Shown here: positions 1 through 64,000 of the stretch, in pieces
How the letters are laid out: every line of letters starts with the position of its first letter
Numbering within the stretch: the first letter of the stretch is position 1
Assembly (NCBI GenBank): GCA_949432885.1
Contig: CASQXY010000008.1
Location: 663 to 64,662, forward strand
Origin: an uncultured bacterium
Lineage (GTDB): Bacteria > Bacillota > Clostridia > Christensenellales > CAG-917
Length of the DNA stretch: 64,000 nucleotides
Direction: 5' to 3'
Made by a program: the position numbers and the translations under genes
The notes under the pieces: model-generated
The model's database searches: none
What the model was told of the DNA's origin: nothing
What the model saw: only the letters and a program-made list of their open reading frames with translations

Positions 1-1
1 T

Positions 2-145
2 CTGCCCTCCGCGCGTTTGGAGCCGCCCTATTCGGGAGCTAAGGATATGATTCTCGTAGAGGACTTGGACGATAAGAGATTTCTGATTGAATTATTCGAA
101 GCGATGTATCCCGAGCTACCCTCTCCTAAGCCCAAAAAGAAGTAA
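2..145 (+). CDS. 3' end of an unidentified CDS that enters from the left edge (48 codons, ends ...PSPKPKKK*)
   Basis: The frame is open from the window edge to TAA at 143-145. A strong hairpin follows at 181-214. The fragment is too short to assign a function. Confidence 0.35.
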   Translation: MPSARLEPPYSGAKDMILVEDLDDKRFLIELFEAMYPELPSPKPKKK

Positions 146-180
146 CCCAATAATCTAAACGAATATAATTCTGCTAAAAA

Positions 181-214
181 CACAGGGACGGAAGCAACCG
201 CTTCCGCCCCTGTG
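181..214. terminator. Bidirectional stem-loop terminator between convergent genes
   Basis: CACAGGGACGGAAGC-AACC-GCTTCCGCCCCTGTG is a near-perfect 15-bp stem. It lies between the left-edge CDS (+) and the feo operon (-). Confidence 0.65.
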
Positions 215-263
215 CGCTAAAAAAGAGAGAATATTTCGCTCTGCAAAATGCAAAGAGCTACCG

Positions 264-518
264 TTATGCGTTTGAATCCTCGGGGACTCCGCTCTGTTGC
301 ACTTGCTCATCGCACTCGCAACAATACTTGCCAACCTGCTCTGCCGTATTACCCGAGCCGTGACAACCGCCGCCCGCAGCGCTTTTACAGCTTGCGGCAT
401 ACGGACAGCTTCCGCAGCCCGACGGCTTTCCTTTGAGCTTTCTTACTATCGCAACCGCCGCAAAGGCTATGACAATCACAACCGCCGCGACGATAATCAC
501 AATTTCAACAGGTCCCAT
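264..518 (-). CDS. FeoB-associated Cys-rich small membrane protein (84 aa from the ATG at 518)
   Basis: It has an N-terminal TM helix (VEIVIIVAAVVIVIAFAAVAIV) followed by GCGSCPYAASC...GGCHG. It sits directly downstream of feoB. RBS AGAGGTGA lies 5 nt before ATG 518; the ORF track begins at an upstream TTG. Confidence 0.75.
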   Translation of the reverse strand: MGPVEIVIIVAAVVIVIAFAAVAIVRKLKGKPSGCGSCPYAASCKSAAGGGCHGSGNTAEQVGKYCCECDEQVQQSGVPEDSNA

Positions 519-536
519 ATTCACCTCTGAATACAA

Positions 537-2840
537 TTACTTAGCGCTATCCGCTCTTTTCTTATTCTTCGGATTTAGCTTTGAGAAAAACGAGTTTACG
601 TCGATTTTACCCAAGTTGTTCAAAACTATAATCGTAATTATGCCTGCCCACAGTGCGAGGAAGATGAACAGCGTCCACCACCACGAGCCTATCAGATATA
701 TCATCATGGATACGGCGTAGGACACGATCACCCAGAACAGCAACGTCATGCGGAAGGACTTCTTGCTCGGCGACTCCGCCTTAGCGGTAGCGACAGCCGC
801 AAAGCACGGTATCGTGAGCATATTGAACGCTATAAACGCTATCAGACCGGGAATGCCAATACCCGTCGCTCCGATAAGCGCTTCTATTGAGTCTACGCCG
901 CCGAGAGCTTCGTCCGCAACGAAACCGCTGACCACACATGCCGCAAGCGTTCCAAATGTAGCTATAACGTTCTCCTTTGCGATGAGTCCAGTTATTGCCG
1001 CGACCGCGAACACCCAACCGAACGAGCCTAGCTGACTGCCGAAGCCTACGGGCGTAAAGAGCGGTTGAATAAGCTGACCTATGTTTGCGAGGATACTGTT
1101 GTTCATCTCCTCGTCGGGGAGATAGCCCCAACTCCAAGAGAAGTGACTGAAAAACCAGATAGCTATCGTTGATACGAGTATGATTGTAAACGCTTTCTTT
1201 ATAAAGTGTTTGAGCTTATCCCACAGGTGAAGCATAAGGTTTTTGAACTGCGGCGCGTGATAGGCGGGCAACTCCATGATAAACGGCGGAACTTCGCCTT
1301 TCATAGTGGTATTGCGCATAAGCAGTACGGCGCAGATTGCGACGACTATGCCGAGCAAATACATACTGTACGTAATTATATCGGCGTTGTTTATATTCGC
1401 CAAAGTCAGTATGCCGCCCGAAACCGCCGTCAGAATAGGCAATTTCGCTCCGCAGCTGAAAAACGGAATTACTCTGAGCGTAGCCGTCCTTTCGTTCTGG
1501 TCCGCCAGCGTTCTTGTATTTATCATCGCGGGAACGGAACAGCCGAAGCCCATTATCATCGGCATAAACGCTCTGCCCGACAAACCGAATTTTCTGAAAA
1601 TTCTGTCCAGTATAAACGCGACTCGCGCCATATAACCGCTGTCTTCGAGAATAGAAAAAAACAGGAACAACAACAGGATCTGAGGCAGGAAGCTCAACAC
1701 CGAAAACAGACCTCCGAGCACGCCGTCGCATATAAAACCCGTCGCCCACTCGGCAACACCGCCGCTTTCCATTGCGCCGCGTATTGCGTCTGTAAGAGAA
1801 TCCGTGCCAAGGCCGAGCAAGTTCTGCAAAAACACTCCGGGTGAATTGATTCCGCTCTCTCCGAACAGCCCTTCCGCGGCTGTGCCTTCCAGCGAAACCC
1901 ACCCTTCGGGCAGACCATAGCCTATAAACAGGAAGTTTTCGGAGAACGTAAGATGGAATACCGCAAAAAGAATAAGCAGGAAAATTGGAATACCCCAAAT
2001 CTTATGCGTAAGCACCCTGTCCGCTTTATCCGAGCGCGACAGCTTTTCCTTTTCATTACCCTTGTTCTTCACTACGACGGACGAATAATTTTTGGAGATA
2101 TACTTATATCTGCTGTCGGCGACTATCGCCTCGAAGTCGCTTCCGAACGTATCATCCTCGAAAGTCTGCTTGAACTCCTCGACCATATGAGCGGATTCGG
2201 GGTGCATTTTAACTTCGATTTCGTCAAGCTCCACAAGCTTAATCGCATGGAAAAGCGAATTGTCCACCTTCTGACCTTCGAGCGCGATTTTGCAGTCGCG
2301 TATAAGGTGCATAAGTTGGGTTCCGTCGAGTACGGTAGAGCCCGTTCTCGGCTCTTTGGATATCTCGTACGCGCGCCTCATAAGCTCGTCGAGTCCGCTT
2401 TCTTTAAGCGCGGATATTGCGACTACCGGCAGCCCCATCTTTTCTTCGAGCTTTTCGGGGTCGATTTTATCCCCGTTTTTCTCGACCGCGTCCATCATAT
2501 TAAGAGCAATGACGATAGGAACGTCGATTTCCATAATCTGAGTGGTGAGATACAGATTCCTTTCGAGATTGGTTGCGTCTATTATGTTTATGATACAATC
2601 GGGCTTTTCATCGAGTATGTAATTTCTCGAAATGACTTCCTCGGGAGTATAGGGCGACAGCGAATATATCCCCGGCAAATCGACTATGGCGATTGGCTCG
2701 CCGCACTTTTTGTACACGCCTTCCCTTTTATCTACTGTCACGCCCGGCCAGTTGCCTACGTGCGCGGTAGATCCCGTAAGGCTGTTGAACAACGTGGTTT
2801 TGCCGCAGTTGGGATTTCCCGCAAGAGCAAACTTTTTCAT
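537..2840 (-). CDS. feoB: Ferrous iron transport protein B
   Basis: 767 aa. It has an N-terminal small-GTPase domain (GNPNCGKTTLFN, DLPG) and a polytopic C-terminal gate domain. Its start overlaps the feoA stop by 4 nt. Confidence 0.97.
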   Translation of the reverse strand: MKKFALAGNPNCGKTTLFNSLTGSTAHVGNWPGVTVDKREGVYKKCGEPIAIVDLPGIYSLSPYTPEEVISRNYILDEKPDCIINIIDATNLERNLYLTTQIMEIDVPIVIALNMMDAVEKNGDKIDPEKLEEKMGLPVVAISALKESGLDELMRRAYEISKEPRTGSTVLDGTQLMHLIRDCKIALEGQKVDNSLFHAIKLVELDEIEVKMHPESAHMVEEFKQTFEDDTFGSDFEAIVADSRYKYISKNYSSVVVKNKGNEKEKLSRSDKADRVLTHKIWGIPIFLLILFAVFHLTFSENFLFIGYGLPEGWVSLEGTAAEGLFGESGINSPGVFLQNLLGLGTDSLTDAIRGAMESGGVAEWATGFICDGVLGGLFSVLSFLPQILLLFLFFSILEDSGYMARVAFILDRIFRKFGLSGRAFMPMIMGFGCSVPAMINTRTLADQNERTATLRVIPFFSCGAKLPILTAVSGGILTLANINNADIITYSMYLLGIVVAICAVLLMRNTTMKGEVPPFIMELPAYHAPQFKNLMLHLWDKLKHFIKKAFTIILVSTIAIWFFSHFSWSWGYLPDEEMNNSILANIGQLIQPLFTPVGFGSQLGSFGWVFAVAAITGLIAKENVIATFGTLAACVVSGFVADEALGGVDSIEALIGATGIGIPGLIAFIAFNMLTIPCFAAVATAKAESPSKKSFRMTLLFWVIVSYAVSMMIYLIGSWWWTLFIFLALWAGIITIIVLNNLGKIDVNSFFSKLNPKNKKRADSAK

Positions 2841-3172
2841 ACGTCAGCCTCCTCTTCCGTTTTGCGGCTTTTACTCTTAAAAAAGCCGAATCTCTTCTGC
2901 TTCTTTTCCTCTTTCGCGGAATTGAGTCTGCGCTCCTCGTCCTCGGAGCACTCACAGGTAACCGCCTGTGCCTCCGTGTTTCTGAGCGTAAGCTCGTAAC
3001 CGCGCATCGTCACCTCTATCGGGTCGCCGAGAGGCGCTTTTTTTCTGAGCGTTACGTCCGCTCCGGGAGTAACGCCCATATCGAACAGTCTTCGTCTGAT
3101 TTTTCCGTCGCCTCCGACGGCGGTTATGACGCCCGACTGTCCGATTATGAATTGGTCAAGTGTCTTTTTCAT
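2837..3172 (-). CDS. feoA: FeoA-domain protein with a charged C-terminal tail of about 35 aa
   Basis: FeoA/SH3-like core (GQSGVITAV...RRRLFDMGVTPGADVTL). It is translationally coupled to feoB. Confidence 0.85.
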   Translation of the reverse strand: MKKTLDQFIIGQSGVITAVGGDGKIRRRLFDMGVTPGADVTLRKKAPLGDPIEVTMRGYELTLRNTEAQAVTCECSEDEERRLNSAKEEKKQKRFGFFKSKSRKTEEEADV

Positions 3173-3182
3173 ATCTGCTCCT

Positions 3183-3395
3183 TTATGCCACTAAAATTTT
3201 TGTCGCAAGATTTTTGTCAAGAGCGAGACGGCCGTCCTTTATCATACAGATTGTACTGCCTCCGCTCTGAGACACGATACTTATCGTGGACGACAGCGTA
3301 ATCCCGAGACTTTCCAGATGCTTTTTCGTCTTATCGTCGGTAAGTATCTTAACGATTCTAAGCTCTCTGCCTATCGGCGCAACTACAAGCGGCAT
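3183..3395 (-). CDS. feoA: FeoA-domain protein (second copy, 70 aa)
   Basis: Short FeoA fold (LRIVKI...LESLGI...G..I). It is the first gene of the feo operon. Confidence 0.85.
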   Translation of the reverse strand: MPLVVAPIGRELRIVKILTDDKTKKHLESLGITLSSTISIVSQSGGSTICMIKDGRLALDKNLATKILVA

Positions 3396-3436
3396 AAACC
3401 CTCCCGTTTCATATTGTAATCGATTGGGATTGCAAA

Positions 3437-3532
3437 TGTGAAACTTATTTCATATTTTTAGCGAATACATAATAGCACCGAGAATAAAATTCCGTCAACC
3501 GTTTTTATTAAAAATATGAAAAATTTTTCACA
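3437..3532. promoter_or_regulatory. Pair of inverted 18-bp operator-like sites in the feoA/tetR divergent region
   Basis: The sites are TGTGAAACTTATTTCATA (3437-3454) and TATGAAAAATTTTTCACA (3515-3532). The reverse complement of the second matches the first at 15/18 positions. Each is internally palindromic (TGAAA..TTTCA). Confidence 0.4.
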
Positions 3533-3550
3533 TTTACGAAATTTTGTTTA

Positions 3551-3579
3551 TTGCTTTATTTTCAAAACGGCATTATAAT
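3551..3579 (+). promoter_or_regulatory. Sigma-A-type promoter for tetR
   Basis: TTGCTT, 17-nt spacer, TATAAT (3574-3579). Confidence 0.5.
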
Positions 3580-3596
3580 CAATAAAAAGGGCGCAT

Positions 3597-3610
3597 GCGC
3601 ACGCGTGCGC
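3597..3610. promoter_or_regulatory. Perfect 14-bp GC palindrome between the tetR -10 box and RBS (candidate TetR auto-operator or 5'-UTR hairpin)
   Basis: GCGCACGCGTGCGC is its own reverse complement. It is embedded in an otherwise AT-rich intergenic region. Confidence 0.4.
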
Positions 3611-3619
3611 GCATTATAG

Positions 3620-4225
3620 GTGAATATGGAACGTGAAGTGCGCGAGCCCAAACAGGAACGCTCGATAGAAAAGAAAAACAAAATTCTGCAAGCGGGATAC
3701 GAGCTTTTTTCAAACGTAGGCTATTACAGTACGAATACCGCTCAGATAGCAAAACGTGCGGGAGTGTCCACCGGCATAGTTTACGGCTATTTCAAGGATA
3801 AGCGGGATATATTGCTTGATGTGCTCGGCATATATGTGGAAAGAGCGTTTTCTCCCGTTCTCAAACTTATAGATTCCCTCAAAGCGCCGATAAATTATTA
3901 TGTCCTTGCCAAGGACGTGCTTGACAACGCGATTGACATTCACCGCAACAACGCCAAAATTCACGAGGCTCTGCACTCTATGTCGCATACGGATACCGAT
4001 GTCAACGCCAGATTCATAGAACTCGAAGACAGCATAACTCTCAGAATATCCAACAAACTTGCGGCGCTTGGAGCCGACGCGCCCAACCTTACGGAACGAG
4101 TGCATTTTGCCATGGATATCGTCCAATCCTTTTCGCACGAATGGATTTTCGACAATCATCCCTACATAGATTATGCCGCTATGCGTACGATAGTCGAAAA
4201 CACATTGGTTGCTCTGTTTATCTGA
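3620..4225 (+). CDS. TetR/AcrR-family transcriptional regulator
   Basis: N-terminal HTH (YYSTNTAQIAKRAGVSTGIVYGYFKDK). The ORF opens at GTG 3620; ATG 3626 is an alternative start. Confidence 0.9.
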   Translation: MNMEREVREPKQERSIEKKNKILQAGYELFSNVGYYSTNTAQIAKRAGVSTGIVYGYFKDKRDILLDVLGIYVERAFSPVLKLIDSLKAPINYYVLAKDVLDNAIDIHRNNAKIHEALHSMSHTDTDVNARFIELEDSITLRISNKLAALGADAPNLTERVHFAMDIVQSFSHEWIFDNHPYIDYAAMRTIVENTLVALFI

Positions 4226-4447
4226 TTTCTTTTCTCAGTTCGCATTTAAAATTCAATCAATAGAACTACTTAAAAACTCCGCGAAGGCAGCATAAACCTG
4301 CACACAGATATTCCGAAAATAAACTGTCAGCAGCTAAACGCAAAAACCGGTTTAAATGCGCAAAACAAGGCTATAAACATATCTTTCGGTAAAATAGTTC
4401 GGTTTTTGATTGTAACATTCGATATCAAATCGCTTCAAGTATAATTA

Positions 4448-5383
4448 TCAGCCGACGAGTATATGCATGTTTCTAAGCTCGGCATTCTTTATTTTCTTCA
4501 AAATCGCAAACCCGTACGGCTCCAAATAACCGTCTTTGCAATCCGCAAGCTCCTGCCGTTTTATTTCGTTTGCTACGGCGAGAGAAATATCCTCGATTAT
4601 GTCGAGTTTTATTCTCCTTCCATCGCCGTCATTGTCGGCAGTGAGCAAAAATTCCAGCGGCGCCGTCATGTCAGAAAGTATTTCGAGAGAGCGCATGGCT
4701 TTGAAGGACCACTTGAAGTACGGACAGTGCTTCCTGTTAAGCAAAAATATAATCTCCGCGGCATTTCTCACAAATTCTGAAAGCGCGAGCATAGCCGCGC
4801 CCTCTTCTTTGTGCGCAAGACAGCGCGCATAATTATACTGTCCGCTCTGAGCCATTCTCACCGCCGCCGCGGCTGTTTTTTTCAGACGTACGTCCTCGGG
4901 CATTCCGTTTGCTATAATATCTCTGATACGTGAAAATTCTCCGAGGTCGTCGCGGAAAACCTTGCCGTTGACTGCCTCCGCAAAATACGCGCTCTCTGTG
5001 AACAGCCAGTCGCGCAGAGTTTCTGGCGCACCGAGGCAACCCGTATATCTTCTGTAAAACTCTCCGATAACGGAAACTCCCTGCGAGTTCGCTCCTATCG
5101 CGCTGGTATGTTTGAGCTTCGCGCCGCCGTATTCGGATTTTAGCGCGTCGTACGCCCTCGTAAGTCTGAAACCTATTTTTTCCTCGTCCTCGCGCGTTAG
5201 CCAAAGGCAGAAGCCCGTTTCAAAATCGTGGTCCTCTGACACCTCGTCGTCGTATCCGAAACACTCCGACCCGTGTCCCGCGAGACCGACCGCTATGCGG
5301 TTTGCATACTCGGGAAATTCGCGCTCTATCATCCGAGCGCCGCACTCCATATAAAATTTTTCGGCATTTATCAATCCGTTCAT
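4448..5383 (-). CDS. DUF4037 domain protein
   Basis: The N-terminal signature GLAGHGSECFGYDDEVSEDHDFETGFCLW is recalled as typical of DUF4037. Confidence 0.75.
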   Translation of the reverse strand: MNGLINAEKFYMECGARMIEREFPEYANRIAVGLAGHGSECFGYDDEVSEDHDFETGFCLWLTREDEEKIGFRLTRAYDALKSEYGGAKLKHTSAIGANSQGVSVIGEFYRRYTGCLGAPETLRDWLFTESAYFAEAVNGKVFRDDLGEFSRIRDIIANGMPEDVRLKKTAAAAVRMAQSGQYNYARCLAHKEEGAAMLALSEFVRNAAEIIFLLNRKHCPYFKWSFKAMRSLEILSDMTAPLEFLLTADNDGDGRRIKLDIIEDISLAVANEIKRQELADCKDGYLEPYGFAILKKIKNAELRNMHILVG

Positions 5384-5411
5384 GACACAGTTATCCGTTT
5401 ACGCGTCGAGA

Positions 5412-6212
5412 CTACGCGTTGTTTGCCTCGTAAATTTTTTTTACTCTTTCTTCCAACTCGCTTTTTTCCAAAAAGTATCCGAAGAACCCGAAAACGGAAG
5501 AGCATTTTTCACAGCTCCTCGCATAGTTTCCGTCCCTCGGTATCGACTCGTCGTTAAGACATTCGTAGGCAAGTTCCAGAAAACCTTCAATCATATTCTC
5601 GTTCACCTCATAATTTCCCGGCTCCGTGTCATAAACCAATAAAGCATAATTGACATAAGTCACCGCAAGCTCGCTGTATCCGCCCTTCTTTTTCAAGACG
5701 GCGATAGCCTTGATGTACATATCGCGGGCTTCGTCGTTTTTGCCTCCGACATCGCTCAGCGCGGATGCATAATTATTATATAATCCCGCGAGGCGGAAAT
5801 CGTCGTCGGGGAGCAGCCGTTCGTACACGTCTTTCGCCTTCTCATAATACTCCATCGCCTCCGCCGCTTTGCCGAACGCCTTCATGGTCGTTGCGCAGTT
5901 AAGATATATCGTGGCGTTTGCCACGCTGTCACCGCTATCGGTACAGTTCAAAAGTCCCAGCGCTTCATTCACCGCACGCAAGCCCTTTTCCTCATCCTCC
6001 ATACTGCGATAATATCCAACCTGTTCGCTCAGAATTTCCAAAAGTCCGCGCGTATCATTCAGCGCGCGCGCTTCATTCTCCCAATATTCGAGCAGTCTGC
6101 CCGCCTCCGCCATATCGTTTTTGTCGAAAAGCATATCGAGCTTATCTAATATACGCATTATCGGGATACTTCCCATTGGCTCCTTAGAGCAACAGCATTT
6201 TCCTTCGGACAT
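5412..6212 (-). CDS. Tetratricopeptide-repeat protein (partner of the DUF4037 gene)
   Basis: Repeated A..YY.KA..vYe-type TPR helices. Start moved to ATG 6212 (RBS AAGAAGGAG). The N-terminus is MSEGKCCCSKEP. Confidence 0.75.
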   Translation of the reverse strand: MSEGKCCCSKEPMGSIPIMRILDKLDMLFDKNDMAEAGRLLEYWENEARALNDTRGLLEILSEQVGYYRSMEDEEKGLRAVNEALGLLNCTDSGDSVANATIYLNCATTMKAFGKAAEAMEYYEKAKDVYERLLPDDDFRLAGLYNNYASALSDVGGKNDEARDMYIKAIAVLKKKGGYSELAVTYVNYALLVYDTEPGNYEVNENMIEGFLELAYECLNDESIPRDGNYARSCEKCSSVFGFFGYFLEKSELEERVKKIYEANNA

Positions 6213-6225
6213 AAGCGTCTCCTTC

Positions 6226-6798
6226 TTAATGTATTTTATCAAATCGGATTATGGATTTGAATGCTTCCGTTACATTCTCTCTAAGCTCCGACAGACTTCC
6301 AGAATTATCAACGACGAAGTCCGCCGATTGGAGCAGAATACCTTCGTCTGCCTGTGCGTTTATTCTTGCAAGCGCGTCGCGCTCCGACATACCTCGCGCG
6401 GCAAGCCTTTCCAAGCGTATTTCGAGCGGCGCGTATATGAGAATGGTTTTATCGAAGAGCTTCTGCGCGCCTATTTCATAAAACAGCGGCATTTCCGCAA
6501 CGAGGGGGTCGGATTTTTCCTCTGCGATACGGCGAAGAATGGACGGATGCGCTATTGCGTTCAGTTTTTTCAGCTCTTCATCGTTTGCAAATACTATATC
6601 CGCAAGCTTTCTCCTATCCAATTTCCCAAAGTTTACGACGGACGGAAAAGCGGCTGCAATCTCTTTTATATATTCGGGAGATTGCAATAGTACGGAATTT
6701 ATCTCGTCCGCACTCAACGTAAAAAAACCGAGTTCCGCCGCTATTTTCATCGCCTCGCTTTTCCCTGAACCTATTCCGCCTATAATCGCAATTCTCAT
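6226..6798 (-). CDS. coaE: Dephospho-CoA kinase
   Basis: P-loop IIGGIGSGKS at the N-terminus. Size is 190 aa. It lies downstream of polA, as in many Firmicutes. Confidence 0.9.
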   Translation of the reverse strand: MRIAIIGGIGSGKSEAMKIAAELGFFTLSADEINSVLLQSPEYIKEIAAAFPSVVNFGKLDRRKLADIVFANDEELKKLNAIAHPSILRRIAEEKSDPLVAEMPLFYEIGAQKLFDKTILIYAPLEIRLERLAARGMSERDALARINAQADEGILLQSADFVVDNSGSLSELRENVTEAFKSIIRFDKIH

Positions 6799-6881
6799 GT
6801 TTCTTTCCGTTTGCGGCGCAATCTATGCCGCTGTATCCGCGTTTGCTGCGCGCGGCGCAACGCTTTTTCGCTATCGCAAAA

Positions 6882-9389
6882 CTATTTCAACGCGCCCCAG
6901 TCCTCCGCCGACGCTGCGTTCGCCACAAGCGGCACTTTGAGCTTAACCGCCCTTTCCATCTCGCAGATGAGAATATTCATAACCTCGTCCGCCTCGTCCT
7001 TAGCCGCGTCGATAATAAGCTCGTCGTGTATCTGTAAAATCATCTTGGACTTTTTGTCCTTCAAGCGGTTTTCGACGTCTATCATCGCCAGCTTGATTAT
7101 ATCAGCCGCCGACCCCTGCAAAGGAGTATTCATTGCCATACGTTCCGCCGCCGAACGCACAGGATAACTCGAAGCGTTCAAGTCTGACATATTTCGCCGC
7201 CTGCCTAGCATAGTTATTGCATAGCCCTTTTCTCTCGCCTCGCGCACGCACCCGTCCATGTAATCTCGCACGTCGGGGTGCTCCGTGAAATAATTGGCGA
7301 TGAACTCTCGCGCCTTATATTGCGGAATAGATAGGTTTTCGGCAAGTCCGAATCCGCTTATCCCGTATATGATGCCGAAATTGACCGCCTTTGCGTCCCT
7401 GCGCTGCGCGGCAGTAACCTGTGATATAGGTATCCCGAGTATCTGCGACGCGGTTATCGCATGGATATCATCTTCATTGTTGAACGCGTCTATAAGCTGT
7501 TTGTCGCCGCTCATATGGGCGAGCAGTCTAAGTTCTATTTGAGAGTAATCAGCAGAAACGAGCACGTTTCCCTCGCTTGGCAAAAACGCGCTCTTTATGT
7601 CCTTTGCCTCCTCACTGCGCGTGGGGATATTCTGCAAATTGGGATTGGTGGACGACAGTCTGCCCGTAGTCGTCACGCATTGATTAAACTCCGTATGGAT
7701 ACGTCCTCTGTTTATCAGCGGCTGAAGCCCTACGACGTAAGTCGATTGGAGCTTAGAGTAATGTCGATATTCCAAAATATCCTTCACTATGGGGTGAGCG
7801 TTGACCAGATTCGCAAGCACGTCCTCGCTCACGGAATAACCCGTCTTTGTCTTTTTGCCGTGCGGCAATCCAAGTTTGTCAAACAGAATTTCGCCAAGTT
7901 GCTTGGGCGACGCGATATTAAAAACGCACCCCGCTCCGTCGTATATGCGCTTTGCAAGTCTGTCTATAATTTCGCCGTATTTAGATTCCAACTCCTTCAA
8001 TTTGTCGTACGAAACGTGCACTCCGCGCTCTTCCATATTGCGCAAAACCACGCAAAGCGGCTGTTCAACCTCAAAAAACAACTTGTAAAGTTGCTTTTCG
8101 TGTAATAAGGCGGTCAATTTATCGCATTCCGCAAACAGTTCCGCCGCTCCGACGGAGTAGCCGTCTGCTCCCAAAACCTGCGCAAGACTCTTTATGGGCG
8201 CACTCTCGCGTGCAAGGTGCGCGGCAATCATAACGTCGAAGAATTTTTCGTTTTGAAAGCCGTATTTCTTGGAAAGAGATTTAAAATCGTAACAGACGAG
8301 CTCCTTATCCGCCGTGCCCTTGCGCACGATTTCAATCGCGTCGTCGAAGAACATTCCGTCGCTGAATAAGTCCTCTGCGCAGTTGACAACATACTCCGTC
8401 CTGCCGTCCACAGAGAAAGAAACGTTATCGTCGATAACAAGCGCGACCCTGTCCCCCGCCAGCGCGGAATTTATTTCCTCTGCGGATTTCAGCGCCACAG
8501 TGTTCTTATCGAATTCCTGCGGAGTCGGCTCGCTTTCGTCAAACTTCATCCTGCTTGCAAGCGTTGATATTTCAAGCTCCGCGAGCTTTGCTTTTACCTC
8601 CTGCGTGTATACGGGAGTAAACTTCAAATCGTCCAGCGTACACTCTACGGGCACGTTTAAATCTATTGTGGCAAGCCTTCTGCTGAGCAATGCGGAATCT
8701 CTGCCGTTCTGGACCTTTTCTCCCAATTTACCCTTTATATCCGCCGCATGCTCCAACACTCCGTCCAGCGAACCGAAATCGGCAATCAACTGCTTTGCGG
8801 TCTTCTCACCGACGCCGGGGATACCGGGTATATTGTCGGACGGGTCTCCCATAAGCGCTTTATAGTCTATGAACTGCGCCGTAGTAAAGCCGTCCGAAAG
8901 CAGTCGCGCTTCGTCGTAAATCTCTATCTCAGTGACTCCGCGCTTCGTCCAGAATACGCGCGTGCTCGGACTTACGAGCTGAAAACTGTCGCGGTCGCCC
9001 GTCACAATAATGCTTTCGTCGTCAAAACGCCTCGACAACGTGCCCAATATGTCGTCGCCCTCGTAACCTTGAAGACTTACGATTTTTATACCCATCGCCG
9101 TAATCAGACTTTTGAGAGGCTCCACCTGCTGGCGAAGCTCCTCGTCCATAGGCTTGCGCGTCGCCTTGTAGCCGTCGTACATTTCGTGTCTGAAAGTCGG
9201 TCCTTTGAGGTCGAACGCCGCTGCGATATGCGTGGGCTGCTGCTCCTTGATAAGTCTGAGCAAAATATTCAAAAATCCGAAAATCGCACCCGTATACTGA
9301 CCTGTGGTCGTTTTTAAGTTCGGCAAAGCGTGATATGCCCGGTGCATAAGACTGTTGGAATCCAAAAGCAATATTCTGTTCTTTGACAT
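6882..9389 (-). CDS. polA: DNA polymerase I
   Basis: 835 aa. It has a 5'-nuclease N-terminus, motif A (VSADYSQIELRLLAH) and motif C (LQIHDELIID). Confidence 0.97.
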   Translation of the reverse strand: MSKNRILLLDSNSLMHRAYHALPNLKTTTGQYTGAIFGFLNILLRLIKEQQPTHIAAAFDLKGPTFRHEMYDGYKATRKPMDEELRQQVEPLKSLITAMGIKIVSLQGYEGDDILGTLSRRFDDESIIVTGDRDSFQLVSPSTRVFWTKRGVTEIEIYDEARLLSDGFTTAQFIDYKALMGDPSDNIPGIPGVGEKTAKQLIADFGSLDGVLEHAADIKGKLGEKVQNGRDSALLSRRLATIDLNVPVECTLDDLKFTPVYTQEVKAKLAELEISTLASRMKFDESEPTPQEFDKNTVALKSAEEINSALAGDRVALVIDDNVSFSVDGRTEYVVNCAEDLFSDGMFFDDAIEIVRKGTADKELVCYDFKSLSKKYGFQNEKFFDVMIAAHLARESAPIKSLAQVLGADGYSVGAAELFAECDKLTALLHEKQLYKLFFEVEQPLCVVLRNMEERGVHVSYDKLKELESKYGEIIDRLAKRIYDGAGCVFNIASPKQLGEILFDKLGLPHGKKTKTGYSVSEDVLANLVNAHPIVKDILEYRHYSKLQSTYVVGLQPLINRGRIHTEFNQCVTTTGRLSSTNPNLQNIPTRSEEAKDIKSAFLPSEGNVLVSADYSQIELRLLAHMSGDKQLIDAFNNEDDIHAITASQILGIPISQVTAAQRRDAKAVNFGIIYGISGFGLAENLSIPQYKAREFIANYFTEHPDVRDYMDGCVREAREKGYAITMLGRRRNMSDLNASSYPVRSAAERMAMNTPLQGSAADIIKLAMIDVENRLKDKKSKMILQIHDELIIDAAKDEADEVMNILICEMERAVKLKVPLVANAASAEDWGALK

Positions 9390-9505
9390 AACGACCTGCC
9401 GAATTTGAGATTAATATACGCGTTTATAATATAATAATTATAACACCATATTGCGTATTTTACAATGCATAAACTTTATTTGCGCGCACCTTTATTTATG
9501 CTCTG

Positions 9506-9562
9506 AAAAAAAACGTCCTCGCCCCTTCCGCGGCATATTGGCACACTGTTCGGGCGAGGACG
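9506..9562 (-). terminator. Rho-independent terminator after the 1092-aa gene
   Basis: On the minus strand, CGTCCTCGCCC...GGGCGAGGACG forms an 11-bp stem with a large loop and is followed by U8. Confidence 0.6.
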
Positions 9563-9583
9563 CAACTACGATATTCGGATATT

Positions 9584-12500
9584 TTATCTCATTCCGTGCA
9601 AATGCTCTATAAATCTCGAATCGATTACAAAAGTGGACATAGGCGTGATATCCGACTGGTCGCTATATCCGTAAAACACCAATTCCATTTTCGATATGAG
9701 CAGTTCTGCGGCAGCCAAATCGGGGCTCGTGGTTTTCACATCTCTGGTGCGAATGGGTTCTTTGATAAATCTGTCGTCCTCAAAGCGTATATCAAGATAT
9801 ACGGGCTCGTCCAAAATGCCGTCTCCGAAGGATATTCCCGACGACAAAAAGCCCAAATGGAAATACATCGAGTTATCTTCTTCTCTTAGATATCTGCACT
9901 TGGCAAACGTGGGATTTTCCTTAATCAGTCTGCCGGCAAGCGTGCCAATCATCTTGTTGGTGTTCGCGTCGCCCGTATCTATCAGATTGGCATTGTTGAC
10001 GTTCTGCCAGTTGTAAATATCCAAAAAGCCCGTCTGAATTATTGTATTAGTTATTCCTTTTGACAGGAAATGCTCCTTGAAATATTCCGCATTGGCGACA
10101 GGGTCTTTTCTTATAAACCTGCCGTCTCCCGCAGAGCAATTCGGGTACGGATTGGCGTCTCCCGTCTTTTCTACGACTGTAAATCTTTCAAACGGATACG
10201 AACCGATAGAACTTATACAGTTTGAGAAAACGCAGTTGTTGAAATGAGTTACGGAAAATACGGGATAGGTGATAAGCCCGTCTGCGTCGTCAATCGTTTT
10301 CATTCTCGCGGGGATATAGAATGCGGTATTGGATATATTTCTGATGACCACACCGTCGAACGTGCAATCCGCATTGTGGGTCTGTCCCGCTCTTCTGGCG
10401 TTTTCCATAATACAGAATTCGATTCTTATTCCCGTAACCCTCACCTTATCGATATCGGCGTACGGCTGTACGATGACGCACTCGCCACCCAAGCCGTTGG
10501 TTTCGTCGGCGGACAAAGTGCCGTCTTTTTCCATTTTATTCGCACGGAAGTTTAGATTGCTGACCGTAACGTTGCTCCAAACGATATACGTCATCGCTTC
10601 CCATTTGATCAACTGGTCGGTTTCGCATTCCAGCCTATGACCGTTTCCGTACACGTTTCCGAAGAATTTCACATTATTTTCGCTGTCGATTTGCGGAATC
10701 GGTCTCGTATCTTTCTTTCCTTCGTCGTTAGTGAAATCCTCGTATCCGTAGAATTCAAACGCGATATCGCTTGCAAAAACTATGCCGTAATTATGCTTGC
10801 TGTACTCGGATTTGTAATACCTGTACACGTCCGTTCTTCCCTCGGAATAGTTGATGTGCTGGAAACCGAGCTCTTTGGGCATCAGATTATCCGCAGCTCT
10901 CGCATAGGTCTCTTGGTCGGCGCTCGCCTTGCGCAGCTGCTCTATGCTTTCCACCTCGACTCCGTAAACCACCGCGATATCCACGGTATCCGTAGTGAGA
11001 TTTGTCGTGCTCTCGTATCTCGGATACTTGGCGCTGACTTTGACCTTTATTATCTGTTTATCCTTGCCTTTGAGGGCGGAGGGATTGAACACAAGCCGGT
11101 TCGGCTCGTCCGCGCTGTCAGAGAAACGCGCATACTCCGCGCCTTCTGCGACTTCGTAGTTATAGGCGCTGTAAAACAGCCTCAGTTTCGCCGCGAAGGA
11201 GGCGTCCGTATCGGTCTCCGTTCTCTTGGGCGCGCCTATAATTTGGATGAGAACGCTGTTGGCAAACTTCGTGTTATCGTTCTTGTCGGAGTTGGTATAT
11301 TTTTCCGCGGCAAAGACGGTTTCGAGTGCGAGACCTACTTTAAGCGATTCGTTTGAGGTGCGCAGATTCATGGAAACCAGCTTAACCTGTACGTTGAGAA
11401 GCACGCTCGCGGTCTTGCTGTTGCGCTTCGCGTATATCATAGCAAATCCGCTTCCTTTTGCGGACACCTCGCCATTTTCGACATGCACTATATTCTCGTC
11501 CGACTCCGCCTCCCAGCTCACGTTATCGGGCGCGCCCTCTTTAAGAGCGTCCGTCCACACTGCTTTGAGCTTCAACGGCAGTTCACTGACGGCAAACACG
11601 TATCCGCTTTGCGACGAATATATATCCGCGTTTTCTATGGATATGTCGTCCACGTCGCACTTTGTAACGGTGACAGTGCCTCGTGACGTGGTTATATGCG
11701 CCACGTTTTCGGTCAACGTAACCGTGCCGCCTCTAATCGTGCAACCGTCCGACGCAATCACAATATCATCCATGCCCGCGTCCGAAAGTTTAAATGCGTC
11801 AGAAACGCTGAACGAGTCTCCGAATTTGCTCGCGCCCTCCTCAACCTCGACTGTATAAGCCTCGCTGGTCACAAAAACGGTCTTATCGTCGTAGCGGTTT
11901 GCTTTCACGGTTATATCCGCGACGCCCGCTGCATGAGCCGTAACAACACCGTTCGCGTCTACGGACGCGACCTCGGGATTGGAGCTGCTCCATTCCGTCC
12001 TCGTAACGATACTGCTTATGGGATTGTATTTGGCTTCCACAAGCATTCTTTCGCCGACGCGCAGTTTATTGTCGTCCTCGCCAACGTTTGCGATACGTAT
12101 ACTTTCCACGTTGTAGCCTTCGACGGTAACGGTAAGCGTTCTGCTTATACTCTCTACCTGCACGACGACGTTAAATATGCAATACGTGTTGATTTGGAAT
12201 TTCCCCTCTCCCGTATTGCTTACCACCTCGTTGCCCTCGTCGTCTATAAGGCAAGCGGGCGCGGCGACTTTAACGACTTCGGGAGCTTTGCCGAGTGCGT
12301 TTTTCTGCTCGTTGAGCTCGTTGAGCTTCGCGTCCCTCTGCGCCTTTTCCGCATTATACTCTTCTCTGATTTGGGCTTTTATTTCTTCTTTCTCATACGA
12401 AGAAATAGTCTTGTCCTCGTCCACTTTTATTATTTTGGCTTCAAAGTCTCTTTCCGCCACGGCGATTTCAGCGACGACAGCGCTGATTTTATCCTCAATC

Positions 12501-12862
12501 TGCTTAACGTCGGACAGATATCTGTTGTAGACCTCGAGCTCGGCAAGATAGTTGTCGTACTTCGCTTTATATAACTCGTCCGTGCATACTATATCCCCGG
12601 AGATGCGCCACTCCACGGTATACCTGTTTGCATATTCCGGAAAAACCTTGACTGTTACGTAATCGGTAAAATTCTGTTTTATCGACGAACCAGAAAACTC
12701 CACCGTAATATTCTCGGCTTCGAGACCCGTAACCTTATCTATAACTGCTATATCGTCGACTGCAATCCAAGCGGCAATCTGCAAGAGATTGGACACCGCA
12801 ACGACTATCACAAGTATCAAAATCGGTATCAAGATGAGGATACCAATCATAACTTTTTTCAT
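9584..12862 (-). CDS. Large membrane-anchored surface protein: coiled coil, Big_2 Ig-like domains, C-terminal beta-helix-like region
   Basis: N-terminal TM anchor. Heptad-rich segment at about aa 95-190. Classic Big_2 motif (SSSNPEVASVDANGVVTAHAAGVADITVKA). The C-terminal third has repeats of the form NVTVSNLNF / VTGIRIEF / FDGVVIRNIS / FNNCVFSNC. An RBS lies 14 nt after the upstream permease stop. Confidence 0.8.
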   Translation of the reverse strand: MKKVMIGILILIPILILVIVVAVSNLLQIAAWIAVDDIAVIDKVTGLEAENITVEFSGSSIKQNFTDYVTVKVFPEYANRYTVEWRISGDIVCTDELYKAKYDNYLAELEVYNRYLSDVKQIEDKISAVVAEIAVAERDFEAKIIKVDEDKTISSYEKEEIKAQIREEYNAEKAQRDAKLNELNEQKNALGKAPEVVKVAAPACLIDDEGNEVVSNTGEGKFQINTYCIFNVVVQVESISRTLTVTVEGYNVESIRIANVGEDDNKLRVGERMLVEAKYNPISSIVTRTEWSSSNPEVASVDANGVVTAHAAGVADITVKANRYDDKTVFVTSEAYTVEVEEGASKFGDSFSVSDAFKLSDAGMDDIVIASDGCTIRGGTVTLTENVAHITTSRGTVTVTKCDVDDISIENADIYSSQSGYVFAVSELPLKLKAVWTDALKEGAPDNVSWEAESDENIVHVENGEVSAKGSGFAMIYAKRNSKTASVLLNVQVKLVSMNLRTSNESLKVGLALETVFAAEKYTNSDKNDNTKFANSVLIQIIGAPKRTETDTDASFAAKLRLFYSAYNYEVAEGAEYARFSDSADEPNRLVFNPSALKGKDKQIIKVKVSAKYPRYESTTNLTTDTVDIAVVYGVEVESIEQLRKASADQETYARAADNLMPKELGFQHINYSEGRTDVYRYYKSEYSKHNYGIVFASDIAFEFYGYEDFTNDEGKKDTRPIPQIDSENNVKFFGNVYGNGHRLECETDQLIKWEAMTYIVWSNVTVSNLNFRANKMEKDGTLSADETNGLGGECVIVQPYADIDKVRVTGIRIEFCIMENARRAGQTHNADCTFDGVVIRNISNTAFYIPARMKTIDDADGLITYPVFSVTHFNNCVFSNCISSIGSYPFERFTVVEKTGDANPYPNCSAGDGRFIRKDPVANAEYFKEHFLSKGITNTIIQTGFLDIYNWQNVNNANLIDTGDANTNKMIGTLAGRLIKENPTFAKCRYLREEDNSMYFHLGFLSSGISFGDGILDEPVYLDIRFEDDRFIKEPIRTRDVKTTSPDLAAAELLISKMELVFYGYSDQSDITPMSTFVIDSRFIEHLHGMR

Positions 12863-12876
12863 AATTTATCCTCCTC

Positions 12877-14589
12877 TTACGGTATAATGCGTTGATATTT
12901 TTTATTCAGATTTACAAACAAAGCGGACAAGGTTGAGCCCAGCAGTATAAGTGAAATCAACGCCAGTATAAGATATAGATTCCCTATATCTCCGCCGGGG
13001 GCTGAAATCTGCCAGTCGCCGACTTTTATGGGAATAAAGCTGAACACCATCGCAAACACGCCGTAAATCACTGCGACGAGAATGCCCACAATCATCGCTA
13101 TTGCGATATTCTTGTTGGCGCTGACAAGTTCGCCGTCGCCCGCGACGTTGAAGGTAGGCGACTTGATATCGATAAGCATATACAGGCTGGTAAGGCTTAT
13201 TACAAGAATCTCGCTGATTCCGAAAATCGCGCCCACATCCTTTGCCGAAAGCATATGTCCGCCTGCGTCGGAGGTGTAATACACGCCGCTCACAAGACAG
13301 CAGAGCGCGACCGACACGGAGGCGATACCTGCGTACAGAGCGAATTTAACGAGCGTTTGAGTCATATAGCTGACGGGAATTATCTTCGTATGATATATGC
13401 AGTTGCCCTCTCTCGAAATACAGGTCGAAGCAAACGAGACGACTATCGTCACGAAGATGATGATAACCATAAGCGTAAGCCCCGGCATGATATCCGCGCC
13501 TAAACTTTCCGCTCCCATAGTCGCGGCAAGCCTGTTGCAGAAAAACACCATGAGAGGCGCGGCGCACGCCATTGCAAAATACTGGAATGAATAATTGAAA
13601 CTCCTCAGTATCAAAAAGAACTCGCGCCTGTAAAGCGCCCAAAATACGGGCTTCTGAACGTCCTTGATTTTCTTCTGGAAGGAGGTTTTTTCTGTCTCGA
13701 TTCCGTAAAGTATTGTCTTGTAATACTCCTTGGTCGTGATAAAATACGCCGCAACGCCGAGAGCGCCGTTTATAAGAAACAGATAAAGGAATCTCAATGC
13801 AAGCTGACCCGAGGAAAGTCCGCCGTACAGCTTTCCGTTTATCAGCTCTGCATACCAGTTGAACGGATATGCAAATTGAGCGAATCTCTGAAAATAGTAA
13901 ATCGTTCCGCCCGACACGAGCGTTTCTCCCTCTCTTCTCATATAGTTGAGGAAGGTGCTCAGCGAGTTGAGATAAAACACAAAGACTCCGCAAACGACCG
14001 CTATCGTAAGAATGAGCACAAGCACAAACTGATTTTTGACCGCGTTCATCAGCTTCATAACGGGCACGGCGATAATATTCGCTATAAAGAACGGGAGAAG
14101 GGAGGAGAACAGCGTAATCAGAATGTACACGAAATAGTCTCCTACTCTCGCGTTAGTGACCGCGCCGAAGGAAATATAAAACGGAAGCATCAAAAGCGCG
14201 CATACTATGAGATTGTGCAAATAGCAGTATATTGTTTTTGCGACAAGGATTTCCTTTCCGCTCACGGGGAAGCGGAGCAGCATTTCGTTGTCGCCGTTCT
14301 GATACAGATTTTTGATGACCGTACCCGTGCTCACCGCAGTCGCTATCGCAATGGTTATCGTTGCGGCAACCGTCAGAAATTCCAGACGAAGATTGCCGTC
14401 CACCGCAAACATTCTCGTGAGATAATAGATGCCGTATATCAGCAACGCGTAAATTAGCACGAAAAACAGGTAGTTGGAATACTGCAATATCCTGTACTTG
14501 ACCCCTCGCTTATGCGTGGAACCGAATCGGGAAAGCAAATCCAGCTTAAAGAGCGTCCTTACGCTCCGCATGGAAAATTCGCCTTTCAT
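12877..14589 (-). CDS. Polytopic membrane protein, putative ABC-2-type exporter permease (570 aa)
   Basis: At least 10 hydrophobic segments. The ATGA start overlaps the stop of the upstream ABC ATPase. Confidence 0.75.
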   Translation of the reverse strand: MKGEFSMRSVRTLFKLDLLSRFGSTHKRGVKYRILQYSNYLFFVLIYALLIYGIYYLTRMFAVDGNLRLEFLTVAATITIAIATAVSTGTVIKNLYQNGDNEMLLRFPVSGKEILVAKTIYCYLHNLIVCALLMLPFYISFGAVTNARVGDYFVYILITLFSSLLPFFIANIIAVPVMKLMNAVKNQFVLVLILTIAVVCGVFVFYLNSLSTFLNYMRREGETLVSGGTIYYFQRFAQFAYPFNWYAELINGKLYGGLSSGQLALRFLYLFLINGALGVAAYFITTKEYYKTILYGIETEKTSFQKKIKDVQKPVFWALYRREFFLILRSFNYSFQYFAMACAAPLMVFFCNRLAATMGAESLGADIMPGLTLMVIIIFVTIVVSFASTCISREGNCIYHTKIIPVSYMTQTLVKFALYAGIASVSVALCCLVSGVYYTSDAGGHMLSAKDVGAIFGISEILVISLTSLYMLIDIKSPTFNVAGDGELVSANKNIAIAMIVGILVAVIYGVFAMVFSFIPIKVGDWQISAPGGDIGNLYLILALISLILLGSTLSALFVNLNKKYQRIIP

Positions 14590-15701
14590 TGCTCGTCCTC
14601 CTTGCTCTCTGCCGTTTCGACGGCGGCATTCTCCTCGGGAGCTTCGCCGAAATCCGCACTTTCTTTACTATCTTCCGCGCCGCCGACCGTTCGCGCAACG
14701 GCGCCCGCTTCATCAATCGCGGTCTTGTCCGCTTCGGCTGTTTTTATATCCTCGTCGGATAAGCCGTTATCCTCCGAAGCGTCGACGCTCTGCGCCTGCA
14801 ATTCCGCGTCGTCCTTCGCCTTCTTTTTGCCTTTCGCGCCTTTAAACAGGGCGGACAGCTCTCCGATTATGGATTTTTTCTTCGTATTCGGGGCCGATTC
14901 CTCCTGCTCGGCTTCCTTTACCGGCAATTCGGGACGCATATCCTCGCTTTCCTGAGAGATATAATCCTCAAACAATCTCTGGTCGTACGTGCCAGTAATG
15001 CGGAAAAATCTCTCTTCGAGATTGGCTTTATTCTCTTCATTGCCTTCTAGATCGATAAGGTCTATCAGCCTGCCCTCGTTGACGATAGCCACTCTGTGGC
15101 ACAGCTTTTTGACCAAATCGAGGTTATGACTGGAAAAGAACACCGTATTTCCTTTCGCGCAGTGCTCGCGCATATGAGCGATTATTTCTGCCGTAGACTG
15201 CGGGTCCAAACCCATCATAGGCTCGTCTAGCACCCATAGCTTAGGCTCGTGTATGAGTGCGGCAATGATACAAATTTTCTGCTTCATCCCGTGAGAATAG
15301 GACTTGATTTGCCTGTCCATCGCATATTCCAGACGGAAAAGTTTGGCAAATCTGTCCATACGAGCTTTTCTCAGGTCGGACGGAACTTTATAGAGGTCCG
15401 CGACGTAATTAACGTACTCTCTTCCCGTGAGCTTTTCGTATACGGAATGGTTGTCGGGAACATATCCCATGTTCATCTTGGCTTTTATCGGATCTTTTAC
15501 GATATCGTATCCGCAGATTTCGATTGAGCCGCTGTCGAAGGGCAATATCCCCGTAAGACACTTTATGGTCGTGGATTTACCCGCTCCGTTCTGTCCGAGA
15601 AAACCGAAAATCTCGCCCGAACGCAATTCAAAAGATATATCATTTACAGCAATCCTATCGCTTTTGGGATAAGTTTTAATCAAGTTTTTTATAGTAAGCA
15701 T
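14586..15701 (-). CDS. ABC transporter ATP-binding protein (ABC-2/DrrA-like) with an acidic C-terminal tail of about 130 aa
   Basis: Walker A GQNGAGKST, signature YSHGMKQK, Walker B LWVLDEP. The tail is E/D/A/K-rich low complexity. Confidence 0.93.
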   Translation of the reverse strand: MLTIKNLIKTYPKSDRIAVNDISFELRSGEIFGFLGQNGAGKSTTIKCLTGILPFDSGSIEICGYDIVKDPIKAKMNMGYVPDNHSVYEKLTGREYVNYVADLYKVPSDLRKARMDRFAKLFRLEYAMDRQIKSYSHGMKQKICIIAALIHEPKLWVLDEPMMGLDPQSTAEIIAHMREHCAKGNTVFFSSHNLDLVKKLCHRVAIVNEGRLIDLIDLEGNEENKANLEERFFRITGTYDQRLFEDYISQESEDMRPELPVKEAEQEESAPNTKKKSIIGELSALFKGAKGKKKAKDDAELQAQSVDASEDNGLSDEDIKTAEADKTAIDEAGAVARTVGGAEDSKESADFGEAPEENAAVETAESKEDEQ

Positions 15702-15835
15702 AAAATAATTCCTCCTATGTTTGCCGCGCGAATATAAAATTTACGACGGCATAAATGCTCTCGAAACGAAGCTGTACAAAGTTTTGCTCCGCACCGAATT
15801 AAATTATTTCAGTTTATCGAAAAATTAAAATAAAA

Positions 15836-16372
15836 TCATGCCAAAAGCACGGGGGTCGTCGCAAGAAAAGAGGACGACATCTTACGTGAATCCAATTTGG
15901 AAAGACATCTGAGCGAGCCGTTTACCGTCACCGACGAGGCAATAACGGTTGCAATCTGCGACTTGCGCGAAGCGTCCGCGCAACATAGCACAACAGTCGC
16001 AAGCACCAAAAACAGCATTACGCTGGTCGTCAGACTCGAAATAACAGCAAGCAGACGGAAATAACCTATCGCAACACAACTGAGGTTTTGCAAACAATCG
16101 AAGGTGATGAGCGCAAACAAAAACGCCGCGGCTGCACGCGTGACCAATTTTCTCATACGCATGGGCAAATACTTGATATTCACCGCAAAAATCACAACGA
16201 CGACCAAAAGCCCCGCGAACTTCGCGCAACCAACCACGGCGTCGAGTATCGTAATCAGAAAAGTCAAGGTATCCACGGCTTCTCCCCATCCGTACGCGCA
16301 CGCGGCGCGCGCATAATACGGATAATAAAACACTTTTAATATTTTATCAATATAGAATAATAATGTCAACAA
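15836..16372 (-). CDS. Hypothetical membrane protein (start uncertain; the ORF opens at TTG)
   Basis: Four or five hydrophobic segments. No recognisable motif. No ATG occurs until about codon 71. Confidence 0.4.
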   Translation of the reverse strand: MLTLLFYIDKILKVFYYPYYARAACAYGWGEAVDTLTFLITILDAVVGCAKFAGLLVVVVIFAVNIKYLPMRMRKLVTRAAAAFLFALITFDCLQNLSCVAIGYFRLLAVISSLTTSVMLFLVLATVVLCCADASRKSQIATVIASSVTVNGSLRCLSKLDSRKMSSSFLATTPVLLA

Positions 16373-16556
16373 AATATCGGATTATTGAGCTTAGGCAAGC
16401 CTAATATGCCACTAAAATCGGCAAATTTCGCGCATTATCATGCAGTTTGATGCCGAAAAAAGAATATTTTGCGCAAGTTTTAAGCACAATAACTGCCGCA
16501 ATTCGCTTGACTACTGCGTGCGAAAAGAGTATAACAGTGAAACGGTGAGGTGCACA

Positions 16557-17891
16557 ATGCTGATGCAAAGTCTGTCCGCTATCGAATATTTTGAAATACT
16601 CCTGCCCTTGGCTTTGATACTTCTGCTCGGGAAGTTCTTTTCGCTTATGGGTAAAAAAGTCGGTTTGCCGCAGGTTGTCGGCATGATTGTTTCCGGCATT
16701 GTCATCGGGCTCATAAAATACATCCCCAATCAAAACATTTTTACCCCCGCAACTCTCGAAGGGCTTTCGTTCCTCGCAAAAATAGGCGTAATACTCATCA
16801 TGTTTTCGGCGGGGCTCGGCACGGACTTGAAACAGTTTAAATCCTGCGGATTGCCCTCCGTAATCATCACGACAATGGGCGTTATATTCCCGTTGGCTTT
16901 CGGGTTTATAGTAGCCTCCGCTTTCAACGGCGGTTTCAAGGATATGTCCTCGCACGTCGTGATGTCCAATCTGTTTTACGGGACGATTTTGGCGGCTACG
17001 TCCGTCAGCATAACCGTCGCGGCGCTCAAAGAACTCGGCAAGCTCAACACCAAAGTCGGCACTTCGATTATTTCAGCCGCCATTCTGGACGATATAATAG
17101 GCGTGATTCTGCTTTCTCTCTTCGTAAGTTTGGACAGCGGCAGCGGCGTAGGGAACGTAGGCATAGTAATCGGCAAAATGATAGGCTTTTTCGCGGCGGC
17201 AGCGGCGGTGGGAATAGGCGTGCACTTCCTGCTCAATCTGATTGAAAAACGGCATCCCCACACCCGCAGACTTCCAATACTCGGCTTTGCGATATGTTTC
17301 TTTTTCGCGTATGCCGCGGAAAAATGGTTCGGAGTAGCGGACATAACGGGCGCGTTTGTCGCAGGTATCATTCTGTCCACCGTCAGAGAGCACGAGTATA
17401 TAGACAGAAAGGTCGAAGTCAGCAACTATCTCATTTTCGCGCCCGTATTCTTCGCAAATATAGGCATAACCGCCGATTTTACGGGTATAAGCGCGACAAT
17501 GGTCGGCTTCGGCTTTGCGTTTATCGCAGCCGGTATTCTCGGCAAAGTGATAGGCTGCGGACTCGGCTCGCTCATATCGAGATATTCCGTCAAAGACAGT
17601 CTCCGCGTAGGCGTAGGCATGATGGTTCGCGCCGAAGTAGTGCTGGTATGCACTCAAAAAGGCGTAGACAACGGACTTGTAGATCCTGCGATTATGCCGT
17701 TTGTGCTTATACTCATAATTTTGACTACCCTGCTCACGCCTCTGCTTCTCAAACTTCTTTACAAGGGCGACAAATCGGATATATCGCTCCTACCTCCTCA
17801 AGACGTATCCTCCGATCCCGAAACGGAGCAAGCGGTACAGCAGAGCGAAGCCCCTCAAACACCCGAAACTCCCCAAACAGAAAACGTTTGA
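16557..17891 (+). CDS. Cation:proton antiporter (CPA2 / Na_H_Exchanger family)
   Basis: About 12 TM segments; LLGKFFSLMGKKVGLPQVVGMIVSGIVIG is typical of the family. Start moved to ATG 16557 (RBS GGTGAGG 6 nt upstream). Confidence 0.9.
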   Translation: MLMQSLSAIEYFEILLPLALILLLGKFFSLMGKKVGLPQVVGMIVSGIVIGLIKYIPNQNIFTPATLEGLSFLAKIGVILIMFSAGLGTDLKQFKSCGLPSVIITTMGVIFPLAFGFIVASAFNGGFKDMSSHVVMSNLFYGTILAATSVSITVAALKELGKLNTKVGTSIISAAILDDIIGVILLSLFVSLDSGSGVGNVGIVIGKMIGFFAAAAAVGIGVHFLLNLIEKRHPHTRRLPILGFAICFFFAYAAEKWFGVADITGAFVAGIILSTVREHEYIDRKVEVSNYLIFAPVFFANIGITADFTGISATMVGFGFAFIAAGILGKVIGCGLGSLISRYSVKDSLRVGVGMMVRAEVVLVCTQKGVDNGLVDPAIMPFVLILIILTTLLTPLLLKLLYKGDKSDISLLPPQDVSSDPETEQAVQQSEAPQTPETPQTENV

Positions 17892-17922
17892 TTCCGATAA
17901 TCTAAATGACTGAATTTGAAAA

Positions 17923-17947
17923 CTGCTCTTTCAAAGAGCGGTTTTTT
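17923..17947 (+). terminator. Rho-independent terminator of the antiporter gene
   Basis: CTGCTCTT-TCA-AAGAGCGG followed by T6. Confidence 0.7.
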
Positions 17948-17971
17948 ATTATACTCTATCGGATACAAAAT

Positions 17972-18064
17972 GCGAAAGAGGCATTTTTGCGAACCGCCTA
18001 ATGTACTGACGTACATGACGGCAAGCAAAAATGCCTCTGACAAGGTTATGCGCCAAATAGCGCG
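17972..18064 (-). repeat. Bulged long-hairpin element, copy 1 (3 nt after the gpmI stop)
   Basis: Minus strand reads ...UUGUCAGAGGCAUUUUUGC-UU-GCCGUC-AUGUAC-GUCA-GUACAU-UA-GGCGGU-UC-GCAAAAAUGCCUCUUUCGC. The outer stem is a perfect 14 bp (17977-17990 with 18025-18038). Related copies lie at 19734-19829, 21026-21146 and 58438-58560. Confidence 0.7.
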
Positions 18065-18067
18065 GTT

Positions 18068-19633
18068 TTACTTGGTTATACTAGCGTCCCAGTGCCCGTC
18101 AGCCTCAAACCCCATCAAATTTGCGACGGTCGCCGCTACGTTGGACAGACCGAATTCACCGTCCGCAATTTCGCAATCCGCATTATATACTACAAACGGC
18201 ACGACGTTCAAGCTGTGCGCCGTACGTACGGCAAGCTCGCCCTTCTTGTTTTTTTCCAACATTTCGTCGGCGTTGCCGTGGTCTGCCGTGACGGCAAGTA
18301 TATAGTTATTGCGCTTAACTACGGGCAGCAGCCTCGCAAGAGCAAGGTCGACCGCCTCCACTCCTATTATTGTAGCGGGGAGGCTTCCCGTATGTCCGAC
18401 CATATCGCCGTTGGGATAATTGCAACGTATAAATCCGTATTCGCCGCTCTCGATTGCCTCTATGACCTTATCGGTAACCTCTGCGGATTTCATCCAAGGT
18501 CTTTGGTCGAAGGACACCTTATCGCTGGGCACCTCCTCCCATACTTCCAGCTTATCGTCGAATTTCTCCGAGCGGTTGCCGTTCCAGAAATATGTTACAT
18601 GTCCGTATTTTTGCGTTTCGGACACCGCGTAGGACTTCACTCCCAGCTCGACAAGCCTTTCGCTGAGCGTATATTTTATTTGCGGCGGCTCCACAAGGAA
18701 ACGCCTCGGCAAATGCAAGTCGCCGTCGTATTGAAGCATGCCTGCGTACTTCACCGCGGGCATTTCTCCTCTGTCAAAGCCGTCGAAGTCGGCGTTATCG
18801 AATGCCATAGACAATTCGATGGCTCTATCGCCGCGGAAGTTGAAAAGAATCACACAGTCTCCGTCCTTCATTGCGCCGACAGGCCGTCCTCCCTCTTTTA
18901 TCACAAACGCAGGCAAATCTTGGTCGATAATTCCTTCGTTCTCGCATCTGTACGTTTCGATAGCCTCGCGCGCGGTGGCGAAGCCTCTGCCCGCGCCGTA
19001 AACGTGCGTATAGAAGCCCGATTTCACCATATCCCAGTTGGCGAAATATCTATCCATAGTTATCTTCATACGTCCGCCGCCCGAAGCGATTTTCGCGTCG
19101 AAACCGCAATCGTTAAGTTGCGAAAGCGCCTCTTCAAGCATATCGACGTATGTAAGCGCGGAGGTTGCGGGCACGTCTCTGCCGTCAAGCAGGATATGCA
19201 CGCGCACGCGCTTTATACCCTCCGCCTTTGCTTCGCGTATAAGTGAAAGCAGATGTCCGATATTGCTGTGCACGTTTCCGTCCGAAAGCAAGCCTATGAA
19301 ATGCATTGCGGAGCCGTTTTCAACGCAGGTGTTTTTAAGCTCCTGCCAAGCGGCGGATTTGTAGATATCGCCGCTTTCGATAGCCTCTTCGACGAGCTTA
19401 GCGCCCTGAGAGTACACCTGTCCGCAACCGAGAGCGTTGTGCCCGACCTCGCTGTTGCCCATATCCTCGTCCGACGGAAGGCCGACGGCGGTGCCGTGAG
19501 CCTTTACGTATGTATGCGGACATTCCGCCAGCAATTTGTCAAGCGTAGGCGTATTCGCCAACGTCACTGCGTCGCCGAGCCCTGTTTTTGACTTTCCGAC
19601 GCCGTCCATAACTACAAGTAAGAGTTTGTTCAT
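18068..19633 (-). CDS. gpmI: 2,3-bisphosphoglycerate-independent phosphoglycerate mutase
   Basis: 521 aa. MGNSEVGHNALG active-site Ser region and a metalloenzyme C-terminus (TADHGNAD). Confidence 0.97.
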   Translation of the reverse strand: MNKLLLVVMDGVGKSKTGLGDAVTLANTPTLDKLLAECPHTYVKAHGTAVGLPSDEDMGNSEVGHNALGCGQVYSQGAKLVEEAIESGDIYKSAAWQELKNTCVENGSAMHFIGLLSDGNVHSNIGHLLSLIREAKAEGIKRVRVHILLDGRDVPATSALTYVDMLEEALSQLNDCGFDAKIASGGGRMKITMDRYFANWDMVKSGFYTHVYGAGRGFATAREAIETYRCENEGIIDQDLPAFVIKEGGRPVGAMKDGDCVILFNFRGDRAIELSMAFDNADFDGFDRGEMPAVKYAGMLQYDGDLHLPRRFLVEPPQIKYTLSERLVELGVKSYAVSETQKYGHVTYFWNGNRSEKFDDKLEVWEEVPSDKVSFDQRPWMKSAEVTDKVIEAIESGEYGFIRCNYPNGDMVGHTGSLPATIIGVEAVDLALARLLPVVKRNNYILAVTADHGNADEMLEKNKKGELAVRTAHSLNVVPFVVYNADCEIADGEFGLSNVAATVANLMGFEADGHWDASITK

Positions 19634-19733
19634 AATTATCCTTTAAATTTTTTGTTTTAAAAGCGTTCAACTAGAATGCTTTATTGAAATCACTCGGATT
19701 AGCGCATTCGCCAGTTAAAATTCTATATCGGTT

Positions 19734-19829
19734 GCATAGCGCGAAAGACGAGCACGCGAGTCGACCGGTGTATCTTCGTACACGACGACAAGCGCGCGCA
19801 AGTCTGACAAAGCTATGCGAAAATGCGAA
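19734..19829 (-). repeat. Bulged long-hairpin element, copy 2 (2 nt after the tpiA stop)
   Basis: Same architecture with a GC-rich outer stem (GCGCGC/GCGUGC) and lower helix GUCGUC/GUCGAC. An extra closing pair GCATAGC (19734-19740) / GCTATGC (19812-19818) is present. It shares the flanks UUGUCAGA and UCUUUCGC. Confidence 0.65.
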
Positions 19830-19831
19830 TT

Positions 19832-20584
19832 TTAGTAATTGACTACGTTAGAGAAGTCAACCGCCTTCAACGAAGCTCCGCCGATAAGTCCGCCGTCGAT
19901 TTCGGGCATAGCCATAAGCTCTTTGACGTTCTTGGGATTCATGCTTCCGCCGTACTGAATACGCACTCTGTTCTCGGCGCACTTGGGGCAGTAAAGCTCC
20001 GCCATAACCTTTCTGATGATTGCGATAGTCTCGTTTGCGACCTCTGCCGTTGCGGTCTTGCCCGTGCCGATAGCCCAAACGGGTTCATATGCGATTACGA
20101 TATTGTCAAGCTCGTCCTTGTCGATACCCGCAAACGCGCCCTTGGTCTGGCGTACGAGCACTTCTTCCACCTTACCAGCTTCGCGCTCTTCGAGCGTTTC
20201 GCCTACGCAGACAATAGGTTTGAGTCCAGCCGCAAGAGCAGCCTTCGTCCTCGCGTTGACAGTCTCGTCCGTCTCAGCAAAATACTGACGGCGCTCGCTG
20301 TGTCCGATGATGACGTACTCAACGCCGAGCTCGACGAGCATCTTTGCGGATATCTCACCCGTAAACGCTCCTTTATCAGCCCAGTGCACGTTTTCCGCTC
20401 CGACCTTGATATTCGTACCCTTGGTCAATTCTACTGCCGCCGCAAGGTCGGTGTACGGCGTGCATATAACCACGTCGCACTGCGCGTCCTTAACGAGCGG
20501 AATGAGCTCGTTTACAAGAGCCTTGGTCTCTGCGATTGTATTGTTCATTTTCCAGTTTCCTGCGATGATTGCTTTTCTTGACAT
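19832..20584 (-). CDS. tpiA: Triosephosphate isomerase
   Basis: [25 protein letters not shown] motifs. 250 aa. Confidence 0.97.
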
Positions 20585-20645
20585 ATTTTCACCTCTGAAA
20601 ATTTTTTATTATTAACAATAGTTAACATTACTTTACTTATTGCAC

Positions 20646-21146
20646 GTCGGGGTCTCTAAATAGAATAACCCCCTTCCTCAGATGTTCCCCTATTGCGGTC
20701 TCTCACATTTAACTCCGTCAAACAGGGACGTTTGACGGAGACCCCAAGTGAGCCTCTCCGCAAGTCTTACGACGTGGGAACACAACGCGATTGGACTTTC
20801 AGTCAACAATCGCTATTCCGTCGCTACGCTTCTTACGGCGCTCGCATATACAAGCATAAAGCTCTGCTTATGCCACTCGCTCGGGAGCGAATAAACGGGA
20901 CTCACTACCTCGCTTGTACAAAGCGTCAAGCTCGGCACTCGAATGGCGCGCGCCTTGCACGCGCTGGTGCAGTCTCTTGATAAAGTGCACGGCGTATTCG
21001 ATTCTTATCAAACTTAATTGCACGGAATAATGCGATATTTGGATGAAGAGCAAGGAAGACGAGCACACGAGCCGCCAAACGTACTTGCGTACGTGACGGC
21101 GAGTGCGCACAGTCTGACAAAGCTATTCGCCAAATAGCGCGTTATT
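20646..21146 (-). repeat. Composite structured element of about 500 nt filling the pgk-tpiA spacer (hairpin module 21026-21146 plus a 380-nt module)
   Basis: The hairpin copy has a GCAA tetraloop. Its outer inverted repeat AATAATGCGATATTTGG / CCAAATAGCGCGTTATT overlaps the pgk stop. The remainder shares ordered blocks with 23281-23564 and 58081-58437. Confidence 0.7.
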
Positions 21147-22452
21147 CATTTAGACAGGCAATGCCGGGAAGGACTTTACCTTCCAAAAACTCCAACGACG
21201 CGCCGCCGCCCGTAGAAATATGAGACATCTTGTCCGCAAAGCCGAGCTGGGCGACCGCCGCCGCGCTGTCTCCGCCGCCGATGATGGTTGTTGCGTCCGT
21301 CTCCGCCATAGCCTTTGCGACAGCGATTGTGCCTTGCGCGCAGGTGGGGTTCTCAAACACGCCCATAGGTCCGTTCCATACGACGGTCTTCGCGCTCTTT
21401 ATGGCTTCGGCAAACAGCTCCTGCGTTTTTACGCCGATATCGAGTCCCATTTTATCTGCGGGAATGGACATACTCTCCACGCACTCAACCTCGATAGGAG
21501 CGTTGATTGGGTCGGGGAATGCAGGGGCGACCATAGTGTCCACAGGCAGATAGATAGTCTTGCCGAGGGACTTTGCCTTTTCAAGCATGCTCTTGCAGTA
21601 TTCAACCTTCTCCTCGTCGACCAAGGAAGTGCCTATTGTACCGCCCTGCGCCTTGATGAAGGTATACGCCATACCGCCGCCGATGATAAGAGTGTCGCAC
21701 TTCCCGAGCAGATTGTCGATAACGTTGAGCTTATCGGCAACCTTAGCGCCGCCGAGAATAGCGACGAAAGGACGTACGGGATTTTCAACGGCATTGCCGA
21801 GGAATTTCAATTCCTTTTCGATAAGGAAGCCGCTGACCGCGGTCTTTGCAAAGCCGTACTGAACGATGCCCGCCGTCGTCGCATGCGCGCGGTGCGCCGT
21901 GCCGAACGCGTCGTTGACGTACACATCGCAGAAATCCGCAAGCTGTCGGCAAAGCTCCTCGCTGTTCTTCTCCTCGCCTGCATAGAAACGGGTGTTTTCA
22001 AGCAACACGATTTCCCCTTCCTTCATAGCCGCGACCTTTGTATGCGCGTCCTCTCCTACGAGGTCGCAAGCAAACTTGACTCTGCCGGGGAAGAGCTCCG
22101 CAAGTCTGTCCGCAACGGGTTTGAGCGTAAATTTCTTTTGGTCGTTTTTCAATGCCTTTGCGATATACTCCGCCTTCGCCGCCTCTCTCTCGTTTTCGGG
22201 AAGAGCCTCAACCGCCTTTTTCTCCTTCTTATTGAGTCCGAAGCCCTCGGTGAAAATATTGTGCGGCTTACCCATATGCGAGCACAGTATCACCTTCGCG
22301 CCGTGATTTACGAGATACGTGATAGTGGGAAGCGCGCCGTTGATACGGTTCTCATCGGTGATAACGCCGTCCACCATAGGAACGTTGAAATCGCATCTGC
22401 ACAGGCATTTTTTGCCCTGTACGTCAATGTCGCGGATTGTCAGTTTTGCCAT
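21142..22452 (-). CDS. pgk: Phosphoglycerate kinase (436 aa, with an insertion of about 40 aa)
   Basis: [18 protein letters not shown] motifs. There is extra charged sequence at about aa 65-106. Confidence 0.97.
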
Positions 22453-22752
22453 AAGATTATCTCCTTACAGAAATTATTTTTAGCTTCATGCGCACGCGTG
22501 AGCACGCAGATATAAACAATATAACACATTAGAAAATAATTATCAATAATTCCGTCCAAATTTTGGCAAACAAACAAAAATGGAAGTCTGCAATTCAGAT
22601 TTCCCGTACGATTCGACGTTACAAAACAATAAATAAATTAAAAACTATTCCGTACTATTGCAAATCTTATCGAATCAAACATAATTGCAAAATCGACAAA
22701 AAGCCAAGTTCATTTGTCAAATTTTGCATATAAAATGCCATTTCGGCTATAT

Positions 22753-23238
22753 TCAATACTTCGTCAGGCGTCCCTGCTCCAAAAGGTTCGCGCCGCCAGT
22801 CTGGCGTATCGCCTCGTATACGACTATCGCCACGGAGTTGGAAAGGTTGAGGCTTCTCGCCTCGGATATCATAGGTATGCGTATCGCTCTGTCATAGTTG
22901 TCGCGCAGAAGTTCTTCGGGCAGCCCCTTTGTCTCCTTGCCGAACACGAGATAGTCTCCCTCGCGGAAATCCGCGCCGTCATATCTCTTTGCTCCTTTTG
23001 TCGTCAGATACCAAAACCGACCGTCTGCGTTTTTTTCAAAAAATTCGTCGAGATTTTCATACACAATGAAGTCCGTAAGGTGCCAGTAATCCAATCCCGC
23101 GCGCTTCAACGCCCTGTCGCTTATGTCAAATCCGAGCGGCTTGACAAGGTGGACCTTGCTTCCCGTCGCCGCCGCGGTGCGCACTATGTTACCTGTGTTC
23201 TGCGGTATTTCAGGTTCGACTAAAACTATATTAAACAT
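22753..23238 (-). CDS. trmL: tRNA (cytidine/uridine-2'-O-)-methyltransferase TrmL (SpoU family)
   Basis: 161 aa. LVEPEIPQNTGNIVRTAAATG and the SPOUT knot C-terminus (LNLSNSVAIVVYEA). Confidence 0.9.
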   Translation of the reverse strand: MFNIVLVEPEIPQNTGNIVRTAAATGSKVHLVKPLGFDISDRALKRAGLDYWHLTDFIVYENLDEFFEKNADGRFWYLTTKGAKRYDGADFREGDYLVFGKETKGLPEELLRDNYDRAIRIPMISEARSLNLSNSVAIVVYEAIRQTGGANLLEQGRLTKY

Positions 23239-23280
23239 ATTCTTTTCCTTTACAAAAACTGCTAGTTTTATACTTTAATT

Positions 23281-23564
23281 GAAAAGCCCCCTCTTTCCCT
23301 TCGGGCTTTTCTCCCACCACTCGAATTAGGAACGTACACTATTTAACGTTCCGTCGCTCGCGGAGGGAGACACTCGGCGCTCGCATATACAAGCTTAGAA
23401 CACTGTTTATATCACTCGTTCGCGGACTTAAACAACAATGTCCGCTCACTTGTACGGAACGTCAAGCTCGGCACTCAGGTAGGCGCGCGCCCTGCACGCG
23501 CTATGCAGCTCCTTGAACGACGACTCGTCGTATTCACACTCGTTCAAGCCGATGAGATTATATA
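23281..23564 (-). repeat. Structured element, 284-nt module only (begins immediately after the dus stop at 23565-23567)
   Basis: It shares blocks and hairpins with 20646-21025 and 58081-58437. The terminal stem is GAAAAGCCC/GGGCTTTTC (23281-23311). The 8-bp hairpin lies at 23483-23501. There are four CGAGUG motifs on the minus strand. Confidence 0.65.
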
Positions 23565-24491
23565 TCAATCGTGTAAAAATTGCTCTATTATCCTTAAAAC
23601 ATCTGAGATACTCTTTGCTTCGCCGACGGCTACGCGCACGGCTTTGGCATGGTCCGAGCCTTTGGCGTAGTGGCAAAGCTGCAACTTCATTACGTTTGCA
23701 ATCACTCTGTCGGGCATATAACTGCGCAGAATTTGTATATGCTCTCTTGCCGTCTCCGCTCTGTCGAATTCAAAGGGCTTGTCCGCAAGCTCCGCGAAAA
23801 TGTAAGGTCTGCCCAGCGCGCCGCGGCCTATCATAAATCCGTCCGCGCCCGACTCCTCTCTGACCCTTTCGAGACTTTTTCTATCCGTTATATCGCCGCT
23901 GGCAATAACAGGTATGGAAACCGCCTCTTTGACCTCGCGCGTAATCGAGTGATCGGCGGCTCCGCTGTAAAACTGCGTCCTGTATCTTGGATGTACGGTG
24001 ACCGCCGCCGCGCCGCTTTTTTCCGCGGCGAGAGCGCATTGAACGGCAAGCGGCTTACCCTCCTCGATGCCCGCTCTCATCTTTACGGTCACTGGCTTGC
24101 CCGACCCCTCGCGCGCCGCATGCACAAGCTCTGCGAGCAGAACTGTATCCGTCATAAGCGCGCTTCCGTCTCCGTTGCCGAAAATCTTCTTGACAGGGCA
24201 GCCCGCGTTTATATCGATTACGTCGAATTTTTGAAGCCTTTCGTCCTTTGCGGCCCTGTACATAAATTCGGGCTCGTGTCCGAACAGCTGTACCGCGCAG
24301 GGGCTGTCGAGAGAAGCCAAAAGCTCGTTATTCTCTCTGCCGTTATAGATTATCCCCTTTGCGCTTATAAGCTCCGTATAAGTAAGCCCCGCGCCGTAAC
24401 GCGAACATAAATGCCTCATCGCAACGTCGGAAAAACCCGCAATCGGAGCAAAGAGCAAATCGCTTTCAAGCTGTACGTTTGCTATATGCAT
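23565..24491 (-). CDS. dus: tRNA-dihydrouridine synthase
   Basis: TIM-barrel Dus motifs (LAPIAGFSD, DINAGCPVKK, VTVKMR). Confidence 0.92.
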   Translation of the reverse strand: MHIANVQLESDLLFAPIAGFSDVAMRHLCSRYGAGLTYTELISAKGIIYNGRENNELLASLDSPCAVQLFGHEPEFMYRAAKDERLQKFDVIDINAGCPVKKIFGNGDGSALMTDTVLLAELVHAAREGSGKPVTVKMRAGIEEGKPLAVQCALAAEKSGAAAVTVHPRYRTQFYSGAADHSITREVKEAVSIPVIASGDITDRKSLERVREESGADGFMIGRGALGRPYIFAELADKPFEFDRAETAREHIQILRSYMPDRVIANVMKLQLCHYAKGSDHAKAVRVAVGEAKSISDVLRIIEQFLHD

Positions 24492-24498
24492 GACTCTT

Positions 24499-25551
24499 TT
24501 ATCCTTTTTGCTCGTCTGCTTTTACCTTGTTCCAAAACACGTCGAGTTCTTCGAGCGTATAATCCTTCATTTCCTTACCCGTCTCGGCAGCCAGTCTTTC
24601 CACGCCCTCGAAGCGGCGCAGGAATTTGAGGCTCGCCTCATGCAAAGCCATCTCGGTTTCCACGCCGTACAGCCGCACGGCGTTGACGGCGGCAAAGAGC
24701 AAATCCCCCGCTTCTTCCGTCCTATGCGCGCCGTCGGCGGATTTGAGCTCCTCTATTTCCTCGTTCAGCTTATCTATCGCACCGTCGGGAGTCTGCCAGT
24801 CAAAGCCCGCTTTCTTGGCAATCTTCTGAACCTTTTCGGCATACAGCAACGCGGGAAGGTTTTTAGGCACCCTGTCCATAGCGTCGGAGTTAGACTTATA
24901 CTTCTTCTCCTTCTTTTTGGCTTCCGTCCAGAATTTCAAAGCCTCCTCGGGATTGCTTGCGTGATTCTCGCCGAATATATGCGTATGCCTGTCTATCAGC
25001 TTGCGGCAGAGGTTTGTCAGCATATCGCAGTAGCCGAACTCGCCCTCATTTTGTGCAATCTCCGTATGGAAAACAGCCTGCATAAGCACGTCGCCGCATT
25101 CCTCTTTCATCATCTCGGCGTCCTTGCAATCGATAGCTTCCACCAGTTCGTATGCCTCCTCAATTAGGTTTATACGTATACTGTCGTGCGTCTGCGCCCT
25201 ATCCCATTCGCAGCCGTCGTCGGCGCGCAATCTCTTCATAATCTGTACGAAATCGGAAAAATCAAAGCGCTTACATTCCGTCACCTTACACCCGTCGATA
25301 ACAATCGTATCCGCGTCGCAACCGACGTCAAGCGCAGACACTCTCGTTTGTTTTTCACTTCCGTCTGAAAACTCGCAGACGATATCTACGTCTCCGTAAC
25401 GGTCGAGCAGTTTTTCCCGAACCGCTCGGATACAAGAATCGTTCAAGCCGTCGACGACAAGCGCGATACGCTTATCGAAAAAAACCGTGGACAAAAAATC
25501 CGCGGCTATGTAGCGCTGATAGGAACCTTTCAAAACTCCGTCAAGTTTCAT
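24499..25551 (-). CDS. mazG: MazG-family nucleoside triphosphate pyrophosphohydrolase (YabN-like, short N-terminal domain)
   Basis: Tandem MazG EEXXE helices (LIEEAYELVEAI, EEAGDLLFAAVN). Its position after the yabM-like flippase matches Bacillus yabN synteny. Confidence 0.85.
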   Translation of the reverse strand: MKLDGVLKGSYQRYIAADFLSTVFFDKRIALVVDGLNDSCIRAVREKLLDRYGDVDIVCEFSDGSEKQTRVSALDVGCDADTIVIDGCKVTECKRFDFSDFVQIMKRLRADDGCEWDRAQTHDSIRINLIEEAYELVEAIDCKDAEMMKEECGDVLMQAVFHTEIAQNEGEFGYCDMLTNLCRKLIDRHTHIFGENHASNPEEALKFWTEAKKKEKKYKSNSDAMDRVPKNLPALLYAEKVQKIAKKAGFDWQTPDGAIDKLNEEIEELKSADGAHRTEEAGDLLFAAVNAVRLYGVETEMALHEASLKFLRRFEGVERLAAETGKEMKDYTLEELDVFWNKVKADEQKG

Positions 25552-27148
25552 CGCTGTACTCCCAAAATCTAACGACCCTGTGGATAGCCCGAAGCATGCG
25601 GCGCATTGGCAGAAACTCGATTTCCTCCTTCCCGACTATGCCGAAGAGGAATGCAAGCCAAACGTAGACAGTCGCGCATACGGCAAATCCCAAAACCGTT
25701 GCAAGTATATCGTTTCTCACGGCGCTGCTTATTCCGAGCCCCGCAAGAGCCATTATAACACCGCTGAGCAGATTTAGACCAACGTTTTTTTCAAGTCGCA
25801 GACCGCATATTTTAAAATAAGCTATATTCACTCCGATAAACGCTACTGCCGCCATGGCAAACGACGCGACGGCGCCTCCCAAAATACCGATATACCGCAC
25901 GAGCACAACACTAAGCACTATCTTCGTTATTATAGCAATAAACAAACTTAACACTGCATATTTAGTCTTGTCAAGTGCCTGTAAGAGCGAAACATATATT
26001 TGCATTGCAGAAAGCAAAACTACGTTTGCGGCTACGATACGCAACAAATTTACAGATACGGAAAGCTGTGCCGCGGTCAGTGCTGGATATATAACGGGCA
26101 GGAGCCGCGGCGCAAATACCATAAAGAAAAACGCGCACGGTACGCCGATAAGATAGGACAGCTTTATGGAAAGCCTGCTTTTGAGCATAACTCCGTCTAT
26201 GTCCCTCTGCACCCTAGACACCGATACGGACGGCACGACTACAACCGCAAGCGACATGATAATCACGACGGGCATATTTACTAAGGAATTGACTGGACCC
26301 GACAGCAAACCGTACTGCGCGGTCGCCACATCCTGCGCAACCCCCGCGCCCTTTAATACGTTGACAAGAATTATACTGTCCAAAAAATTTGAAAGCGGCA
26401 TAAGCACCGCGACTATCGCAATAGGGAACGCCACCCTAAACATCGTGCGCGCGTCGTCTCGGCTGACGTGAAGTCTTTCGGCTTTCAGCTTCCTTCCGCG
26501 CACTAGATAGGTTACAAAAAGATATGAGAGCGCGCACGCCTCCGATATCGCAATTCCAAGCAGCGCTCCGTTCACCGCCGCAGTTACTCCTCTGCTTATA
26601 AAAGCGGCTGACAGACCTATTCCGACCGCGAGCTTTACAACCTGCTCGATTATATTCGACAGCGCTGTGGGCAGCATATACATTTCGCCCTGAAACCAGC
26701 CTCTGAACCCTGCAATCAGACTTACCAGGATTATCGTAGGCGCAATTATCATAAATCCCGAAGCAGTCTCGGCGTTACCCTGCCACCGCGCGATTTCGCC
26801 CGACAGCGCAAACGTCAGGATTGCCAGCACCGTGCCGAGGGTCGCAAGTACGATAATCGCAGATACAAGGTACTTTCTCGCAGGCTTGCCCTCTGCCCTC
26901 TTTTCCGCCACCATACGGGAAAGCGCAGTGGGAATGCCCGCGGTCGCAAGCACCATAAAAAGCGCGAAGACCGGAAATACAAGCTGATACATACCCATGC
27001 CTTCCGCGCCCAGAATATTGGTGAGAGGCACGCGGTAAAGCGCGCCCAGCACCTTTGCCGCCACGCTTCCGATTGCGAGCACCGCCGCACCCGACAGCAT
27101 TCGCCCTTTATTGTTTTTCATCGCCGCGCGCCTGCTCTTGTCGGACAT
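25541..27148 (-). CDS. MOP-superfamily flippase (YabM/SpoVB/MurJ-like polysaccharide biosynthesis protein)
   Basis: 535 aa, about 14 TM segments. The N-terminus KVLGALYRVPLTNILGAEGMGMYQ is typical. It lies immediately after spoVT. Confidence 0.85.
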   Translation of the reverse strand: MSDKSRRAAMKNNKGRMLSGAAVLAIGSVAAKVLGALYRVPLTNILGAEGMGMYQLVFPVFALFMVLATAGIPTALSRMVAEKRAEGKPARKYLVSAIIVLATLGTVLAILTFALSGEIARWQGNAETASGFMIIAPTIILVSLIAGFRGWFQGEMYMLPTALSNIIEQVVKLAVGIGLSAAFISRGVTAAVNGALLGIAISEACALSYLFVTYLVRGRKLKAERLHVSRDDARTMFRVAFPIAIVAVLMPLSNFLDSIILVNVLKGAGVAQDVATAQYGLLSGPVNSLVNMPVVIIMSLAVVVVPSVSVSRVQRDIDGVMLKSRLSIKLSYLIGVPCAFFFMVFAPRLLPVIYPALTAAQLSVSVNLLRIVAANVVLLSAMQIYVSLLQALDKTKYAVLSLFIAIITKIVLSVVLVRYIGILGGAVASFAMAAVAFIGVNIAYFKICGLRLEKNVGLNLLSGVIMALAGLGISSAVRNDILATVLGFAVCATVYVWLAFLFGIVGKEEIEFLPMRRMLRAIHRVVRFWEYSDET

Positions 27149-27149
27149 A

Positions 27150-27677
27150 TCACATCAAAGCCGCGGATATAAGCTCCACGCAGAAATTGAGATACGCTCG
27201 CGCAACGTCGGTCGGCGCGCCGTCAAGCAAGAGCGCAGCTCCGCCTATAAGGTCTCCGCCCACGATAACAGGTTCGAGCACACAATGCGAGCATCCCGCG
27301 TCCCTGTCCGCAAAAATGCCCTTTACGTCGTTTCCGCTGAGCTCCTCGCACTTTCTCGACCGTACTCTGTTCATAAACTCTTCGCTGAGAGGCGCGGATT
27401 GGAAATGCTTTTTGTTCTTACCCTCCGCAACGGTGACTTCGGTCGTATTTACGAAAAGAACGTTTGAATCCGTAGCCTTTGCAAGCAGTTTGGCGGCGGA
27501 GCGTATGATAGGCAATACGCTCTCGAAGCTGCTGTATTTGCGCAGCGTAAGTGCGTCGCCGCTAGACAGTATTTCCATTTCGTCGCCCTCTTTTAGGTGC
27601 ATTGTGCGGCGCATTTCTTTGGGGATTACAATACGTCCCAATTCATCGATTCTTCTGACAATTCCTGCTGTGGTCAT
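27150..27677 (-). CDS. spoVT: Stage V sporulation protein T (AbrB-family regulator)
   Basis: GIVRRIDELGRIVIPKEMRRTMHLKEGD swapped-hairpin domain plus a GAF-like C-terminus. Start at ATG 27677 (RBS GGAGGAATT). Confidence 0.9.
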   Translation of the reverse strand: MTTAGIVRRIDELGRIVIPKEMRRTMHLKEGDEMEILSSGDALTLRKYSSFESVLPIIRSAAKLLAKATDSNVLFVNTTEVTVAEGKNKKHFQSAPLSEEFMNRVRSRKCEELSGNDVKGIFADRDAGCSHCVLEPVIVGGDLIGGAALLLDGAPTDVARAYLNFCVELISAALM

Positions 27678-27943
27678 AATTCCTCCGATTTGCACTTAGT
27701 ATTTTTCAAAAGATTAAGGAATATTCCATACAATCGACCACTTTTATGAATTGACATAATCCTCGGCGAATGATACTTACTTTAACGGCGCTGCTGCGCA
27801 ATGAAAAATATAAACAAGGCGTTGGGCGGCGTCCTCAGCGGCAGTTGGAATTTCGGCACTCGGGAATAAAATTCTCTGCCCGGACAAAGATTTGACAAAA
27901 CAATTCTGAATATTCAAGGTCAAGACCTTCCTTTGCTCCGGCA

Positions 27944-27977
27944 TAAAAAAGTCAAGCGCTCGGCTTGACTTTTTGTT
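27944..27977 (-). terminator. Rho-independent (bidirectional) terminator after the PI-PLC-like gene
   Basis: AAGTCAAGC-GCTCG-GCTTGACTT is flanked by A7 on one side and T5 on the other. Confidence 0.75.
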
Positions 27978-27999
27978 TTGTTTCAAATCTTTATTTTTG

Positions 28000-29046
28000 T
28001 TATACTGCTGTCGGCAACGCAATCATTACGGAATATTCGGACGCGCATTCTTCTTTTACAAGCCCCTTAGAAACGTTCAGCGCAAGCGTGACAGCATTCT
28101 TTCTCGGGCTGACGTAATCGCGCATTACGACGTTGATATATTGAAGATTCTCGCTGTGCGCAAACGCCGCTACGCAATCGTTCATATTCTTTTCATGCTG
28201 ACCTTCTCTGTATCTCGGACCGCATACCAAACAACCGTCCGTCAACTGCGACTGCAAGACGAAGATTCCGCCGACGCTGTTCTTATACATATCTATATAA
28301 GCAGGAACAGCCTTTTGTATATATTTCTCCGAAGAATAATACCTGTTCCACTTCGCCGTATAAAAGGATTGCAGACATCCGTTTTCAATCTGCCCACCGT
28401 CATCGTTGCGGAGGAAATATCTTGAATCGCCCGATACGTATTCGTCATCGTCTCCCCATATCAACAGGCACTTCCCTCTCGCCTCGCCCAGCGTGAGGTT
28501 GCTGATATATTCGAGGTCGGATTTGCCCGAATCGTTGCTTATAAACCTGCCCGCAAGGTATTCGTCGAGCATTGCGACGGTACCGGTCTTCGCTTCTGCG
28601 TTTCCGAACTTATGTACGTCGAGTATAATCGCTTCGCTCGGATTGGCAGTGATAAAGTCGCGCACGTCCTCCAATACGTCTTTCAGATAAAGGCTATACG
28701 CAGGTCCGTGATAAATGCGAAGCTCTCCTTTTTTCTCCTTTATACGCAAATCGAAATATCTCGTGCCGCATTCAAGCTGATTGCCTATATCCCTGTCCTG
28801 CGTTTCACTGTACCAAGGCATACCCGCAGTACCCGCGTCATGCGACCCCGGCGTCGCCACGCGGCTCAAAAGCGCGTCGTCCTTGATATAGGACTGCCAG
28901 TACGAAAGCGCTGCCGCCGGCGTCGTATGGTCGTTCACTCTATGCGCGATAGACGCGCACACGCCCGCCGCGACAATCACGGCGACTACTAGACATACAA
29001 GCAGTATCAAGGTGATTTTCACACCAATTCTCATCTTCCCTCTCAT
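28000..29046 (-). CDS. Membrane-anchored phosphatidylinositol-specific phospholipase C X-domain protein
   Basis: N-terminal TM anchor. PGSHDAGT and TRYFDLRI...RIYHG resemble PI-PLC X-box catalytic motifs. Confidence 0.75.
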   Translation of the reverse strand: MRGKMRIGVKITLILLVCLVVAVIVAAGVCASIAHRVNDHTTPAAALSYWQSYIKDDALLSRVATPGSHDAGTAGMPWYSETQDRDIGNQLECGTRYFDLRIKEKKGELRIYHGPAYSLYLKDVLEDVRDFITANPSEAIILDVHKFGNAEAKTGTVAMLDEYLAGRFISNDSGKSDLEYISNLTLGEARGKCLLIWGDDDEYVSGDSRYFLRNDDGGQIENGCLQSFYTAKWNRYYSSEKYIQKAVPAYIDMYKNSVGGIFVLQSQLTDGCLVCGPRYREGQHEKNMNDCVAAFAHSENLQYINVVMRDYVSPRKNAVTLALNVSKGLVKEECASEYSVMIALPTAV

Positions 29047-29108
29047 AATCCTCTCTTATGCAAATCATTATTTTATCCTACCGTTTTAGCACGGTAAAAC
29101 TCGATTTA

Positions 29109-29393
29109 TCAAATCATATACATTTTGGTCTTTTTATCTTCGACAATGCGCTCGACCAAAAAACAGTCGAAATCCACGTCCTCGATAAAATCGCGCTGTA
29201 TATATTTTGCGCGGTTAAACCTCTCGAAATGCCTCAGATGCGTAGGCAAGGAAACGGGCGCGGCAATATCCAGTCTGTACGCCAATTCCTGCAACAGCGT
29301 TCTGAAATCTTCTTCCGACAGGGACAGCTCGTCCTCGTAAACGACGTCGCGCAGGATTTTGTCCCCTCTCATGATTTTCGCCCAAACCTTCAT
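29109..29393 (-). CDS. Hypothetical 94-aa protein
   Basis: The ATG shares one nucleotide with the upstream TGA (TGATG). No recognisable motif. The longer ORF in the track overlaps the upstream gene. Confidence 0.5.
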   Translation of the reverse strand: MKVWAKIMRGDKILRDVVYEDELSLSEEDFRTLLQELAYRLDIAAPVSLPTHLRHFERFNRAKYIQRDFIEDVDFDCFLVERIVEDKKTKMYMI

Positions 29394-29860
29394 CAGTACT
29401 CCTCTACTATTTCTCCGAAGTAGAACGTGTGCAAATCTTTGGTCGGATACCAATTCTCCACCTGCGAAATATCCATATCTCCCATGGGAAGCTTGCCTAT
29501 AACGCGGCATTCAAAATACTTTTTACATCCGCCCACAACATATCCGTCTACGCTTTTAGCCTCTGCTTTTTCAAGTCCGCAGGTCGTCCATTTCTCAAAC
29601 TCCCTGCCGCTCTTCGTGCCGCAGAATTTCAGCGCGTCCTTCATGCCGCCCGCCTCGGGTATGCTGATGGTAAATGCGCCGCTGCCGTCGATAAATTCCT
29701 TGGTATAGCGGCTTTCGCGGACTGGAACGACATATACTCTTTTGCCCCACATCACGCCCACAAAGCCCCAGCTAGCCACCATAACGTTGTCGCCTGAGCT
29801 CAGAAACGCGCCCGTATTCAAAGCCGAGTTTAGATAGTTCATATTATCGAATCTGTGCAT
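29393..29860 (-). CDS. Flavin reductase-like (FMN-binding split-barrel) domain protein
   Basis: The pattern NVMVASWGFVGVMWGKRVYVVPVRESRYT resembles flavin-reductase-like domains. Start at ATG 29860 (RBS GAAGGAGAAG). Confidence 0.65.
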   Translation of the reverse strand: MHRFDNMNYLNSALNTGAFLSSGDNVMVASWGFVGVMWGKRVYVVPVRESRYTKEFIDGSGAFTISIPEAGGMKDALKFCGTKSGREFEKWTTCGLEKAEAKSVDGYVVGGCKKYFECRVIGKLPMGDMDISQVENWYPTKDLHTFYFGEIVEEY

Positions 29861-30214
29861 ACTTCTCCTTCGGCGCAGCAGCGCCACCGTCTATTCTATC
29901 GCGGAAACCTAAAAAACGTTCATACGTCGAGTCGTCAAATACCTCACACGCACTCCGCCTGCATAATCTTGTTCCGTTTTATGATATCACATACGCTGAT
30001 TATCGGCAATAGCGAAAAACAAAACGGCTTAGGTTTTATCGCTGCTCCGATAAAACCTATCGCATTGTGTTTAAGCGCGAGTCAGAGCACAATATAATGC
30101 GATTTTGCCTAATCGAGCGTTTGCGAATTGCTTTTGAGCTCAAATTGTGATAATCTAAAAGTCACGCATACGGAAATGGGTACGTATTGCCTTACACATC
30201 GAGGGAGGATACAA

Positions 30215-31660
30215 ATGAGCTTTGCAAGGTTTTCAAGCGACTTTCTGGTTGAAACTTTCACTCTTGTCGACAACTTGTTTATTAACGAGTATCTCCCCTA
30301 TTGCGACGAAAAACAAATCAAGGTTTACCTATACGGACTTTACCTGTGCTCAAACCCCGCCACGGACAATTCCATAGACGCCCTGTGCTCGCGCCTCGAT
30401 ATGAAGGAGACGGAGATACTTTCCGCATACGGATATTTCGAGGATATGGGGCTTGTGCAAATCATATCGCGCGAGCCTTTGGAAATTAAGTATCTCAGCC
30501 TAAAAAAATCCATGCAACCGCCGAAAAAATACAAGGGCGAGAAGTGGAACGACTTCAACACTCATCTTCAACAGTTGTTCCCCGAACGCATGCTAACTCC
30601 GAACGAGTACAACGAGTACTATATGTTCCTTGACGAGAGCAGAATGGAACACGACGCAATGCTGATGATTGTGCAGTATTGCATCGACCTGAAAGGAAAC
30701 AGCGTAAGATATCCTTACATACTTACGGTTGCGCGCAACTGGTCTCTCGACGGAGTGCGCACCGCGCAGGACGTCGAAAACAAACTGCGCGAATACGACA
30801 CGCAATCCGAGCAGATGCGCTCCGTGCTCGCAGCAATCGGCAGAAAAGGCGGAGCGGAGCTTGAAGACAAACAAATGCTTCTCAAATGGACGCGTAGTTG
30901 GGGATACGAGCTGGACGCTATTCTAACCGCGGCAAAGACCTTGAAAGGCGGCAAAAGCTTTAAAAAACTGGATTCCCGTCTGGACGAATTTTACAGAATG
31001 TCCGTTTTCACCTCGCAGGAGATGACAGACTATCAGGCTCATCGTGAGCATTTGCGCGAGCTTGCGGTTGCCGTAAACAAAAACCTCGGCGTTTTCTACG
31101 AATCCTTCGAACATGAAATTGAGGTATATATAGTTCCTTGGACATCCAAGGGCTTTGACGACGACGCGCTCGTCAAGATTGCGCACCACTGCTTCATCAC
31201 AAACATCCGCACTTTGGACGGTATGAACAACGTCGTGAACAAGTTCTACGCACTCGGCAGACTGAGTTCTGAGAGCATAACGGAATATCTGCGCCTGCAA
31301 ATCGAGCAAGACGCCAGAATAAAGAAAATAATCGAAAAAAGCGGACGGTCGCGCAACGTAACTTCCTCCGACCGAGAGTACTATAGAACTTGGACGGTGA
31401 CATGGGGCTTTGACGACGACGTTATTCTCTACGCCGCGGAGCAATCCGCGTTCAAGACGTATCCCGTTCCGTATATCAATCAGCTTCTTTCCGGATATAA
31501 ATCGGCGGGGGTTACCACCGTGGAACAGGCGAAAGCTCTGCCCTCGCCCAAGAATAACGAAAGGGAACGCAAAGCCGACTTCGAGCAACGGCAATATACT
31601 GCGGAAGAACTGCATTCGATAGTGACCAGCATAGACAGTTTGAGCGACACGGATTTGTGA
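30215..31660 (+). CDS. DnaD/DnaB-type replication initiation and helicase-loading protein
   Basis: The N-terminal domain (FINEYLPYCDEKQIKVYLYGLYL) and repeated DnaD-like C-terminal modules (ARNWSLDGVRT..., WTRSWGY..., RTWTVTWGF...) are present. It lies upstream of dnaI. RBS GGGAGGA precedes ATG 30215. Confidence 0.8.
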   Translation: MSFARFSSDFLVETFTLVDNLFINEYLPYCDEKQIKVYLYGLYLCSNPATDNSIDALCSRLDMKETEILSAYGYFEDMGLVQIISREPLEIKYLSLKKSMQPPKKYKGEKWNDFNTHLQQLFPERMLTPNEYNEYYMFLDESRMEHDAMLMIVQYCIDLKGNSVRYPYILTVARNWSLDGVRTAQDVENKLREYDTQSEQMRSVLAAIGRKGGAELEDKQMLLKWTRSWGYELDAILTAAKTLKGGKSFKKLDSRLDEFYRMSVFTSQEMTDYQAHREHLRELAVAVNKNLGVFYESFEHEIEVYIVPWTSKGFDDDALVKIAHHCFITNIRTLDGMNNVVNKFYALGRLSSESITEYLRLQIEQDARIKKIIEKSGRSRNVTSSDREYYRTWTVTWGFDDDVILYAAEQSAFKTYPVPYINQLLSGYKSAGVTTVEQAKALPSPKNNERERKADFEQRQYTAEELHSIVTSIDSLSDTDL

Positions 31661-31667
31661 GGAAAGT

Positions 31668-32585
31668 ATGAAAGAAAGAGCCATAAACAAAGCGCTGTCG
31701 AGGAGGCGCGCAAGAATAGACGAAGCAAAACGCGAAGCGGAAAACAAACTCGCCGCCGCGCTTTTGATTCCCGAAATTTCTATCGCGCATTCGCAGTATG
31801 TAGACAAAAAATTCAACAGCATACTAAACGGGAAAAATACCGAGGGCGTAACCGCCGCACACAAAGCATATCTGTCCGCCCTCGCAAAGCACGGCATTTC
31901 AGAATCTGATTTTGAATACACTCCGCTCTGCTCTAATTGCAAGGATACGGGAAGCGTAAACGGCAAAGCCTGCGATTGCGTTTGGTCTGAGTATATAGAC
32001 TGTCTCAAGGAACAATGCAATATTCTCGTAAAAGCCCCTTTCACCTTTGCGGATTGCGACAGCGCCCTTATAATCGACGAAACGCAACGCTCGTCCGTTG
32101 AAAAGCTATACAAATATATGGAGGCGTACTCGGATAAGCTCCCCGACGTAAATTACAAAAATATAGTGCTCTCGGGCTCTGTGGGCACAGGCAAGACCTG
32201 TCTTGCCTCCGCAGTTGCGCGCGCCGCGGTCGAAAGAGGCAAGAGCTGTAAATTTATGTCCGCATACGAGTTCAACAGCGAAATGCTTGCGTGTCATACG
32301 TCGCCTATATCCGAACGCACCGAGCGCCTTCACGACCTACTCACTGCGGATTTGCTTGTGATAGACGACCTCGGCACAGAGCCGATTCTCAAAAACGTGA
32401 CGATAGAATATCTGTTACTGACTCTCGAAGAGCGCCTGAACGCAGGTCTGTGTACGATTATCACGACCAACCTCGACGAGGGCAGGATTATGTCACGTTA
32501 CTTCGAGCGCATATACTCCCGTCTCAGCGACAAGCGGCATTCTCGATTTTTCAATCTGAACGGAAAGGATTTGCGACTGGCATAA
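31668..32585 (+). CDS. dnaI: Primosomal helicase loader DnaI/DnaC-family ATPase
   Basis: Cys-rich N-terminal zinc module (CSNCKDTGSVNGKACDC). Walker A GSVGTGKT and Walker B LLVIDDLG. Confidence 0.85.
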   Translation: MKERAINKALSRRRARIDEAKREAENKLAAALLIPEISIAHSQYVDKKFNSILNGKNTEGVTAAHKAYLSALAKHGISESDFEYTPLCSNCKDTGSVNGKACDCVWSEYIDCLKEQCNILVKAPFTFADCDSALIIDETQRSSVEKLYKYMEAYSDKLPDVNYKNIVLSGSVGTGKTCLASAVARAAVERGKSCKFMSAYEFNSEMLACHTSPISERTERLHDLLTADLLVIDDLGTEPILKNVTIEYLLLTLEERLNAGLCTIITTNLDEGRIMSRYFERIYSRLSDKRHSRFFNLNGKDLRLA

Positions 32586-32605
32586 TCATAAATAATCGTT
32601 TGCAA

Positions 32606-32640
32606 TCAAAAAGCCCGTCGTTTGACGGGCTCATTTTTTA
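32606..32640. terminator. Bidirectional rho-independent terminator
   Basis: AGCCCGTC-GTTT-GACGGGCT is flanked by A5 and T6. It lies between convergent dnaI and the ABC permease gene. Confidence 0.8.
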
Positions 32641-32652
32641 TATTAAAATCCG

Positions 32653-33612
32653 CTACCTTTCCTCTCGGAAATACGATACTCCGAGCGCTGCTGGCGGCTG
32701 AGTCTCTCTCTTGTTGATTATACTTGTCACGATAAGTACAACGACTGTTACAAAATAAGGAATCAACTTGACTATCTCCTTTGTCGCCGCACTCGGAACA
32801 GTCATAAAATCGGGTGAAATATACAGCGCTCCGAACAAAATTGACCCCAGTATACCCCAATTCGGCTTCCAGACGGTAAATATTACAAGAGCCACCGCCA
32901 TCCAACCGAAAGCGTCGATATTATATTCAATATTGCCCCCTAAATGGTCCATTATGAAGAACAAGCCGCCGAGTCCCGCTATCGCGCTTCCCAGTATAGT
33001 TGCTATGTACCTGTATTTTGTAACGTTTATTCCCGCCGCGTCCGCCGTCGCAGGATTTTCGCCGACCGCGCGGAGATTAAGTCCTACGCGCGTTCTTTTT
33101 ATAATAATCGCCGCAATGACCGCGACTATAATTGCGAGATACACCAAAGTGCCGTAGGAGAGGAAAATTTTACCGAACCAACCCGCGCTGTCCGCACAGG
33201 GGAATCCTTTTATAAAATATTCGCTCGCCGCAGTAAAGCCCGTTTTATCGATACGGTTCATATAAAAGCTGTTGAAGCCGATTCCGAAAGTGGTGATTGT
33301 AAGTCCCGTAACGTTCTGATTGCAACGTAGCGTTACCGTGAAAAAGCTGAACAATAAGCCTGCAAGCGCGCCGAAAATCAACGTCATAATTATAGGAATA
33401 ATAACCGCCGCAAATCCGTTAATCTGACTGATATCCGAAAGCGATTTCAAATACAGCGATTCGCCCAGTACGCCTCCCACCGCGCCTATACACATGACGC
33501 CCGGGATTCCGAGATTGAGATGCCCCGATTTTTCAGTTATGGTTTCGCCGGTTGCGCCATACATGAATACGGTGCTGAATCTGATTGCTCTCTGCAAAAA
33601 AGTCCAAAACAT
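32653..33612 (-). CDS. ABC transporter permease (BMP/nucleoside-type, NupQ-like)
   Basis: 319 aa polytopic protein. YGATGETITEKSGHLNLGIPG is typical of this permease family. Confidence 0.88.
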   Translation of the reverse strand: MFWTFLQRAIRFSTVFMYGATGETITEKSGHLNLGIPGVMCIGAVGGVLGESLYLKSLSDISQINGFAAVIIPIIMTLIFGALAGLLFSFFTVTLRCNQNVTGLTITTFGIGFNSFYMNRIDKTGFTAASEYFIKGFPCADSAGWFGKIFLSYGTLVYLAIIVAVIAAIIIKRTRVGLNLRAVGENPATADAAGINVTKYRYIATILGSAIAGLGGLFFIMDHLGGNIEYNIDAFGWMAVALVIFTVWKPNWGILGSILFGALYISPDFMTVPSAATKEIVKLIPYFVTVVVLIVTSIINKRETQPPAALGVSYFREER

Positions 33613-34898
33613 TATGCCTCAACCTCCTCTTTATCTTGAATACTTTCACTTGTTCGCTGCGGAGGCGGAACGGTCTCCGTCGAGTTCAAGACGATTTCCT
33701 CTTCCGATTGACTTTCCGCAATCACAACGCCTATGCCGTCATCGTCTGAGCCGCCGCATGCGTTTTCTTCGGATTCGCAGTCCGCGGAAGGGCTGTCAGT
33801 CTTAGACGTTTCGCGCTTGCGGAGCTTAAACTTTATCTTGTAACCTACAAAAAACTCGCTCGCAATCACGATAAAGAAAAACATTCCCGTGATTATTTTG
33901 GGGAAGGAACCTCCGAAATCGAGAACGGAAGCCGCCTGAGAAGAACCCTGACTTAAAAACGCAACCAAAAACGCGGTAAACGACATGCCTATGGGATTGA
34001 AGTGCGCCAGCCAGCTTATCAGTATTGCCGTAAAGCCTCTGCCGCCCGCCACTTCCGTGCTGACCGTATGACTTGCGCCGCCGACGATGAGCCAACCGGC
34101 TATTCCGCATAACGCGCCCGACAAAATCATAGTGCGAATGATAACTTTCTTGACGTTTATGCCGATATACTTCGCCGTATTCACCGACTCACCTACAACC
34201 GAAAGTTCATAGCCGTGCTTGCTGAAACGCAGATATACAAACACCAAAGCGGTCAAAATCGCAACGATGATTATGTTGAGTATGTACGGATATTTGCCTA
34301 TTTTGGGGAAGTTTCCGAATGGAAGAACTCCGACCGTTCCGGAATTGTTCGGCACCCAAATCGCAATAACGCAAGCAATAAGTCCCATCGCAATATAGTT
34401 CATCATAAGAGTAAACAACGTCTCGTTCGTATTCCATTTGGCTTTGAAAATAGCAGGAATCGTCGCCCAAGTTGCGCCGCCTACGACGCTGAATAAAAGC
34501 ATGATAACAATAAGCAAGCCGTCGTCCACTTTGCCGCCGAAATATTTCATGCACGTCGCGCAAAGCAATGCGCCCATGAGCACTTGACCCTCCGCGCCTA
34601 TATTCCAAAATTTCATTTTGAATGCGGGAGTTACGGCAAGCGAAATACAAAGCAGCAACGCCGTCTCTTCAAAGAGATTTATAGCGCGTCTCGGCGTACT
34701 GAAACAACCTTTGAACATTTGCTCCAAAAAACTGCCGAAACTCCCGGGAGACAGAATAGAACTGATAATTCCGCAAAGCAGAAGAGCGACCAAAACCGCA
34801 ACTCCGCGTATAAGCCAAGTTTTCCATTTGGGAATGTCCGTCCTCTTAGAGATATGAATAGGCGACTCGAATTTAAGTTTTTTTAATACGTTTGTCAC
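33612..34898 (-). CDS. ABC transporter permease (BMP/nucleoside-type, NupP-like) with an acidic C-terminal tail
   Basis: FNIGAEGQ motif. GTG start at 34898 overlaps the ATPase TGA (GTGA) and follows RBS GGGGAGGA. The ORF-track N-terminus further upstream is arginine-rich and overlaps the ATPase gene. Confidence 0.85.
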   Translation of the reverse strand: MTNVLKKLKFESPIHISKRTDIPKWKTWLIRGVAVLVALLLCGIISSILSPGSFGSFLEQMFKGCFSTPRRAINLFEETALLLCISLAVTPAFKMKFWNIGAEGQVLMGALLCATCMKYFGGKVDDGLLIVIMLLFSVVGGATWATIPAIFKAKWNTNETLFTLMMNYIAMGLIACVIAIWVPNNSGTVGVLPFGNFPKIGKYPYILNIIIVAILTALVFVYLRFSKHGYELSVVGESVNTAKYIGINVKKVIIRTMILSGALCGIAGWLIVGGASHTVSTEVAGGRGFTAILISWLAHFNPIGMSFTAFLVAFLSQGSSQAASVLDFGGSFPKIITGMFFFIVIASEFFVGYKIKFKLRKRETSKTDSPSADCESEENACGGSDDDGIGVVIAESQSEEEIVLNSTETVPPPQRTSESIQDKEEVEA

Positions 34899-36847
34899 TG
34901 TAAATCCTCCCCAACGCTGTCGGCGGCTACTCCCGCGCCCGAATTGTTGGTCATCAGTTTTCCCAACACTTCTTTCTCTGCGGTTCTTCCGTCGACTATA
35001 CCCGACACCTTGCCTCCGCAAACAACCATAATCCTGTCGCACAAATCGATAAGCACGTCCAAATCTTCTCCGACAAAAATCACTGCGACGCCTTGTTCCT
35101 TTTGCTCGTTCAGCAGATTATATATGGTATAAGACGAATTTATATCGAGACCTCTGACGGGATATGCCGCCATAAGCACGGTGGGAGCCGCGGCTATCTC
35201 TCTCCCGACCAGCACCTTCTGCACGTTTCCTCCCGACAGTCTGCGCACGGGTGTGCGCGTGCTGGGCGTCACCACCTCCAAATCCGTCACTATATTCTCC
35301 GCAAGATTCTTCGGGCTCTTTCTGTCGAGGAATATGGAAGACCAAACCACGGAGGCGCAATTTGCCACGCCCCGTCCGAATTTCGCAAACGCCTCTTTCG
35401 CCTTATTGGGCTTGCCGTCAGATTTCTTTCCGCCGGAGCTTTCTGCTGCCGAAGAATCTTCCGAAACGGCTTCCGCCACTTTCTCCGTATCCGATTCGCA
35501 TTCCTTCTTTTCGTCCGCTTCGTTATGCTTGACGTTTCTGTACGAGCGCAGCATCATATTGTCGACGAGGTCCATATTTCCGACGAGCCCCATTCCCAAT
35601 CTGTCCTCGGGAACGAAAGACAGACGAACCCCCAAATCGCGTATCTGAACGGGTGTTTTGGCGCGCAAATCTATTTTTTCATTGTCCTTGGTCGGGTCAA
35701 AATACAGTATGTCGCCGCTGTCGATTCTTTGCAGTCCCGCAATCGCTTCCAGCAGTTCGCGCTGACCGCTGCCAGCAATACCCGCAATACCCAGTATCTC
35801 GCCCGAACGCGCAGTAAACGACACGTTGTCCAAGACCTTCACACCGTCGTGATTCGTCGCGGAGATACCGTCTACCACAAGCCTGTCTTCCACGTCATGC
35901 GGCTCGGAGCGGTTTATATTCAAATCTATTTTCTTGCCGACCATCATCTCGGTCAGCTCCTTTTCATCGGTATCTGCGGTGTTTACTGTCGCAATGTGCT
36001 CGCCTTTTCTGAGGACCGCAACTCTGTCAGAAATCGCCATAACCTCGTTGAGTTTATGCGTGATTATTATGATAGATTTCCCGTCATCTTTCATTCGGCG
36101 CAGAACGGCAAACAGCTTGTCTATCTCCTGAGGAGTAAGCACCGCCGTCGGCTCATCCAAAATGAGAATATCCGCATTTCTGTACAGAACCTTTATAATT
36201 TCGACAGTCTGTTTCTCGGAAACGGACATATCGTATATTTTCTTTTTTAAGTCGATTTCAAAGCCGTATCTGTTGGCGATGCTCTGAATCGCGTCCGCGC
36301 GGTTGCGCGAGAGCCAGCCGAATTTGATACGCTTTGCTATCTTCTCAAACGGAAGCGCCGCAATCCTGCGCTTCGTCTCTTTTTCCGAATGATATTTCGG
36401 GGCTTTGAGATATGCCAGCACTCCCGTATGCTCCTCGGGTTTATACGCCGCGTAAGCCGCATTTTCCGCAGAATGCTCTTCTTTTATCCTTTCTGCCTCC
36501 GATTTGATATCGAAACCTTTGTACTCTTCGCCCAGAATAATATTATCCGCCGCACTGAATACGTCCACCAGCTTAAAGTGCTGATGTATCATGCCTATGC
36601 GATGGGCAAAAGCGTCTTTGGGTGAATGAATGGAAGCCTTTTCTCCGTCTATAAAAATCTCGCCGCTATCGGGATAATAGATGCCGGCAATCATATTCAT
36701 AAGAGTAGTCTTTCCGCTCCCGTTTTCACCCAAAATCGAAAGAACTTCACCGCGGTAAACGGTCAAGTCCACATTTTTATTGGCGACCACCTCTCCGAAG
36801 GTTTTGGTGATGCTTTTAAGCTGTATAGCAACAGTATTGTCTTGCAT
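34895..36847 (-). CDS. Duplicated-ATPase ABC protein of the BMP/nucleoside system (650 aa, with two insertions)
   Basis: GENGSGKTT, ILILDEPT and LSGGNVQK motifs. From general family knowledge such proteins are about 500-520 aa; here there are extra charged blocks after each Q-loop region. Confidence 0.93.
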   Translation of the reverse strand: MQDNTVAIQLKSITKTFGEVVANKNVDLTVYRGEVLSILGENGSGKTTLMNMIAGIYYPDSGEIFIDGEKASIHSPKDAFAHRIGMIHQHFKLVDVFSAADNIILGEEYKGFDIKSEAERIKEEHSAENAAYAAYKPEEHTGVLAYLKAPKYHSEKETKRRIAALPFEKIAKRIKFGWLSRNRADAIQSIANRYGFEIDLKKKIYDMSVSEKQTVEIIKVLYRNADILILDEPTAVLTPQEIDKLFAVLRRMKDDGKSIIIITHKLNEVMAISDRVAVLRKGEHIATVNTADTDEKELTEMMVGKKIDLNINRSEPHDVEDRLVVDGISATNHDGVKVLDNVSFTARSGEILGIAGIAGSGQRELLEAIAGLQRIDSGDILYFDPTKDNEKIDLRAKTPVQIRDLGVRLSFVPEDRLGMGLVGNMDLVDNMMLRSYRNVKHNEADEKKECESDTEKVAEAVSEDSSAAESSGGKKSDGKPNKAKEAFAKFGRGVANCASVVWSSIFLDRKSPKNLAENIVTDLEVVTPSTRTPVRRLSGGNVQKVLVGREIAAAPTVLMAAYPVRGLDINSSYTIYNLLNEQKEQGVAVIFVGEDLDVLIDLCDRIMVVCGGKVSGIVDGRTAEKEVLGKLMTNNSGAGVAADSVGEDLQ

Positions 36848-36903
36848 GTTGCTACCTCCGTCGTTTGCAAACGTTCATAAAAACGCAAGCGAAATTTGTA
36901 ATA

Positions 36904-36931
36904 GGTTGGACGGAGAAAACTCCGTCCAACC
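36904..36931 (-). other. Intercistronic perfect 12-bp stem-loop between the binding-protein and ATPase genes
   Basis: GGTTGGACGGAG-AAAA-CTCCGTCCAACC. Confidence 0.6.
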
Positions 36932-36952
36932 CAAAAGCGTCTTATAGCCTAA

Positions 36953-38152
36953 TCAGCTAAGCAACGTAATGCCGTCGATGTCGATATCGAAGTAAGGCGC
37001 GGAGCGGAATGCCGACTCCTTGAAAATACCGTTCTCAATGACCTGCGTATCTTTTTCGAAATTCGCGTCGGAATTCACGTCAGCCATGTAGCTGGTCAGA
37101 TGGTCGCCGTTTACGGTGAACTTGCTGCAATCGAACACTTTGAGAGTGCCGTCTTTGAGCTTTGCCTCGGCAGCCGCCACTGCGTCCTTAGCAGCCTGCG
37201 AAACGCCGTTGCCGTATTCGAGAAGCTGTACGGAGCCCGTAGCCAAAGTGCCCGTCCAATCCTTGTCGATTGCAACGCCGTTGGCAACGCAATCCACAAT
37301 GTATTTGTAATAAGGAGCCCAGTTGATCTTGGAGCCGACGAGATACGTATCGGCGCATTCTGCCTTCGTGCTCACATTATAGGTAACGTTTGGAACCTTG
37401 GGGTTCGCGCTCTGGCAAGCATTGGGAGCGCCCATAGAGTCTGCGTGCTGGCTGATAACCTTGCATCCTCTCTCCATAAGTTTAACCGCGCCGTTCTGCT
37501 CTGCGGTGGGGTCATACCAAGAGTTGGTGAAGGTCACGTCCATGGTAACAGACGGACAGACAGACTTCGCGCCGAGATAGAAGGAAGTATATCCGGATTT
37601 AACCTCCGCATATGCCCAAGCTCCGACGTAACCGAGCTTAGCCTGATCTGCTGTGATCTGTTGGTTTTCAATCATCTCTTTGAGCCTATAGCCCGCTACG
37701 ATACCCGCAAGATAACGGCCCTCGTAGATAGAAGCGAAAGCATTGTGAAAGTTTGCGAGATTTTCCGTATGAGCCTTCGTGCCCGTCGCATGGCAGAACT
37801 GAACGTTGGGATATTCCTTTGCGGCTCTTATCATATGGTCCTCGTGACCGAAGCTATCCGCAAATATAATATTGCAACCGTCCTCCGCGAGGTCGACCGC
37901 GGCGTCATAGCACTCGGAGCCCTCGGGGATATTCTTTTTGATGACCAACTGCTCGCGCTTCATTCCCATCTCGTCAACAGCCTGATACATAGCGTCGATG
38001 AAGTTCTTGTCATAGGTCGAGTTTTCGTCGTGCAAGCAGATAAGACCGATCTTGATACCGTCAAGATTGTCTTTGTTGCAGGCGGCAAGACCTACGCAAA
38101 GCGCGGCTATCATAGCAATTGCAAGCACAAGCGCTAAGATTTTCTTTTTCAT
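36953..38152 (-). CDS. BMP-family (PnrA/Med-like) ABC substrate-binding lipoprotein
   Basis: Lipobox LAAC at about aa 22-25. BMP-family pattern (IGLICLHDENSTYD, FADSFGHEDH). Confidence 0.92.
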   Translation of the reverse strand: MKKKILALVLAIAMIAALCVGLAACNKDNLDGIKIGLICLHDENSTYDKNFIDAMYQAVDEMGMKREQLVIKKNIPEGSECYDAAVDLAEDGCNIIFADSFGHEDHMIRAAKEYPNVQFCHATGTKAHTENLANFHNAFASIYEGRYLAGIVAGYRLKEMIENQQITADQAKLGYVGAWAYAEVKSGYTSFYLGAKSVCPSVTMDVTFTNSWYDPTAEQNGAVKLMERGCKVISQHADSMGAPNACQSANPKVPNVTYNVSTKAECADTYLVGSKINWAPYYKYIVDCVANGVAIDKDWTGTLATGSVQLLEYGNGVSQAAKDAVAAAEAKLKDGTLKVFDCSKFTVNGDHLTSYMADVNSDANFEKDTQVIENGIFKESAFRSAPYFDIDIDGITLLS

Positions 38153-38206
38153 TTTGTTTCTCCTTATATTTAGGGCAAAGCCCTTATTCCGAAAATATCT
38201 CCGCGG

Positions 38207-38779
38207 TCAACGCGCGAACGTAAGCGAGCTGTCCGTCATACTTTCGATGACTGCGAGGCTGTCAATGCGCACACCCTCCGCTCGCAGCTCTCTGCCTCCA
38301 GACTGGAAGCCCTTTTCTATGGCGATCGCGCAGCCCACAAGCGTAGCTCCCGCTTGCGAGATAATGTCTCTGAGCCCGCGTATAGCCGCGCCGTTTGCGA
38401 GGAAATCGTCGACAATCAAAACCCTGTCGTCCGCCGAAAGATATTGCTTCTCCACGATTACGGTCGCAATATTATTGTGGGTGAAAGACGCGACCTGCGC
38501 GCTGTATACGTCATCCGAAACATTGGACGTTTTGCTTTTTTTAGCAAAAAGCACCGGAGCGTGCATATAGTGCGCGGCTGCGCATGCTATTGCGATTCCC
38601 GATGCTTCGATAGTAAGTAGCTTTGTGACCTTTTCCCTGCAAAAGCGCGCGGAAATTTCCCTGCCGATTTCATCCATCAATTTTTCATCGATGAGATGAT
38701 TCAGAAATCCGCCGACTTTGAGGACGTTGCCGGGATACACCCTGCCGTCTCTCAAAATACGCTCCTCCAAAAGTTGCAT
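38207..38779 (-). CDS. xpt: Xanthine phosphoribosyltransferase
   Basis: MQLLEERILRDG...VLKVGGFLNH N-terminus and PRPP motif VLIVDDFLANG. Start at ATG 38779 (RBS GAAGAGGTG). Confidence 0.9.
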   Translation of the reverse strand: MQLLEERILRDGRVYPGNVLKVGGFLNHLIDEKLMDEIGREISARFCREKVTKLLTIEASGIAIACAAAHYMHAPVLFAKKSKTSNVSDDVYSAQVASFTHNNIATVIVEKQYLSADDRVLIVDDFLANGAAIRGLRDIISQAGATLVGCAIAIEKGFQSGGRELRAEGVRIDSLAVIESMTDSSLTFAR

Positions 38780-38865
38780 ATGCACCTCTTCATCCGCGAA
38801 TGCGTGCGGTTTATGCGATAGTCGCATATGTGCGGTTGCATTGATTGCTCTAAAAAGATAAGCGA

Positions 38866-38895
38866 ATTATAAGCTATCGCAAAATGCCGTGTCAA
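38866..38895 (-). promoter_or_regulatory. Sigma-A-type promoter upstream of xpt
   Basis: On the minus strand: TTGACA, 18-nt spacer, TATAAT. Confidence 0.55.
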
Positions 38896-39182
38896 ACGAA
38901 ATAGGGAACATAAGAGGATTTTTTTTGACAAATTTCGCGCAAAAACACGAAAGGTATAATACAGCTTGGTTAACGCTTGCGCGCGACCTGCTTGCAGGGT
39001 GCAAATCGGCGTCCGCACCTCGCCCCACAACCGCCTGTTTTTGCGTGTCTAATTTTGTAAATTGCGCAAACGCTCTCGCAATATTTTTGTATTTTATATA
39101 GCTATATATACCTAAGATTTATAAATTAATTGATAGACGTCAGGCGCAAATCTCCCAATCTTATAATTTCCCGAACATCTAT

Positions 39183-39208
39183 AAAAAAGCGGCGGAAATT
39201 CCGCCGCT
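39183..39208 (-). terminator. Rho-independent terminator
   Basis: On the minus strand, AGCGGCGG-AATTT-CCGCCGCT is followed by T6. Confidence 0.75.
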
Positions 39209-39235
39209 CATAGTCCAATCAAAGACATTTCCTTA

Positions 39236-40363
39236 TTACGCCAAATAAGCCTTGCACGCCTCTTCCAGCTTTTCGCAAACGGAAAGAGCCTCCTCTTCGT
39301 CCTTACCGCGGACAATGACGCCGTGTTGGGCTATTATGCATGCGGGAGCGTCTCCCATAACCTCGCTCACCTTCTTACCCGTGCCCTTAAAGCAGGTCGA
39401 AACGGACGGCGCGCAGGGAATTTCCTCTCCCAAGACGTCGTTATATTCCTCGGGTACGGCAAAGGATTTACCGATAGCGCAAATCACGCCGCAATAATAC
39501 GGATGAGCCAAAATTGCCGTTCCGTCGCCCTCCAAGTCAAATTTGACGTAAGACATTTTTTCTTCGCAACCCGCCGAGCTCTCACCGTCGGCGTCTCCTT
39601 GCGGCTGAGCGTCATTGCTGTCGGCAGGGGACTGAGCGCTCTCCGATGCGGAAGCTTCCTCTTCGCTCGGATTTGCGCTTTCATTCGTTTCGGCTTTTTC
39701 CGCTTCCGAGCTAGTCACGTTCAAATCGGCGGTGTTCTGCGTTTGTACGTTTTTGGAAGATTTTATTCTGTAAACGAGGTGTTCCAGCAAGGCTGAAAAC
39801 GGGTTAAGACTTTGTGTGCAAGCGCCCTTGCTTTCCGCCGTAATATCGGCGTAAGCCGCCTTGTCCAAAACTGCGGTGGCTTGAAGCAGTTCATCGAGAC
39901 TGCGCGCTCTCACCAGCGCGCCCGCGTCGGGCATAAAGCACGCTTCGCGTTGACCCGACAGAGACGTAACGATTTCCGCCGCCACGTTTTTCGACGCGCA
40001 TTTTACGGAAACTCCGCATAATTGCGCCAAATCGTCGAGTATAGGTCTCAACGTTCTGCGCTTGGAAGAAAACTTCAAAATGCTGTCGCTGTCTACGATA
40101 GCCGCGGCTTCCGCGGTCTTATTCTGACGTATCGCGCAGAAGAGTATGACCGCCGCCGCGCGGAAATTGCCCTCAAACGAATCGATATTTTTATCGTTGA
40201 CAAATACGAGGTCGTCCTCTTTTAGCTCCGCGAGATTTGAGCCCGTAGAATTTATAAGAATGCCGTCGCCCTCGCGCACGGCGATATATCCGCTTTCGAT
40301 AAACTTCCTCTCATAAAACCGCTTGGCGGATTTAATAATAGCTGATTTGTCGCTCATATTCAA
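39236..40363 (-). CDS. Class II aldolase/adducin-like domain protein interrupted by an acidic low-complexity linker
   Basis: The ORF is clear. The N-terminal part (GYIAVREGDGILINSTGS...DLVFV) and C-terminal part (IIAQHGVIVRGKDEEEAL) resemble the two ends of the aldolase-II fold. The family assignment is tentative. Confidence 0.5.
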   Translation of the reverse strand: MNMSDKSAIIKSAKRFYERKFIESGYIAVREGDGILINSTGSNLAELKEDDLVFVNDKNIDSFEGNFRAAAVILFCAIRQNKTAEAAAIVDSDSILKFSSKRRTLRPILDDLAQLCGVSVKCASKNVAAEIVTSLSGQREACFMPDAGALVRARSLDELLQATAVLDKAAYADITAESKGACTQSLNPFSALLEHLVYRIKSSKNVQTQNTADLNVTSSEAEKAETNESANPSEEEASASESAQSPADSNDAQPQGDADGESSAGCEEKMSYVKFDLEGDGTAILAHPYYCGVICAIGKSFAVPEEYNDVLGEEIPCAPSVSTCFKGTGKKVSEVMGDAPACIIAQHGVIVRGKDEEEALSVCEKLEEACKAYLA

Positions 40364-40509
40364 CTCCTATAACAGTGCTGTGCACCTTGAAATTTCGGTG
40401 GTTCGTAAAACGTTTCTGTTTTGCGGGTACAATTTTCAATTCCCATAAAGCGTCTCCGTTTTATGGGGTTAATTATTGCCTACTTGATATAATATCAAAC
40501 TATTCAGAT

Positions 40510-40540
40510 AAATAAAAGCACTTTTCCGAATATCGGAAAA
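40510..40540 (-). terminator. Probable terminator after lysC
   Basis: TTTTCCGA-ATA-TCGGAAAA palindrome (40522-40540). On the minus strand it is followed by U-rich sequence. Confidence 0.5.
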
Positions 40541-40561
40541 ATATTCTGAGCAAATAAGGTC

Positions 40562-41887
40562 TCAATCCTCGGCTTTTTCGTCGCAGAAGGCGTGATATAT
40601 TGCGTTTATCGCCTTTTCGTAATCCTCCGCTCCGACGCCTACGATAATATTGAGCTCGGACGAGCCTTGGTCTATCATTCGGATATTAATATTATTTTCC
40701 GCAAGCGCGCCGAACAGTGTAGCCGCAGTGCCGTGCCTAGACGCCATATTGTGTCCAACAGTTGCGATAAGGGCAAGTCCGCTGTGGATATCGATGACGT
40801 CGCCGTTCACGCTATCCTGCAACTTCCCGAGTATTTTCTGCATTTTGCCGTTGAGAAACTCGTCCCTTATGACCACCGACAGCGTGTCTATCCCCGACGG
40901 CACGTGCTCGAAGGAAATCCCCTCTTCCTCCAAGACCGCAAGCACCTTGCGTCCGAAGCCTATTTCGCTGTTCATCATATCTTTTTCTATATTGATAATG
41001 GTGAAGCCCTTTTTGCCTGCGACGCCTGTTATAATCCTATGCTTTTTAGGTAGGTTTTTATCGGCGACGATGAGAGTTCCCGAATGCTCGGGATTAAATG
41101 TATTCTTAATATTTATAGGGATGCCCGCGCTTCTTACGGGGAACACGGATTCGGGGTGCAGAACCTCCGCGCCCATATATGACAGCTCTCGAAGCTCCTT
41201 GTATCCGAGGCAGTCTATCGTCTGCGGATTTTCCACGATACGGGGGTCCGCCGCCAAAAATCCGTCCACGTCCGTCCAGTTCTCGTACACGTCGGCGTCT
41301 ACCGCGGTGGCGATAATAGCGCCCGTAATATCCGAGCCGCCTCGCGTAAACGTCCTGATATCGCCGTAAATATCCGAGCCGTAAAATCCAGGAAAAACCG
41401 CCTTGTCCACTCCGCTTAGGCGGTCTTTAATATTTTCTATCGACTCTTCGAGGAGCAAATTCCCCTCGCCGTCAAAGATTATGAGTCCCTCCGCGTCGAT
41501 AAACTCGACCCCGAGCATAGCGGCGAGAATCCTTGCGCTCATATACTCTCCGCGCGACGCGGCATATTCCCTTGTGGCGTATTTTTTTATGCCGTTTTTC
41601 ACTTCGTCCAGCATTTGCTTCACGTCGAAATCGGGCGCGCAATGTGCGGCTATTTCTTCAAAACGCTGTTCTATGCCCTCAAAAGCGTTATCACAACTGC
41701 CTGTTTGCGTAAATTCGTTATAACAAGCGTAAAGAGCGTCCGTAATTTTGACGTCCTTGACGTCGCGCTTGCCGGGGGCGGAAACTACGATATATCTGCG
41801 CTCCCTGTCGCCGCCTATGACGTCTGAAACCTTATCGAACGTAGCGCCGCTCGCCATTGATGTTCCGCCGAATTTACATACCTTCAT
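40562..41887 (-). CDS. lysC: Aspartate kinase
   Basis: VCKFGGTSMAS, amino-acid kinase fold and C-terminal ACT domains. 441 aa. Confidence 0.95.
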   Translation of the reverse strand: MKVCKFGGTSMASGATFDKVSDVIGGDRERRYIVVSAPGKRDVKDVKITDALYACYNEFTQTGSCDNAFEGIEQRFEEIAAHCAPDFDVKQMLDEVKNGIKKYATREYAASRGEYMSARILAAMLGVEFIDAEGLIIFDGEGNLLLEESIENIKDRLSGVDKAVFPGFYGSDIYGDIRTFTRGGSDITGAIIATAVDADVYENWTDVDGFLAADPRIVENPQTIDCLGYKELRELSYMGAEVLHPESVFPVRSAGIPINIKNTFNPEHSGTLIVADKNLPKKHRIITGVAGKKGFTIINIEKDMMNSEIGFGRKVLAVLEEEGISFEHVPSGIDTLSVVIRDEFLNGKMQKILGKLQDSVNGDVIDIHSGLALIATVGHNMASRHGTAATLFGALAENNINIRMIDQGSSELNIIVGVGAEDYEKAINAIYHAFCDEKAED

Positions 41888-41959
41888 TATTATATACTCC
41901 GATGACCTGCTTCTGTATTGTATTACCGTCGGCAGACTTTCGCCACTTACCGAAAGACG

Positions 41960-43174
41960 TCAGATACGTTTCGCCTCCACGTAATATCTCTTCTCCTGCG
42001 CCTCGCCCATAGAGAACGTCTTCTTGCAAAGCGCCCCGTGCGTTTCGACGTAAGAGAACAGCTCCTGCTTCCTCATGGACGGCATAACGAGCGCCGCGCC
42101 CTTTTCGCGGGAAGCGACGGACATCAAGTTATCCTCTCCGTGTATATAGTCCACAGAGCATTCGGGATGCAACGAGACGTATTCCTCAATAGCCTTCTGC
42201 ACCGAGCTTATGCTTTCAGCGCTGTTTTCGGGCACATCGATTTCCGTCCTCAATCCGTTTGTGTAAACGCTCATGCGCGCGCCTCCCCCGAGCCTTGATT
42301 TGAGGTACTCCTCAAAAGCTCCGTCCGCGCCGAACACAAAGCGATGAATGGGCTCGAAAATAATCCCGTCGTCATACAGGTTTTCCACCTCGCAGAGCGC
42401 ATATCTCGCCGGATGAGTTTGCCTTTCCTCTTCGGAAAGCGTATCTCTTATCTCCTCCCAGTACGCCTTTGCCGAGGCGAGCGAATGGTTGCCGTCGCCG
42501 ACCGCGACGAAGAAATCCTTCCCCTCCTCGCGCTTACGGGAAATGTATCCGCAAAGCAGTCCGTCGATTTCATCCGCGCCGACTTTATAACCGGTGATAT
42601 GACCGCCCTGCATATTCAGGTCGAAATCATACAGTATCTCTCTATCTTGCGCGGCAAGCGTTTCGATAACCGCCTTTTTCTCGTCGTCTATGAGCAGAAT
42701 AACGTGCGGCAGTTCGAGAGGCGCCCCCCTGCGAATGCGCACGCGGGGCGGGATTCTGCTCGCCACGACGTCCTCGGTCGAGCGCACGGCGGAATCGGAC
42801 GGATGTGTGAAACGATACTGCTCCAAATCCACGCCCATAACCAATCCCAGTCTTTCATGCCCGAAAATCGTTGTGCGTCTTACAAGCACGCAGCAGTTTT
42901 CATGTTCTTCAAATATGCCGCCGTTCAGATAATCTTTCATAGCGCGATGGATATCCGAAATACGTTTATCCCCGTCGCTTTCGCCGAGATACACTTCGGG
43001 ATAAATCAATCTGAGGGTGCTTGGGGCTTCTCCGACGTACCCGTCAAGTCTCTGCCAATAGTCGGGCTGCGAAGTGAATTGGTCGCATGCGACAACCGCC
43101 CATTTGGAAAAATCGGCGTTGCGCGGAATAAGAATGTTTACAGGACAAATAGGCTTCATAGAATTAATTTTCAT
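41960..43174 (-). CDS. DUF1015 domain protein
   Basis: 404 aa. The N-terminus (ILIPRNADFSKWAVVACDQFTSQPDYW) is recalled as the DUF1015 signature. The ATGA start overlaps the cdaA stop. Confidence 0.8.
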   Translation of the reverse strand: MKINSMKPICPVNILIPRNADFSKWAVVACDQFTSQPDYWQRLDGYVGEAPSTLRLIYPEVYLGESDGDKRISDIHRAMKDYLNGGIFEEHENCCVLVRRTTIFGHERLGLVMGVDLEQYRFTHPSDSAVRSTEDVVASRIPPRVRIRRGAPLELPHVILLIDDEKKAVIETLAAQDREILYDFDLNMQGGHITGYKVGADEIDGLLCGYISRKREEGKDFFVAVGDGNHSLASAKAYWEEIRDTLSEEERQTHPARYALCEVENLYDDGIIFEPIHRFVFGADGAFEEYLKSRLGGGARMSVYTNGLRTEIDVPENSAESISSVQKAIEEYVSLHPECSVDYIHGEDNLMSVASREKGAALVMPSMRKQELFSYVETHGALCKKTFSMGEAQEKRYYVEAKRI

Positions 43175-44028
43175 AGGAATCTGTGATTTTTAAGCTTTCT
43201 CTTCGCTTTACCTTCTCTCGAAGCGATTACGCTCGGCGAAATGCCGTATGCGATTTCTATTTCGTCGTTCAGTTTATCCATGGTCATATAACGCTTGATT
43301 TCGCCGTGCTTCACAACGGATATGATACCCGTCTCCTCGCTGACTACAATCGAAAGCACGTCCGTCTCCTCCGTAACGCCGATAGCCGCGCGGTGACGCG
43401 TGCCCATCTCCTTGTTGACGTTGCGCTGTGTGAGCGTGAGGAAACAGCCAGCCGCGACTATTCTGTTGCCTCTTACCACAACCGCTCCGTCATGAAGAGG
43501 ACCTTTCGTATTGAAGATGCTTTCCAACAACTGAGCGGAGAGCACCGCGTCCAGTCTTGTTCCAGTATCCAGTATGCTTTCATTGATGTCCCCCACCGAA
43601 TCGAGAATAATAATCGCGCCGACGTCCTTTTTCGCCATGTCCTGACACGCGGTCAGAATTTCCATAGTAGCGGCGCGCAATTCGTCGTCCGTACTGCGAA
43701 GCTCGACGTTCTTTCTTGCGCCCGACGCCTTTTGGAATATATTTTTCAAATCGTTCTGATAGACCACGCACCCCACTACGATATCGAAAATCACGATATA
43801 GTGCGTTATGTATCTGGCGACTTCGAGCACGTTGCCTCCGAGTATGTCGGACAGCACGTTTACGCACACTTCCAGCACTGCGCCTATAAGCAGAACAAAA
43901 AGCATCTTGACGTTGCGTTTGTAAATGAAAAATACCGCCAAAACCGCGAGCACTGCAAGCAAAATCACCGCGTCAATCAAAGCATACACGCTGAGATGTC
44001 TGAAATATTCAACGAAATTGTAAGGCAT
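43171..44028 (-). CDS. cdaA: Diadenylate cyclase CdaA (three N-terminal TM segments plus a DAC domain)
   Basis: DAC motifs GPLHDGAVVV and GTRHRAAIGVTEETD. Confidence 0.93.
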   Translation of the reverse strand: MPYNFVEYFRHLSVYALIDAVILLAVLAVLAVFFIYKRNVKMLFVLLIGAVLEVCVNVLSDILGGNVLEVARYITHYIVIFDIVVGCVVYQNDLKNIFQKASGARKNVELRSTDDELRAATMEILTACQDMAKKDVGAIIILDSVGDINESILDTGTRLDAVLSAQLLESIFNTKGPLHDGAVVVRGNRIVAAGCFLTLTQRNVNKEMGTRHRAAIGVTEETDVLSIVVSEETGIISVVKHGEIKRYMTMDKLNDEIEIAYGISPSVIASREGKAKRKLKNHRFL

Positions 44029-44048
44029 ATCTCCCTCCGTAAATTATT

Positions 44049-44927
44049 TCATATGTCAAATTCGTCAAAGACGTTGTCTTTTCCGTCATTTTCCTGTTTA
44101 TCCGGGTCATAACCGCCGAAAACCGCGTCCGCGTCCGAGCGGAGATTGTATCCGCGGTTATAGTTGTTATCGTAATATTCGCCTCTCGTATCGGGGTCGC
44201 GGAAATGCTTCGCCTGTTTATCGAGCCGCGCTCCGAGGACAATCGCAAAAACAAGAAATACAAAGTAAACGCACATAGCGGTTATACTCGCGGCAATCTG
44301 AACTTTCGTAAATCCCACCTGTACGGTATATCCCATCTGATACAATACGTGCAGAAGCTCCGCGCTTGCGGGACTGCCGTCAGAAAGCAGAAGCACAAGC
44401 CCGTTCTGCCCCACCGCCGCAAGACCTGCAACGACCATATAAATGGTTGCCCACAGCTTATAAGCGTTATATTTTTCGACGGGATTGAAGCGATAGTATC
44501 TCACGATAAACACAAAGAACATAATCAGCAGCGCCGCCGTCAGCGCCGCCATATCCAACACGCTGTTTGCAAATACGTTCACGTTCGGTTCCAGCACGGA
44601 AAATATATCGATAATTCCGACGAGGAATCTGGACGCCGCGGTGAAGCCCATAACGATACAGCAAAAATCCTTGCGGGAGATACAGCGCACGTACCTCATC
44701 GCGCCCACTCTCCACACAATCCAAGCGAACAGGAACGTGACGAGCGCGGGAATGGCTCCCTCGAAAAACACTATGGATATGAGCGCGGTCACTATTCTCA
44801 GCGCGCTTATTTCCGTTATGCCCGCGCAATAAACATAAATGCCGTACGCGTTGCGCACAAAGCAAGCGACGATAAGCGCCGCCCACACTGCCGCATAATA
44901 TTTTCTGTCTATTTTATCGCCTGCCAC
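44049..44927 (-). CDS. Hypothetical polytopic membrane protein with a D/N/Y-rich C-terminal tail
   Basis: About 7 TM segments. GTG start at 44927 with RBS GGAGGT 8 nt upstream. Confidence 0.65.
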   Translation of the reverse strand: MAGDKIDRKYYAAVWAALIVACFVRNAYGIYVYCAGITEISALRIVTALISIVFFEGAIPALVTFLFAWIVWRVGAMRYVRCISRKDFCCIVMGFTAASRFLVGIIDIFSVLEPNVNVFANSVLDMAALTAALLIMFFVFIVRYYRFNPVEKYNAYKLWATIYMVVAGLAAVGQNGLVLLLSDGSPASAELLHVLYQMGYTVQVGFTKVQIAASITAMCVYFVFLVFAIVLGARLDKQAKHFRDPDTRGEYYDNNYNRGYNLRSDADAVFGGYDPDKQENDGKDNVFDEFDI

Positions 44928-44980
44928 TTGCGATTACCTCCGATAAACATATGTATGCTCTCATACGCCGCACCCTGAAC

Positions 44981-45955
44981 TCAAAAGGTCAGAAGTTCCA
45001 GCACCGCCTCGCCGAGCGCGCTGTTCTCCGTACGTCTGCCGCTGAGCACGTCGAATTGTAAGCCGTGAAGATAATCCACGCACTTTTTCAGTTTCATTTG
45101 GGAATATCCGCCTGATACCTGTCTCAGATGATAAACCGCGCCGCCCTTGATACCCAAAAGACTCCCGAGCGCGTCGTTGCTCAAACCCTTGTTCAGCTCC
45201 GCGTGCAGCATTTTGCGGTATTTATCGTAGAGCTGATTTATAATGCGCATCGAGCGTATCCCGTTTTTGTAAAAAGCGTCGAGCACTGCAAGCGCCGTAT
45301 CCGCGTCCTTTTTGCTCACGGCGTCCGCAAGCGCGTATATCTGAAAGTCTATATCCGCAGCGACAGTATCCGCCACGTCGCGGCAGGTCACTCTGCCGTC
45401 GCAGTAATCTTTAAGTTTGACAATCTCGCCCGATATGCGCGACATAAATCCCTGCGTACGCCTGATAAGCTCGTCCGCGGCGTCTCGGTCGATTGTATGC
45501 GTCGGCGCAAACAGCTTGGGAATCAATACCCGCAGGTCGGCGTCGGGGAGTTTGGCGCAGTCCACTCTTTCATAGCCCTTGCCTTTGAGCGTCGCGGCGA
45601 CCTCGGGGTCGCAATCCAGCACAAAAACCGACGTTTCGCTCGGAGAGGCGATATATGCTTTGAGTACTTCTTTATCAGCTTCCGAAAGTTTCTGCGACAA
45701 GCCGAGAACCACCGCTCTGTAATTCCCGAACACGGGATAGGTATAGAGCGCGTCCACCGCCGCCGCAATGCCGTCGTCGGAGGAAAATTTGGACAGATTC
45801 AAATCCGCAAAATCCTCGTCGACAACGCTTGCCAGCGCTGCAACAGCCTTCGCACGCAGACAGTCGTCGTCGCCGCAAACGACATAAGCGGGAGCAAAAT
45901 TTTCCTTGCCCGCAAGCACGTCGCTTATATGCTGTTCGAGTTCGACATATTTCAA
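44981..45955 (-). CDS. holA: DNA polymerase III delta subunit
   Basis: 324 aa. The N-terminal pattern (FAPAYVVCGDD..L) and overall HolA-like length and helical C-terminus fit. Confidence 0.85.
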   Translation of the reverse strand: MKYVELEQHISDVLAGKENFAPAYVVCGDDDCLRAKAVAALASVVDEDFADLNLSKFSSDDGIAAAVDALYTYPVFGNYRAVVLGLSQKLSEADKEVLKAYIASPSETSVFVLDCDPEVAATLKGKGYERVDCAKLPDADLRVLIPKLFAPTHTIDRDAADELIRRTQGFMSRISGEIVKLKDYCDGRVTCRDVADTVAADIDFQIYALADAVSKKDADTALAVLDAFYKNGIRSMRIINQLYDKYRKMLHAELNKGLSNDALGSLLGIKGGAVYHLRQVSGGYSQMKLKKCVDYLHGLQFDVLSGRRTENSALGEAVLELLTF

Positions 45956-46024
45956 AACCCACGCTCCGTCATCTTTTTAAGTATATATTATTATAGCATT
46001 AAATATTAAATTGTAAATAATTTG

Positions 46025-46055
46025 AAAAAATTTGCGCGCTGCGGCGCAAATTTTT
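46025..46055 (-). terminator. Rho-independent (bidirectional) terminator after the amino-acid ABC operon
   Basis: ATTTGCGC-GCTGCG-GCGCAAAT is flanked by A6 and T5. Confidence 0.7.
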
Positions 46056-46079
46056 AATAATTATCCCGACATCTTAAAA

Positions 46080-47435
46080 TCAAAGCACCTTTTTCAAAAA
46101 CTCTTTGAGTCGGGGATGCTTAGGGCTGTCGAAAAACTCGTCGGGGGTTCCCTGTTCGAGTATTTTCCCCTGCGCCATAAACAAAATCCTCGTCCCGACC
46201 TCTCTTGCAAACGCCATTTCGTGAGTGACAATGACCATCGTCATTCCCTCGTTTGCAACCTGTTTTATGAGGTCGAGCACCTCACCTACCATTTCGGGGT
46301 CGAGTGCGGACGTAGGCTCGTCGAAAAGCATGACCTTGGGATTCATTGCGAGCGCGCGCACAATAGCCACCCTTTGCTTTTGTCCTCCGCTGAGGTTGGA
46401 CGGATACACGTCCGCCTTATCGCTAAGACCTATTCTTGCCAGCAGTCTGTCCGCAAGCGCCGAGACCTCCTGTTTTATCCGTTTCGCCGAAGTTTCCACG
46501 GGCAGTTTTTCGAGCGTGCTCATAGGCGCGGCATGGTCTATCTTGCGCTCCGTTTTTTCTAATCTATCGGTCAGTCTAAGCTTTTTCGCGGTGAGCTTTT
46601 TGTCGTAAACGGCAAATGATTTGCCCGCGACTTCCTTTATACCTTTTGTGCTCTCCCACTCCAAAAGCAGGGGTTCAAGCTCCGATTTGAGCTTATCAAC
46701 CTTGTTTTTGTACAATTTAACCTTTTTTTCAAGCGCCCTATTGTGCGACTCTCCGAAAAATTTGTATATGAAATTATTCAATGGAACAAGCGCGTTTCGC
46801 CTTTTGAGCTTGCGCAGATTGGATATGCCGATATGGACGGGCGCAAGCATAATGTTCTTTTTGACCGTCATATTGTCAAACAGGTTGAAATGCTGAAACA
46901 CCATGCCCATCTTCTGGCGCTGTTCGTTGATATTTACCTTGAAATCCGCAATATCCACGCCATCGAAAAATATGTTTCCTGCGGTGGGGTCTTCCAGACA
47001 GTTCAAGCAATGCAAAAACGTCGATTTGCCGCTGCCCGACGGACCTATTACAACGACCTTTTCACCCTCGTATATGGTTTCGGAAATATCGTCAAGCACC
47101 AGCAAATCGCCGAATTTCTTTGTCATATTCCGAATGCGTATGAGCTCTGTTCCGCAAGCTCCGCACGACTCCTCCGCATTTTCGGAGACGGCCGTTCGGA
47201 AAGAAAAATCCGTATCTTCGTCGGCATACGTTTCTCCGCAAGATTCACATTCGGAAACGTTCGTATCCGCTTTATCCGATTTCTTCGCAGAAGCGGCGCT
47301 GTCGCTTGGCGATTCCTCGTCGCAATCCGCAACACCCGCCTGCAAATCGCAAAGCTCCCCGTCCTTCGCAACAGAGGTCTGCTCCGTCAGATTGAAATCG
47401 GCAAATTCCTCCTGTCCGTTTGTGACTTTTCGCAT
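46080..47435 (-). CDS. Polar amino-acid ABC transporter ATP-binding protein with an N-terminal CxxC...CxxC extension and an internal coiled-coil insertion of about 120 aa
   Basis: [26 protein letters not shown] and [11 protein letters not shown] motifs. Start at ATG 47435 (RBS AAGGAGGGGG). Confidence 0.9.
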
Positions 47436-47445
47436 ATCCCCCTCC

Positions 47446-48171
47446 TTACGCATGCTTAAACCTCTTTTCAAGAAGCTTTACGAGCAGTGTGATTAGTATC
47501 ACTATAACCAAATAGAACGCGGCGAGCACGAGATAAGGCACGACGTATTCCAGCGTGCTGTTTGCCATTGCCTGAAACGCCCTTGTCAAATCCACTACAG
47601 TGATAAAACCAGCCACCGAGGTTTCCTTAATCAAAGTGATAAACTCGTTCCCCAAAGTGGGAAGAACGTTTTTAAACGCCTGCGGCAAAACTATGCTGAC
47701 CATAGTACGCGAATAGCTGAGCCCGAGCGCCCGCCCCGCCTTGAACTGTCCCTTGTCGACCGCCGAAATACCCGCTCGCATGATTTCGCTTATATACGCG
47801 CCGCTGTTGAGAGCGAAAGCGATGACCGCCTCCACGACTACTCCGTTTATGACGAAATCGTTTGATACGACTATATTTCTGAAATTCACACCCATAAGAG
47901 GGAAAAGTACAAAGTGGATAATGAGCAGCTGCACCACCATCGGAGTTCCGCGAAAAACAGTCACATACAAATCGCCTATTTTCTGCAAAACGTAAACGAG
48001 CGGCTTTTTTGTCGTAGGCATGGTTTTTACAACCGCGACGAGGCTTCCTATAACAAATCCGATAAGCAAACCGAACACCGCAATTATTACGGTGTTCAGC
48101 AAGCCCGAAAGTACCAGCTTGTAGCCTTGCAGTTCAACGAACTGCCTTACGAATATATCCCAAGCCGACAT
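47446..48171 (-). CDS. Polar amino-acid ABC transporter permease (HisM/GlnP family)
   Basis: 241 aa. The EAA-like loop ([33 protein letters not shown]) is present. Confidence 0.92.
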
Positions 48172-48184
48172 TGTCCCTCACATA

Positions 48185-49045
48185 TCAGACGAGCGAATTT
48201 GTGCTGTCTTTTATCATAATCGCAGGCTGTTTGTCGATGATAACGGCGTTGATTTTGCCGTTTGACAAATCCTTGATAGCAAGCGCGCCAATCGTATAGC
48301 CGTTGGTGGTGAGATTCGCAAAGCCTTCATATCCGAAATCCACGTCGCCGTTGGAGTACATAAAGCCCGTCGTTCCGTTCTGCGCGCCTATTATATAGGA
48401 TTTCGTCTGCTGTGCGAGCACCGCTATTACGTCGTCTGCGGTTTGGCAGCTGTCGAATGACGCGTCGCTTTCCTTGACGACAAGCACCTGCGCCGAGGAA
48501 TAATAGCTGTCCGTAAACGCAAGCGTTTTCAAGCGCTCGGCATTGACCGTAAGACCCGCCATTCCGATATCCGCATGTCCGCCCTGAACGCTGGTCAGCA
48601 CCGCGTCGAAATCCATATCGTCGATATAGAGCGGCTTTTGCAAATAATCAGCAAGAAGTTTTGCAATCTGCATATCCACGCCCGTAAACTTATTTCCGCT
48701 GAAATATTCAAACGGCGGGAAATACGCATTGGTCGCAACGACGAAGCAGCCGTCCTTGTTTGCGGGATTCTCATATGTAAAGGTCGCATTTCCGTCAAAG
48801 AAGGAGTTGATGATATTCTCCAACGTTCCGTTCGCCTTGATTTGGGCGAGGAACGCGTTCGCCTGCTCAACGAGAGCCGTGTTGTTCTTGTTCACGCAAA
48901 ACGCGTAATCTTCTGCGGTCAGCTCGATATCTATCACTTTCACCTTTTCCGCTTTAGTTCCGTTGCAAGCGGTAAACGCAAAGCATGTGCCGATTACTGC
49001 GACGAGCATAAGCGCGGCAATCAAAAACTTAACCGATTTCTTCAT
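48185..49045 (-). CDS. Amino-acid ABC substrate-binding lipoprotein
   Basis: Signal peptide with lipobox FTAC. SBP_bac_3-like pattern (FPPFEY, GFDMQIAK-like, DAVL..V..G.ADIGMAGLT). Start at ATG 49045 (RBS GGAGGAGAGAGA). Confidence 0.9.
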   Translation of the reverse strand: MKKSVKFLIAALMLVAVIGTCFAFTACNGTKAEKVKVIDIELTAEDYAFCVNKNNTALVEQANAFLAQIKANGTLENIINSFFDGNATFTYENPANKDGCFVVATNAYFPPFEYFSGNKFTGVDMQIAKLLADYLQKPLYIDDMDFDAVLTSVQGGHADIGMAGLTVNAERLKTLAFTDSYYSSAQVLVVKESDASFDSCQTADDVIAVLAQQTKSYIIGAQNGTTGFMYSNGDVDFGYEGFANLTTNGYTIGALAIKDLSNGKINAVIIDKQPAIMIKDSTNSLV

Positions 49046-49087
49046 TCTCTCTCCTCCGTATCGCAACCGCAGTCGCGGTGCTTGCAT

Positions 49088-49116
49088 AATATAGCATTTC
49101 GGAAAAATTAATGCAA
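49088..49116 (-). promoter_or_regulatory. Sigma-A-type promoter of the amino-acid ABC operon
   Basis: On the minus strand: TTGCAT, 17-nt spacer, TATATT. Confidence 0.5.
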
Positions 49117-49270
49117 CTATTTTTGTATAAATTATGAATTTTTTTTATTTTTACTCATTATTGCGTTATTTTATGCAATTTTTATACAAAAATGATTAAT
49201 TTAGTGCATGAGCGTGTTCCTGCGCCACGTTTTCCCTCTCACCGCAAAACTTCTGCGAATCACAAATGCG

Positions 49271-49299
49271 TTGACTGCCGCCGCGCGCCGATATATGAT
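49271..49299 (+). promoter_or_regulatory. Sigma-A-type promoter of the Iso_dh-like gene
   Basis: TTGACT, 17-nt spacer, TATGAT. Confidence 0.5.
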
Positions 49300-49366
49300 G
49301 TTCATAACCAATAAAAATTCTAATTTGTTCATAATGCGGAAGGAAATCTGCAAATAGGGAGATTTT

Positions 49367-50362
49367 ATGAATCTTAATATACTTACAATGTCTTATAAAG
49401 AAGATGATATGCCTCGCGCGGCGGAACGCGTACTTACGTTTGCGGCGGAAACCTTCGGCGCAAAAATTGAATATTCGCATATATCGCTTTTAGAATCAAA
49501 ACGCAGTATCCCGCTTGCGAAACTGCCCGACGATTGCATAAGTAAAGCCAAATCCGCACAGGCTGTATTATTTCTTGCGTCGACCGAGGGCGATAACGCG
49601 TCGGAGATACATTCAAAACAAATACTTGCGGATTTGAGCAAAACTCTCAAGCTCTGCGCAAAGGTGAGAAAGGCGCTCGGAAACGGCGGCGTTTGCACAC
49701 TCGTATGCGACGCGTATCGGGGCTTCCGTCCCGACGAAAACGGATTTCGTATAAATCCCATATACGGACGGGAAGCGTACACGACGGAATACTACGGCGA
49801 GCTTGAAATCGAGCGTGTAGCGCGTATTGCCTACGAGCAGGCGATGAACGGTCGCAGGAAGCTTGCGCTTGTCGATATGGGAAGAAATTTTGCAGTCTCT
49901 TCACTGTGGCGGAAGATTGTTACAGACATCAACGAGGATTATCCGTACGTAAACGTAAATTTTTCAACGCCGGAACAAGCGGCGAAAAAGCTGGTTTCGT
50001 CCTCTCACGATTGTGACGTAATACTGTGCCCGAGCGTAATCAGCGAAGGTCTGAGCGGAATATTGTCTGCGATAAGCGACGCACCGACCTCGGAAGAGTA
50101 TCTCGGCGAAACCGCCCTCGGGATATATGCGTGCCTCGCAGAGGCGCATACCTGCAACCCTATGTCGGAAAACGAACGCATCCTCGCCATACTGCTCTCC
50201 TGCGCCGACATGCTTGATATTTCTTTCGGGTTGCCCATAGCGAAGCATATAAAAAATGCGCTATATCAAATCAAACGCCGTTACGGAAACAATTTGAAAA
50301 TGCAAGCAAACGGTCTTGCGGACGAAATCATCTCCGAAATACAAAACTCATTGTCCGAATAA
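49367..50362 (+). CDS. Divergent isocitrate/isopropylmalate-dehydrogenase-fold protein (function unclear)
   Basis: 331 aa with RBS GGGAGA. There is weak resemblance to the Iso_dh family (E.ERVARIAYEQA, LALVDMGRNF-type segments), but canonical substrate and metal motifs were not recognised. Confidence 0.5.
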   Translation: MNLNILTMSYKEDDMPRAAERVLTFAAETFGAKIEYSHISLLESKRSIPLAKLPDDCISKAKSAQAVLFLASTEGDNASEIHSKQILADLSKTLKLCAKVRKALGNGGVCTLVCDAYRGFRPDENGFRINPIYGREAYTTEYYGELEIERVARIAYEQAMNGRRKLALVDMGRNFAVSSLWRKIVTDINEDYPYVNVNFSTPEQAAKKLVSSSHDCDVILCPSVISEGLSGILSAISDAPTSEEYLGETALGIYACLAEAHTCNPMSENERILAILLSCADMLDISFGLPIAKHIKNALYQIKRRYGNNLKMQANGLADEIISEIQNSLSE

Positions 50363-50415
50363 AGTTCGCTGTCTAAGCCTATATAAAACAGTCCCAGATT
50401 TGCCGCAACGAATAA

Positions 50416-50443
50416 TAAAACTCCGCATAGTGCGGAGTTTTTG
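50416..50443. terminator. Bidirectional rho-independent terminator
   Basis: ACTCCGCA-TAG-TGCGGAGT is flanked by A4 and T5. It lies between convergent genes. Confidence 0.8.
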
Positions 50444-50491
50444 TTAAATAATATATATTTTTTGCGCATTCTAAACGCGCGCATTCAAAAA

Positions 50492-50722
50492 TCACTTGAT
50501 TTTGTTTTCTATATACTCCGCGACGCTTGCAACCGTCGTAAATCCGCGCATATCGTCGTCTTCAACGATAAGATTCCATTCCTCTTCTACGGTCATAAGC
50601 ATCTCGACGATATCGAGGCTGTCCGCGCCTATATCCTCGACGATACGGCTGTCAGCGCTCACTTTTTCAACGTCTATGCACATCTGTCGAGCTATAAGCT
50701 CTCTCACTCTATCGAGTATCAT
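50492..50722 (-). CDS. Acyl carrier protein
   Basis: 76 aa with the phosphopantetheine attachment motif IGADSLDIVE. Confidence 0.88.
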   Translation of the reverse strand: MILDRVRELIARQMCIDVEKVSADSRIVEDIGADSLDIVEMLMTVEEEWNLIVEDDDMRGFTTVASVAEYIENKIK

Positions 50723-50769
50723 ATTACTACCTCAAAAATATATTTTCACAGGATAACCTGCAAAGTCGA

Positions 50770-51255
50770 CTATTCCACCGCGGAGCAGTCCATTTCGTAT
50801 GCCAGAATATTCTGCTCCTCTGCGCATACGCAGGCGTGATAGCCGTCGTATACGGGGAAATGCTCGAAATGCGCGTCTTTCGGTACGGGCTTACGTATCC
50901 CGCTTATTCCCTCTCCCGTCATTTTAACATAGCTTTCCCTTTCCGTCCACCTCTCGAAGAATTCTTCTTGGTTTTCCGCGCAAATAAAAGGAAACTTTGC
51001 AATATCTATCTCGCGCACTCTCTCGATATCCACTCCGATTGGAGTATGGGAAATGCCGAGCATAATCACGCCGTCGGAGTGCGAAAGATTGAAGTGCGCG
51101 TCCTCGCAATCGAAGCGAGGCTTGTTTGCGCCGTCGCGCAGAATCTCGACCGACCGCGGCAGCGTGTCGTCGCCTATGATATCCCTGTAATGCTTATAGC
51201 AATACTTGACGAATTTATCGCTATCCACATCTCCGCGAGTAAAAAACAATATCAT
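50770..51255 (-). CDS. 4'-phosphopantetheinyl transferase (short Sfp-type)
   Basis: FNLSHSDG, IGVDIE and WTERESYVK motifs. The start overlaps the malQ stop by 4 nt. Confidence 0.8.
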   Translation of the reverse strand: MILFFTRGDVDSDKFVKYCYKHYRDIIGDDTLPRSVEILRDGANKPRFDCEDAHFNLSHSDGVIMLGISHTPIGVDIERVREIDIAKFPFICAENQEEFFERWTERESYVKMTGEGISGIRKPVPKDAHFEHFPVYDGYHACVCAEEQNILAYEMDCSAVE

Positions 51256-52793
51256 AGCTTTTTCGCTCCGCCGCCCATACGTCCGTACGTGCTGTTCAAA
51301 TCAAGGAAATAATCCCTGTCAACCGTAGTCATAAGGTGATACGGCAGTCTGTACGTCCAGTTGCCTTCCGCAACGCCGGGGATATTCATACGCGTATCGC
51401 CGCCGTAGCCCAGCATATCCTGATAGGGAAGCACAACAAGCGTGGACGACGACATTGCGAGCGTCTTTATTATAGCCTTCGTCGAACCGCAGTCGGGTCC
51501 GCCCGCACCCCATCCTGCGCCCTTAAAACCGCAGTATTTGAGCACGTAATTGCGCGCTCCCTCGTTGAGCTCGTAAAGCCAGCCGAGAGTCGTATTGTTG
51601 TCGTGAGTGCCCGTATAGGCTACGGTGTTGACCTCGTATCTGTACGGAAGGTGCGCGCTCGGCGTGCCGTCGAAGCCGAACTGGAAAACGCGCATAGTGG
51701 GAATCCCCGTGCCGTCGATATACTCCCGACATTCCTTATCTATGAGTCCCAAGTCCTCCGCGATAAACAGCGCGTCGCGGTTGTCCTCGTGTACTAGGTC
51801 TAGGAGCGCGTCCGCAGGGCCCTTTTCCCATACGCCGTTCTCCGCGGTATTGTAATCCCTCGCGGGTATGGAAAAATAATTGTAGAAAGCTCTGAAATGG
51901 TCTAGCCTCAGCGCGTCGTACAGTTTGAGGCAATGCGATATTCTCTTTCTCCACCATTTGAAGCCGTTCTTTTTCATTCTCGCAAAATCGTACAGGCAAT
52001 TACCCCAAACCTGTCCGGTTCTGGAAAACGCGTCCGGCGGAACTCCGGCGATAGCTTTCGGCAAAAGTTTTTCGTCGAGCTGAAACGCCTCGGGATTCGC
52101 CCACACGTCCACACTGTCCGTTGCCACGTAAAAGGGCAGGTCTCCGATAATGCTAACGCCTCTTTCATTTACGAGTTTTTTTGTCGCAAACCACTGTCTG
52201 TAAAACTCGTATTGCTCGAACACGTAGAAGTCTATATCCTCTTTCAGCTCCTCTCTCGCCTGAGTTAAATCCTCTTCTCTGCGGAATTTAAGCCCGTCCT
52301 CCCATCTCCACCAAGCGGTCGAACGCGTTGCGGCAAGAGACATGAACAGCGCGTAGTCTTCCAACCAATATTTCTGTTCGCGTCTGAAAGCCTCTATCCT
52401 GCCTTTGACCTCGTCGTTTATTCTGGAAAACGCGATACGCAGAAATCTTTCCGTATTTATGCGAGCAAAGTCATAGTCCGTCCTATACGGCTCTCCGTGA
52501 TACTTACTTGCGTTCACTTCGTCCGCAGAGAGCAGTCCTTCTTTTTCGAGTTCGGCGGGACAGATGTAAAGCCTGTTTCCCGCGTAAGTGGAAAGCCCCG
52601 AGTACGGGGAATTGCCGCAGCCTATCGTGGTTATGGGCAAAATCTGCCACCAGTGGAAGCCCATATCCGCCGCAATATCCGCAAACACAACCGCGTCCTT
52701 GGAAAAACAGCCGATGCCGTACTCCGACGGAAGCGACGATACGTTGAGCAGTATGCCCGCGGCTCTGTCAAACTGTCTGAATTTCTTTTGCAT
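51252..52793 (-). CDS. malQ: 4-alpha-glucanotransferase (amylomaltase, GH77)
   Basis: 513 aa. The pattern GILLNVSSLPS...GIG...HWWQILP and the catalytic-region segments (RLDHFRAF, IAEDLG, YTGTHDN) are present. Confidence 0.93.
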   Translation of the reverse strand: MQKKFRQFDRAAGILLNVSSLPSEYGIGCFSKDAVVFADIAADMGFHWWQILPITTIGCGNSPYSGLSTYAGNRLYICPAELEKEGLLSADEVNASKYHGEPYRTDYDFARINTERFLRIAFSRINDEVKGRIEAFRREQKYWLEDYALFMSLAATRSTAWWRWEDGLKFRREEDLTQAREELKEDIDFYVFEQYEFYRQWFATKKLVNERGVSIIGDLPFYVATDSVDVWANPEAFQLDEKLLPKAIAGVPPDAFSRTGQVWGNCLYDFARMKKNGFKWWRKRISHCLKLYDALRLDHFRAFYNYFSIPARDYNTAENGVWEKGPADALLDLVHEDNRDALFIAEDLGLIDKECREYIDGTGIPTMRVFQFGFDGTPSAHLPYRYEVNTVAYTGTHDNNTTLGWLYELNEGARNYVLKYCGFKGAGWGAGGPDCGSTKAIIKTLAMSSSTLVVLPYQDMLGYGGDTRMNIPGVAEGNWTYRLPYHLMTTVDRDYFLDLNSTYGRMGGGAKKL

Positions 52794-52794
52794 A

Positions 52795-54060
52795 TTATTC
52801 CTCTACTCTTATGTGCGCGACGACTCTTTCCACACCCGAAAGCTGTTCCGCCGCGAATAGCGCGCGTTTCACGACGCTTTCTCTGACCTCATGAGTGACG
52901 ATTATCAGAGTGCCGTCGTCCTTTTTCAGCACCGTCTTGACGGGAACTCCGCATTTTGCAAACGCGCCCGAAATCTTTCCGAGAGTACCCTCTTCTTCCT
53001 TAACGTCAAAACGGATATAATGCGACGACGAAAAGTCGTCGGATACGGCGATATCCTCTCCGACTTCCGACTGAAAAGGAAACCGCCTGTGCTTATCCTT
53101 TCCCGCGGCAAAGACTATATCGCTTACAATCGCGCTTCCCGTAGGCAGCGCTCCCGCCCCTCTTCCGTACAGCATGATATCGTCCACGCTGTCACCGTGG
53201 ATATAAAGCGCGTTAAACGCGCCCTTGACCGCCGCGAGCGGGTGCGAAGACGGCAGAAACGACGGATGCACTCTCGCCTCGACAACTCCGTTTCCGCATT
53301 TGGAAATCGCAAGCAGTTTGAGCGTATATCCAAGCTCCTTTCCGTATGCGATATCTTTCACGTTTATATTTGAAATCCCCTCTCTGTAAACGCTTTCGAG
53401 GGGAATGCGCACGCGATATGCAAGCGAGCTTAAAATGCAGTTCTTATACGACGAGTCAAAACCGTCGACGTCTGCGGTCGGGTCGGCTTCGGCGTATCCC
53501 AGCCTCTGAGCCTCTTTCAGACATACGTCGTATTCCACACCCTCGTCGCTCATACGCGACAGTATATAATTGGTCGTGCCGTTGACGATTCCTTTAAGCG
53601 AGGTCACGGCGTTGCCCTGCATGCTGTCCGTAAGCGTGCGGATGACGGGAACTCCGCCCACGCAGCTCGCCTCGAAATACAGTCCTCCGCCGCCGCGCTC
53701 CGCCGCCGATTCGAGCTCGCGCCAGCTTTTCGCAAGCATTTCCTTGTTTGCGGTGACTATACTCTTGCCCGCTTCCAACGCCTTGATAAGAAAGCTCTTC
53801 GCAGGCTCGACGCCGCCGAAAAACTCCGCTACAATATCTATATCGGGGTCGTGTACGATTTCGTCTATATCCCTTGCGGCGAGGCTCTCGACTCCGAGCT
53901 GTTTAAGTCTCTCGGTATTTCGGTCGAGCACCCGCCTGACCTCGATATCCACGCCGTCGTTTTTTGCAATCATGCCGCGCTTGTCGCGCAGAATCTCATA
54001 CGTTCCGCCGCCGACGACTCCAAGCCCCAGCAACGCCACGCCCACATGCTTCACACTCAT
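52795..54060 (-). CDS. hom: Homoserine dehydrogenase with a C-terminal ACT domain
   Basis: GLGVVGGG NAD-binding motif, central catalytic domain and ACT-like tail. Start moved to ATG 54060 (RBS GGAGATGAT) to remove the overlap with coaX. Confidence 0.92.
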   Translation of the reverse strand: MSVKHVGVALLGLGVVGGGTYEILRDKRGMIAKNDGVDIEVRRVLDRNTERLKQLGVESLAARDIDEIVHDPDIDIVAEFFGGVEPAKSFLIKALEAGKSIVTANKEMLAKSWRELESAAERGGGGLYFEASCVGGVPVIRTLTDSMQGNAVTSLKGIVNGTTNYILSRMSDEGVEYDVCLKEAQRLGYAEADPTADVDGFDSSYKNCILSSLAYRVRIPLESVYREGISNINVKDIAYGKELGYTLKLLAISKCGNGVVEARVHPSFLPSSHPLAAVKGAFNALYIHGDSVDDIMLYGRGAGALPTGSAIVSDIVFAAGKDKHRRFPFQSEVGEDIAVSDDFSSSHYIRFDVKEEEGTLGKISGAFAKCGVPVKTVLKKDDGTLIIVTHEVRESVVKRALFAAEQLSGVERVVAHIRVEE

Positions 54061-54085
54061 ATCATCTCCGTTACGCGAAATGCGC

Positions 54086-54856
54086 TCATTTGTTTGCGTC
54101 ATAAATAAATTTAAGTCCTTTGAGAGCAAGCGCCCTGTCCACTACGTCGAGCAGAGAGGGTTCCGTCGACGCTACGATTTCGCTGAGTCCGCCCGTAGCC
54201 ACGACTTTCGCCCCTTTCATCTCGGGAATCGCGCCGTACTTCTCCACCATATATTTCACAAGCCCGGTATATCCGTAAATCACGCCGCTTTGCATACAGC
54301 TTCTGGTATCCCTTCCTACGATATCGTCGGGAGGAGTGAGTTCGATTCTAGGCAGTTTGGCGGCGGTCGTAACAAGCGATTCCGTCGCGGTCATAATGCC
54401 GGGAGCAATAGCGCCGCCTAAAAACCCTCCGTTTCCCGTCACGAGATTGAACGTTGTTGCCGAGCCGAAATCCACTTCTATGACGGGACCGCCGTAAAAA
54501 TGGTAAGCGGCGGCGGCGCCTACTATCCTGTCGGCGCCGAGCTCTGACGGGTGGTCGTAGCCGAGCGTAATGCCTGTATTCAGCGCGTGCGAAACAACAA
54601 GCGGCCTGCAGTGCAGATAGTAATTACACATGTGTTCTATCGTATAGTTGAGAGCGGGAGCGACCGACGACATAACCGCGGCGGAGACGTCCTCGAACTT
54701 TAACTTATACTGACCCAGCAAATCGTACAGCACCATGCCGTATTCGTCGGCAGTGCGGTACGCCTTTGTGGAAACTCTCCAAGACGCCACGGGAGTATCC
54801 CCGTCGAAAACGCCCAGCTTCACGTTTGTATTCCCTATATCCATCGCAAGCAGCAT
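54086..54856 (-). CDS. coaX: Type III pantothenate kinase
   Basis: LLAMDIGNTN N-terminus and ASKHA fold. 256 aa. Confidence 0.93.
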   Translation of the reverse strand: MLLAMDIGNTNVKLGVFDGDTPVASWRVSTKAYRTADEYGMVLYDLLGQYKLKFEDVSAAVMSSVAPALNYTIEHMCNYYLHCRPLVVSHALNTGITLGYDHPSELGADRIVGAAAAYHFYGGPVIEVDFGSATTFNLVTGNGGFLGGAIAPGIMTATESLVTTAAKLPRIELTPPDDIVGRDTRSCMQSGVIYGYTGLVKYMVEKYGAIPEMKGAKVVATGGLSEIVASTEPSLLDVVDRALALKGLKFIYDANK

Positions 54857-54957
54857 AGCTTTCTCCGCGCGCGGCGCGCGCCTATGTAATAATTGTATTT
54901 AGTATATCAAAAACCTTTACTATTATCAAGCGCGAATTACGTTTATGCGCGCCTCCG

Positions 54958-55422
54958 TCAATTTTGCATAGCGATATACAGTACGCATACAAACGCGTAT
55001 GCATAGAATACAAACGCGGGGGCGAACTCCACCGCGATTTTGATTTCCTTCAAAAGGAATCTTATAAACAGCGTGTACGCCATTGCGAGCGAAAACGTCA
55101 TAAACACCAAAGCCGCGATTAGGTTTTTCAATCTGAAAAAGCAGAATACAAACATGATATTGAACAACCCCAGCAATGCGAAAAACAGCATGGAAGGGAA
55201 AAAATGCTTGAAGTGCACAAGCCTGCTCACCGCCAGAATACAAGATATATAGCTCACCGCAACAAATACGGTAAACCAGCCTCCGCTCACCACAAACGAT
55301 GGTTTATCCAGCGCAATATACCAGTTTAAGTCTATTTTAAAGATTGCAGAGCTAATCCCTGCGACTAAAAGTACGCAGAAAAGACCGACGACTATTCCGA
55401 CCATTCGTTTCAGGTGCTCCAC
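54958..55422 (-). CDS. TspO/MBR-like five-TM membrane protein (divergent)
   Basis: 154 aa with about 5 TM segments. NWYIALDKPSF...GGWF resembles the WY..L.KP motif of TspO, but the PP..F.VW..LY part is not conserved. Confidence 0.45.
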   Translation of the reverse strand: MEHLKRMVGIVVGLFCVLLVAGISSAIFKIDLNWYIALDKPSFVVSGGWFTVFVAVSYISCILAVSRLVHFKHFFPSMLFFALLGLFNIMFVFCFFRLKNLIAALVFMTFSLAMAYTLFIRFLLKEIKIAVEFAPAFVFYAYAFVCVLYIAMQN

Positions 55423-55527
55423 GTCAAATTATATTTGCCATTTATATTTTCAATGCTTAGGAACACATTTTTTTGAAAAAGCGTAAGGTAATGTAGGAGA
55501 AATCCTAATAAATCGGAGGTACATACT

Positions 55528-55737
55528 ATGAACTTTTTTGCAAACGGTGGCAATAACGGTTGCGGTTGCGGTTGCAACTGCTGCGACATCATCCTTCTCC
55601 TGTTCATTTTGAACAGCTGTGGTTGCGGTTGCGGATGCGGAAATACCGGATGCGGCGGCATGGGCAGTTGCGATCTCGTATGGCTTATTCTCATTCTGTC
55701 CTGCTTGTGCGGTTCTAACAACTGCTGCTGCAAGTAA
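55528..55737 (+). CDS. Cys/Gly-rich small hydrophobic protein (69 aa, 16 Cys)
   Basis: MNFFANGGNNGCGCGCNCCDIILLLFILNSCGCGCGCGNTGCGGMGSCDLVWLILILSCLCGSNNCCCK. A strong RBS (GGAGGT) lies 7 nt upstream. Its own terminator lies at 55757-55782. Confidence 0.7.
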   Translation: MNFFANGGNNGCGCGCNCCDIILLLFILNSCGCGCGCGNTGCGGMGSCDLVWLILILSCLCGSNNCCCK

Positions 55738-55756
55738 TTCGAAAATTTCGTCGGAA

Positions 55757-55782
55757 AGGAACGCCGCTCGGCGTTCCTTTTT
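55757..55782 (+). terminator. Rho-independent terminator of the Cys-rich peptide gene
   Basis: AGGAACGCC-GCTC-GGCGTTCCT followed by T5. Confidence 0.8.
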
Positions 55783-55885
55783 GCTTCGGTGCGATTACAT
55801 TCCTATCTCAATCGATTGACTTTATACTTACTTTTATTTATTATTTTATTTAATCATTATTTGCAACTTTTGATGAGGTGTGACC

Positions 55886-57271
55886 ATGGCTCAGCTTACA
55901 ATGGACAAAATAGTAGCTCTTGCAAAAAACCGCGGCTTCGTGTATCCCGGCAGCGAAATATACGGCGGACTTTCCAATTCTTGGGACTACGGTCCTCTCG
56001 GAGTCGCGCTCAAAAACAATATCAAACAGGCTTGGTGGAAGAAATTCGTTGTGGAAAATCCTCACAACGTCGGCATCGACAGTGCGATACTCATGAACCC
56101 GACCACGTGGCAGGCATCGGGACATATCGGCGGTTTTTCTGACCCGCTTATGGACTGCAAGAGCTGCAAATCCCGTCACCGCGCGGACAATCTCATCGAG
56201 GACTATATGGCAAAGCACGGCGCGCAGGAGAATATCGCGGGTTGGAGCAACGAGCAAATGGAGGCGTATATCGCCGAGCACAAAATTCCCTGCCCCGTCT
56301 GCGGCGCGAGCGACTTCACGGGAGTGAGGAAATTCAACCTCATGTTCAAGACCTTCATCGGCGTCACCGAGGACAGCACTTCCACAGTTTATCTGCGCCC
56401 CGAGACCGCGCAGGGCATATTTGTCAACTTCAAAAACGTACAGCGCACGTCGCGCAAAAAAATACCATTCGGAATCGGTCAGATAGGAAAGAGCTTCCGC
56501 AACGAAATCACGCCCGGCAACTTTATATTCCGCATCCGTGAATTCGAGCAAATGGAAATGGAATTTTTCTGCAAACCCGGCACTGACCTCGAATGGTTTG
56601 CATACTGGAAAAACTTCTGTCATCAGTGGCTCAAAGACCTCGGCATAAAGGAGGAGAATCTCCGTCTGCGCGACCATGACGCGGAGGAGCTCTGCTTCTA
56701 TTCCAAGGCTACGACGGACTTCGAGTTTAAATTCCCATTCGGCTGGGGCGAACTGTGGGGGGTCGCCGACCGCACCGACTACGACCTGAATCAGCATATA
56801 AAGACGAGCGGCAAGGATTTGAGCTACGTAGACCCCGTCACCAACGAGAAGTACGTGCCGTACGTGGTCGAGCCATCGCTCGGCGCGGACCGCGCGTTCC
56901 TCGCTTTCCTATGCAACGCGTATGACGAGGAGACCGTGGGAGAAGGAGACACTCGCATAGTGCTTCACTTCCATCCCGCGCTTGCTCCCGTCAAGGTGGC
57001 TATTCTGCCCCTTCAAAAACAGCTCAACGAAAAGGCGGAGGAGCTGTATATCGAGCTGTCAAAACGCTTCGCCTGCGATTTCGACGCTTCCGCTTCAATA
57101 GGCAAGCGCTATCGCAGACAGGATGAAATCGGCACGCCATACTGCGTAACGGTGGACTTCGACACCCTCGAAGACAGCGCCGTGACCGTACGCGAGCGCG
57201 ACAGCATGGCGCAGGTGCGCATCCCGATTTCCGAGCTTACGGCGTACTTCGAGGATAAATTGAGGTATTGA
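55886..57271 (+). CDS. glyQS: Glycine--tRNA ligase (dimeric GlyQS type)
   Basis: [21 protein letters not shown]-terminus and class II motifs. ATG 55886 follows GAGGTG; the ORF track opens at GTG 55880. Confidence 0.96.
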
Positions 57272-57291
57272 GATTAAAGCATATTTATTGT

Positions 57292-57319
57292 AAAAACAGC
57301 GCGAAACGCGCTGTTTTTA
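57292..57319. terminator. Bidirectional rho-independent terminator after glyQS
   Basis: ACAGCGCG-AAA-CGCGCTGT is flanked by A5 and T5. Confidence 0.85.
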
Positions 57320-57331
57320 TTAATTCCCAAA

Positions 57332-57544
57332 TTATTGAACCGAATTTATACTGATTCTGGTATCTGGCTCATCAATCATACTTGAAACTATCAAATTATC
57401 CGAAATTGTGGATTTATCAATATTCAATTCGATTATTTCTAAAATATAATTTCTCAAATCGACTTCATTTTTTATAATACGTTTATCCGCATCATAAAAA
57501 ATCGTTTCAATATTACTTTCGCATTTCTTTTGGTTTTGTTGCAT
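57332..57544 (-). CDS. Hypothetical 70-aa ORF in the AT-rich islet (possibly a gene fragment)
   Basis: AT-rich composition with no convincing RBS. The longer 90-aa version overlaps the XRE gene start on the opposite strand. Confidence 0.3.
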   Translation of the reverse strand: MQQNQKKCESNIETIFYDADKRIIKNEVDLRNYILEIIELNIDKSTISDNLIVSSMIDEPDTRISINSVQ

Positions 57545-57551
57545 AAAAGCA

Positions 57552-57965
57552 TTGATTGAAGACGAGGGCTTATCGCTTCGCGCGTTCGCAGAAGCCGTCG
57601 ACATTCCGTATCAAGAAGTATACGCCTATGAAAATGACGGATATTTACCATCTGTATATAATGCGGAAAAAATCGCGTTGTTTTTCGATTGCTCTTTTGA
57701 TTATCTTTTCGGAGTATCAAACACTTTTAAGCAGACAACGTATAAAAAAGTAGATATTTCTCTGTTTTATCCTAGATATAAAGAACTTTTAGAGAAAGAG
57801 AAAGTAAGCCATTATAATTTACATAAAACTATTAAATTGAATAATTCCAGTATAACAAAGTGGAAAAACGGTTCTGTTCCAAGAATAGAAAGTTTAATAA
57901 AAATTGCTACCCGCTTTTCAACTCATATTGACTACCTAGTCGGTCGTAGCGATAGTCGGTACTAA
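57552..57965 (+). CDS. XRE-family protein with two tandem HTH_3 domains (start codon unclear)
   Basis: GLSLRAFAEAVDIPYQEVYAYENDGYLPS...FDYLFG and SHYNLHKTIKLNNSSITKWKNGSVPR...IDYLVG. The frame is open from 57498 with no upstream ATG; only TTG codons at 57537 and 57552 are available. Confidence 0.6.
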   Translation: MIEDEGLSLRAFAEAVDIPYQEVYAYENDGYLPSVYNAEKIALFFDCSFDYLFGVSNTFKQTTYKKVDISLFYPRYKELLEKEKVSHYNLHKTIKLNNSSITKWKNGSVPRIESLIKIATRFSTHIDYLVGRSDSRY

Positions 57966-57983
57966 TTATTACAAGATGAGAAT

Positions 57984-58018
57984 TCAGTTGGGTATTATCA
58001 CTGACCAACTGATTTTTT
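57984..58018 (+). terminator. Rho-independent terminator of the XRE gene
   Basis: CAGTTGG-(13 nt)-CCAACTG followed by T7. Confidence 0.7.
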
Positions 58019-58080
58019 TATACACCTTATCAGAATAAGGGTGACTTGGTCTACAAGGGTAGACGGCGTATACTCTAAAA

Positions 58081-58560
58081 AGAAATTGCCCCCTCTTTCA
58101 CTTCGGGTATTTCTCCCACCACTCGAATTAGAAAAGTAGTCTTTTTTACTCTCCGTCGCTCGCGGGGGAGACAGTCGGCACTCGCCTATTGTCATATTAT
58201 TCTATCTATGTCACTCGGTCGCAAACGTAAATTAATAAAGCTCGTTTGCTCCCTAGTACTGCGAAGCTCGGCTCGGCACTCACGGGGCGTTCGCCCTGCG
58301 AACGCTGGCAGTCTCTTGAAAAAGTGCATGTCGTGTACACACCCGCACAAGCTAAGTGCAAGCGCTTTAAGTGCGCAATTAGTCTCTTGAATTATGACTC
58401 ATAGTTCTCTCCACCTTATCAATCTAAGCGTTAAATCAAAACTTCATCATTAAGAGAAGAACGCGAAAGAGACATTTTTGCGAACCGCCTAACGTACTGA
58501 CGTACGTGACGGCGAGCAAAAATGCCTCTGACAAAGTTATTCGCTTAATGATGAAGTTTT
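58081..58560 (-). repeat. Composite structured element (hairpin module 58438-58560 overlapping the rex stop, plus a 357-nt module 58081-58437)
   Basis: The 17-bp perfect outer stem AAAACTTCATCATTAAG / CTTAATGATGAAGTTTT encloses a core hairpin nearly identical to the copy at 17972-18064. The rest shares ordered blocks and covarying hairpins with 20646-21025 and 23281-23564. Confidence 0.7.
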
Positions 58561-59184
58561 GAGTTGCATACTGAGAAGTGCAAGCGAAGCCGCCAAATCC
58601 TCCCCTTTCACCGCTATGTCGGGCGGCAGGCTGAGATGCACGGGTGCAAAGCACCATATCGCTCTTATCCCCGCTTTTACCATTTTATCCGCGACGGACT
58701 GCGCCGCAACCGACGGCACGCAGATTATGCCGAGCTGAATTTTGAACCTGTTCACCACGCTGTCCAGATTGTCCAGATGATATACGGGCTTGCCGTTGAC
58801 CTCTTTGCCGATAGCATCCTCGTTTACGTCGAACGCGGCGACTATATTCAAGCCGTAATTGCGGAAACCGTCGTATCCGAGTATCGCGCGCCCCAGTCCG
58901 CCCGCACCAACAAGCACCGCGTCGCGCGTGTTGTTGTATCCCAGATAGCCTTCGAGGTCGGCAATCAAATCCTTGGTTGCATAACCCGTTTTAGGCTTAC
59001 CCGCAACGGATGCCACAAGCGCGATATCCTTTCTCACCTGCACGGGATTGAGTCCCAGTCCGTTTGCAATCGTCGTACTGGAAACAGTGGGCACGTTTTT
59101 CTTGTCCAGCTGATACAAATACCTTAGATAGGACGGAAGTCTGTTGAGAGTCGCTTTCGACATTTCGGAGTTTTGTTCCTGCAT
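58537..59184 (-). CDS. rex: Redox-sensing transcriptional repressor Rex
   Basis: N-terminal winged helix (ATLNRLPSYLRYL) and Rossmann motif GAGGLGRAIL. 215 aa. Confidence 0.93.
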   Translation of the reverse strand: MQEQNSEMSKATLNRLPSYLRYLYQLDKKNVPTVSSTTIANGLGLNPVQVRKDIALVASVAGKPKTGYATKDLIADLEGYLGYNNTRDAVLVGAGGLGRAILGYDGFRNYGLNIVAAFDVNEDAIGKEVNGKPVYHLDNLDSVVNRFKIQLGIICVPSVAAQSVADKMVKAGIRAIWCFAPVHLSLPPDIAVKGEDLAASLALLSMQLKTSSLSE

Positions 59185-59270
59185 AATCTCACCGCAAAAT
59201 TTTTATCGATAAAAATATAACAATATTTGACCGCATTTGTCAATATTTAACGGAAATTTGACCCCGAATC

Positions 59271-59302
59271 GATAAAAATGCCGCGTTTTTAATGCGCGGC
59301 AT
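59271..59302 (-). terminator. Rho-independent terminator after the SCIFF maturase gene
   Basis: On the minus strand, ATGCCGCG-(9 nt)-CGCGGCAT is followed by T5. Confidence 0.7.
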
Positions 59303-59348
59303 AATATAAAACATATTCCGTATTTAATGCAAAAACAGGTTCGGTCGG

Positions 59349-60728
59349 CTATTGCTGCGAGTTTTGCTCATCCATCATCTCGTCCACTTTGAGCATAATC
59401 GCGCACTCTATGCGCTTTTTGAAGAGGTCGCAGCCGTACGCGTACGTGCCGTTGATGTCCCCCGTAGAATTGTATGCGTTTGCGGCGCAGCCTCCCGAGC
59501 AGTACAGTCTGGCCCAGCATTCCTCGCACTCCTTACGCGAATAGGCGTTGCATTTTTTGAATTTGTCGCGTATATCCGTCCTAGTAACGCCCTGCCATAT
59601 ATCGCCCATCAGGTAGTCTTTATTCCCCACAAACTGATGACAGGGATACAGCTCACCAGTAGGCGTGACGGCGAGGTATTCCGTGCCGCTTCCGCAGCCC
59701 GATATGCGCTTATATATGCACGGACCGCCGTCGAGGTCAAGCATGTAGTGATAAAACGTAAAGGGCTTGCCGGCCTTCCTGCGCTCAATCATCATATCGG
59801 CAAGTTTCTCGTACTGACCGTATATAATTTCTTTATCCTCGTCGGTAAGCGCGTACTTGTCCGTAGGCGGACACACGACAGGCTCCATACTCAACTCGTC
59901 AAATCCGAGGTCGAGCATCGTGGCAATATCCTCGGTGAAGTCGGGATTGAAATGCGTAAATGTGCCTCGCATATAGTAGCTTCCGTTCTTTCTTGCGTCC
60001 ACGAGCTTTTTGAACTTAGGTACTATAACGTCGAAGCTGCCATTACCTCCCGCGGTCTTGCGGAAACGGTCATGCACCTCTTTCCTTCCGTCAAGACTGA
60101 GCACTACGTTATCCATTTCTCGGTTGCAGAAATCTATCACGTCGTCGTCGATAAGCATGCCGTTTGTGGTAAGCGTAAATCTGAAATGCTTGCCGCATTT
60201 CTCCTCAATGTCGCGCGCGTACTCGACCAGCCGCTTCACAACGTCAAAGTTCATAAGCGGTTCTCCGCCGAAAAAATCAACTTCGAGATTATGACGCGTG
60301 CCGCTGTTCTCCACAAGGAAATCGAGAGCTCGCCGCCCCACATCGTAGGACATAAGCGCGCGTTCGCCGCGGTATTTGCCCTGCGCCGCAAAGCAATACT
60401 CGCAATCGAGGTTGCAGGTATGCGCCACGTGCAGGCACAACGCCTTTATCACGGAATCGCGCTTTGCAAGTATATTCGCATTCGGTTTGAACGTATCCTC
60501 CGAAAACAGCTTGCCCCGAGCTTTGATTTCCTCAACGTCCGCAATACATTCCAGCGCCTCTTCGGCGGTTATACCGTGTTTTTCGCATACGGATTTTAAA
60601 ATCTGTTCCTTATCCTCGCGTTCGTACGCGTTGATAACGTCGTAGGCGACTTCGTCCACAACATGCACGCTGCCGCTCGCCGCGTCGAGCACGATATTGT
60701 ATCCGTTTTGTCTGAATGAATGAATCAT
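59349..60728 (-). CDS. scfB: Radical SAM/SPASM thioether-forming SCIFF peptide maturase
   Basis: CNLDCEYC radical-SAM cluster motif. The C-terminus is Cys-rich and SPASM-like (CGSGTEYLAV...C...CEECWARLYCSGGC). It lies directly downstream of the SCIFF precursor. Start at ATG 60728 (RBS GGAGAGAA). Confidence 0.9.
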   Translation of the reverse strand: MIHSFRQNGYNIVLDAASGSVHVVDEVAYDVINAYEREDKEQILKSVCEKHGITAEEALECIADVEEIKARGKLFSEDTFKPNANILAKRDSVIKALCLHVAHTCNLDCEYCFAAQGKYRGERALMSYDVGRRALDFLVENSGTRHNLEVDFFGGEPLMNFDVVKRLVEYARDIEEKCGKHFRFTLTTNGMLIDDDVIDFCNREMDNVVLSLDGRKEVHDRFRKTAGGNGSFDVIVPKFKKLVDARKNGSYYMRGTFTHFNPDFTEDIATMLDLGFDELSMEPVVCPPTDKYALTDEDKEIIYGQYEKLADMMIERRKAGKPFTFYHYMLDLDGGPCIYKRISGCGSGTEYLAVTPTGELYPCHQFVGNKDYLMGDIWQGVTRTDIRDKFKKCNAYSRKECEECWARLYCSGGCAANAYNSTGDINGTYAYGCDLFKKRIECAIMLKVDEMMDEQNSQQ

Positions 60729-60834
60729 ATGTATTCTCTCCGCCGCGGCTATGCAAACGCACAATCGCGCCGCGCTTCAATTTATTTCCGCTGATTATGA
60801 CGGCAGGTATCCGCACAATAAAGTGCGCCGTCAC

Positions 60835-60860
60835 AAAAAACGCCTAGACGGTGCTAGGCG
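60835..60860 (-). terminator. Intercistronic terminator/attenuator hairpin between scfA and scfB
   Basis: On the minus strand, CGCCTAG-CACCGT-CTAGGCG is followed by T6. Confidence 0.65.
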
Positions 60861-60888
60861 ACTTTCTGTATGAAAAATACGGCAGAGC

Positions 60889-61035
60889 TTATTTTGCCGC
60901 TTTCTCGCACTTCTGATTTGCCACACCGCAGGACGTCTTGCAAGCGGATTGGCAGGAAGTTTGGCACTCGCCGCAACCGCCGTTCTTTTTGCTCTCGTTG
61001 AGATTGCGGGTTTTCAATGTAACGATTCTTTTCAT
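60889..61035 (-). CDS. scfA: Six-cysteine peptide SCIFF (48 aa RiPP precursor; below the ORF-track length cut-off)
   Basis: My translation is MKRIVTLKTRNLNESKKNGGCGECQTSCQSACKTSCGVANQKCEKAAK. The GGCGECQTSCQSACKTSC core matches the SCIFF family as I recall it. RBS AAGGAGCAA. Confidence 0.9.
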   Translation of the reverse strand: MKRIVTLKTRNLNESKKNGGCGECQTSCQSACKTSCGVANQKCEKAAK

Positions 61036-61072
61036 ATTGTTGCTCCTTGATTGAGTTTATATATTTTATACA

Positions 61073-61101
61073 ATTATAGTTGCGGTGCGGACAAATGTCA
61101 A
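61073..61101 (-). promoter_or_regulatory. Consensus sigma-A promoter for scfA
   Basis: On the minus strand: TTGACA, 17-nt spacer, TATAAT. Both hexamers are perfect. Confidence 0.7.
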
Positions 61102-61168
61102 CATTTATACGTCACACCGAGAGCTTTTATCCTAATGCGGCATTATGAGTTGCCGTCGGCCATCGGCT

Positions 61169-62698
61169 TTATTCCGCGACGACGGGCGGTCTCTTGAAAT
61201 TCGCGGCTATTTCCTCCGACGATTTCGTCACGACCAGAATATTGTCGGGGAAACGCTTGTGCTCGCTCTCCAAATTCATCCCGTATTCGTAAAGGCACAG
61301 CGCGTATCTGATAAATTCGTGGTTGATAACCTCGCCCTTGCAGATAATAGGGCATCCCGGCGGATATGCCCAAACGTTCTCGGCTACGACCCTGCCCACA
61401 GATTTGTCCAAATCGACAAATTCGTTGTTTAATTTGTCTATTTCGTAAGGTTCAAAATGCTTTTGCGACAAGATTGACGCGTTTATATTGACAAGTCCGT
61501 TGCGCTCCTTCACGTTGCCGTCGATATCGAAGACGGCTTCCGCAAGCGCCATATAGGAATTTATATTGTCGCCCGCTCCGCTCATTGCCAAAGCATAGTT
61601 GGCGCTCGCCATTTCCAGCTCTATCTTATACTTGTTTTTAAGTGCGCGCGACAAATCGAGTCCGCGTAACGCGCTATCCACAGTAAGGAACACCAGCTTG
61701 CTCTTATCGTACGCAAATACGCGTCCGCCCTCCGCCTCGCCGTTGAAAAGCTTGATATGCTTCATATGTGCCATACTGCGGCGAAATCTGTCCAGCATAT
61801 CGCTCCACTCGTCAATAGCGGCAGCCCCGTCCTCACGCAGATATCTTAGACATCCCTCTATCGACGCCATAAGCACGTATGACGGCGAGCTCGTCTGAAA
61901 TATCGCAAGATTGCGGTCCAGCCTGTCGACGTCCACTCTGCCCGAGCATACGTGTACGATAGCCGTCTGCGTCAGGCTCGGAAGGGTCTTGTGAAAGCTG
62001 TTCACAACAATATCCGCTCCTAGATTGCGCGCGCTTTGCGCAAACTTTTTGCTCAGTCCCAAATGCGCGCCGTGCGCCTCGTCCACAAGCAGCTTCGCGC
62101 CGTTTGCGCGGCATACGACAGCTATGCCCTTTATGTCTGAAATCACGCCCTCGTAAGTCGGGCTTGTTATTACAACAAGAGTAATCTTAGGATTTTTTTT
62201 GAGCGCCGTCTCAACGTCCGACGGCAAAACGGAGCCGAAAAACCCGTACTCCTCGAAATATGTAGGCGCGACATAATGCGGCTTTAATCCGCACACCTCC
62301 ACGGCATTGTAAACGCTCCTGTGGCAGTTCCTTGCAAGTAGCACTTCGTCGCCGCCGTGCGTGAGCGTACGAACTGCCGCAAGTATGCCCGCGGTACTTC
62401 CGCAGGTGAGAAACCTGCTCTCGTTCGCCCCGAAGAACAACGCCGCTTTCTTTTCCGCTTCGAGCAACACGCCGTTTGCATTGTGAAGATTGTCGAACCC
62501 CTCGATTTCCGTTATATCCAGCCCTTGAACTCCGCTCAGATGATTGTACGCGGACCTCTTGTGCCCGGGCATATGAAATGGTATATATCCTTCCTCGTCG
62601 TGCTCGCGCAACATAACCGCAAGCGATTTGGAATCTTGCGTTCTCGGGTCCGCGCCCACTCTGTTTTTATAAAGAAATCTCTTTCTCTTTGGTCTCAT
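61169..62698 (-). CDS. PLP-dependent Orn/Lys/Arg decarboxylase family protein
   Basis: IPFHMPGHKR N-terminal motif and the PLP-lysine region NSFHKTLPSLTQ. The C-terminal decarboxylase domain is present. The start could be ATG 62698 or the internal MLREHD. Confidence 0.88.
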   Translation of the reverse strand: MRPKRKRFLYKNRVGADPRTQDSKSLAVMLREHDEEGYIPFHMPGHKRSAYNHLSGVQGLDITEIEGFDNLHNANGVLLEAEKKAALFFGANESRFLTCGSTAGILAAVRTLTHGGDEVLLARNCHRSVYNAVEVCGLKPHYVAPTYFEEYGFFGSVLPSDVETALKKNPKITLVVITSPTYEGVISDIKGIAVVCRANGAKLLVDEAHGAHLGLSKKFAQSARNLGADIVVNSFHKTLPSLTQTAIVHVCSGRVDVDRLDRNLAIFQTSSPSYVLMASIEGCLRYLREDGAAAIDEWSDMLDRFRRSMAHMKHIKLFNGEAEGGRVFAYDKSKLVFLTVDSALRGLDLSRALKNKYKIELEMASANYALAMSGAGDNINSYMALAEAVFDIDGNVKERNGLVNINASILSQKHFEPYEIDKLNNEFVDLDKSVGRVVAENVWAYPPGCPIICKGEVINHEFIRYALCLYEYGMNLESEHKRFPDNILVVTKSSEEIAANFKRPPVVAE

Positions 62699-62812
62699 AT
62701 TGTCATTATAGCATTAAGAAATAAAAATGGCTATGGAAATTTTTACATATACGTGATATAATAGGTTAAAAAGTAAGAAAACGCGGCAAAAACCCGTTTC
62801 CGTCCGAAAAAA

Positions 62813-63619
62813 ATGCGCAAATTACATCCCGTAAAACCGTCATACCTGCTTTTGGCAATAGCAATGAGCGTTATAACCGCGCTCGGCTTATGCGCATGTC
62901 ACAAGGAAGACGATTTCTATTCGCACGACAACAGCTTCGATATTTCGGTGACGGACGCCGAGGACGCGCTTATATACGAGCCGCAGAATATCCCGTACAG
63001 ATACGGTCTCGTGTTCTACGTCGGCACGCTGATTCCGTCGTCGCAATATGCCTATCTCGGCGAGGCGCTTGCAAGACAAGGATATATTGTGATAATCCCA
63101 AAATTTGATAAAGGCTCTTCCTACGGCGCGTACAAAGCCATAGAGCCCGCATTTGAAAAATATACGAACGTAAGGTTTTTCGTAGGCGGACACGGGCTGG
63201 GCGGTGGCGCCGCAGTGCGCCGTGCGCAGGAAAATCCGACCGCCGTACTCGGCATAGCCCTCTACTCGCCCATATGCTCGTCGAGACAGGTGCTTGACAA
63301 GGACGGCAATCTCACCTTCGATGAAAACGGACAGGTGGTAAAGGTTTACGACTCGGTAGCAAATTTATCTCTTCCCACTCTAGTGCTCGAAGCCGACGGC
63401 GAAGGCATAGTATCGGACGAAATGGTCGCGGACTCCAAAACCCGTCTTAACCTAGCCGCTACGCAGTATGTAAGGCTGTCGCACGGAGGTTATACGGGCT
63501 TCTATGCGGTCACTTCGCGCCCCGACAATTCCGCTTTAACGGAGCAGGAAAGGCAAACCCAACTCGCGCAGACCGTAGAGCACACCCTCGCGTTTATGCG
63601 CTCTGTCGTCGCGGGATAG
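62813..63619 (+). CDS. Alpha/beta-hydrolase-fold lipoprotein (dienelactone-hydrolase/chlorophyllase-like) lacking the nucleophile serine
   Basis: Lipobox LGLCAC. GYIVIIP...FFVGGHGLGGGAA occupies the position of the G-H-S-x-G nucleophile elbow, but Gly (GGG codon) replaces Ser. Confidence 0.6.
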   Translation: MRKLHPVKPSYLLLAIAMSVITALGLCACHKEDDFYSHDNSFDISVTDAEDALIYEPQNIPYRYGLVFYVGTLIPSSQYAYLGEALARQGYIVIIPKFDKGSSYGAYKAIEPAFEKYTNVRFFVGGHGLGGGAAVRRAQENPTAVLGIALYSPICSSRQVLDKDGNLTFDENGQVVKVYDSVANLSLPTLVLEADGEGIVSDEMVADSKTRLNLAATQYVRLSHGGYTGFYAVTSRPDNSALTEQERQTQLAQTVEHTLAFMRSVVAG

Positions 63620-63633
63620 AAAAGAGAATTTAT

Positions 63634-63832
63634 ATGCGTAAAACGACAAAATTCATAGTTCTAATCGCCTTAATTCTTTTGTTCTGCTCGATTGACGCTA
63701 TGAAGCTGCGTCGTAACCGCAACCCCAAACTATGCCAATATCAAAAACTTCGACGCGACACTCTACAATCCCAAAAGCGATTGGTTCAATATGCATTTTC
63801 TAGGTAATCAAACACATTTAGTCGGCAACTAG
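63634..63832 (+). pseudogene. Possible decayed or frameshifted secreted-protein gene
   Basis: The signal-like MRKTTKFIVLIALILLFCS in frame 0 runs into basic low-complexity sequence. A protein-like stretch (ATPNYANIKNFDATLYNPKSDWFNMHFLGNQTHLVGN) lies in the +1 frame from about 63704. Further stops follow. Confidence 0.25.
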
Positions 63833-64000
63833 GAAAAATCCGACGAAATATTCAAGGAATTTCCAGATTCAATTAACTTCTATTAGCAGAACCTTCAAAA
63901 CAGAATGTAATCGATACTATAAAAAACTTGAAAAAACAAGCGGCCTACGTTCAGTTTCACCCGATTACGCCTTTACTATAAATAATTCTCCTTTCGGCGA

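Follow-up and report, generated by a model that had tools for sequence, protein, structure and literature searches.

Repeats that fold into hairpins, among them REP, ERIC, BOX/RUP/SPRITE and Correia elements, influence the stability of mRNA, transcript termination and the polarity of operons in well-studied pathogens; to our knowledge, small interspersed repeats of this kind are almost unknown from uncultured gut Clostridia. ERIC sequences occur in both orientations and are not known to be registered on stop codons. These 127-bp intergenic repeats of enterobacteria, also called IRU (RU-1), can sit partly in ORFs and supply their C-terminal codons (PMC2759123). The Correia elements of Neisseria form an RNA hairpin that is bound or cleaved by RNase III, alter expression, and are mobilised between strains (PMC2649163). 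REPs measure 20-40 nt, with stems of 8-9 bp, and exceed 100 copies per genome; the CGTC-tagged repeats lack a known transposase, and CGTC REPs have not been reported in Firmicutes (PMC3116915, PMC3733652). SPRITE, described in 2011 from a Firmicute, the pneumococcus, is a small interspersed repeat of ~105 nt present in tens of copies per genome, with a predicted terminator-like stem followed by U, AAAA/TTTT termini, and enrichment near the 3' ends of coding sequences; it has no established target-site duplication (TSD) and no known IS with matching inverted repeats, and was proposed to be a co-opted terminator (PMC3049150). Judged by that description, SPRITE appears to be the closest published analogue of the repeat reported here, which we call element A.

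Four copies of element A lie on the minus strand of the window (the whole 64-kb stretch of DNA analysed), each at the end of a gene (Table 1). A covariance model trained on copies from other genomes, and run filter-free over all 64 kb, returned these four matches only, with E values of ~1e-25 to 1e-32, far beyond chance; the copies score 100-124 bits in sense and at most 38 bits in antisense. The initial annotation had placed four homologous minus-strand hairpins here, each 0-3 nt from the stop codon of the preceding gene or overlapping it. Sequence and covariance model agree on the copies, and all four TAA stops fall within that distance or inside the reported spans. The places were right but the units were drawn too small, the true unit being ~138 nt; the "extra closing helices" noticed at the time exist, but are the element's own outer stem, which holds the stop codon. 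The layout shared by all four copies is as described: UUGUCAGA, a variable stem of 10-14 bp, a GCCGUC/GGCGG helix, a RYGUAC/GUACRY helix, a 3' bulge and UCUUYC. The exchange of an AU-rich for a GC-rich middle stem is real, as are the base-pair swaps noted in the lower and upper helices; the upper-helix swap, C:G/U:A, splits 17:17 across the family.

Table 1. Element A copies, host genes and an adjoining terminator in the 64-kb window
Feature	Positions	Strand	Evidence
Element A after gpmI	17935-18073	minus	cmsearch 99.7 bits, E 6e-25; fold -46.7 kcal/mol, z -6.9
Element A after tpiA	19705-19838	minus	cmsearch 102.9 bits; fold z -2.6
Element A after pgk	21015-21150	minus	cmsearch 121.8 bits; fold z -6.8
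Element A after rex	58427-58564	minus	cmsearch 123.8 bits; fold -67.6 kcal/mol, z -12.9
gpmI (2,3-bisphosphoglycerate-independent phosphoglycerate mutase), host gene	18068-19633	minus	Pfam Metalloenzyme + iPGM_N
tpiA (triosephosphate isomerase), host gene	19832-20584	minus	Pfam TIM 1.2e-97
pgk (phosphoglycerate kinase), host gene	21142-22452	minus	Pfam PGK 1.1e-152
rex (redox-sensing repressor), host gene	58537-59184	minus	Pfam Put_DNA-bind_N + CoA_binding
Ordinary intrinsic terminator, GCTCTT-tga-AAGAGC + AGTTTTC	17918-17947	minus	sequence; weak covariance-model match 17913-17958

Every window copy begins on or before its host's stop codon. The TAA within TAAAACCGCG, where the 5' arm has its base, serves as the gpmI stop (18068-18070); on the 3' side, the outer arm of this copy is degenerate or lost, and immediately after the truncated copy comes an ordinary intrinsic terminator, common to the convergent gene for a Na+/H+ exchanger (Pfam assignment of 16440-17891). 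The tpiA stop (TAA, 19832-19834) lies at model offset +6, with 72 nt between the end of that copy and the gpmI start. The pgk stop (TAA, 21142-21144) is within the outer stem, so that the element itself supplies this stop and the two codons before it (AAT GAA). At rex the stop (TAA, 58537-58539) has model offset +27, and the 5' arm, which takes in the final ~7 codons (KTSSLSE*), pairs over 19 bp with the 3' arm.

The family is rare: an exact-pattern scan of 185,579 genomes gave 22 sites in ~8 MAGs. With the covariance model we found 35 copies in the pattern-found loci and the window, 3 further copies in metagenome contigs and 10 in TpiA-homolog contigs (L numbers below denote such loci and contigs); beyond the window, ~45 copies are spread over at least 10 Christensenellales/Clostridia MAGs and metagenome contigs. 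Element A is non-coding, with no ORF of its own, has ~48% GC, and its arms are complementary over their full length, the size and terminal inverted repeats of a MITE (short, non-coding, <~300 bp). Searches of Rfam 15 gave no match in the window at the gathering score, and no relevant match in loci L001 and L009 at E<=1 or in window positions 20500-23700 at E<=5; nor did element A match known IS/MITE, plasmid or phage sequences. Both the model scan and the Rfam comparison had been proposed in the initial annotation. Our best reading of element A is a hitherto undescribed family of near-palindromic small interspersed repeats, ~138 nt long, carried by uncultured Christensenellales/Clostridia of the animal gut.

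The structure that had been claimed for the four copies holds for the family. In the alignment, 93.5% of the cells are paired, versus 34-45% when the partners are slid as a control; double changes occur in 31 of 41 pairs, and 0 of 500 shuffles attained the observed values. The ends read (T)AAAACC...GGTTTT(A), most copies finishing in GG+TTTT(A), mirrored by AAAA on the 5' side, and the stem base is GC-rich (CCGCGC/GCGCGG) between A and T runs. At the apex, CGTC, itself base-paired, precedes a 6-bp RYGTAC stem and a loop of 4-7 nt; a second subfamily (CAACCATGTAC) is without CGTC. The asymmetric loops are invariant (CUUUGUCAGA / UCUUUCGCG, CGUC-RYGUAC) and are probably the recognition site of a protein that mobilises or binds the element. 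Three blocks are likewise invariant (CTTTGTCAG, GTACG and CATC), and unpaired loop nucleotides are conserved like paired ones (mean information 1.02 versus 1.15 bits). A U:G pair in the lower helix is kept in 22 of 34 copies. Outer stems remain paired in orthologs even where they include coding sequence, both at rex (window versus L017, where the stem sequence is different but compensated) and at pgk (window versus L001 versus L031). The conserved blocks and loop nucleotides, the U:G pair and these outer stems, together with the strong sense orientation described below, speak for a host-domesticated RNA motif. Such a motif would be bound or processed at the mRNA 3' end by an RNA-binding protein or RNase, and would be copied by recombination and not by transposition.

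The strand argument fared less well. The initial annotation had taken every non-Watson-Crick position that it checked to be G-U on the gene strand, and had argued from this for an RNA and against a DNA palindrome. On the gene strand, the G-U:A-C counts are 2:0 for rex, 3:1 for pgk, 2:1 for tpiA and 5:2 for gpmI, and for the pgk copy the folding energy favours the plus strand (-56.6 versus -54.1 kcal/mol). Family-wide the count is 83:39, with two positions dominating it, and the asymmetry is gone in the folding energies: only 19 of 34 copies have the more stable fold in sense, and the mean ddG of +2.0 kcal/mol favours antisense (Wilcoxon p = 0.48). These figures do not bear out the marks of a strand-specific structured RNA, wobbles that are G-U on the transcribed strand and A-C on the other, and a better fold in sense. 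Because both strands fold about equally across the family, the pairing itself does not speak for RNA over DNA, and covariation in a palindrome cannot tell whether RNA or DNA forms the hairpin, or whether inverted repeats coevolve.

Registration on stop codons extends to the whole family. For 27 of the 35 copies, the 5' arm contains the end of a long ORF on the same strand, with the stop in the first 27 nt; this is the enrichment near CDS 3' ends expected of a SPRITE-like repeat. The stops fall at fixed offsets (+3..8, with TAA at +5; TGA at +19; TAA at +27), and the arm carries stops in all three frames. The protein tails that it encodes recur between hosts: KPRY* in L008 and in gpmI of L001, and KTALLSE*-like tails in rex, L020 and L009. 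Such an ending, an imperfect palindrome after each gene and starting at its stop codon, with conserved bulges and AAC...GTT-like ends, recalls the attC sites of an integron-type cassette system. We regard recombination sites of that type as hardly credible here, since the genes that carry element A are core genes whose order is conserved (MazG-Dus-SpoU-pgk-tpiA-gpmI in L035, L036, L040 and L041), the ends do not follow the R''/R' consensus RYYYAAC/GTTRRRY, the interior is highly conserved, unlike that of attC, and no integrase was found among the window genes scanned.

Pfam confirmed 14 of 14 host genes scanned, all unrelated housekeeping genes. The hosts, at least 20 unrelated genes in all, include MnmE, YchF, UvrB, the tRNA synthetases ArgS and LysS, CysK, AroQ, transaldolase and transketolase, besides an ABC transporter and surface proteins. 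The window alone would suggest an RNA dedicated to regulating central carbon or redox metabolism in cis, a 3' element of glycolytic operons and rex: three of its four copies are in pgk-tpiA-gpmI and the fourth follows rex, and transaldolase and transketolase are hosts as well. The host list already contradicts this very improbable reading, most hosts being unrelated to such metabolism, and the glycolytic sites are empty in close relatives. Element A is therefore not a feature of the pgk-tpiA-gpmI operon and rex, as it had first appeared to be. We conclude that the original observation is partly confirmed and its interpretation partly supported.

Occupancy of the pgk, tpiA and gpmI sites differs between related species. 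All three are filled (+/+/+) in the window and in its nearest relative, L001; the pattern is +/-/+ in L039, +/-/++ in L040 and L041, and +/-/- in L031 and L032, and L033-L038 and L042 have no copy. The tpiA-site copy is confined to the window and L001 (it is absent from L031, L033, L035, L037, L039, L040 and L042), and the pgk-site copy is also found in L001, L039, L040, L041, L031 and L032. L041 and L040, which are 95-98% identical, differ by one extra unit of ~124 nt within the last pgk codons of L041. Tandem arrays occur in L005, L020, L040 and L041. The outer-stem sequence is common to the copies within a genome and different between genomes, with compensation. Sites gained and lost, units in tandem, indels between strains and the likeness of copies within a genome mark element A as an interspersed, probably mobile, repeat, with the dispersed copies and presence/absence polymorphism at orthologous sites that characterise MITEs. 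Several of the findings weigh against the domesticated RNA motif introduced above: unit indels and arrays look like mobile DNA, the element is missing at the same sites in most related species, its hosts have no functional theme, and the family is rare. We consider that explanation distinctly unlikely.

At the edges of the copies, the T...A flanks are indistinguishable from a 1-bp extension of the palindrome or from a TAA stop; in the search for target-site duplications, empty and filled intergenic regions were unalignable, and the L041/L040 insertion has at best a "GA" of ambiguous status on its flanks. The scanned part of the window genes and the annotated genes near copies yielded no transposase and no IS with matching ends, and all hits of the pattern scan were short elements.

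Clearly antisense placement was seen once only (L015, 3660-3798), so that the sense orientation to the preceding gene claimed for the window nearly always obtains. All copies are also on the G-rich strand of their locus, which confounds orientation with replication strand. This bears on a purely selfish DNA element, a REP/REPIN- or IS200/IS605-like single-stranded DNA hairpin recognised by a putative (e.g., tyrosine/HUH) transposase, which would insert beside existing hairpins or stop-proximal A/T runs, take its orientation from the replication strand or insertion chemistry, and affect RNA only incidentally. The nearly equal folding of the two strands agrees with it, as do the G-rich strand, the homogeneity within genomes, the tandem arrays, a new unit inserted at the base of a resident copy, and the resemblance of the invariant asymmetric loops and the CGTC at the foot of the apical RYGTAC hairpin to tagged REPs (PMC3733652). 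However, if ~80% of genes are on the leading strand, ~5 of 25 sites should be antisense and 1 was seen (P ~0.03), and on contig 5 of JAMPEA the copies are divided between the two strands, every one in the sense of the gene it belongs to. Element A is 138 nt and not 20-40 nt, no RAYT or transposase was found near any copy in the few annotated loci, and exact registration on stop codons requires an additional assumption about targeting. We hold this explanation to be possible but doubtful.

At the tpiA site, element A appears to stand where relatives have an ordinary hairpin. In six of six lineages without the tpiA copy, that intergenic region holds an unrelated stable hairpin of 9-14 bp, often followed by a U run; a consensus terminator scan called no copy of element A, whose U tract is only ~4 nt. 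An RNA function is plausible from the sequence, that of a 3'-UTR terminator or stabiliser being the most plausible. The family covaries, is far from equally oriented and has no known IS/MITE ends, the three points on which the initial annotation had staked its proposal of a functional RNA.

On balance, and with moderate confidence, we favour a mobile, terminator-like 3'-end hairpin module comparable to SPRITE, ERIC and Correia elements, and not a glycolysis-specific regulator. Such a module would spread as a non-autonomous MITE/SPRITE-like unit and land in gene 3' ends, or be tolerated only there. Co-transcribed with the upstream gene, its RNA would fold into a ~60-bp interrupted hairpin running from the stop codon to a terminal GG-UUUU, and would take over the role of the ordinary 3'-end hairpin. 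It could act as an intrinsic terminator or attenuator, weak or bidirectional, could hold up 3'-5' exonucleases and might possibly offer a site to RNase III; within the window, the pgk-tpiA-gpmI transcript would be divided into segments, or have segments stabilised, by the copies. At ~24 independent genes the stop is reached with no spacing at all, which counts against this reading, being stricter than mere tolerance downstream of genes predicts. A companion repeat, element B, is a structured, insertion-polymorphic unit of 290-410 nt that lies in sense at 22-57 nt before start codons; in 9 intergenic regions it follows element A immediately on the downstream side. We can imagine, though we think it unlikely, that element A actively homes to stop codons or terminator hairpins, some enzyme recognising the invariant loops of its folded single strand, be it DNA or RNA, and that A and B form a mobile "gene-boundary" pair which rewrites 3' and 5' untranslated regions in Christensenellales.

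Element A provides a clean case of a repeat welded to the stop codon, with fail-safe stops in three frames. It sometimes encodes the final residues of core enzymes (PGK, GpmI, Rex), and appears to substitute for ordinary 3' hairpins within a glycolytic gene cluster. In the annotation of Christensenellales MAGs, gene ends, terminators and "conserved 3'-UTR RNAs" will be misread unless it is recognised. If its strict registration reflects targeted insertion, it points to an unrecognised site-specific mobilisation mechanism.

Among known repeats, Correia elements (100-155 bp) share with element A the inverted-repeat design, and are co-transcribed with neighbouring genes, as proposed for element A; in the description of Correia elements, 26-bp TIRs around a non-palindromic core, a TA target duplication, an IHF site and outward promoters set them apart. 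REP/REPIN and CGTC-tagged repeats (PMC3116915, PMC3733652) likewise have a hairpin with a conserved tetranucleotide at its foot and occur in tandem or clustered copies; mobilisation in single-stranded form is proposed for them as it is for element A. Element A is not a 20-40 nt palindrome with a GTAG or CGTC tag, and only its apex resembles a CGTC REP: its CGTC is base-paired in a much larger palindrome, and missing in subfamily 2. Like ERIC, it is an imperfect palindrome over its whole length, of similar size, found in intergenic regions that are transcribed for ERIC and predicted to be so for element A, MITE-like without a known transposase, and able to lie partly inside ORFs and supply C-terminal codons; ERIC comes from a different phylum, and the two are set apart by description. 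With ordinary intrinsic (bidirectional) terminators and 3' stabilisers it shares the position directly at the stop, the GC-rich stem base and the flanking A/T runs, but it is a conserved multi-copy family, ~5 times longer, with invariant internal loops and a short U tract. SPRITE matches it in the AAAA/TTTT termini, present in most copies, and the position at gene 3' ends. Element A differs in its bulged hairpin of several helices, with ~60 bp against the 18-bp duplex of SPRITE, and in a U run of only ~4 nt in place of a long U-rich tail; its GC content is ~48%, not AT-rich. The stop codon lies inside its stem at fixed offsets, and its orientation is ~25:1 in sense, against SPRITE's general coding bias (63% leading strand).

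Reading and alignment of the window identified four homologous copies of element A, a palindromic hairpin repeat of about 138 nt, on the minus strand after gpmI, tpiA, pgk, and rex, in the places given by the initial annotation; Pfam confirmed each host gene. All four genes end in TAA, and each stop lies inside the hairpin span first reported or 0 to 3 nt away from it. A long interrupted hairpin is predicted for every copy, with folding energies of -46.7 (gpmI), -40.1 (tpiA), -54.1 (pgk), and -67.6 (rex) kcal/mol and z-scores of -6.9, -2.6, -6.8, and -12.9, respectively. A filter-free scan of the window with R1, a covariance model of element A, returned these four copies only, all on the minus strand and scoring 100-124 bits; plus-strand scores did not exceed 38 bits. 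The layout described initially, namely, UUGUCAGA, a variable 10-14 bp stem, GCCGUC/GGCGG, RYGUAC/GUACRY, a 3' bulge, and UCUUYC, is accurate; the "extra closing helices" are also present, but the aligned loci show that they are not extras and instead form the outer stem of the family. The gpmI copy lacks the 3' arm, and an ordinary terminator lies immediately downstream. The initial observation holds and lies far beyond chance, and its description was largely correct.

Coordinates of host genes, repeat copies, and spacer hairpins in the window and in loci from other MAGs or metagenome contigs (L numbers)
Feature	Sequence	Position	Strand	Basis or remark
gpmI	window	18068-19633	-	Pfam iPGM
tpiA	window	19832-20584	-	Pfam TIM
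pgk	window	21142-22452	-	Pfam PGK
rex	window	58537-59184	-	Pfam Rex
Element A, gpmI	window	17935-18073	-	R1
Element A, tpiA	window	19705-19838	-	R1
Element A, pgk	window	21015-21150	-	R1
Element A, rex	window	58427-58564	-	R1
Element B	window	20641-21011	-	
Element B	window	23260-23547	-	
Element B	window	58060-58350	-	
Element B	L006	2548-2952		
Element B	L007	3615-3848		
Element B	L008	6479-6845		
Element B	L009	5894-6236		
Element B	L010	59-368; 6688-7046		
Element B	L016	2683-2990; 4503-4786		
Element B	L032	4047-4296		
Spacer hairpin	L031	5251-5343		tpiA-gpmI, no A
Spacer hairpin	L033	5254-5400		tpiA-gpmI, no A
Spacer hairpin	L035	5251-5397		tpiA-gpmI, no A
Spacer hairpin	L037	5251-5320		tpiA-gpmI, no A
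Spacer hairpin	L040	5251-5312		tpiA-gpmI, no A
Spacer hairpin	L042	3900-3968		tpiA-gpmI, no A

An exact-pattern scan of 185,579 species genomes gave 22 matches in 20 loci. Their sources are about eight MAGs of uncultured Christensenellales/Clostridia, sampled from rabbit, rumen, buffalo, and mouse gut. The covariance search of relatives proposed with the initial annotation did find copies beyond the window: R1 matched 35 copies in the window and the pattern-scan loci, 3 in metagenome contigs, and 10 in contigs obtained via TpiA homologs. A pattern scan of metagenomes returned 10 loci, with real copies in L022 and L028 only, and the family is rare outside animal-gut MAGs. The pattern had no matches in viral contigs, and blastn of A against plasmids and phages gave none. 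The comparison with Rfam, also proposed at the outset, yielded no family for A or for element B, a second repeat often adjoining it, at either gathering or permissive E-value thresholds. In the aligned loci the full unit reads (T)AAAACCGCGCTATTGAGCGAATAGC-TTTGTCAGA-(variable stem)-CTCGCCGTCACGTACG-loop-GTACGTTAGGCGG-TTC-(variable stem)-TCTTTCGCG-CTCTTCATCTCAATAGCGCGGTTTT(A).

Pairing was assessed in 34 copies aligned to R1. Standard pairs fill 93.5% of pair cells, compared with 34-45% after the partners are shifted by 1-3 columns, and double-sided changes occur in 31 of 41 pairs; none of 500 shuffles matched these values (RNAalifold was also run). From one genome to another, entire middle and outer stems are replaced, and compensation is full; internal loops and the apical RYGTAC helix (CTTTGTCAG, GTACG, TT-C--G, CATC) are almost invariant, and unpaired and paired positions are conserved alike (1.02 and 1.15 bits). 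The hairpin is real and maintained, and its conserved asymmetric loops resemble a surface for recognition. The same nested hairpin of ~40 nt (GGGTCCCCRCAAAAC...GTTTTGTGGGGA) replaces the apical loop in L019 5265-5443(-) and, in a different genome, in L001 6448-6623(+), the gpmI ortholog copy of the nearest relative of the window; it is either a module that extends A or a secondary insertion at the GTAC apex.

Because A is palindromic, this covariation fits an RNA hairpin, a single-stranded DNA hairpin, or co-matched inverted repeats equally well. The initial annotation had taken wobble pairs, G-U on the gene strand and A-C on the plus strand, as evidence for RNA, and that argument proved invalid, as the 34 copies show no family-wide asymmetry. 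The sense strand carries 83 G-U cells versus 39 A-C cells, a tally dominated by two positions, U56:G121 and G44:U133. When both strands were folded, the sense strand was the more stable in 19 of 34 copies (Wilcoxon p = 0.48); the mean sense-antisense difference of +2.0 kcal/mol favoured the antisense strand, which folds 8-22 kcal/mol better in several genomes. Within the window, A-C mismatches occur on the gene strand of three copies, and for the pgk copy the plus strand gives the better fold.

A long same-strand ORF terminates inside the 5' arm in 27 of the 35 copies, and its stop is confined to three model offsets in three different frames: +3..8 (TAA of TAAAACC), +19 (TGA of ATTGAGCG), and +27 (TAA of GCGAATAAC). 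With a stop at +19 or +27, the host protein acquires a tail encoded by A, either KPRY* (L008 and the GpmI of L001) or a KTALLSE*-like sequence (L020, L009, and Rex, where it is KTSSLSE*). The hosts are unrelated and genuine by Pfam, comprising PGK, TIM, iPGM, and Rex in the window and, elsewhere, a transketolase C-terminal domain, MnmE, YchF, a PLP-dependent cysteine-synthase-like enzyme, transaldolase, an RNA methyltransferase, UvrB, type II dehydroquinase, LysS, and ArgS; in several of the latter the Pfam domain reaches the last residues. We rejected a Rex operator or other symmetric protein site, since the TTGTCAGA block and its 3' partner (reverse complement CGCGAAAGA) are not symmetric half-sites and the hosts are unrelated.

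The eight copies lacking a long-ORF stop include second or third tandem units (L005, L020, L011/L018), two copies behind a 30-codon ORF, and a single clearly antisense copy, L015 3660-3798(-), in the 5' region of the next gene; about 24 independent sense-oriented host genes stand against that one. It adjoins a ribosome-binding site and a start codon at 3806 and faces a copy of a different subfamily, L015 3485-3622(+), 37 nt away, the pair lying between a transaldolase gene and the next gene on the same strand. At L009 6483-6640(-) and its ortholog L007 ~6930-7050(-), a promoter-like TTGACA-17-TATTAT precedes the 30-codon ORF (MLIIFPLIIASGFGCITRGRLPFKTALLSD*), whose last 7 codons and stop lie inside the 5' arm of A; this could be a small membrane peptide or a noncoding transcript ending in A.

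In a GC-skew test, every copy was found on the G-rich strand of its own locus, but the sign of the skew also tracks gene orientation, so the orientation of A is confounded with the replication strand. The main rival reading draws on this: A would be a purely DNA-level selfish hairpin, its orientation a product of insertion chemistry or of the replication strand. JAMPEA contig 5 (85 kb), where A occurs on either strand and every copy is sense to its host gene, offers the sole hint against a replication explanation. We regard the rival as unlikely.

Contigs obtained via TpiA homologs were scanned with R1 for occupancy of the three glycolytic sites. All three are filled in the window and in L001 (MAG CANDBF, ~86% nucleotide identity to the window). 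In L039 the pgk and gpmI sites are filled and the tpiA site is empty, as they are in L040 and L041, where the gpmI site holds a tandem; L031 and L032 (~75-81% identity to the window) have only the pgk copy, and L033-L038 and L042 have none (L033 and L034 lack a pgk gene ahead of tpiA and hence a pgk site to score). With hosts unrelated elsewhere and these sites variably empty, A is not an element dedicated to the glycolytic operon, and the initial interpretation has to be changed.

A direct comparison is possible between L040 and L041, which are 95-98% identical. L041 carries one additional A unit of ~124 nt (~4072-4195 versus ~4203 in L040), four codons before the pgk stop, so that the last residues of PGK are LNDRAN*, against LNDKH* in L040; immediately after the new unit come the relic GACAAGCACTAA and the resident copy, and the repeat flanking the insertion, GA, is ambiguous. 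Outer-stem sequence is common to the copies of one genome and different, with compensation, between genomes. The orthologous copies of L006 and L010 are ~91% identical by alignment count, compared with ~75% for the adjacent gene and a downstream spacer that cannot be aligned. The gain and loss, the L041 unit, the within-genome stem sharing, and the identity of orthologs relative to their spacer mark A as an interspersed and probably mobile repeat under constraint. Target site duplications were not established from the sequences flanking near-identical copies in CANQCC, from tpiA sites with and without A, or from L041/L040, and no transposase was seen among genes annotated near A copies. Head-to-tail arrays of two or three units, spaced ~134-165 nt, occur at L005 6728-7136, L020 6498-6928, and L040/L041 6862-7165; units of the last are only ~78% identical, too divergent for the arrays to be simple recent duplications. 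In L031, the segment 4393-4490, which lies downstream of the pgk copy, repeats part of the pgk end and the start of A in direct orientation (AAGGCAAGCACTAATCGGCGAACAGCC versus GACAAGCACTAATCGGCGAATAGCC), probably a remnant of a former tandem unit.

Element B is a repeat family of 290-410 nt unrelated to A, with conserved blocks (CAGCGCGTGCAGGGCGCGCGCC; GTACAAGnGAGCGGGC...GCCCGCGAACGAGTGGCATAA; TGTCTCCC-CCGCGAGCGACGGA; GGTGGGAGAAAAGCCCGAAGGGAAAGAGGGGGC) separated by variable inserts. It is sense to genes, lies directly downstream of A in nine intergenic regions, and ends 22-57 nt upstream of the start codons of unrelated genes (a SpoU-family methylase and TpiA; by eye, UppP and ArgS). Between pgk and tpiA, the window has a B copy that amounts to 369 nt of inserted sequence when compared with L001, and in L032 an inverted B replaces the 3' arm of A, as compared with the 99%-identical L031. 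Sequence motifs prompted comparison with a T-box, with domain V of group II introns, and with RNase P; none of these identities is supported, as Rfam gave no match and the motif geometry does not fit. B may be a novel mobile 5' leader or structured RNA and is worth follow-up. On the rex side, ~800 nt (57272-58060) containing short ORFs only separate B from a class II aminoacyl-tRNA synthetase gene at 55880-57271(+) (Pfam tRNA-synt_2b and HGTP_anticodon). A long overlapping ORF at 55850-56797(-) has no Pfam match, and the real gene is therefore the plus-strand one, convergent with rex.

Most copies of A start with AAAA and end with GG-TTTT(A) beside a GC-rich stem base. A bidirectional terminator has this form, here drawn out along a hairpin of ~60 bp. 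The run of U residues is short, however, and a consensus terminator scan called none of the copies. In all six lineages lacking A after tpiA, that spacer contains an unrelated stable hairpin of 9-14 bp, often with a U run. A 3'-end hairpin after tpiA is thus a conserved feature, and A fills this niche in the lineage of the window. From the unrelated spacer hairpins, attenuators or terminators seem to punctuate pgk-tpiA-gpmI group-wide, so that it would not be a plain read-through operon. We lean towards the reading that A is a non-autonomous interspersed repeat, co-transcribed at the 3' ends of genes, where it would terminate or attenuate transcription and/or block exonucleases, and might also be cut by RNase III; the stops it carries in three frames would make insertion into the very end of a gene harmless. 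The analysis establishes the family, its structure, its registration with stop codons, its orientation, and its gain and loss, whereas transcription, folding as RNA, a role in termination or stabilisation, and the way in which A moves are inferred.

We found no prior account in the literature of such a Christensenellaceae repeat or of stop-codon-overlapping palindromes. An attC identity was rejected: the ends of A, (T)AAAACC...GGTTTT(A), do not fit the R''/R' core sites (RYYYAAC...GTTRRRY), its interior is highly conserved, its hosts are syntenic core genes, and the window genes scanned include no integrase. The apex of A, CGTC plus a short hairpin, resembles CGTC-tagged REPs (PMC3733652), but A falls outside the REP size range and one subfamily lacks the tag. 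Like ERIC/RU-1 (PMC2759123), A is a whole-length palindrome able to supply C-terminal codons, and Correia elements provide a precedent for RNase III (PMC2649163). Among published elements, the nearest analogue we found is SPRITE, a repeat of the Firmicute S. pneumoniae that measures ~105 nt, has AAAA/TTTT termini, is terminator-like, lies near CDS 3' ends in ~30 copies per genome, and has no target site duplication or IS partner (PMC3049150). Compared with SPRITE, the hairpin of A is far longer and multi-helix, with invariant loops and a short U run, contains the host stop codon inside its stem, and is almost exclusively sense-oriented. We conclude that A belongs to a known class, the small interspersed hairpin repeats, as a new and taxon-restricted member, unusual in its zero-spacer registration with the stop codon and in the near-absolute sense orientation of a near-palindrome.

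Follow-up and report, generated by a model that had tools for sequence, protein, structure and literature searches.

The 557-nt non-coding spacer between pgk and tpiA is filled by two juxtaposed elements, P (21025-21147) followed by S (20641-21012), which are members of two dispersed families of non-coding repeats of an uncultured Christensenellales-like Clostridium. S probably represents a new family of interspersed repeats, BOX-like and non-autonomous, whose copies would be transcribed with their neighbours and fold as RNA. We found no literature description of either family. The general kind, that of interspersed, modular, structured intergenic repeats, is known, and S departs from it in its size, its direct terminal repeats and its strongly conserved single-stranded motifs.

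The initial annotation had treated the spacer as one structured element of about 500 nt within a normally compact glycolytic operon. We found instead two adjacent repeat families, the first ~120 nt (21025-21147) being a separate long palindrome that had gone undescribed. The pgk-tpiA spacer is not compact in this lineage, spanning 174-567 nt in relatives, and S, which occupies about 40 unrelated intergenic places, is not specific to the glycolytic operon.

The window (the whole stretch of 64,000 nucleotides analysed) holds three good matches to a covariance model of the S 5′ core, all on the minus strand. That these three loci share a series of ordered blocks had already been noticed, and their homology was borne out by blastn (72-75% identity), by MAFFT, which recovered the ordered blocks, and by the covariance model. 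The P family, first seen by blastn and then delimited with nhmmer, has four copies in the window and others in relatives. Together S and P take up about 2% of the window DNA, and the window ORFs scanned against Pfam are housekeeping genes. A marginal covariance-model match at 8191-8311 on the plus strand (15.2 bits, E = 0.009) lies within an 835-aa ORF (6882-9389) and is probably due to chance. The genes and repeats concerned are as follows.

17965-18062, minus strand: P after gpmI (nhmmer 93.3 bits, fold)
18068-19633, minus strand: gpmI (iPGM)
19733-19828, minus strand: P after tpiA (nhmmer 81.2 bits, fold)
19832-20584, minus strand: tpiA
20830-20981, minus strand: core match of S copy 1 (162.7 bits)
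21025-21147, minus strand: P after pgk (inverted repeat I1, nhmmer family, fold)
21142-22452, minus strand: pgk, stop codon at 21142-21144
22753-23238, minus strand: trmL/SpoU
23277-23550, minus strand: S copy 2, between dus and trmL, with 3′ domain variant A and without P
23369-23517, minus strand: core match of S copy 2 (151.7 bits)
23565-24491, minus strand: dus
58008-58431, minus strand: S copy 3, full length, in the convergent spacer of rex and an XRE-HTH gene, with direct repeats D1 and D2
58170-58320, minus strand: core match of S copy 3 (141.4 bits)
58438-58560, minus strand: P after rex (inverted repeats I1 and I2, fold)

Modular anatomy of S and P

S copy 1 is ~370 nt long and consists, in order, of a leader, a conserved 5′ core, a 3′ domain, a purine tail and a linker.

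20981-21012, minus strand: leader, UUUGAUAAG...GCACUUUA (alignment of 28 extended copies)
20830-20981, minus strand: conserved 5′ core (covariance model, 162.7 bits)
20969-20980, minus strand: core block UCAAGAGACUGC
20946-20964, minus strand: hairpin H1, AAG loop
20930-20940, minus strand: core block GAGUGCCGAGC
20883-20909, minus strand: hairpin H2b, variable stem and U-rich loop
20868-20879, minus strand: core block CGAGUGGCAUAA
20836-20845, minus strand: core block GCGAGCGCCG
20669-20829, minus strand: 3′ domain variant B (same domain in other copies; MFE fold)
20817-20829, minus strand: variant B segment GCGUAGCGACGGA
20787-20813, minus strand: variant B hairpin
20776-20783 with 20682-20690, minus strand: variant B closing helix, GUGUUCCC / GGGGAACAU
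20713-20740, minus strand: optional inserted 11-bp hairpin of variant B
20669-20681, minus strand: SD-like purine tail CUGAGGAAGGGGG
20641-20668, minus strand: truncated 3′ linker (UUAUUCUAUUUAGAGACCCCGACGUGCA); most copies have the consensus linker UUUUAGAGUACCCGCCGU

The same frame recurs across the family. On the minus strand the leader reads YUUGAUAAGGUG...UUCAAGAGACUGC, that of copy 1 being a degenerate version of the terminal direct repeat/linker YTTGATAAGGTG. H1 is a 5-8-bp GC hairpin with an AGG/AAG loop, and H2b, between blocks GAGUGCCGAGC and CGAGUGNNAUAA, has a 7-9-bp stem of variable sequence and a U-rich loop. After CGAGUGNNAUAA come an AU-rich hairpin region of copy-variable sequence and the block GCGAGYGCCGA; the purine tail is GAAAGAGGGGG or GAGGAAGGGGG, and the linker UUUUAGAGUACCCGCCGU...CACC..CAGCUUGAUAAGGUG. 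The 8-bp hairpin originally placed at 20946-20964, 23483-23501 and 58287-58305 lies exactly there, and the three versions differ, as had been said, by two compensated pairs (CG to UA, GC to UA) and one change of U.G to C-G. The counts of CGAGUG given for copies 1, 2 and 3 (2, 4 and 3, minus strand) are also exact. Shuffled sequence yielded 28.15 matches per 128 kb on both strands, or 0.066 per 300 nt, in agreement with the chance rate of ~0.07 first proposed, and the repeated CGAGYG motif is genuine.

Downstream of the core, the family has a set of interchangeable 3′ domains. A and A′ are two of them, and A′ also exists in a version with an 80-nt insert; B either carries or lacks the inserted hairpin, and C is compact. 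The distal part thought to be peculiar to copy 1 is such an alternative domain, variant B, common to at least 7 copies elsewhere (L014, L017, L020, L024, L026, L033 and L038); the insert is present in copy 1, L020, L026 and L033 and missing from L014, L017 and L038. An inverted-repeat search agrees with the perfect 11-bp hairpin reported in this insert. The helix said to enclose it, GGGGTCTC/GAGACCCC, is genuine, and by eye the equivalent segments pair in two of the three other insert-bearing copies; GAGACCCC, in the linker of copy 1, pairs with GGGGUCUC at 20738-20745.

S modules vary in number and order around this constant frame, as in BOX-like modular repeats. The leader/H1 module is present 1-3 times and is repeated in L006 and in copy 3, where a further leader module, a partial one, lies at 58362-58391. 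In L010, L019, L023 and L042, S copies stand in tandem arrays and share the linker. In full-length copies the final ~12-35 nt repeat the initial ones; copy 3, for example, is bounded by 35-nt direct repeats (58397-58431 and 58008-58042) of 71% identity. Units measure ~280-550 nt, their 5′ and 3′ ends are ragged, and partial copies exist.

Of 32 copies, 30 retain the purine tail. In the window it lies at 20669-20681, 23287-23299 and 58089-58101, and none of the three tails has a start codon within ~15 nt. Pairing with a generic 16S 3′ end is predicted at -11.4 to -16.2 kcal/mol (-16.2 for copy 1), compared with -6 to -12 kcal/mol for the SDs of neighbouring genes (-11.7 for that of tpiA). Since no start codon follows, the tail may be an orphan SD, which could bind the 30S subunit and so stabilise or protect the downstream message. 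The STAB-SD mRNA stabilisers of Bacillus are reportedly SD-like purine tracts of this sort without a start codon. The S tail resembles them in a predicted 16S pairing as strong as, or stronger than, that of the neighbouring genes' SDs, and differs in lying at the 3′ end of a repeat rather than at a defined mRNA 5′ end; any stabilising role is putative.

P is ~125 nt long, and every copy folds as a single imperfect hairpin of 55-65 bp. It has conserved islands (CGAAUAAC-UUUGUCAGA, UCGCCGUCACGUAC-loop-GUACGUUAGGCGG and UCUUUCGCGUUCUUCAU), and its outer and middle stems vary among copies yet remain complementary. The copy after pgk has 18-nt terminal arms (21130-21147 and 21025-21042) and a conserved inner hairpin (21072-21102), and starts at the final pgk codon and stop (GAA TAA, stop 21142-21144). 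The copy after rex has 25-nt arms of 92% complementarity, the left of which takes in the last eight rex codons and the stop. P lies 57-144 nt upstream of S, in the same orientation and with a conserved junction, in 11 of 37 S copies, and the two often adjoin in mosaic combinations.

The stop codon of the upstream gene starts the hairpin and sits at the base of the 55-65-bp stem (G-TAA-AACCGCG... or ...GAA-TAA-C) in every P examined, namely the four in the window and those of L007, L014, L017, L036, L044 and L048-L050. The right arm of the rex P is complementary to the last eight rex codons, and the C-terminus they encode is ancestral (KTSSLSE*, versus KTPPLGE* in the syntenic L066); the pgk C-termini of close relatives diverge (LNE*, KH*, AQIDE*) precisely at the start of P. 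This pattern suggests either that insertion is targeted to stop codons or that the arms are templated from local sequence. The number of P copies in the pgk-tpiA spacer also varies: L048-L050 (3205-3510), contigs that encode an identical TIM (P0010), have a single P or else one or two together with a partial copy, which is consistent with unequal recombination between tandem P copies.

Folding and covariation of S

The description of the element as structured was well founded: it is non-coding and highly folded, and it carries genuine compensatory changes. In the seed alignment H1 is 100% and H2b 96% paired, and 7 of 7 H2b pairs covary. When 39 distinct sequences were aligned to the model, 91% of cells proved to be paired; shuffles gave 73% (0 of 500 reach 91%) and slid partners 18-58%. 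Many of the counts given in this section are inherited and not independent. Compensatory changes affect 6 of the 9 pairs in the helix that closes 3′ domain A; variants B and C are closed by GUGUUCCCCC/GGGGGAACAC. Much of this covariation may come from swaps of whole hairpin alleles rather than from independent compensatory mutations.

For copy 1 the MFE is -141.8 kcal/mol on the minus strand (z = -5.5) and -126.3 kcal/mol on the plus strand (z = -4.4). Pairs of the G.U/U.G type number 37 and those of the A.C/C.A type 14, and the predicted fold shows a weak preference for the minus strand of the window, on which S would fold as RNA. The most conserved blocks of S, GAGUGCCGAGC, CGAGUGNNAUAA and GCGAGYGCCG, which vary little or not at all between species, are predicted to be unpaired, and the U-rich loop on the variable stems is semi-conserved, with its UGUU core kept. 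Conserved single-stranded blocks alongside variable stems are more typical of functional RNA than of junk.

Three further pairings were considered and set aside. Helix H2a (GCUUG/CAAGC) is only 71% paired and is missing from two subfamilies; helix H3 lacks covariation; and for GAGAC of the first block and GUCUC of the 3′ domain, a possible long-range pair, the variants show no covariation by eye. In divergent S copies (L027/L041 1760-1910, L042, L043 and L045), H1 is a 5-bp GCCGC/GCGGC stem extended by tandem G.A/A.G mismatches (CGAG...CGAG). Tandem G.A mismatches are a motif typical of RNA helices.

Distribution and variation at orthologous sites

Scanning one genome per species for an exact pattern yielded 36 loci, and the S core model gave 42 matches in the Clostridia loci that were fetched. 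Ten of the 36, from other phyla (Accumulibacter, Acidobacteria, Planctomycetia and others), are chance pattern matches, since the covariance model matches none of them. S is present in at least 8 Christensenellales-like genomes. One Clostridia MAG (CANDBF01) carries about 21 copies over 17 contigs, and the other genomes with S are gut and rumen MAGs labelled as Clostridia or Christensenella; TIM homologues place the window lineage in Christensenellales/Clostridia. A metagenome scan with a three-block pattern added only 3 loci.

Comparison with databases upheld the earlier failure to assign the element to a known RNA class. None of the 4227 families of Rfam 15, among them HEARO, ROOL, GOLLD, OLE, raiA, group I/II introns, T-box, 6S, tmRNA, RNase P and the IS605-orfB motifs, matched the window at the gathering score; at E<=10 the three S copies gave only snoRNA-type noise, and S from L014, L021, L041 and L042 gave nothing at E<=0.5. 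Blastn of S against plasmid and phage collections gave no match, and viral contigs scanned for the S pattern gave 0 matches. Resemblances to group II intron domain V, tRNA, RNase P and single-strand origins were considered and had no supporting match.

All 28 copies analysed are intergenic. The upstream gene is co-oriented with S in 19 of 23 cases, and the downstream gene is co-oriented or convergent. No protein gene recurs near S in all-vs-all clustering, which took in ORFs of at least 90 aa throughout the fetched loci and, up to 1.5 kb from ~35 copies, those of 40-200 aa; TnpB, IscB, reverse transcriptase and integrase were considered as partners, and none is a recurrent neighbour. A consensus scan of the pgk-tpiA interval found no promoter or intrinsic terminator belonging to S, and the sole promoter-like site upstream of tpiA is that of pgk (22546-22518). 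Since this is the only such site, tpiA would be read through P and S, and S would lie within the pgk-tpiA RNA.

An XRE-HTH gene adjoins S in the window, in L039 and in L014, and was considered as a linked gene. The candidate was rejected, as L066 has HTH genes as ancestral rex neighbours without S. In the window the glyS-rex islet (57272-57965) comprises a small reverse ORF and an XRE-HTH gene whose product has two HTH domains; in L066 the syntenic interval (1579-3444) has three tandem HTH paralogues. In L014 (349-1995), a small XRE-HTH gene and a 109-aa ORF rich in Cys lie between two inverted S copies whose 5′ ends face each other, an arrangement that looks like a composite cassette.

Orthologous sites differ in whether they carry S. 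On contigs that encode one identical TIM (P0002, 93% identical to that of the window), the pgk-tpiA spacer is either 200 nt with P only (L044) or 567 nt with P and a reversed S (L045). The difference between them is not a simple insertion: ~104 nt are replaced by ~470 nt. Relatives with 92% TIM identity have one or two P and no S in this spacer, and those with 85% identity have neither. The dus-trmL spacer of relatives is about 100 nt and lacks S, and the syntenic glyS-HTH-rex locus of L066 has a 150-nt spacer without S or P. L064, which encodes an identical TrmL (1-420, compared with window 23230-23700), keeps the 3′ half of copy 2 and its flank, has a different family allele of H2b, and has P upstream. 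This swap shows gene conversion or module exchange between dispersed copies. We conclude that S is an insertion and not a glycolytic regulator, since it is absent or reversed in the same spacer of relatives and its hairpin module was swapped in a near-identical strain.

S is short, non-coding, dispersed in many copies and polymorphic among strains, as interspersed repeats are. It sits in intergenic DNA just 3′ of genes, and a given site in close relatives may hold it, lack it or hold it inverted. Modules are gained, lost and exchanged as copies recombine, and S would be co-transcribed with the upstream gene. It might spread through a trans-acting transposase or recombinase, or through recombination that involves the common linker. 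As a side effect, S could buffer the pgk-tpiA transcript, and the upstream hairpins could block 3′ exonucleases. Against a mobile repeat stand the lack of terminal inverted repeats and the lack of a readable target-site duplication; the one clean comparison for such duplications, L044/L045, is a replacement, and the other empty sites are too diverged to read. S is not demonstrably a MITE, as its copy 3 ends in direct and not in inverted repeats (P does have inverted arms of 18-25 nt).

Alternative readings and comparison with known systems

S might instead be a functional structured RNA class. It could present about five CGAGYG sites between its hairpins and so act as a scaffold or sponge, or it could have a tertiary fold or a catalytic role; its many copies would then recall HEARO RNAs at a time when these had no known function. 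The single-stranded blocks are invariant in at least 8 genomes while the stems covary, the UGUU loop core stays as stems vary, some H1 variants have tandem G.A pairs, the SD-like tail is so widely kept, and S has a strand bias relative to upstream genes. A class of this kind is hard to reconcile with the presence, absence and inversion of S at the same locus among near-identical strains, with ragged ends, partial copies and mosaic 3′ domains, with the failure to find a conserved promoter or terminator, or with a narrow taxonomic range and so few further metagenomic matches. We consider this reading possible but unlikely. Slightly less likely is that S is an unrecognised large structured RNA class with a biochemical role, as a multi-site protein- or ribosome-binding scaffold or the RNA part of a trans-encoded mobility system, spread through Christensenellales as HEARO was before it was identified as a guide RNA. 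P, whose hairpins engulf stop codons, could then be part of one system with S.

Both strands of S fold far better than shuffles, as would be expected if S acted as DNA, with single-stranded hairpins as substrates for recombination or transposition (REP/BIME-like or attC-like) and the CACTCG repeats as protein-binding sites. Module exchange and tandem arrays imply frequent recombination, one S copy is inverted relative to transcription, and the adjoining P is a perfect candidate for a DNA cruciform or hairpin. The pairing itself points the other way: the conserved U.G of H1 becomes a C.A mismatch on the opposite strand, and G.U pairs exceed A.C pairs. The orientation bias with respect to upstream genes also argues against action as DNA, which we judge to be quite improbable.

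Many HEARO copies reportedly lack an adjacent ORF, and HEARO was known as a multi-copy RNA before it was identified as the IscB guide RNA. S is likewise large, ornate, multi-copy and mobile-looking, and similar in size to HEARO / IscB omega-RNA (RF02033). At 300-500 nt and often without an adjacent ORF, and with its orientation bias, S could be an orphan guide or scaffold RNA, comparable to the omega-RNAs that accompany IscB or TnpB or to the bridge RNA of IS110; it could also form the non-coding end of a transposon, RNA-guided or single-strand, with the protein encoded elsewhere in the genome. Unlike HEARO, it matches no covariance model of HEARO or any other Rfam family even at E<=10, has no IscB/HNH ORF beside any copy (a nuclease or transposase gene adjoins 0 of about 37) and has no guide-like variable end; by eye, its variable single-stranded segments are 3-7 nt, with no hypervariable stretch of at least 10 nt. 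An orphan guide RNA is therefore very unlikely.

Control of tpiA by S as a cis-regulatory leader (a riboswitch or attenuator) would suit a large, structured element on the sense strand of the tpiA 5′ region. Other copies precede trmL, or no gene at all in convergent spacers, so the downstream genes are unrelated; S is missing or antisense at tpiA of relatives; and it lacks a terminator/anti-terminator architecture. This highly improbable reading is already contradicted. So is the least credible of all, that a small spacer-encoded protein accounts for the conservation: ORFs of 80-95 codons do lie at 20693-20980 (+) and 20868-21110 (-), but the spacer has, as first thought, no credible ORF, since no ORF is conserved among S copies, no frame is open across the core in most of them, 1-, 2- and 4-nt indels separate copies inside conserved blocks, and the 95-codon antisense ORF is missing from copies 2 and 3.

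Interpreted as a BOX-like repeat, S has a close analogue in its mode of organisation alone, and no sequence similarity is claimed. BOX, RUP and SPRITE are parasitic repeats that are transcribed with their neighbours, have a modular or terminator-like build and are enriched 3′ of genes, and BOX of Streptococcus pneumoniae has the form boxA-boxB(n)-boxC and is typically <200 nt (PMC3049150). BOX and S are both non-coding, modular, variable in module number, intergenic, often co-transcribed (putatively so in S) and narrow in taxonomic range, with dozens to about 100 copies per genome; both have extensive predicted RNA structure in which loss or repetition of a module leaves the rest intact, and recombination changes the size of both between strains (PMC3049150). 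S differs from BOX in its ~280-550 nt per unit, in terminal repeats that are direct and not inverted, in having no demonstrable target-site duplication, and in its long invariant single-stranded blocks.

BOX is the analogue of S, and the terminator-like SPRITE that of P (PMC3049150), and S and P both look selfish. Like SPRITE, REP/BIME, ERIC and Correia-type repeats, P is a multi-copy, terminator-like long hairpin right after coding regions and oriented with the gene (PMC3049150, PMC3733652). REPs are 20-40-bp palindromes, one end of which bears an unpaired tag, GTAG or CGTC (PMC3733652). P differs from SPRITE and REP-type palindromes in its length (~125 nt versus 20-40 nt for REPs), in having neither an unpaired GTAG/CGTC tag nor a good U-tract, in a left arm that holds the upstream stop codon, and in stems that are copy-variable yet complementary. 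We rejected REP as an identity for either family, as P has CGTC inside the stem at ~125 nt and S is not a simple palindrome.

The combination of invariant single-stranded motifs, covarying stems and an SD-like tail makes S a reasonable candidate for a functional RNA; if it were such a class, it would be much more interesting than as a repeat. Christensenellales are prominent, health-associated and mostly uncultured gut bacteria, and to our knowledge their non-coding genome is essentially undescribed. The present analysis defines two abundant repeat families in this order. These repeats account for long, variable spacers in conserved operons of these bacteria; they will confound operon and ncRNA prediction as well as MAG assembly, and they are usable as strain-level markers.

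Follow-up and report, generated by a model that had tools for sequence, protein, structure and literature searches.

A probable modular interspersed repeat with a covariation-supported fold in the dus-trmL spacer of a member of the uncultured gut Clostridia

Background

Even in model bacteria, little is understood of structured repeats that are dispersed through the genome. The BOX elements of Streptococcus pneumoniae are built as boxA-boxB(n)-boxC, and BIME/REP, ERIC and bcr1 are similar modular repeats. Large ornate bacterial non-coding RNAs (ncRNAs), such as ROOL, GOLLD, OLE and raiA, are single- or few-copy genes that are represented in Rfam, and group IIC introns are known to insert just past terminator hairpins. 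Gut-1, reported in 2010, was found in human-gut metagenomes only, with host and function then not known, and was rated by its discoverers as certainly an RNA (Weinberg et al. 2010, PMC2864571).

Here we describe an element that occupies most of the spacer between dus and a trmL-like gene in a 64,000-nt stretch of DNA from an uncultured bacterium (hereafter, the window). Like the BOX class, the element is multi-copy, intergenic and ORF-less, its modules are present in some copies and absent from others, and it is restricted to one lineage; the family to which it belongs is unusually large and information-rich for its kind. We consider it probable, though well short of certain, that the element is a lineage-specific, ORF-less, modular interspersed repeat whose ~270-nt core is selected to fold on the gene-sense strand.

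Results

Locus and anatomy of the element

The upstream gene, dus, encodes a tRNA-dihydrouridine synthase (ORF 23565-24491, minus strand; Pfam Dus, 1.2e-66) and ends in a TGA stop at 23565-23567, and the downstream gene is a trmL-like ORF for a SpoU-family methyltransferase (22753-23238, minus strand; Pfam SpoU_methylase, 1.9e-36). On the minus strand, the spacer between them measures 326 nt and consists of the 284-nt element (23281-23564) and a 42-nt A/U-rich remainder that holds the Shine-Dalgarno (SD) sequence of trmL. A preliminary description of this DNA had presented the element as the second copy of a long structured module, starting 1 nt after the dus stop. Both points agree with our analysis: the element begins at 23564, 1 nt past the TGA, and is homologous to the stretch at 20646-21146 and to the copy near 58081 (58.1-58.4 kb).

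Copies of the family are mosaics in which an optional long hairpin of ~130 nt, anchored on the stop codon, is followed by a hairpin H1, by the core and by an optional tail, and in some of them a hairpin is inserted or the 3' domain takes an alternative form. The core spans ~270 nt, or 350-450 nt together with its flanking modules, and contains no ORF. Family comparison agrees that the dus-trmL copy is without the long hairpin, as was stated earlier, and its tail is only degenerate. The local hairpin CTTGAACGA/TCGTTCAAG, which had been described as taking the place of the long hairpin, does exist (arms at 23540-23548 and 23512-23520, respectively), but it is the family's own H1 in remodelled form and not a replacement; its 5' arm is now complementary to the conserved UUCAAG motif. 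Read 5' to 3' on the minus strand, the features of this copy and of its junctions are as follows.

23549-23564, minus strand: 5' junction UAUAUAAUCUCAUCGG, with a TATAAT-like box, which is found in front of the genome's other same-subtype copies as well
23512-23548, minus strand: H1, a 9-bp hairpin CUUGAACGA/UCGUUCAAG with conserved loop GUGAAUACGACG; remodelled form of the family's first hairpin
23483-23501, minus strand: H2, a 7-bp hairpin GCGCGUG-CAGGG-CGCGCGC with conserved CARGG loop; alignment pairs 38-51 (GC62/CG19/UA5) and 39-50 (CG50/UA23/GC15)
23468-23476, minus strand: first GAGUGCCGA motif, the 5' flank of P3; columns at least 90% conserved
23383-23467, minus strand: domain closed by the long-range helix P3, enclosing arm H3 and hairpin H4; pair types at 72-197, 73-196 and 74-195
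23464-23467 with 23383-23386, minus strand: the P3 strands, GCUU and AUGC, respectively
23413-23454, minus strand: arm H3, made of UAC/GUG, an AA/GA loop, GU/AC, a tandem G•A and the variable stem GCGGAC/GUCCGC
23385-23412, minus strand: H4, a local hairpin AUAUAAACAG...CUUGUAUAU that differs among subfamilies and overlaps the P3 3' strand
23374-23382, minus strand: second GAGCGCCGA motif, the 3' flank of P3
23310-23370, minus strand: helix P5 (UCUCCCUCCGC-GA-G with C-GA-GUGGUGGGAGA), with a tandem G•A, enclosing variable hairpin H6
23329-23352, minus strand: H6, variable hairpin GGAACGU/ACGUUCC inside P5
23281-23309, minus strand: 3' domain, with a mini-hairpin CCC-GAA-GGG (23297-23305), an SD-like run GGGAAAGAGGGGG (23287-23299) and a copy-specific outer stem GAAAAGC/GCUUUUC
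23239-23280, minus strand: degenerate A/U-rich remnant of the family tail module, recognised by alignment to tails elsewhere in the family; it leads into the trmL SD (AAAGGA), and G015, a related genome, has a similar 3' junction
23287-23518, minus strand: 232-nt putative exchange tract, 100% identical to contig C2:129878-130109 of the window's genome (G000), with both flanks unrelated

The two GAGYGCCGA motifs sit symmetrically around P3, and tandem G•A loops break three helices of the fold. The motif CGAGTG occurs four times on the minus strand (at 23318, 23371, 23413 and 23537), where ~0.06 occurrences are expected from its density across the window. All four occurrences listed in the preliminary description are thus present, but only two (23413-23418 and 23318-23323) are features conserved throughout the family; as RNA, these two are helix strands broken by purine-purine loops; the loop in P5 is G•A/A•G, and in H3 AA faces GA. 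The purine-rich, SD-like loop GGAAAGAGGGGG, also singled out previously as conserved, is nearly invariant, being at least 90% conserved in 60-89 copies, and the outer A/U-rich stem occurs in the dus-trmL copy and in some subfamilies. A recurring boundary motif, GATAAGG, is identical at all loci.

At the 5' end, the junction ACGATTGA holds the last one or two Dus codons and the TGA stop. Dus is 308 aa long in G000 and G015 and 306 aa in other relatives, because this junction supplies the C-terminal codon or codons together with the stop. We rejected ACGATTGA as a general, stop-codon-supplying end of the element: it is in-frame coding sequence in locus L016, and among 81 stop contexts it is present at the dus-trmL locus only. 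A 12-nt repeat ACGAUUGAUAUA (23561-23572) matches the internal sequence ACGAGUGAUAUA (23408-23419). No promoter-like or terminator-like site was found in the dus-trmL copy, and its 3' end has no intrinsic terminator consisting of a GC-rich stem and a U tract; the 3' stem is A/U-rich, with a large loop.

Covariation and conservation of the fold

To assess the fold, we derived base pairs from the mutual information among 94 distinct copies and from inspection, and scored them on a MAFFT alignment of 89 sequences from ~25 relatives; RNAalifold, run on 9-94 sequences, returned poor consensus structures. Over the 89 copies, the covariation score of the whole fold is 0.273, as opposed to 0.128 in shuffled alignments, and was reached by none of 500 shuffles, while slid controls, in which the partner was moved by 1-3 columns, score at most 0.114. 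In the same alignment, 77.7% of the cells are paired, in comparison with 67.8% in the shuffles. The covariation first noticed between a few copies therefore persists in the larger alignment, and the family fold that it supports has seven helices, one of them long-range, together with tandem G•A loops.

The individual helices contribute in different ways. Each of three pairs in H2 shows 2-4 compensatory pair types. P3 is GC70/AU13 at pair 72-197 and CG80/UA4 at pair 73-196, and its third pair, 74-195, is U•U in 77 copies and CG, GC or AU in 12. A local CUUG/CAAG hairpin in place of P3 was rejected: it covaries in only two related sequences and is broken in four, and P3 shows three types of compensatory change. 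In H3, all six inner pairs change on both sides (e.g. GC60/AU15/CG14), and in one subfamily the arm is entirely Watson-Crick (CCGUCC/GGACGG). This agrees with the earlier observation that the stems GGAACGT/ACGTTCC and GCGGAC/GTCCGC are exchanged elsewhere for other self-complementary stems. P5 is 95-97% paired, and the pair that follows its tandem G•A is about half G-C and half A-U; the counts for the closing pair are GC35/AU24 or AU43/GC39 in two tests. The local mini-hairpin CCC-GAA-GGG, which alternates with CCGG-CGUGU-CCGG, is 98% paired and shows a GC31/CG12 swap. The 9-bp terminal stem GAAAAGCCC/GGGCTTTTC, for which covariation had also been claimed, fails the same comparison: it has 69.1% pairing where shuffles have 68.9%, and 201 of the 500 shuffles score no lower. 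A possible switch or pseudoknot, in which the purine run would pair with P5 at the pyrimidine strand, was dropped, as its register is not conserved between the two subfamilies that we compared by eye.

More than 100 columns are at least 90% conserved among copies that differ strongly in their variable hairpins, and much of this conservation lies outside helices. This exceeds the level usual for repeats of the REP, BOX or ERIC type and suggests a specific partner or function for the core.

The folded strand

Three lines of evidence distinguish the two strands. In the three helices that could be aligned reliably, G·U pairs outnumber A·C pairs on the minus strand by 18:1, 76:18 and 70:13. The sheared G•A motifs would become pyrimidine mismatches on the opposite strand. 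In folding predictions, the sense strand reaches a minimum free energy of -102.3 kcal/mol (z = -2.7) and the antisense strand one of -82.7 kcal/mol. From the excess of G·U, the G•A motifs and the lower energy of the sense strand, it follows that the folded strand is the minus strand, that of the dus/trmL mRNA and thus gene-sense, which was also the strand thought relevant in the first reading of the sequence.

Copies and host range

The window's genome, which measures 1.45 Mb and is 99% complete, holds ~13 copies as detected with nhmmer and BLAST. Within the taxonomic family, BLAST identified carriers in 45 of 108 genomes, spread over 3 of 16 genera; first-look candidates number up to 75 per genome, and the copy number of the element ranges from 7 or a few to dozens per genome. 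A scan of 185,579 species genomes with a 19-nt pattern returned 118 loci, 102 of which have the element, with the other 16 being chance matches of the kind expected at that pattern length. All 102 element loci are in metagenome-assembled genomes (MAGs) labelled as uncultured Clostridia, 'Christensenella sp.' or Firmicutes bacterium CAG:238/CAG:475/TM09-10, or in evidently mislabelled bins. A covariance model of the 3' domain matched 11 of 401 genomes across the order, ten of them in the window's genus and one, weakly, in a second genus. The element is confined to essentially one genus of uncultured gut Clostridia of the Christensenellales type.

Comparison with Rfam 15 gave no match in the window at gathering thresholds and none for 23200-23620 at E<=10, so that a search for the identity of the element among known RNA families, as had been proposed, returned nothing at that level. 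Phage and plasmid collections, searched with blastn in distant mode, also gave no match.

Position relative to genes

We placed 156 matches of the element against genes called by our own codon-usage model, on which all of the following orientation counts rest. All 156 fall outside genes. The element shares its strand with the upstream gene 94 times and opposes it 23 times; where the flanking genes are co-directional, it has the sense orientation 55 times and the antisense orientation 18 times, and overall ~20-25% of copies are antisense to the flanking genes. Convergent genes flank the element in 36 cases and divergent genes in only five: divergent promoter regions are avoided. Upstream promoters of sigma-70 type are not enriched (18 of 91 copies, in comparison with 15.6 in shuffles), and some copies are situated behind a terminator with a good promoter, as exemplified by L163 (TTTACA-17-TACAAT).

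The genes upstream of 73 non-redundant copies belong to 116 Pfam families, each of which occurs at most three times, and no association of the element with one gene family or pathway was found among these 73 genes. Sense copies in the window's genome follow rpsI, rplQ, rpsO (before pnp), pgk (before tpiA), dus (before trmL), rex, an ABC exporter gene and a DUF2804 gene.

Association with Gut-1 RNA

An Rfam scan of 15 loci from relatives (120 kb) detected only Gut-1 RNA (RF01706) and one tRNA. The Gut-1 matches, in five of these loci, score 50-54 bits against a gathering score of 50. In four of the five (L140, L127, L150 and L147), Gut-1 precedes cores by 100-250 nt and shares both their strand and their composite arrays; in the fifth, L137, it is ~3 kb from the nearest core. 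Gut-1 is another module of the same composite repeat system in relatives. No Gut-1 match was obtained in the window at the gathering score or in the dus-trmL copy (23200-23620) at E<=10.

Turnover and recent exchange

The synteny of dus and trmL is kept across the genus, and what lies between the two genes varies. In several relatives the genes overlap or are separated by up to ~40 nt, and in many the spacer is ~90-140 nt long and unrelated to the element. The closest relative, G035 (TrmL 94% and Dus 86% identical), has a spacer of 17 nt without the element, and in G027 the spacer is 37 nt and empty. G034 has a remnant of ~110 nt in which UUCAAG and H2, together with an inserted hairpin module, are retained. 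G015 has a full but diverged family member that has the 5' junction ACGATTGA and the 3' junction (TGTAAA.GGAA..ATG) in common with G000. From these shared junctions we infer that the locus held an element before the two species split, and that it has since been lost or eroded in some lineages.

The core now present at the locus may have a more recent origin. As listed above, 232 nt of the dus-trmL copy recur without a single difference on contig C2. The two copies are sisters in the copy tree, and the orthologous C2 locus in G035 has the mini-hairpin only and no core; the tract ends at the conserved motifs GUUCAAG and GAGGGGG. The identity of the tract, the unrelated flanks, the sister relationship and the coreless C2 locus of G035 together point to very recent homologous exchange. 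To judge from these comparisons, the pattern indicates gene conversion or cassette exchange as the probable mechanism. On this view, the family member that was at the locus before the G000/G015 split later had its core overwritten by homologous exchange with the C2 copy.

Presence and absence also vary between close relatives at other sites. One core in G035 adjoins a long hairpin whose orthologue in G000 is without a core, and the reverse case also occurs. Another copy in G035 matches, with 94.7% identity, a G000 copy whose site is non-orthologous, where the genome background is 84-91%. In the copy tree, subfamilies are common to several species and terminal branches measure 0.03-0.2 substitutions per site; the family is therefore old and does not stem from a recent burst.

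Mobilising enzymes and rejected element classes

G000 and most carriers lack the Y1 transposase of the RAYT/IS200 type (PF01797), and the distribution of this enzyme, in 34 of 108 genomes, is unrelated to carriage of the element. Mobilisation of the RAYT or IS200 type was rejected on the ground that PF01797 does not track the element. Reverse transcriptase (PF00078, RVT_1) is absent from both G000 and G035, and no terminal inverted repeats are present in the full C2 copy or in the dus-trmL copy. A MITE was rejected, as there are neither terminal inverted repeats nor a target-site duplication that varies among loci; GATAAGG is not such a duplication, because it is the same at every locus. Assignment to the REP/BIME/REPIN class does not agree with a unit that is a multi-helix core of ~270 nt and not a palindrome or doublet of 20-40 nt, nor with the lack of a tracking RAYT. 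We also discarded group II intron or retro-mobility, since no domain V, Intron_gpII or group-II-D1D4 match was obtained at E<=10 and there is no reverse transcriptase, as well as the reading of a boundary motif GTTRRRY as an integron attC site, which only some copies fit.

Discussion

If the element is an interspersed repeat as we propose, its transcript would fold with H1 and H2 as separate hairpins, P3 closing a junction that contains H3 and H4, P5 carrying H6, and the 3' mini-hairpin followed by the SD-like purine run. At the present locus, it would lie inside an otherwise tight dus-trmL operon and most likely be transcribed by read-through within that mRNA; the orientation bias and the lack of promoters are indirect evidence for such co-transcription with dus and trmL, and the RNA nature of the element is likewise only probable. 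Any action may be generic, with an intercistronic or 3'-UTR structure influencing how the mRNA decays, is processed or is travelled by ribosomes, and with passive carriage within the dus-trmL transcript as the alternative. Because the same element follows many unrelated genes, we regard it as a dispersed element and not as a switch specific to dus or trmL. Given that no mobilising enzyme and no terminal inverted repeats were found, the notion of a selfish mobile element is left without a mechanism.

The main alternative, which we consider unlikely, takes the core to be a structured RNA with a function of its own, whether as a multi-copy ncRNA, a ribozyme, an RNP scaffold or a sponge that captures a protein or, through the SD-like run, ribosomes, with selection acting on each copy and with the positions behind genes reflecting 3'-UTR-derived expression instead of selfish spread. 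We give this weight because conservation outside helices is unusually high for a selfish repeat and there is no mobiliser. Junction nucleotides and tandem G•A motifs are very strongly conserved, and copies that are old (branches of 0.03-0.2) and belong to cross-species subfamilies still fold; the window's genome has neither transposase nor reverse transcriptase. The core is also physically linked to Gut-1 RNA in relatives, copies follow the highly expressed genes rpsI, rplQ, rpsO and pgk, and some, such as L163, are placed behind a terminator with a good promoter. Across the copies, however, promoters are not enriched upstream and ~20-25% of copies are antisense to their flanking genes. The occurrence in essentially one genus, the copy number of a few to dozens, the lack of conserved loci in close species and the existence of decayed remnants (G034) likewise argue against this alternative.

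A broader proposal, which to us is also unlikely and if anything slightly more so, is that the core, Gut-1 and their chained modules may represent a new class of ornate RNA domain that is carried on the 3' ends and in the spacers of dozens of unrelated mRNAs within a single gut lineage. Such domains might be under selection at the RNA level, for example for docking of ribosomes or proteins via the SD-like run and the G•A motifs, and would be copied by homology-driven cassette exchange with no transposase.

We find it improbable that the element acts as DNA, in the form of a folded single-strand or cruciform site for a transposase or recombinase (of the REP/RAYT, IS200/IS605-PATE, integron-attC or IS110-target type), whose substrate the conserved structure would be. 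Such a site would fit the presence/absence patterns among close relatives, the frequent position of the core just 3' of a long imperfect palindrome anchored on stop codons, and the 94.7% identity of non-orthologous copies in G000 and G035 over a background of 84-91%. Against it, neither G000 nor most carriers have Y1_Tnp, the occurrence of which does not follow that of the element, and neither terminal inverted repeats nor variable target-site duplications are present. Moreover, pairing that is G·U-specific is in keeping with RNA, as are the sheared G•A motifs, and the orientation bias relative to transcription argues for an effect at the RNA level.

Finally, a cis-regulatory leader or attenuator of trmL, or a 3' regulator of dus, acting through the SD-like loop as the preliminary description implied with its SD/anti-SD comparison, is very improbable: the element does lie between both genes on their strand and its purine run GGGAAAGAGGGGG does resemble a Shine-Dalgarno sequence, but the trmL AUG lies ~48 nt beyond the end of this run and trmL is served by an SD of its own, no terminator/antiterminator pair was found, the closest relatives (G035 included) have dus-trmL spacers of 0-40 nt without the element, and the same element follows unrelated genes from 116 Pfam families.

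Returning to the interspersed repeat that we favour, its recognition has several consequences. Repeats of this kind can be mistaken for regulators, and they break assemblies, as is evident from the many copies at contig ends. Through this family, the orphan RNA motif Gut-1 gains a place in genomes and a context. Should the RNA have a partner, a large set of mRNAs would be marked at once in Clostridia that are abundant in the human gut and uncultured.

Comparison with known systems

The element can be set against four known systems. With group IIC introns it has in common a structured RNA of 300-450 nt in sense orientation directly 3' of a post-gene hairpin, but it has no domain V, no consistent GUGYG 5' end and no reverse transcriptase in the genome. 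It resembles ROOL, GOLLD, OLE and raiA in size, in structural complexity, in its conserved junction nucleotides and in that its function is not known; it differs from them in having no Rfam match (E<=10), 7 to dozens of copies per genome and a high turnover of loci. Gut-1 comes from the same host group, and in both Gut-1 and the core, variable covarying hairpins are placed on conserved linkers; Gut-1, at 77 nt and with three small hairpins and GUGAAAU linkers, is far less complex than the core.

The closest resemblance in kind is to BOX, REP and ERIC repeats, which are likewise non-coding, multi-copy, intergenic and lineage-specific, with swappable modules and strong folding if transcribed, and are likewise enriched at the 3' ends of genes and within operons with no encoded mobilising enzyme. 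No sequence relationship to them was found, and the present core is larger (~270 nt): instead of a simple stack of hairpins, it forms a defined junction of several helices, one of them long-range, in which tandem G•A loops occur and many unpaired nucleotides are conserved.

Borders and possible alternative folding of the dus-trmL copy

The 5' junction of the copy in the dus-trmL spacer (23281-23564, minus strand), ACGAUUGAUAUA (23561-23572, minus strand), contains the dus stop and is 92% identical to an internal motif of the same copy, ACGAGUGAUAUA (23408-23419), and the bases that follow the junction are likewise similar to the internal region around hairpin H4. These resemblances suggest that the end of dus may read into the remnant of an older, truncated copy of the element.

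Within this copy, the 5' arm of hairpin H6 (23343-23354) shows long-range complementarity to UUGACGUUCCGU (23454-23465) over 12 nt at 92%, a pairing that competes with the H6 hairpin itself. The match is limited to this copy and its twin on another contig of the same genome (C2:129878-130109), and may represent either chance or an alternative fold.

In other relatives the dus-trmL spacer carries different insertions. The one in L052 (genome G036) is about 640 nt long and includes an opposite-strand ORF; that in L048 (genome G029) spans about 400 nt and contains a small ORF. The G036 insertion may carry a small helix-turn-helix regulator gene, judged by eye. The dus-trmL spacer appears to be an insertion hot spot.

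Variation in core architecture

The core, a structured repeat unit of about 270 nt, contains an internal duplication in L140:4990-5110 and in similar copies of that subfamily. There the unit GCGAACGA-hairpin-CCCUAU-U-GAGUG is present twice, as both H4 and H6, which suggests that the core expanded when a unit of about 50 nt was duplicated in tandem. A minority of copies have an alternative 3' domain (…CGCGGAGCGGACGCCGUGGGUUCCC…GGGGGAACGGCGGU.GGGGAAACACGUGAGGAAGGGGG) in place of P5/H6, and these copies form their own clade in the copy tree.

Copies with the alternative 3' domain
Window, 20646-21010
Same genome, C9:60055-60240
Relatives, L138, L147, L177 and L040

Genomic setting

In the genome of the window, copies immediately follow rpsI, rplQ and rpsO, the last of them ahead of pnp (C4:18672-19085, C4:43159-43677 and C1:122253-122516), and also after pgk, all of them 3' ends of highly expressed operons; no such bias was seen in 73 upstream genes sampled from relatives. 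Copies are often located within 200 nt of a contig end (many loci, e.g. L077, L093, L097, L107, L116, L158 and L189), so the repeat family probably often breaks the assembly of these MAGs.

Composite arrays and the Gut-1 motif

Further repeat modules are linked to cores in relatives (L140:4400-5650 and the upstream flanks of other copies), where they jointly form non-coding arrays of more than 1 kb.

Examples of modules chained to cores
AATTAATAATT arrays, then a GGGTGGG...CCCACACCC hairpin
TTCGCAAGATTGTCTGCTTGGTG...GCAAGCGGATAAACG
Tandem ACTTATTC...GTACTTATWMACGGWATGTGC hairpins

Matches to the Gut-1 RNA motif (RF01706) were also found, most of them beside cores.

Gut-1 matches in relatives
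L140:4662-4743 and L140:4767-4833, same strand as core, directly upstream
L127:289-380, same strand, directly upstream
L150:2700-2780, same strand, directly upstream
L147:1-77, same strand, directly upstream
L137:7199-7280, nearest core about 3 kb away

The matches placed directly 5' of cores on the same strand make the orphan Gut-1 motif one module of the same composite arrays as the cores, with these uncultured Clostridia as its hosts.
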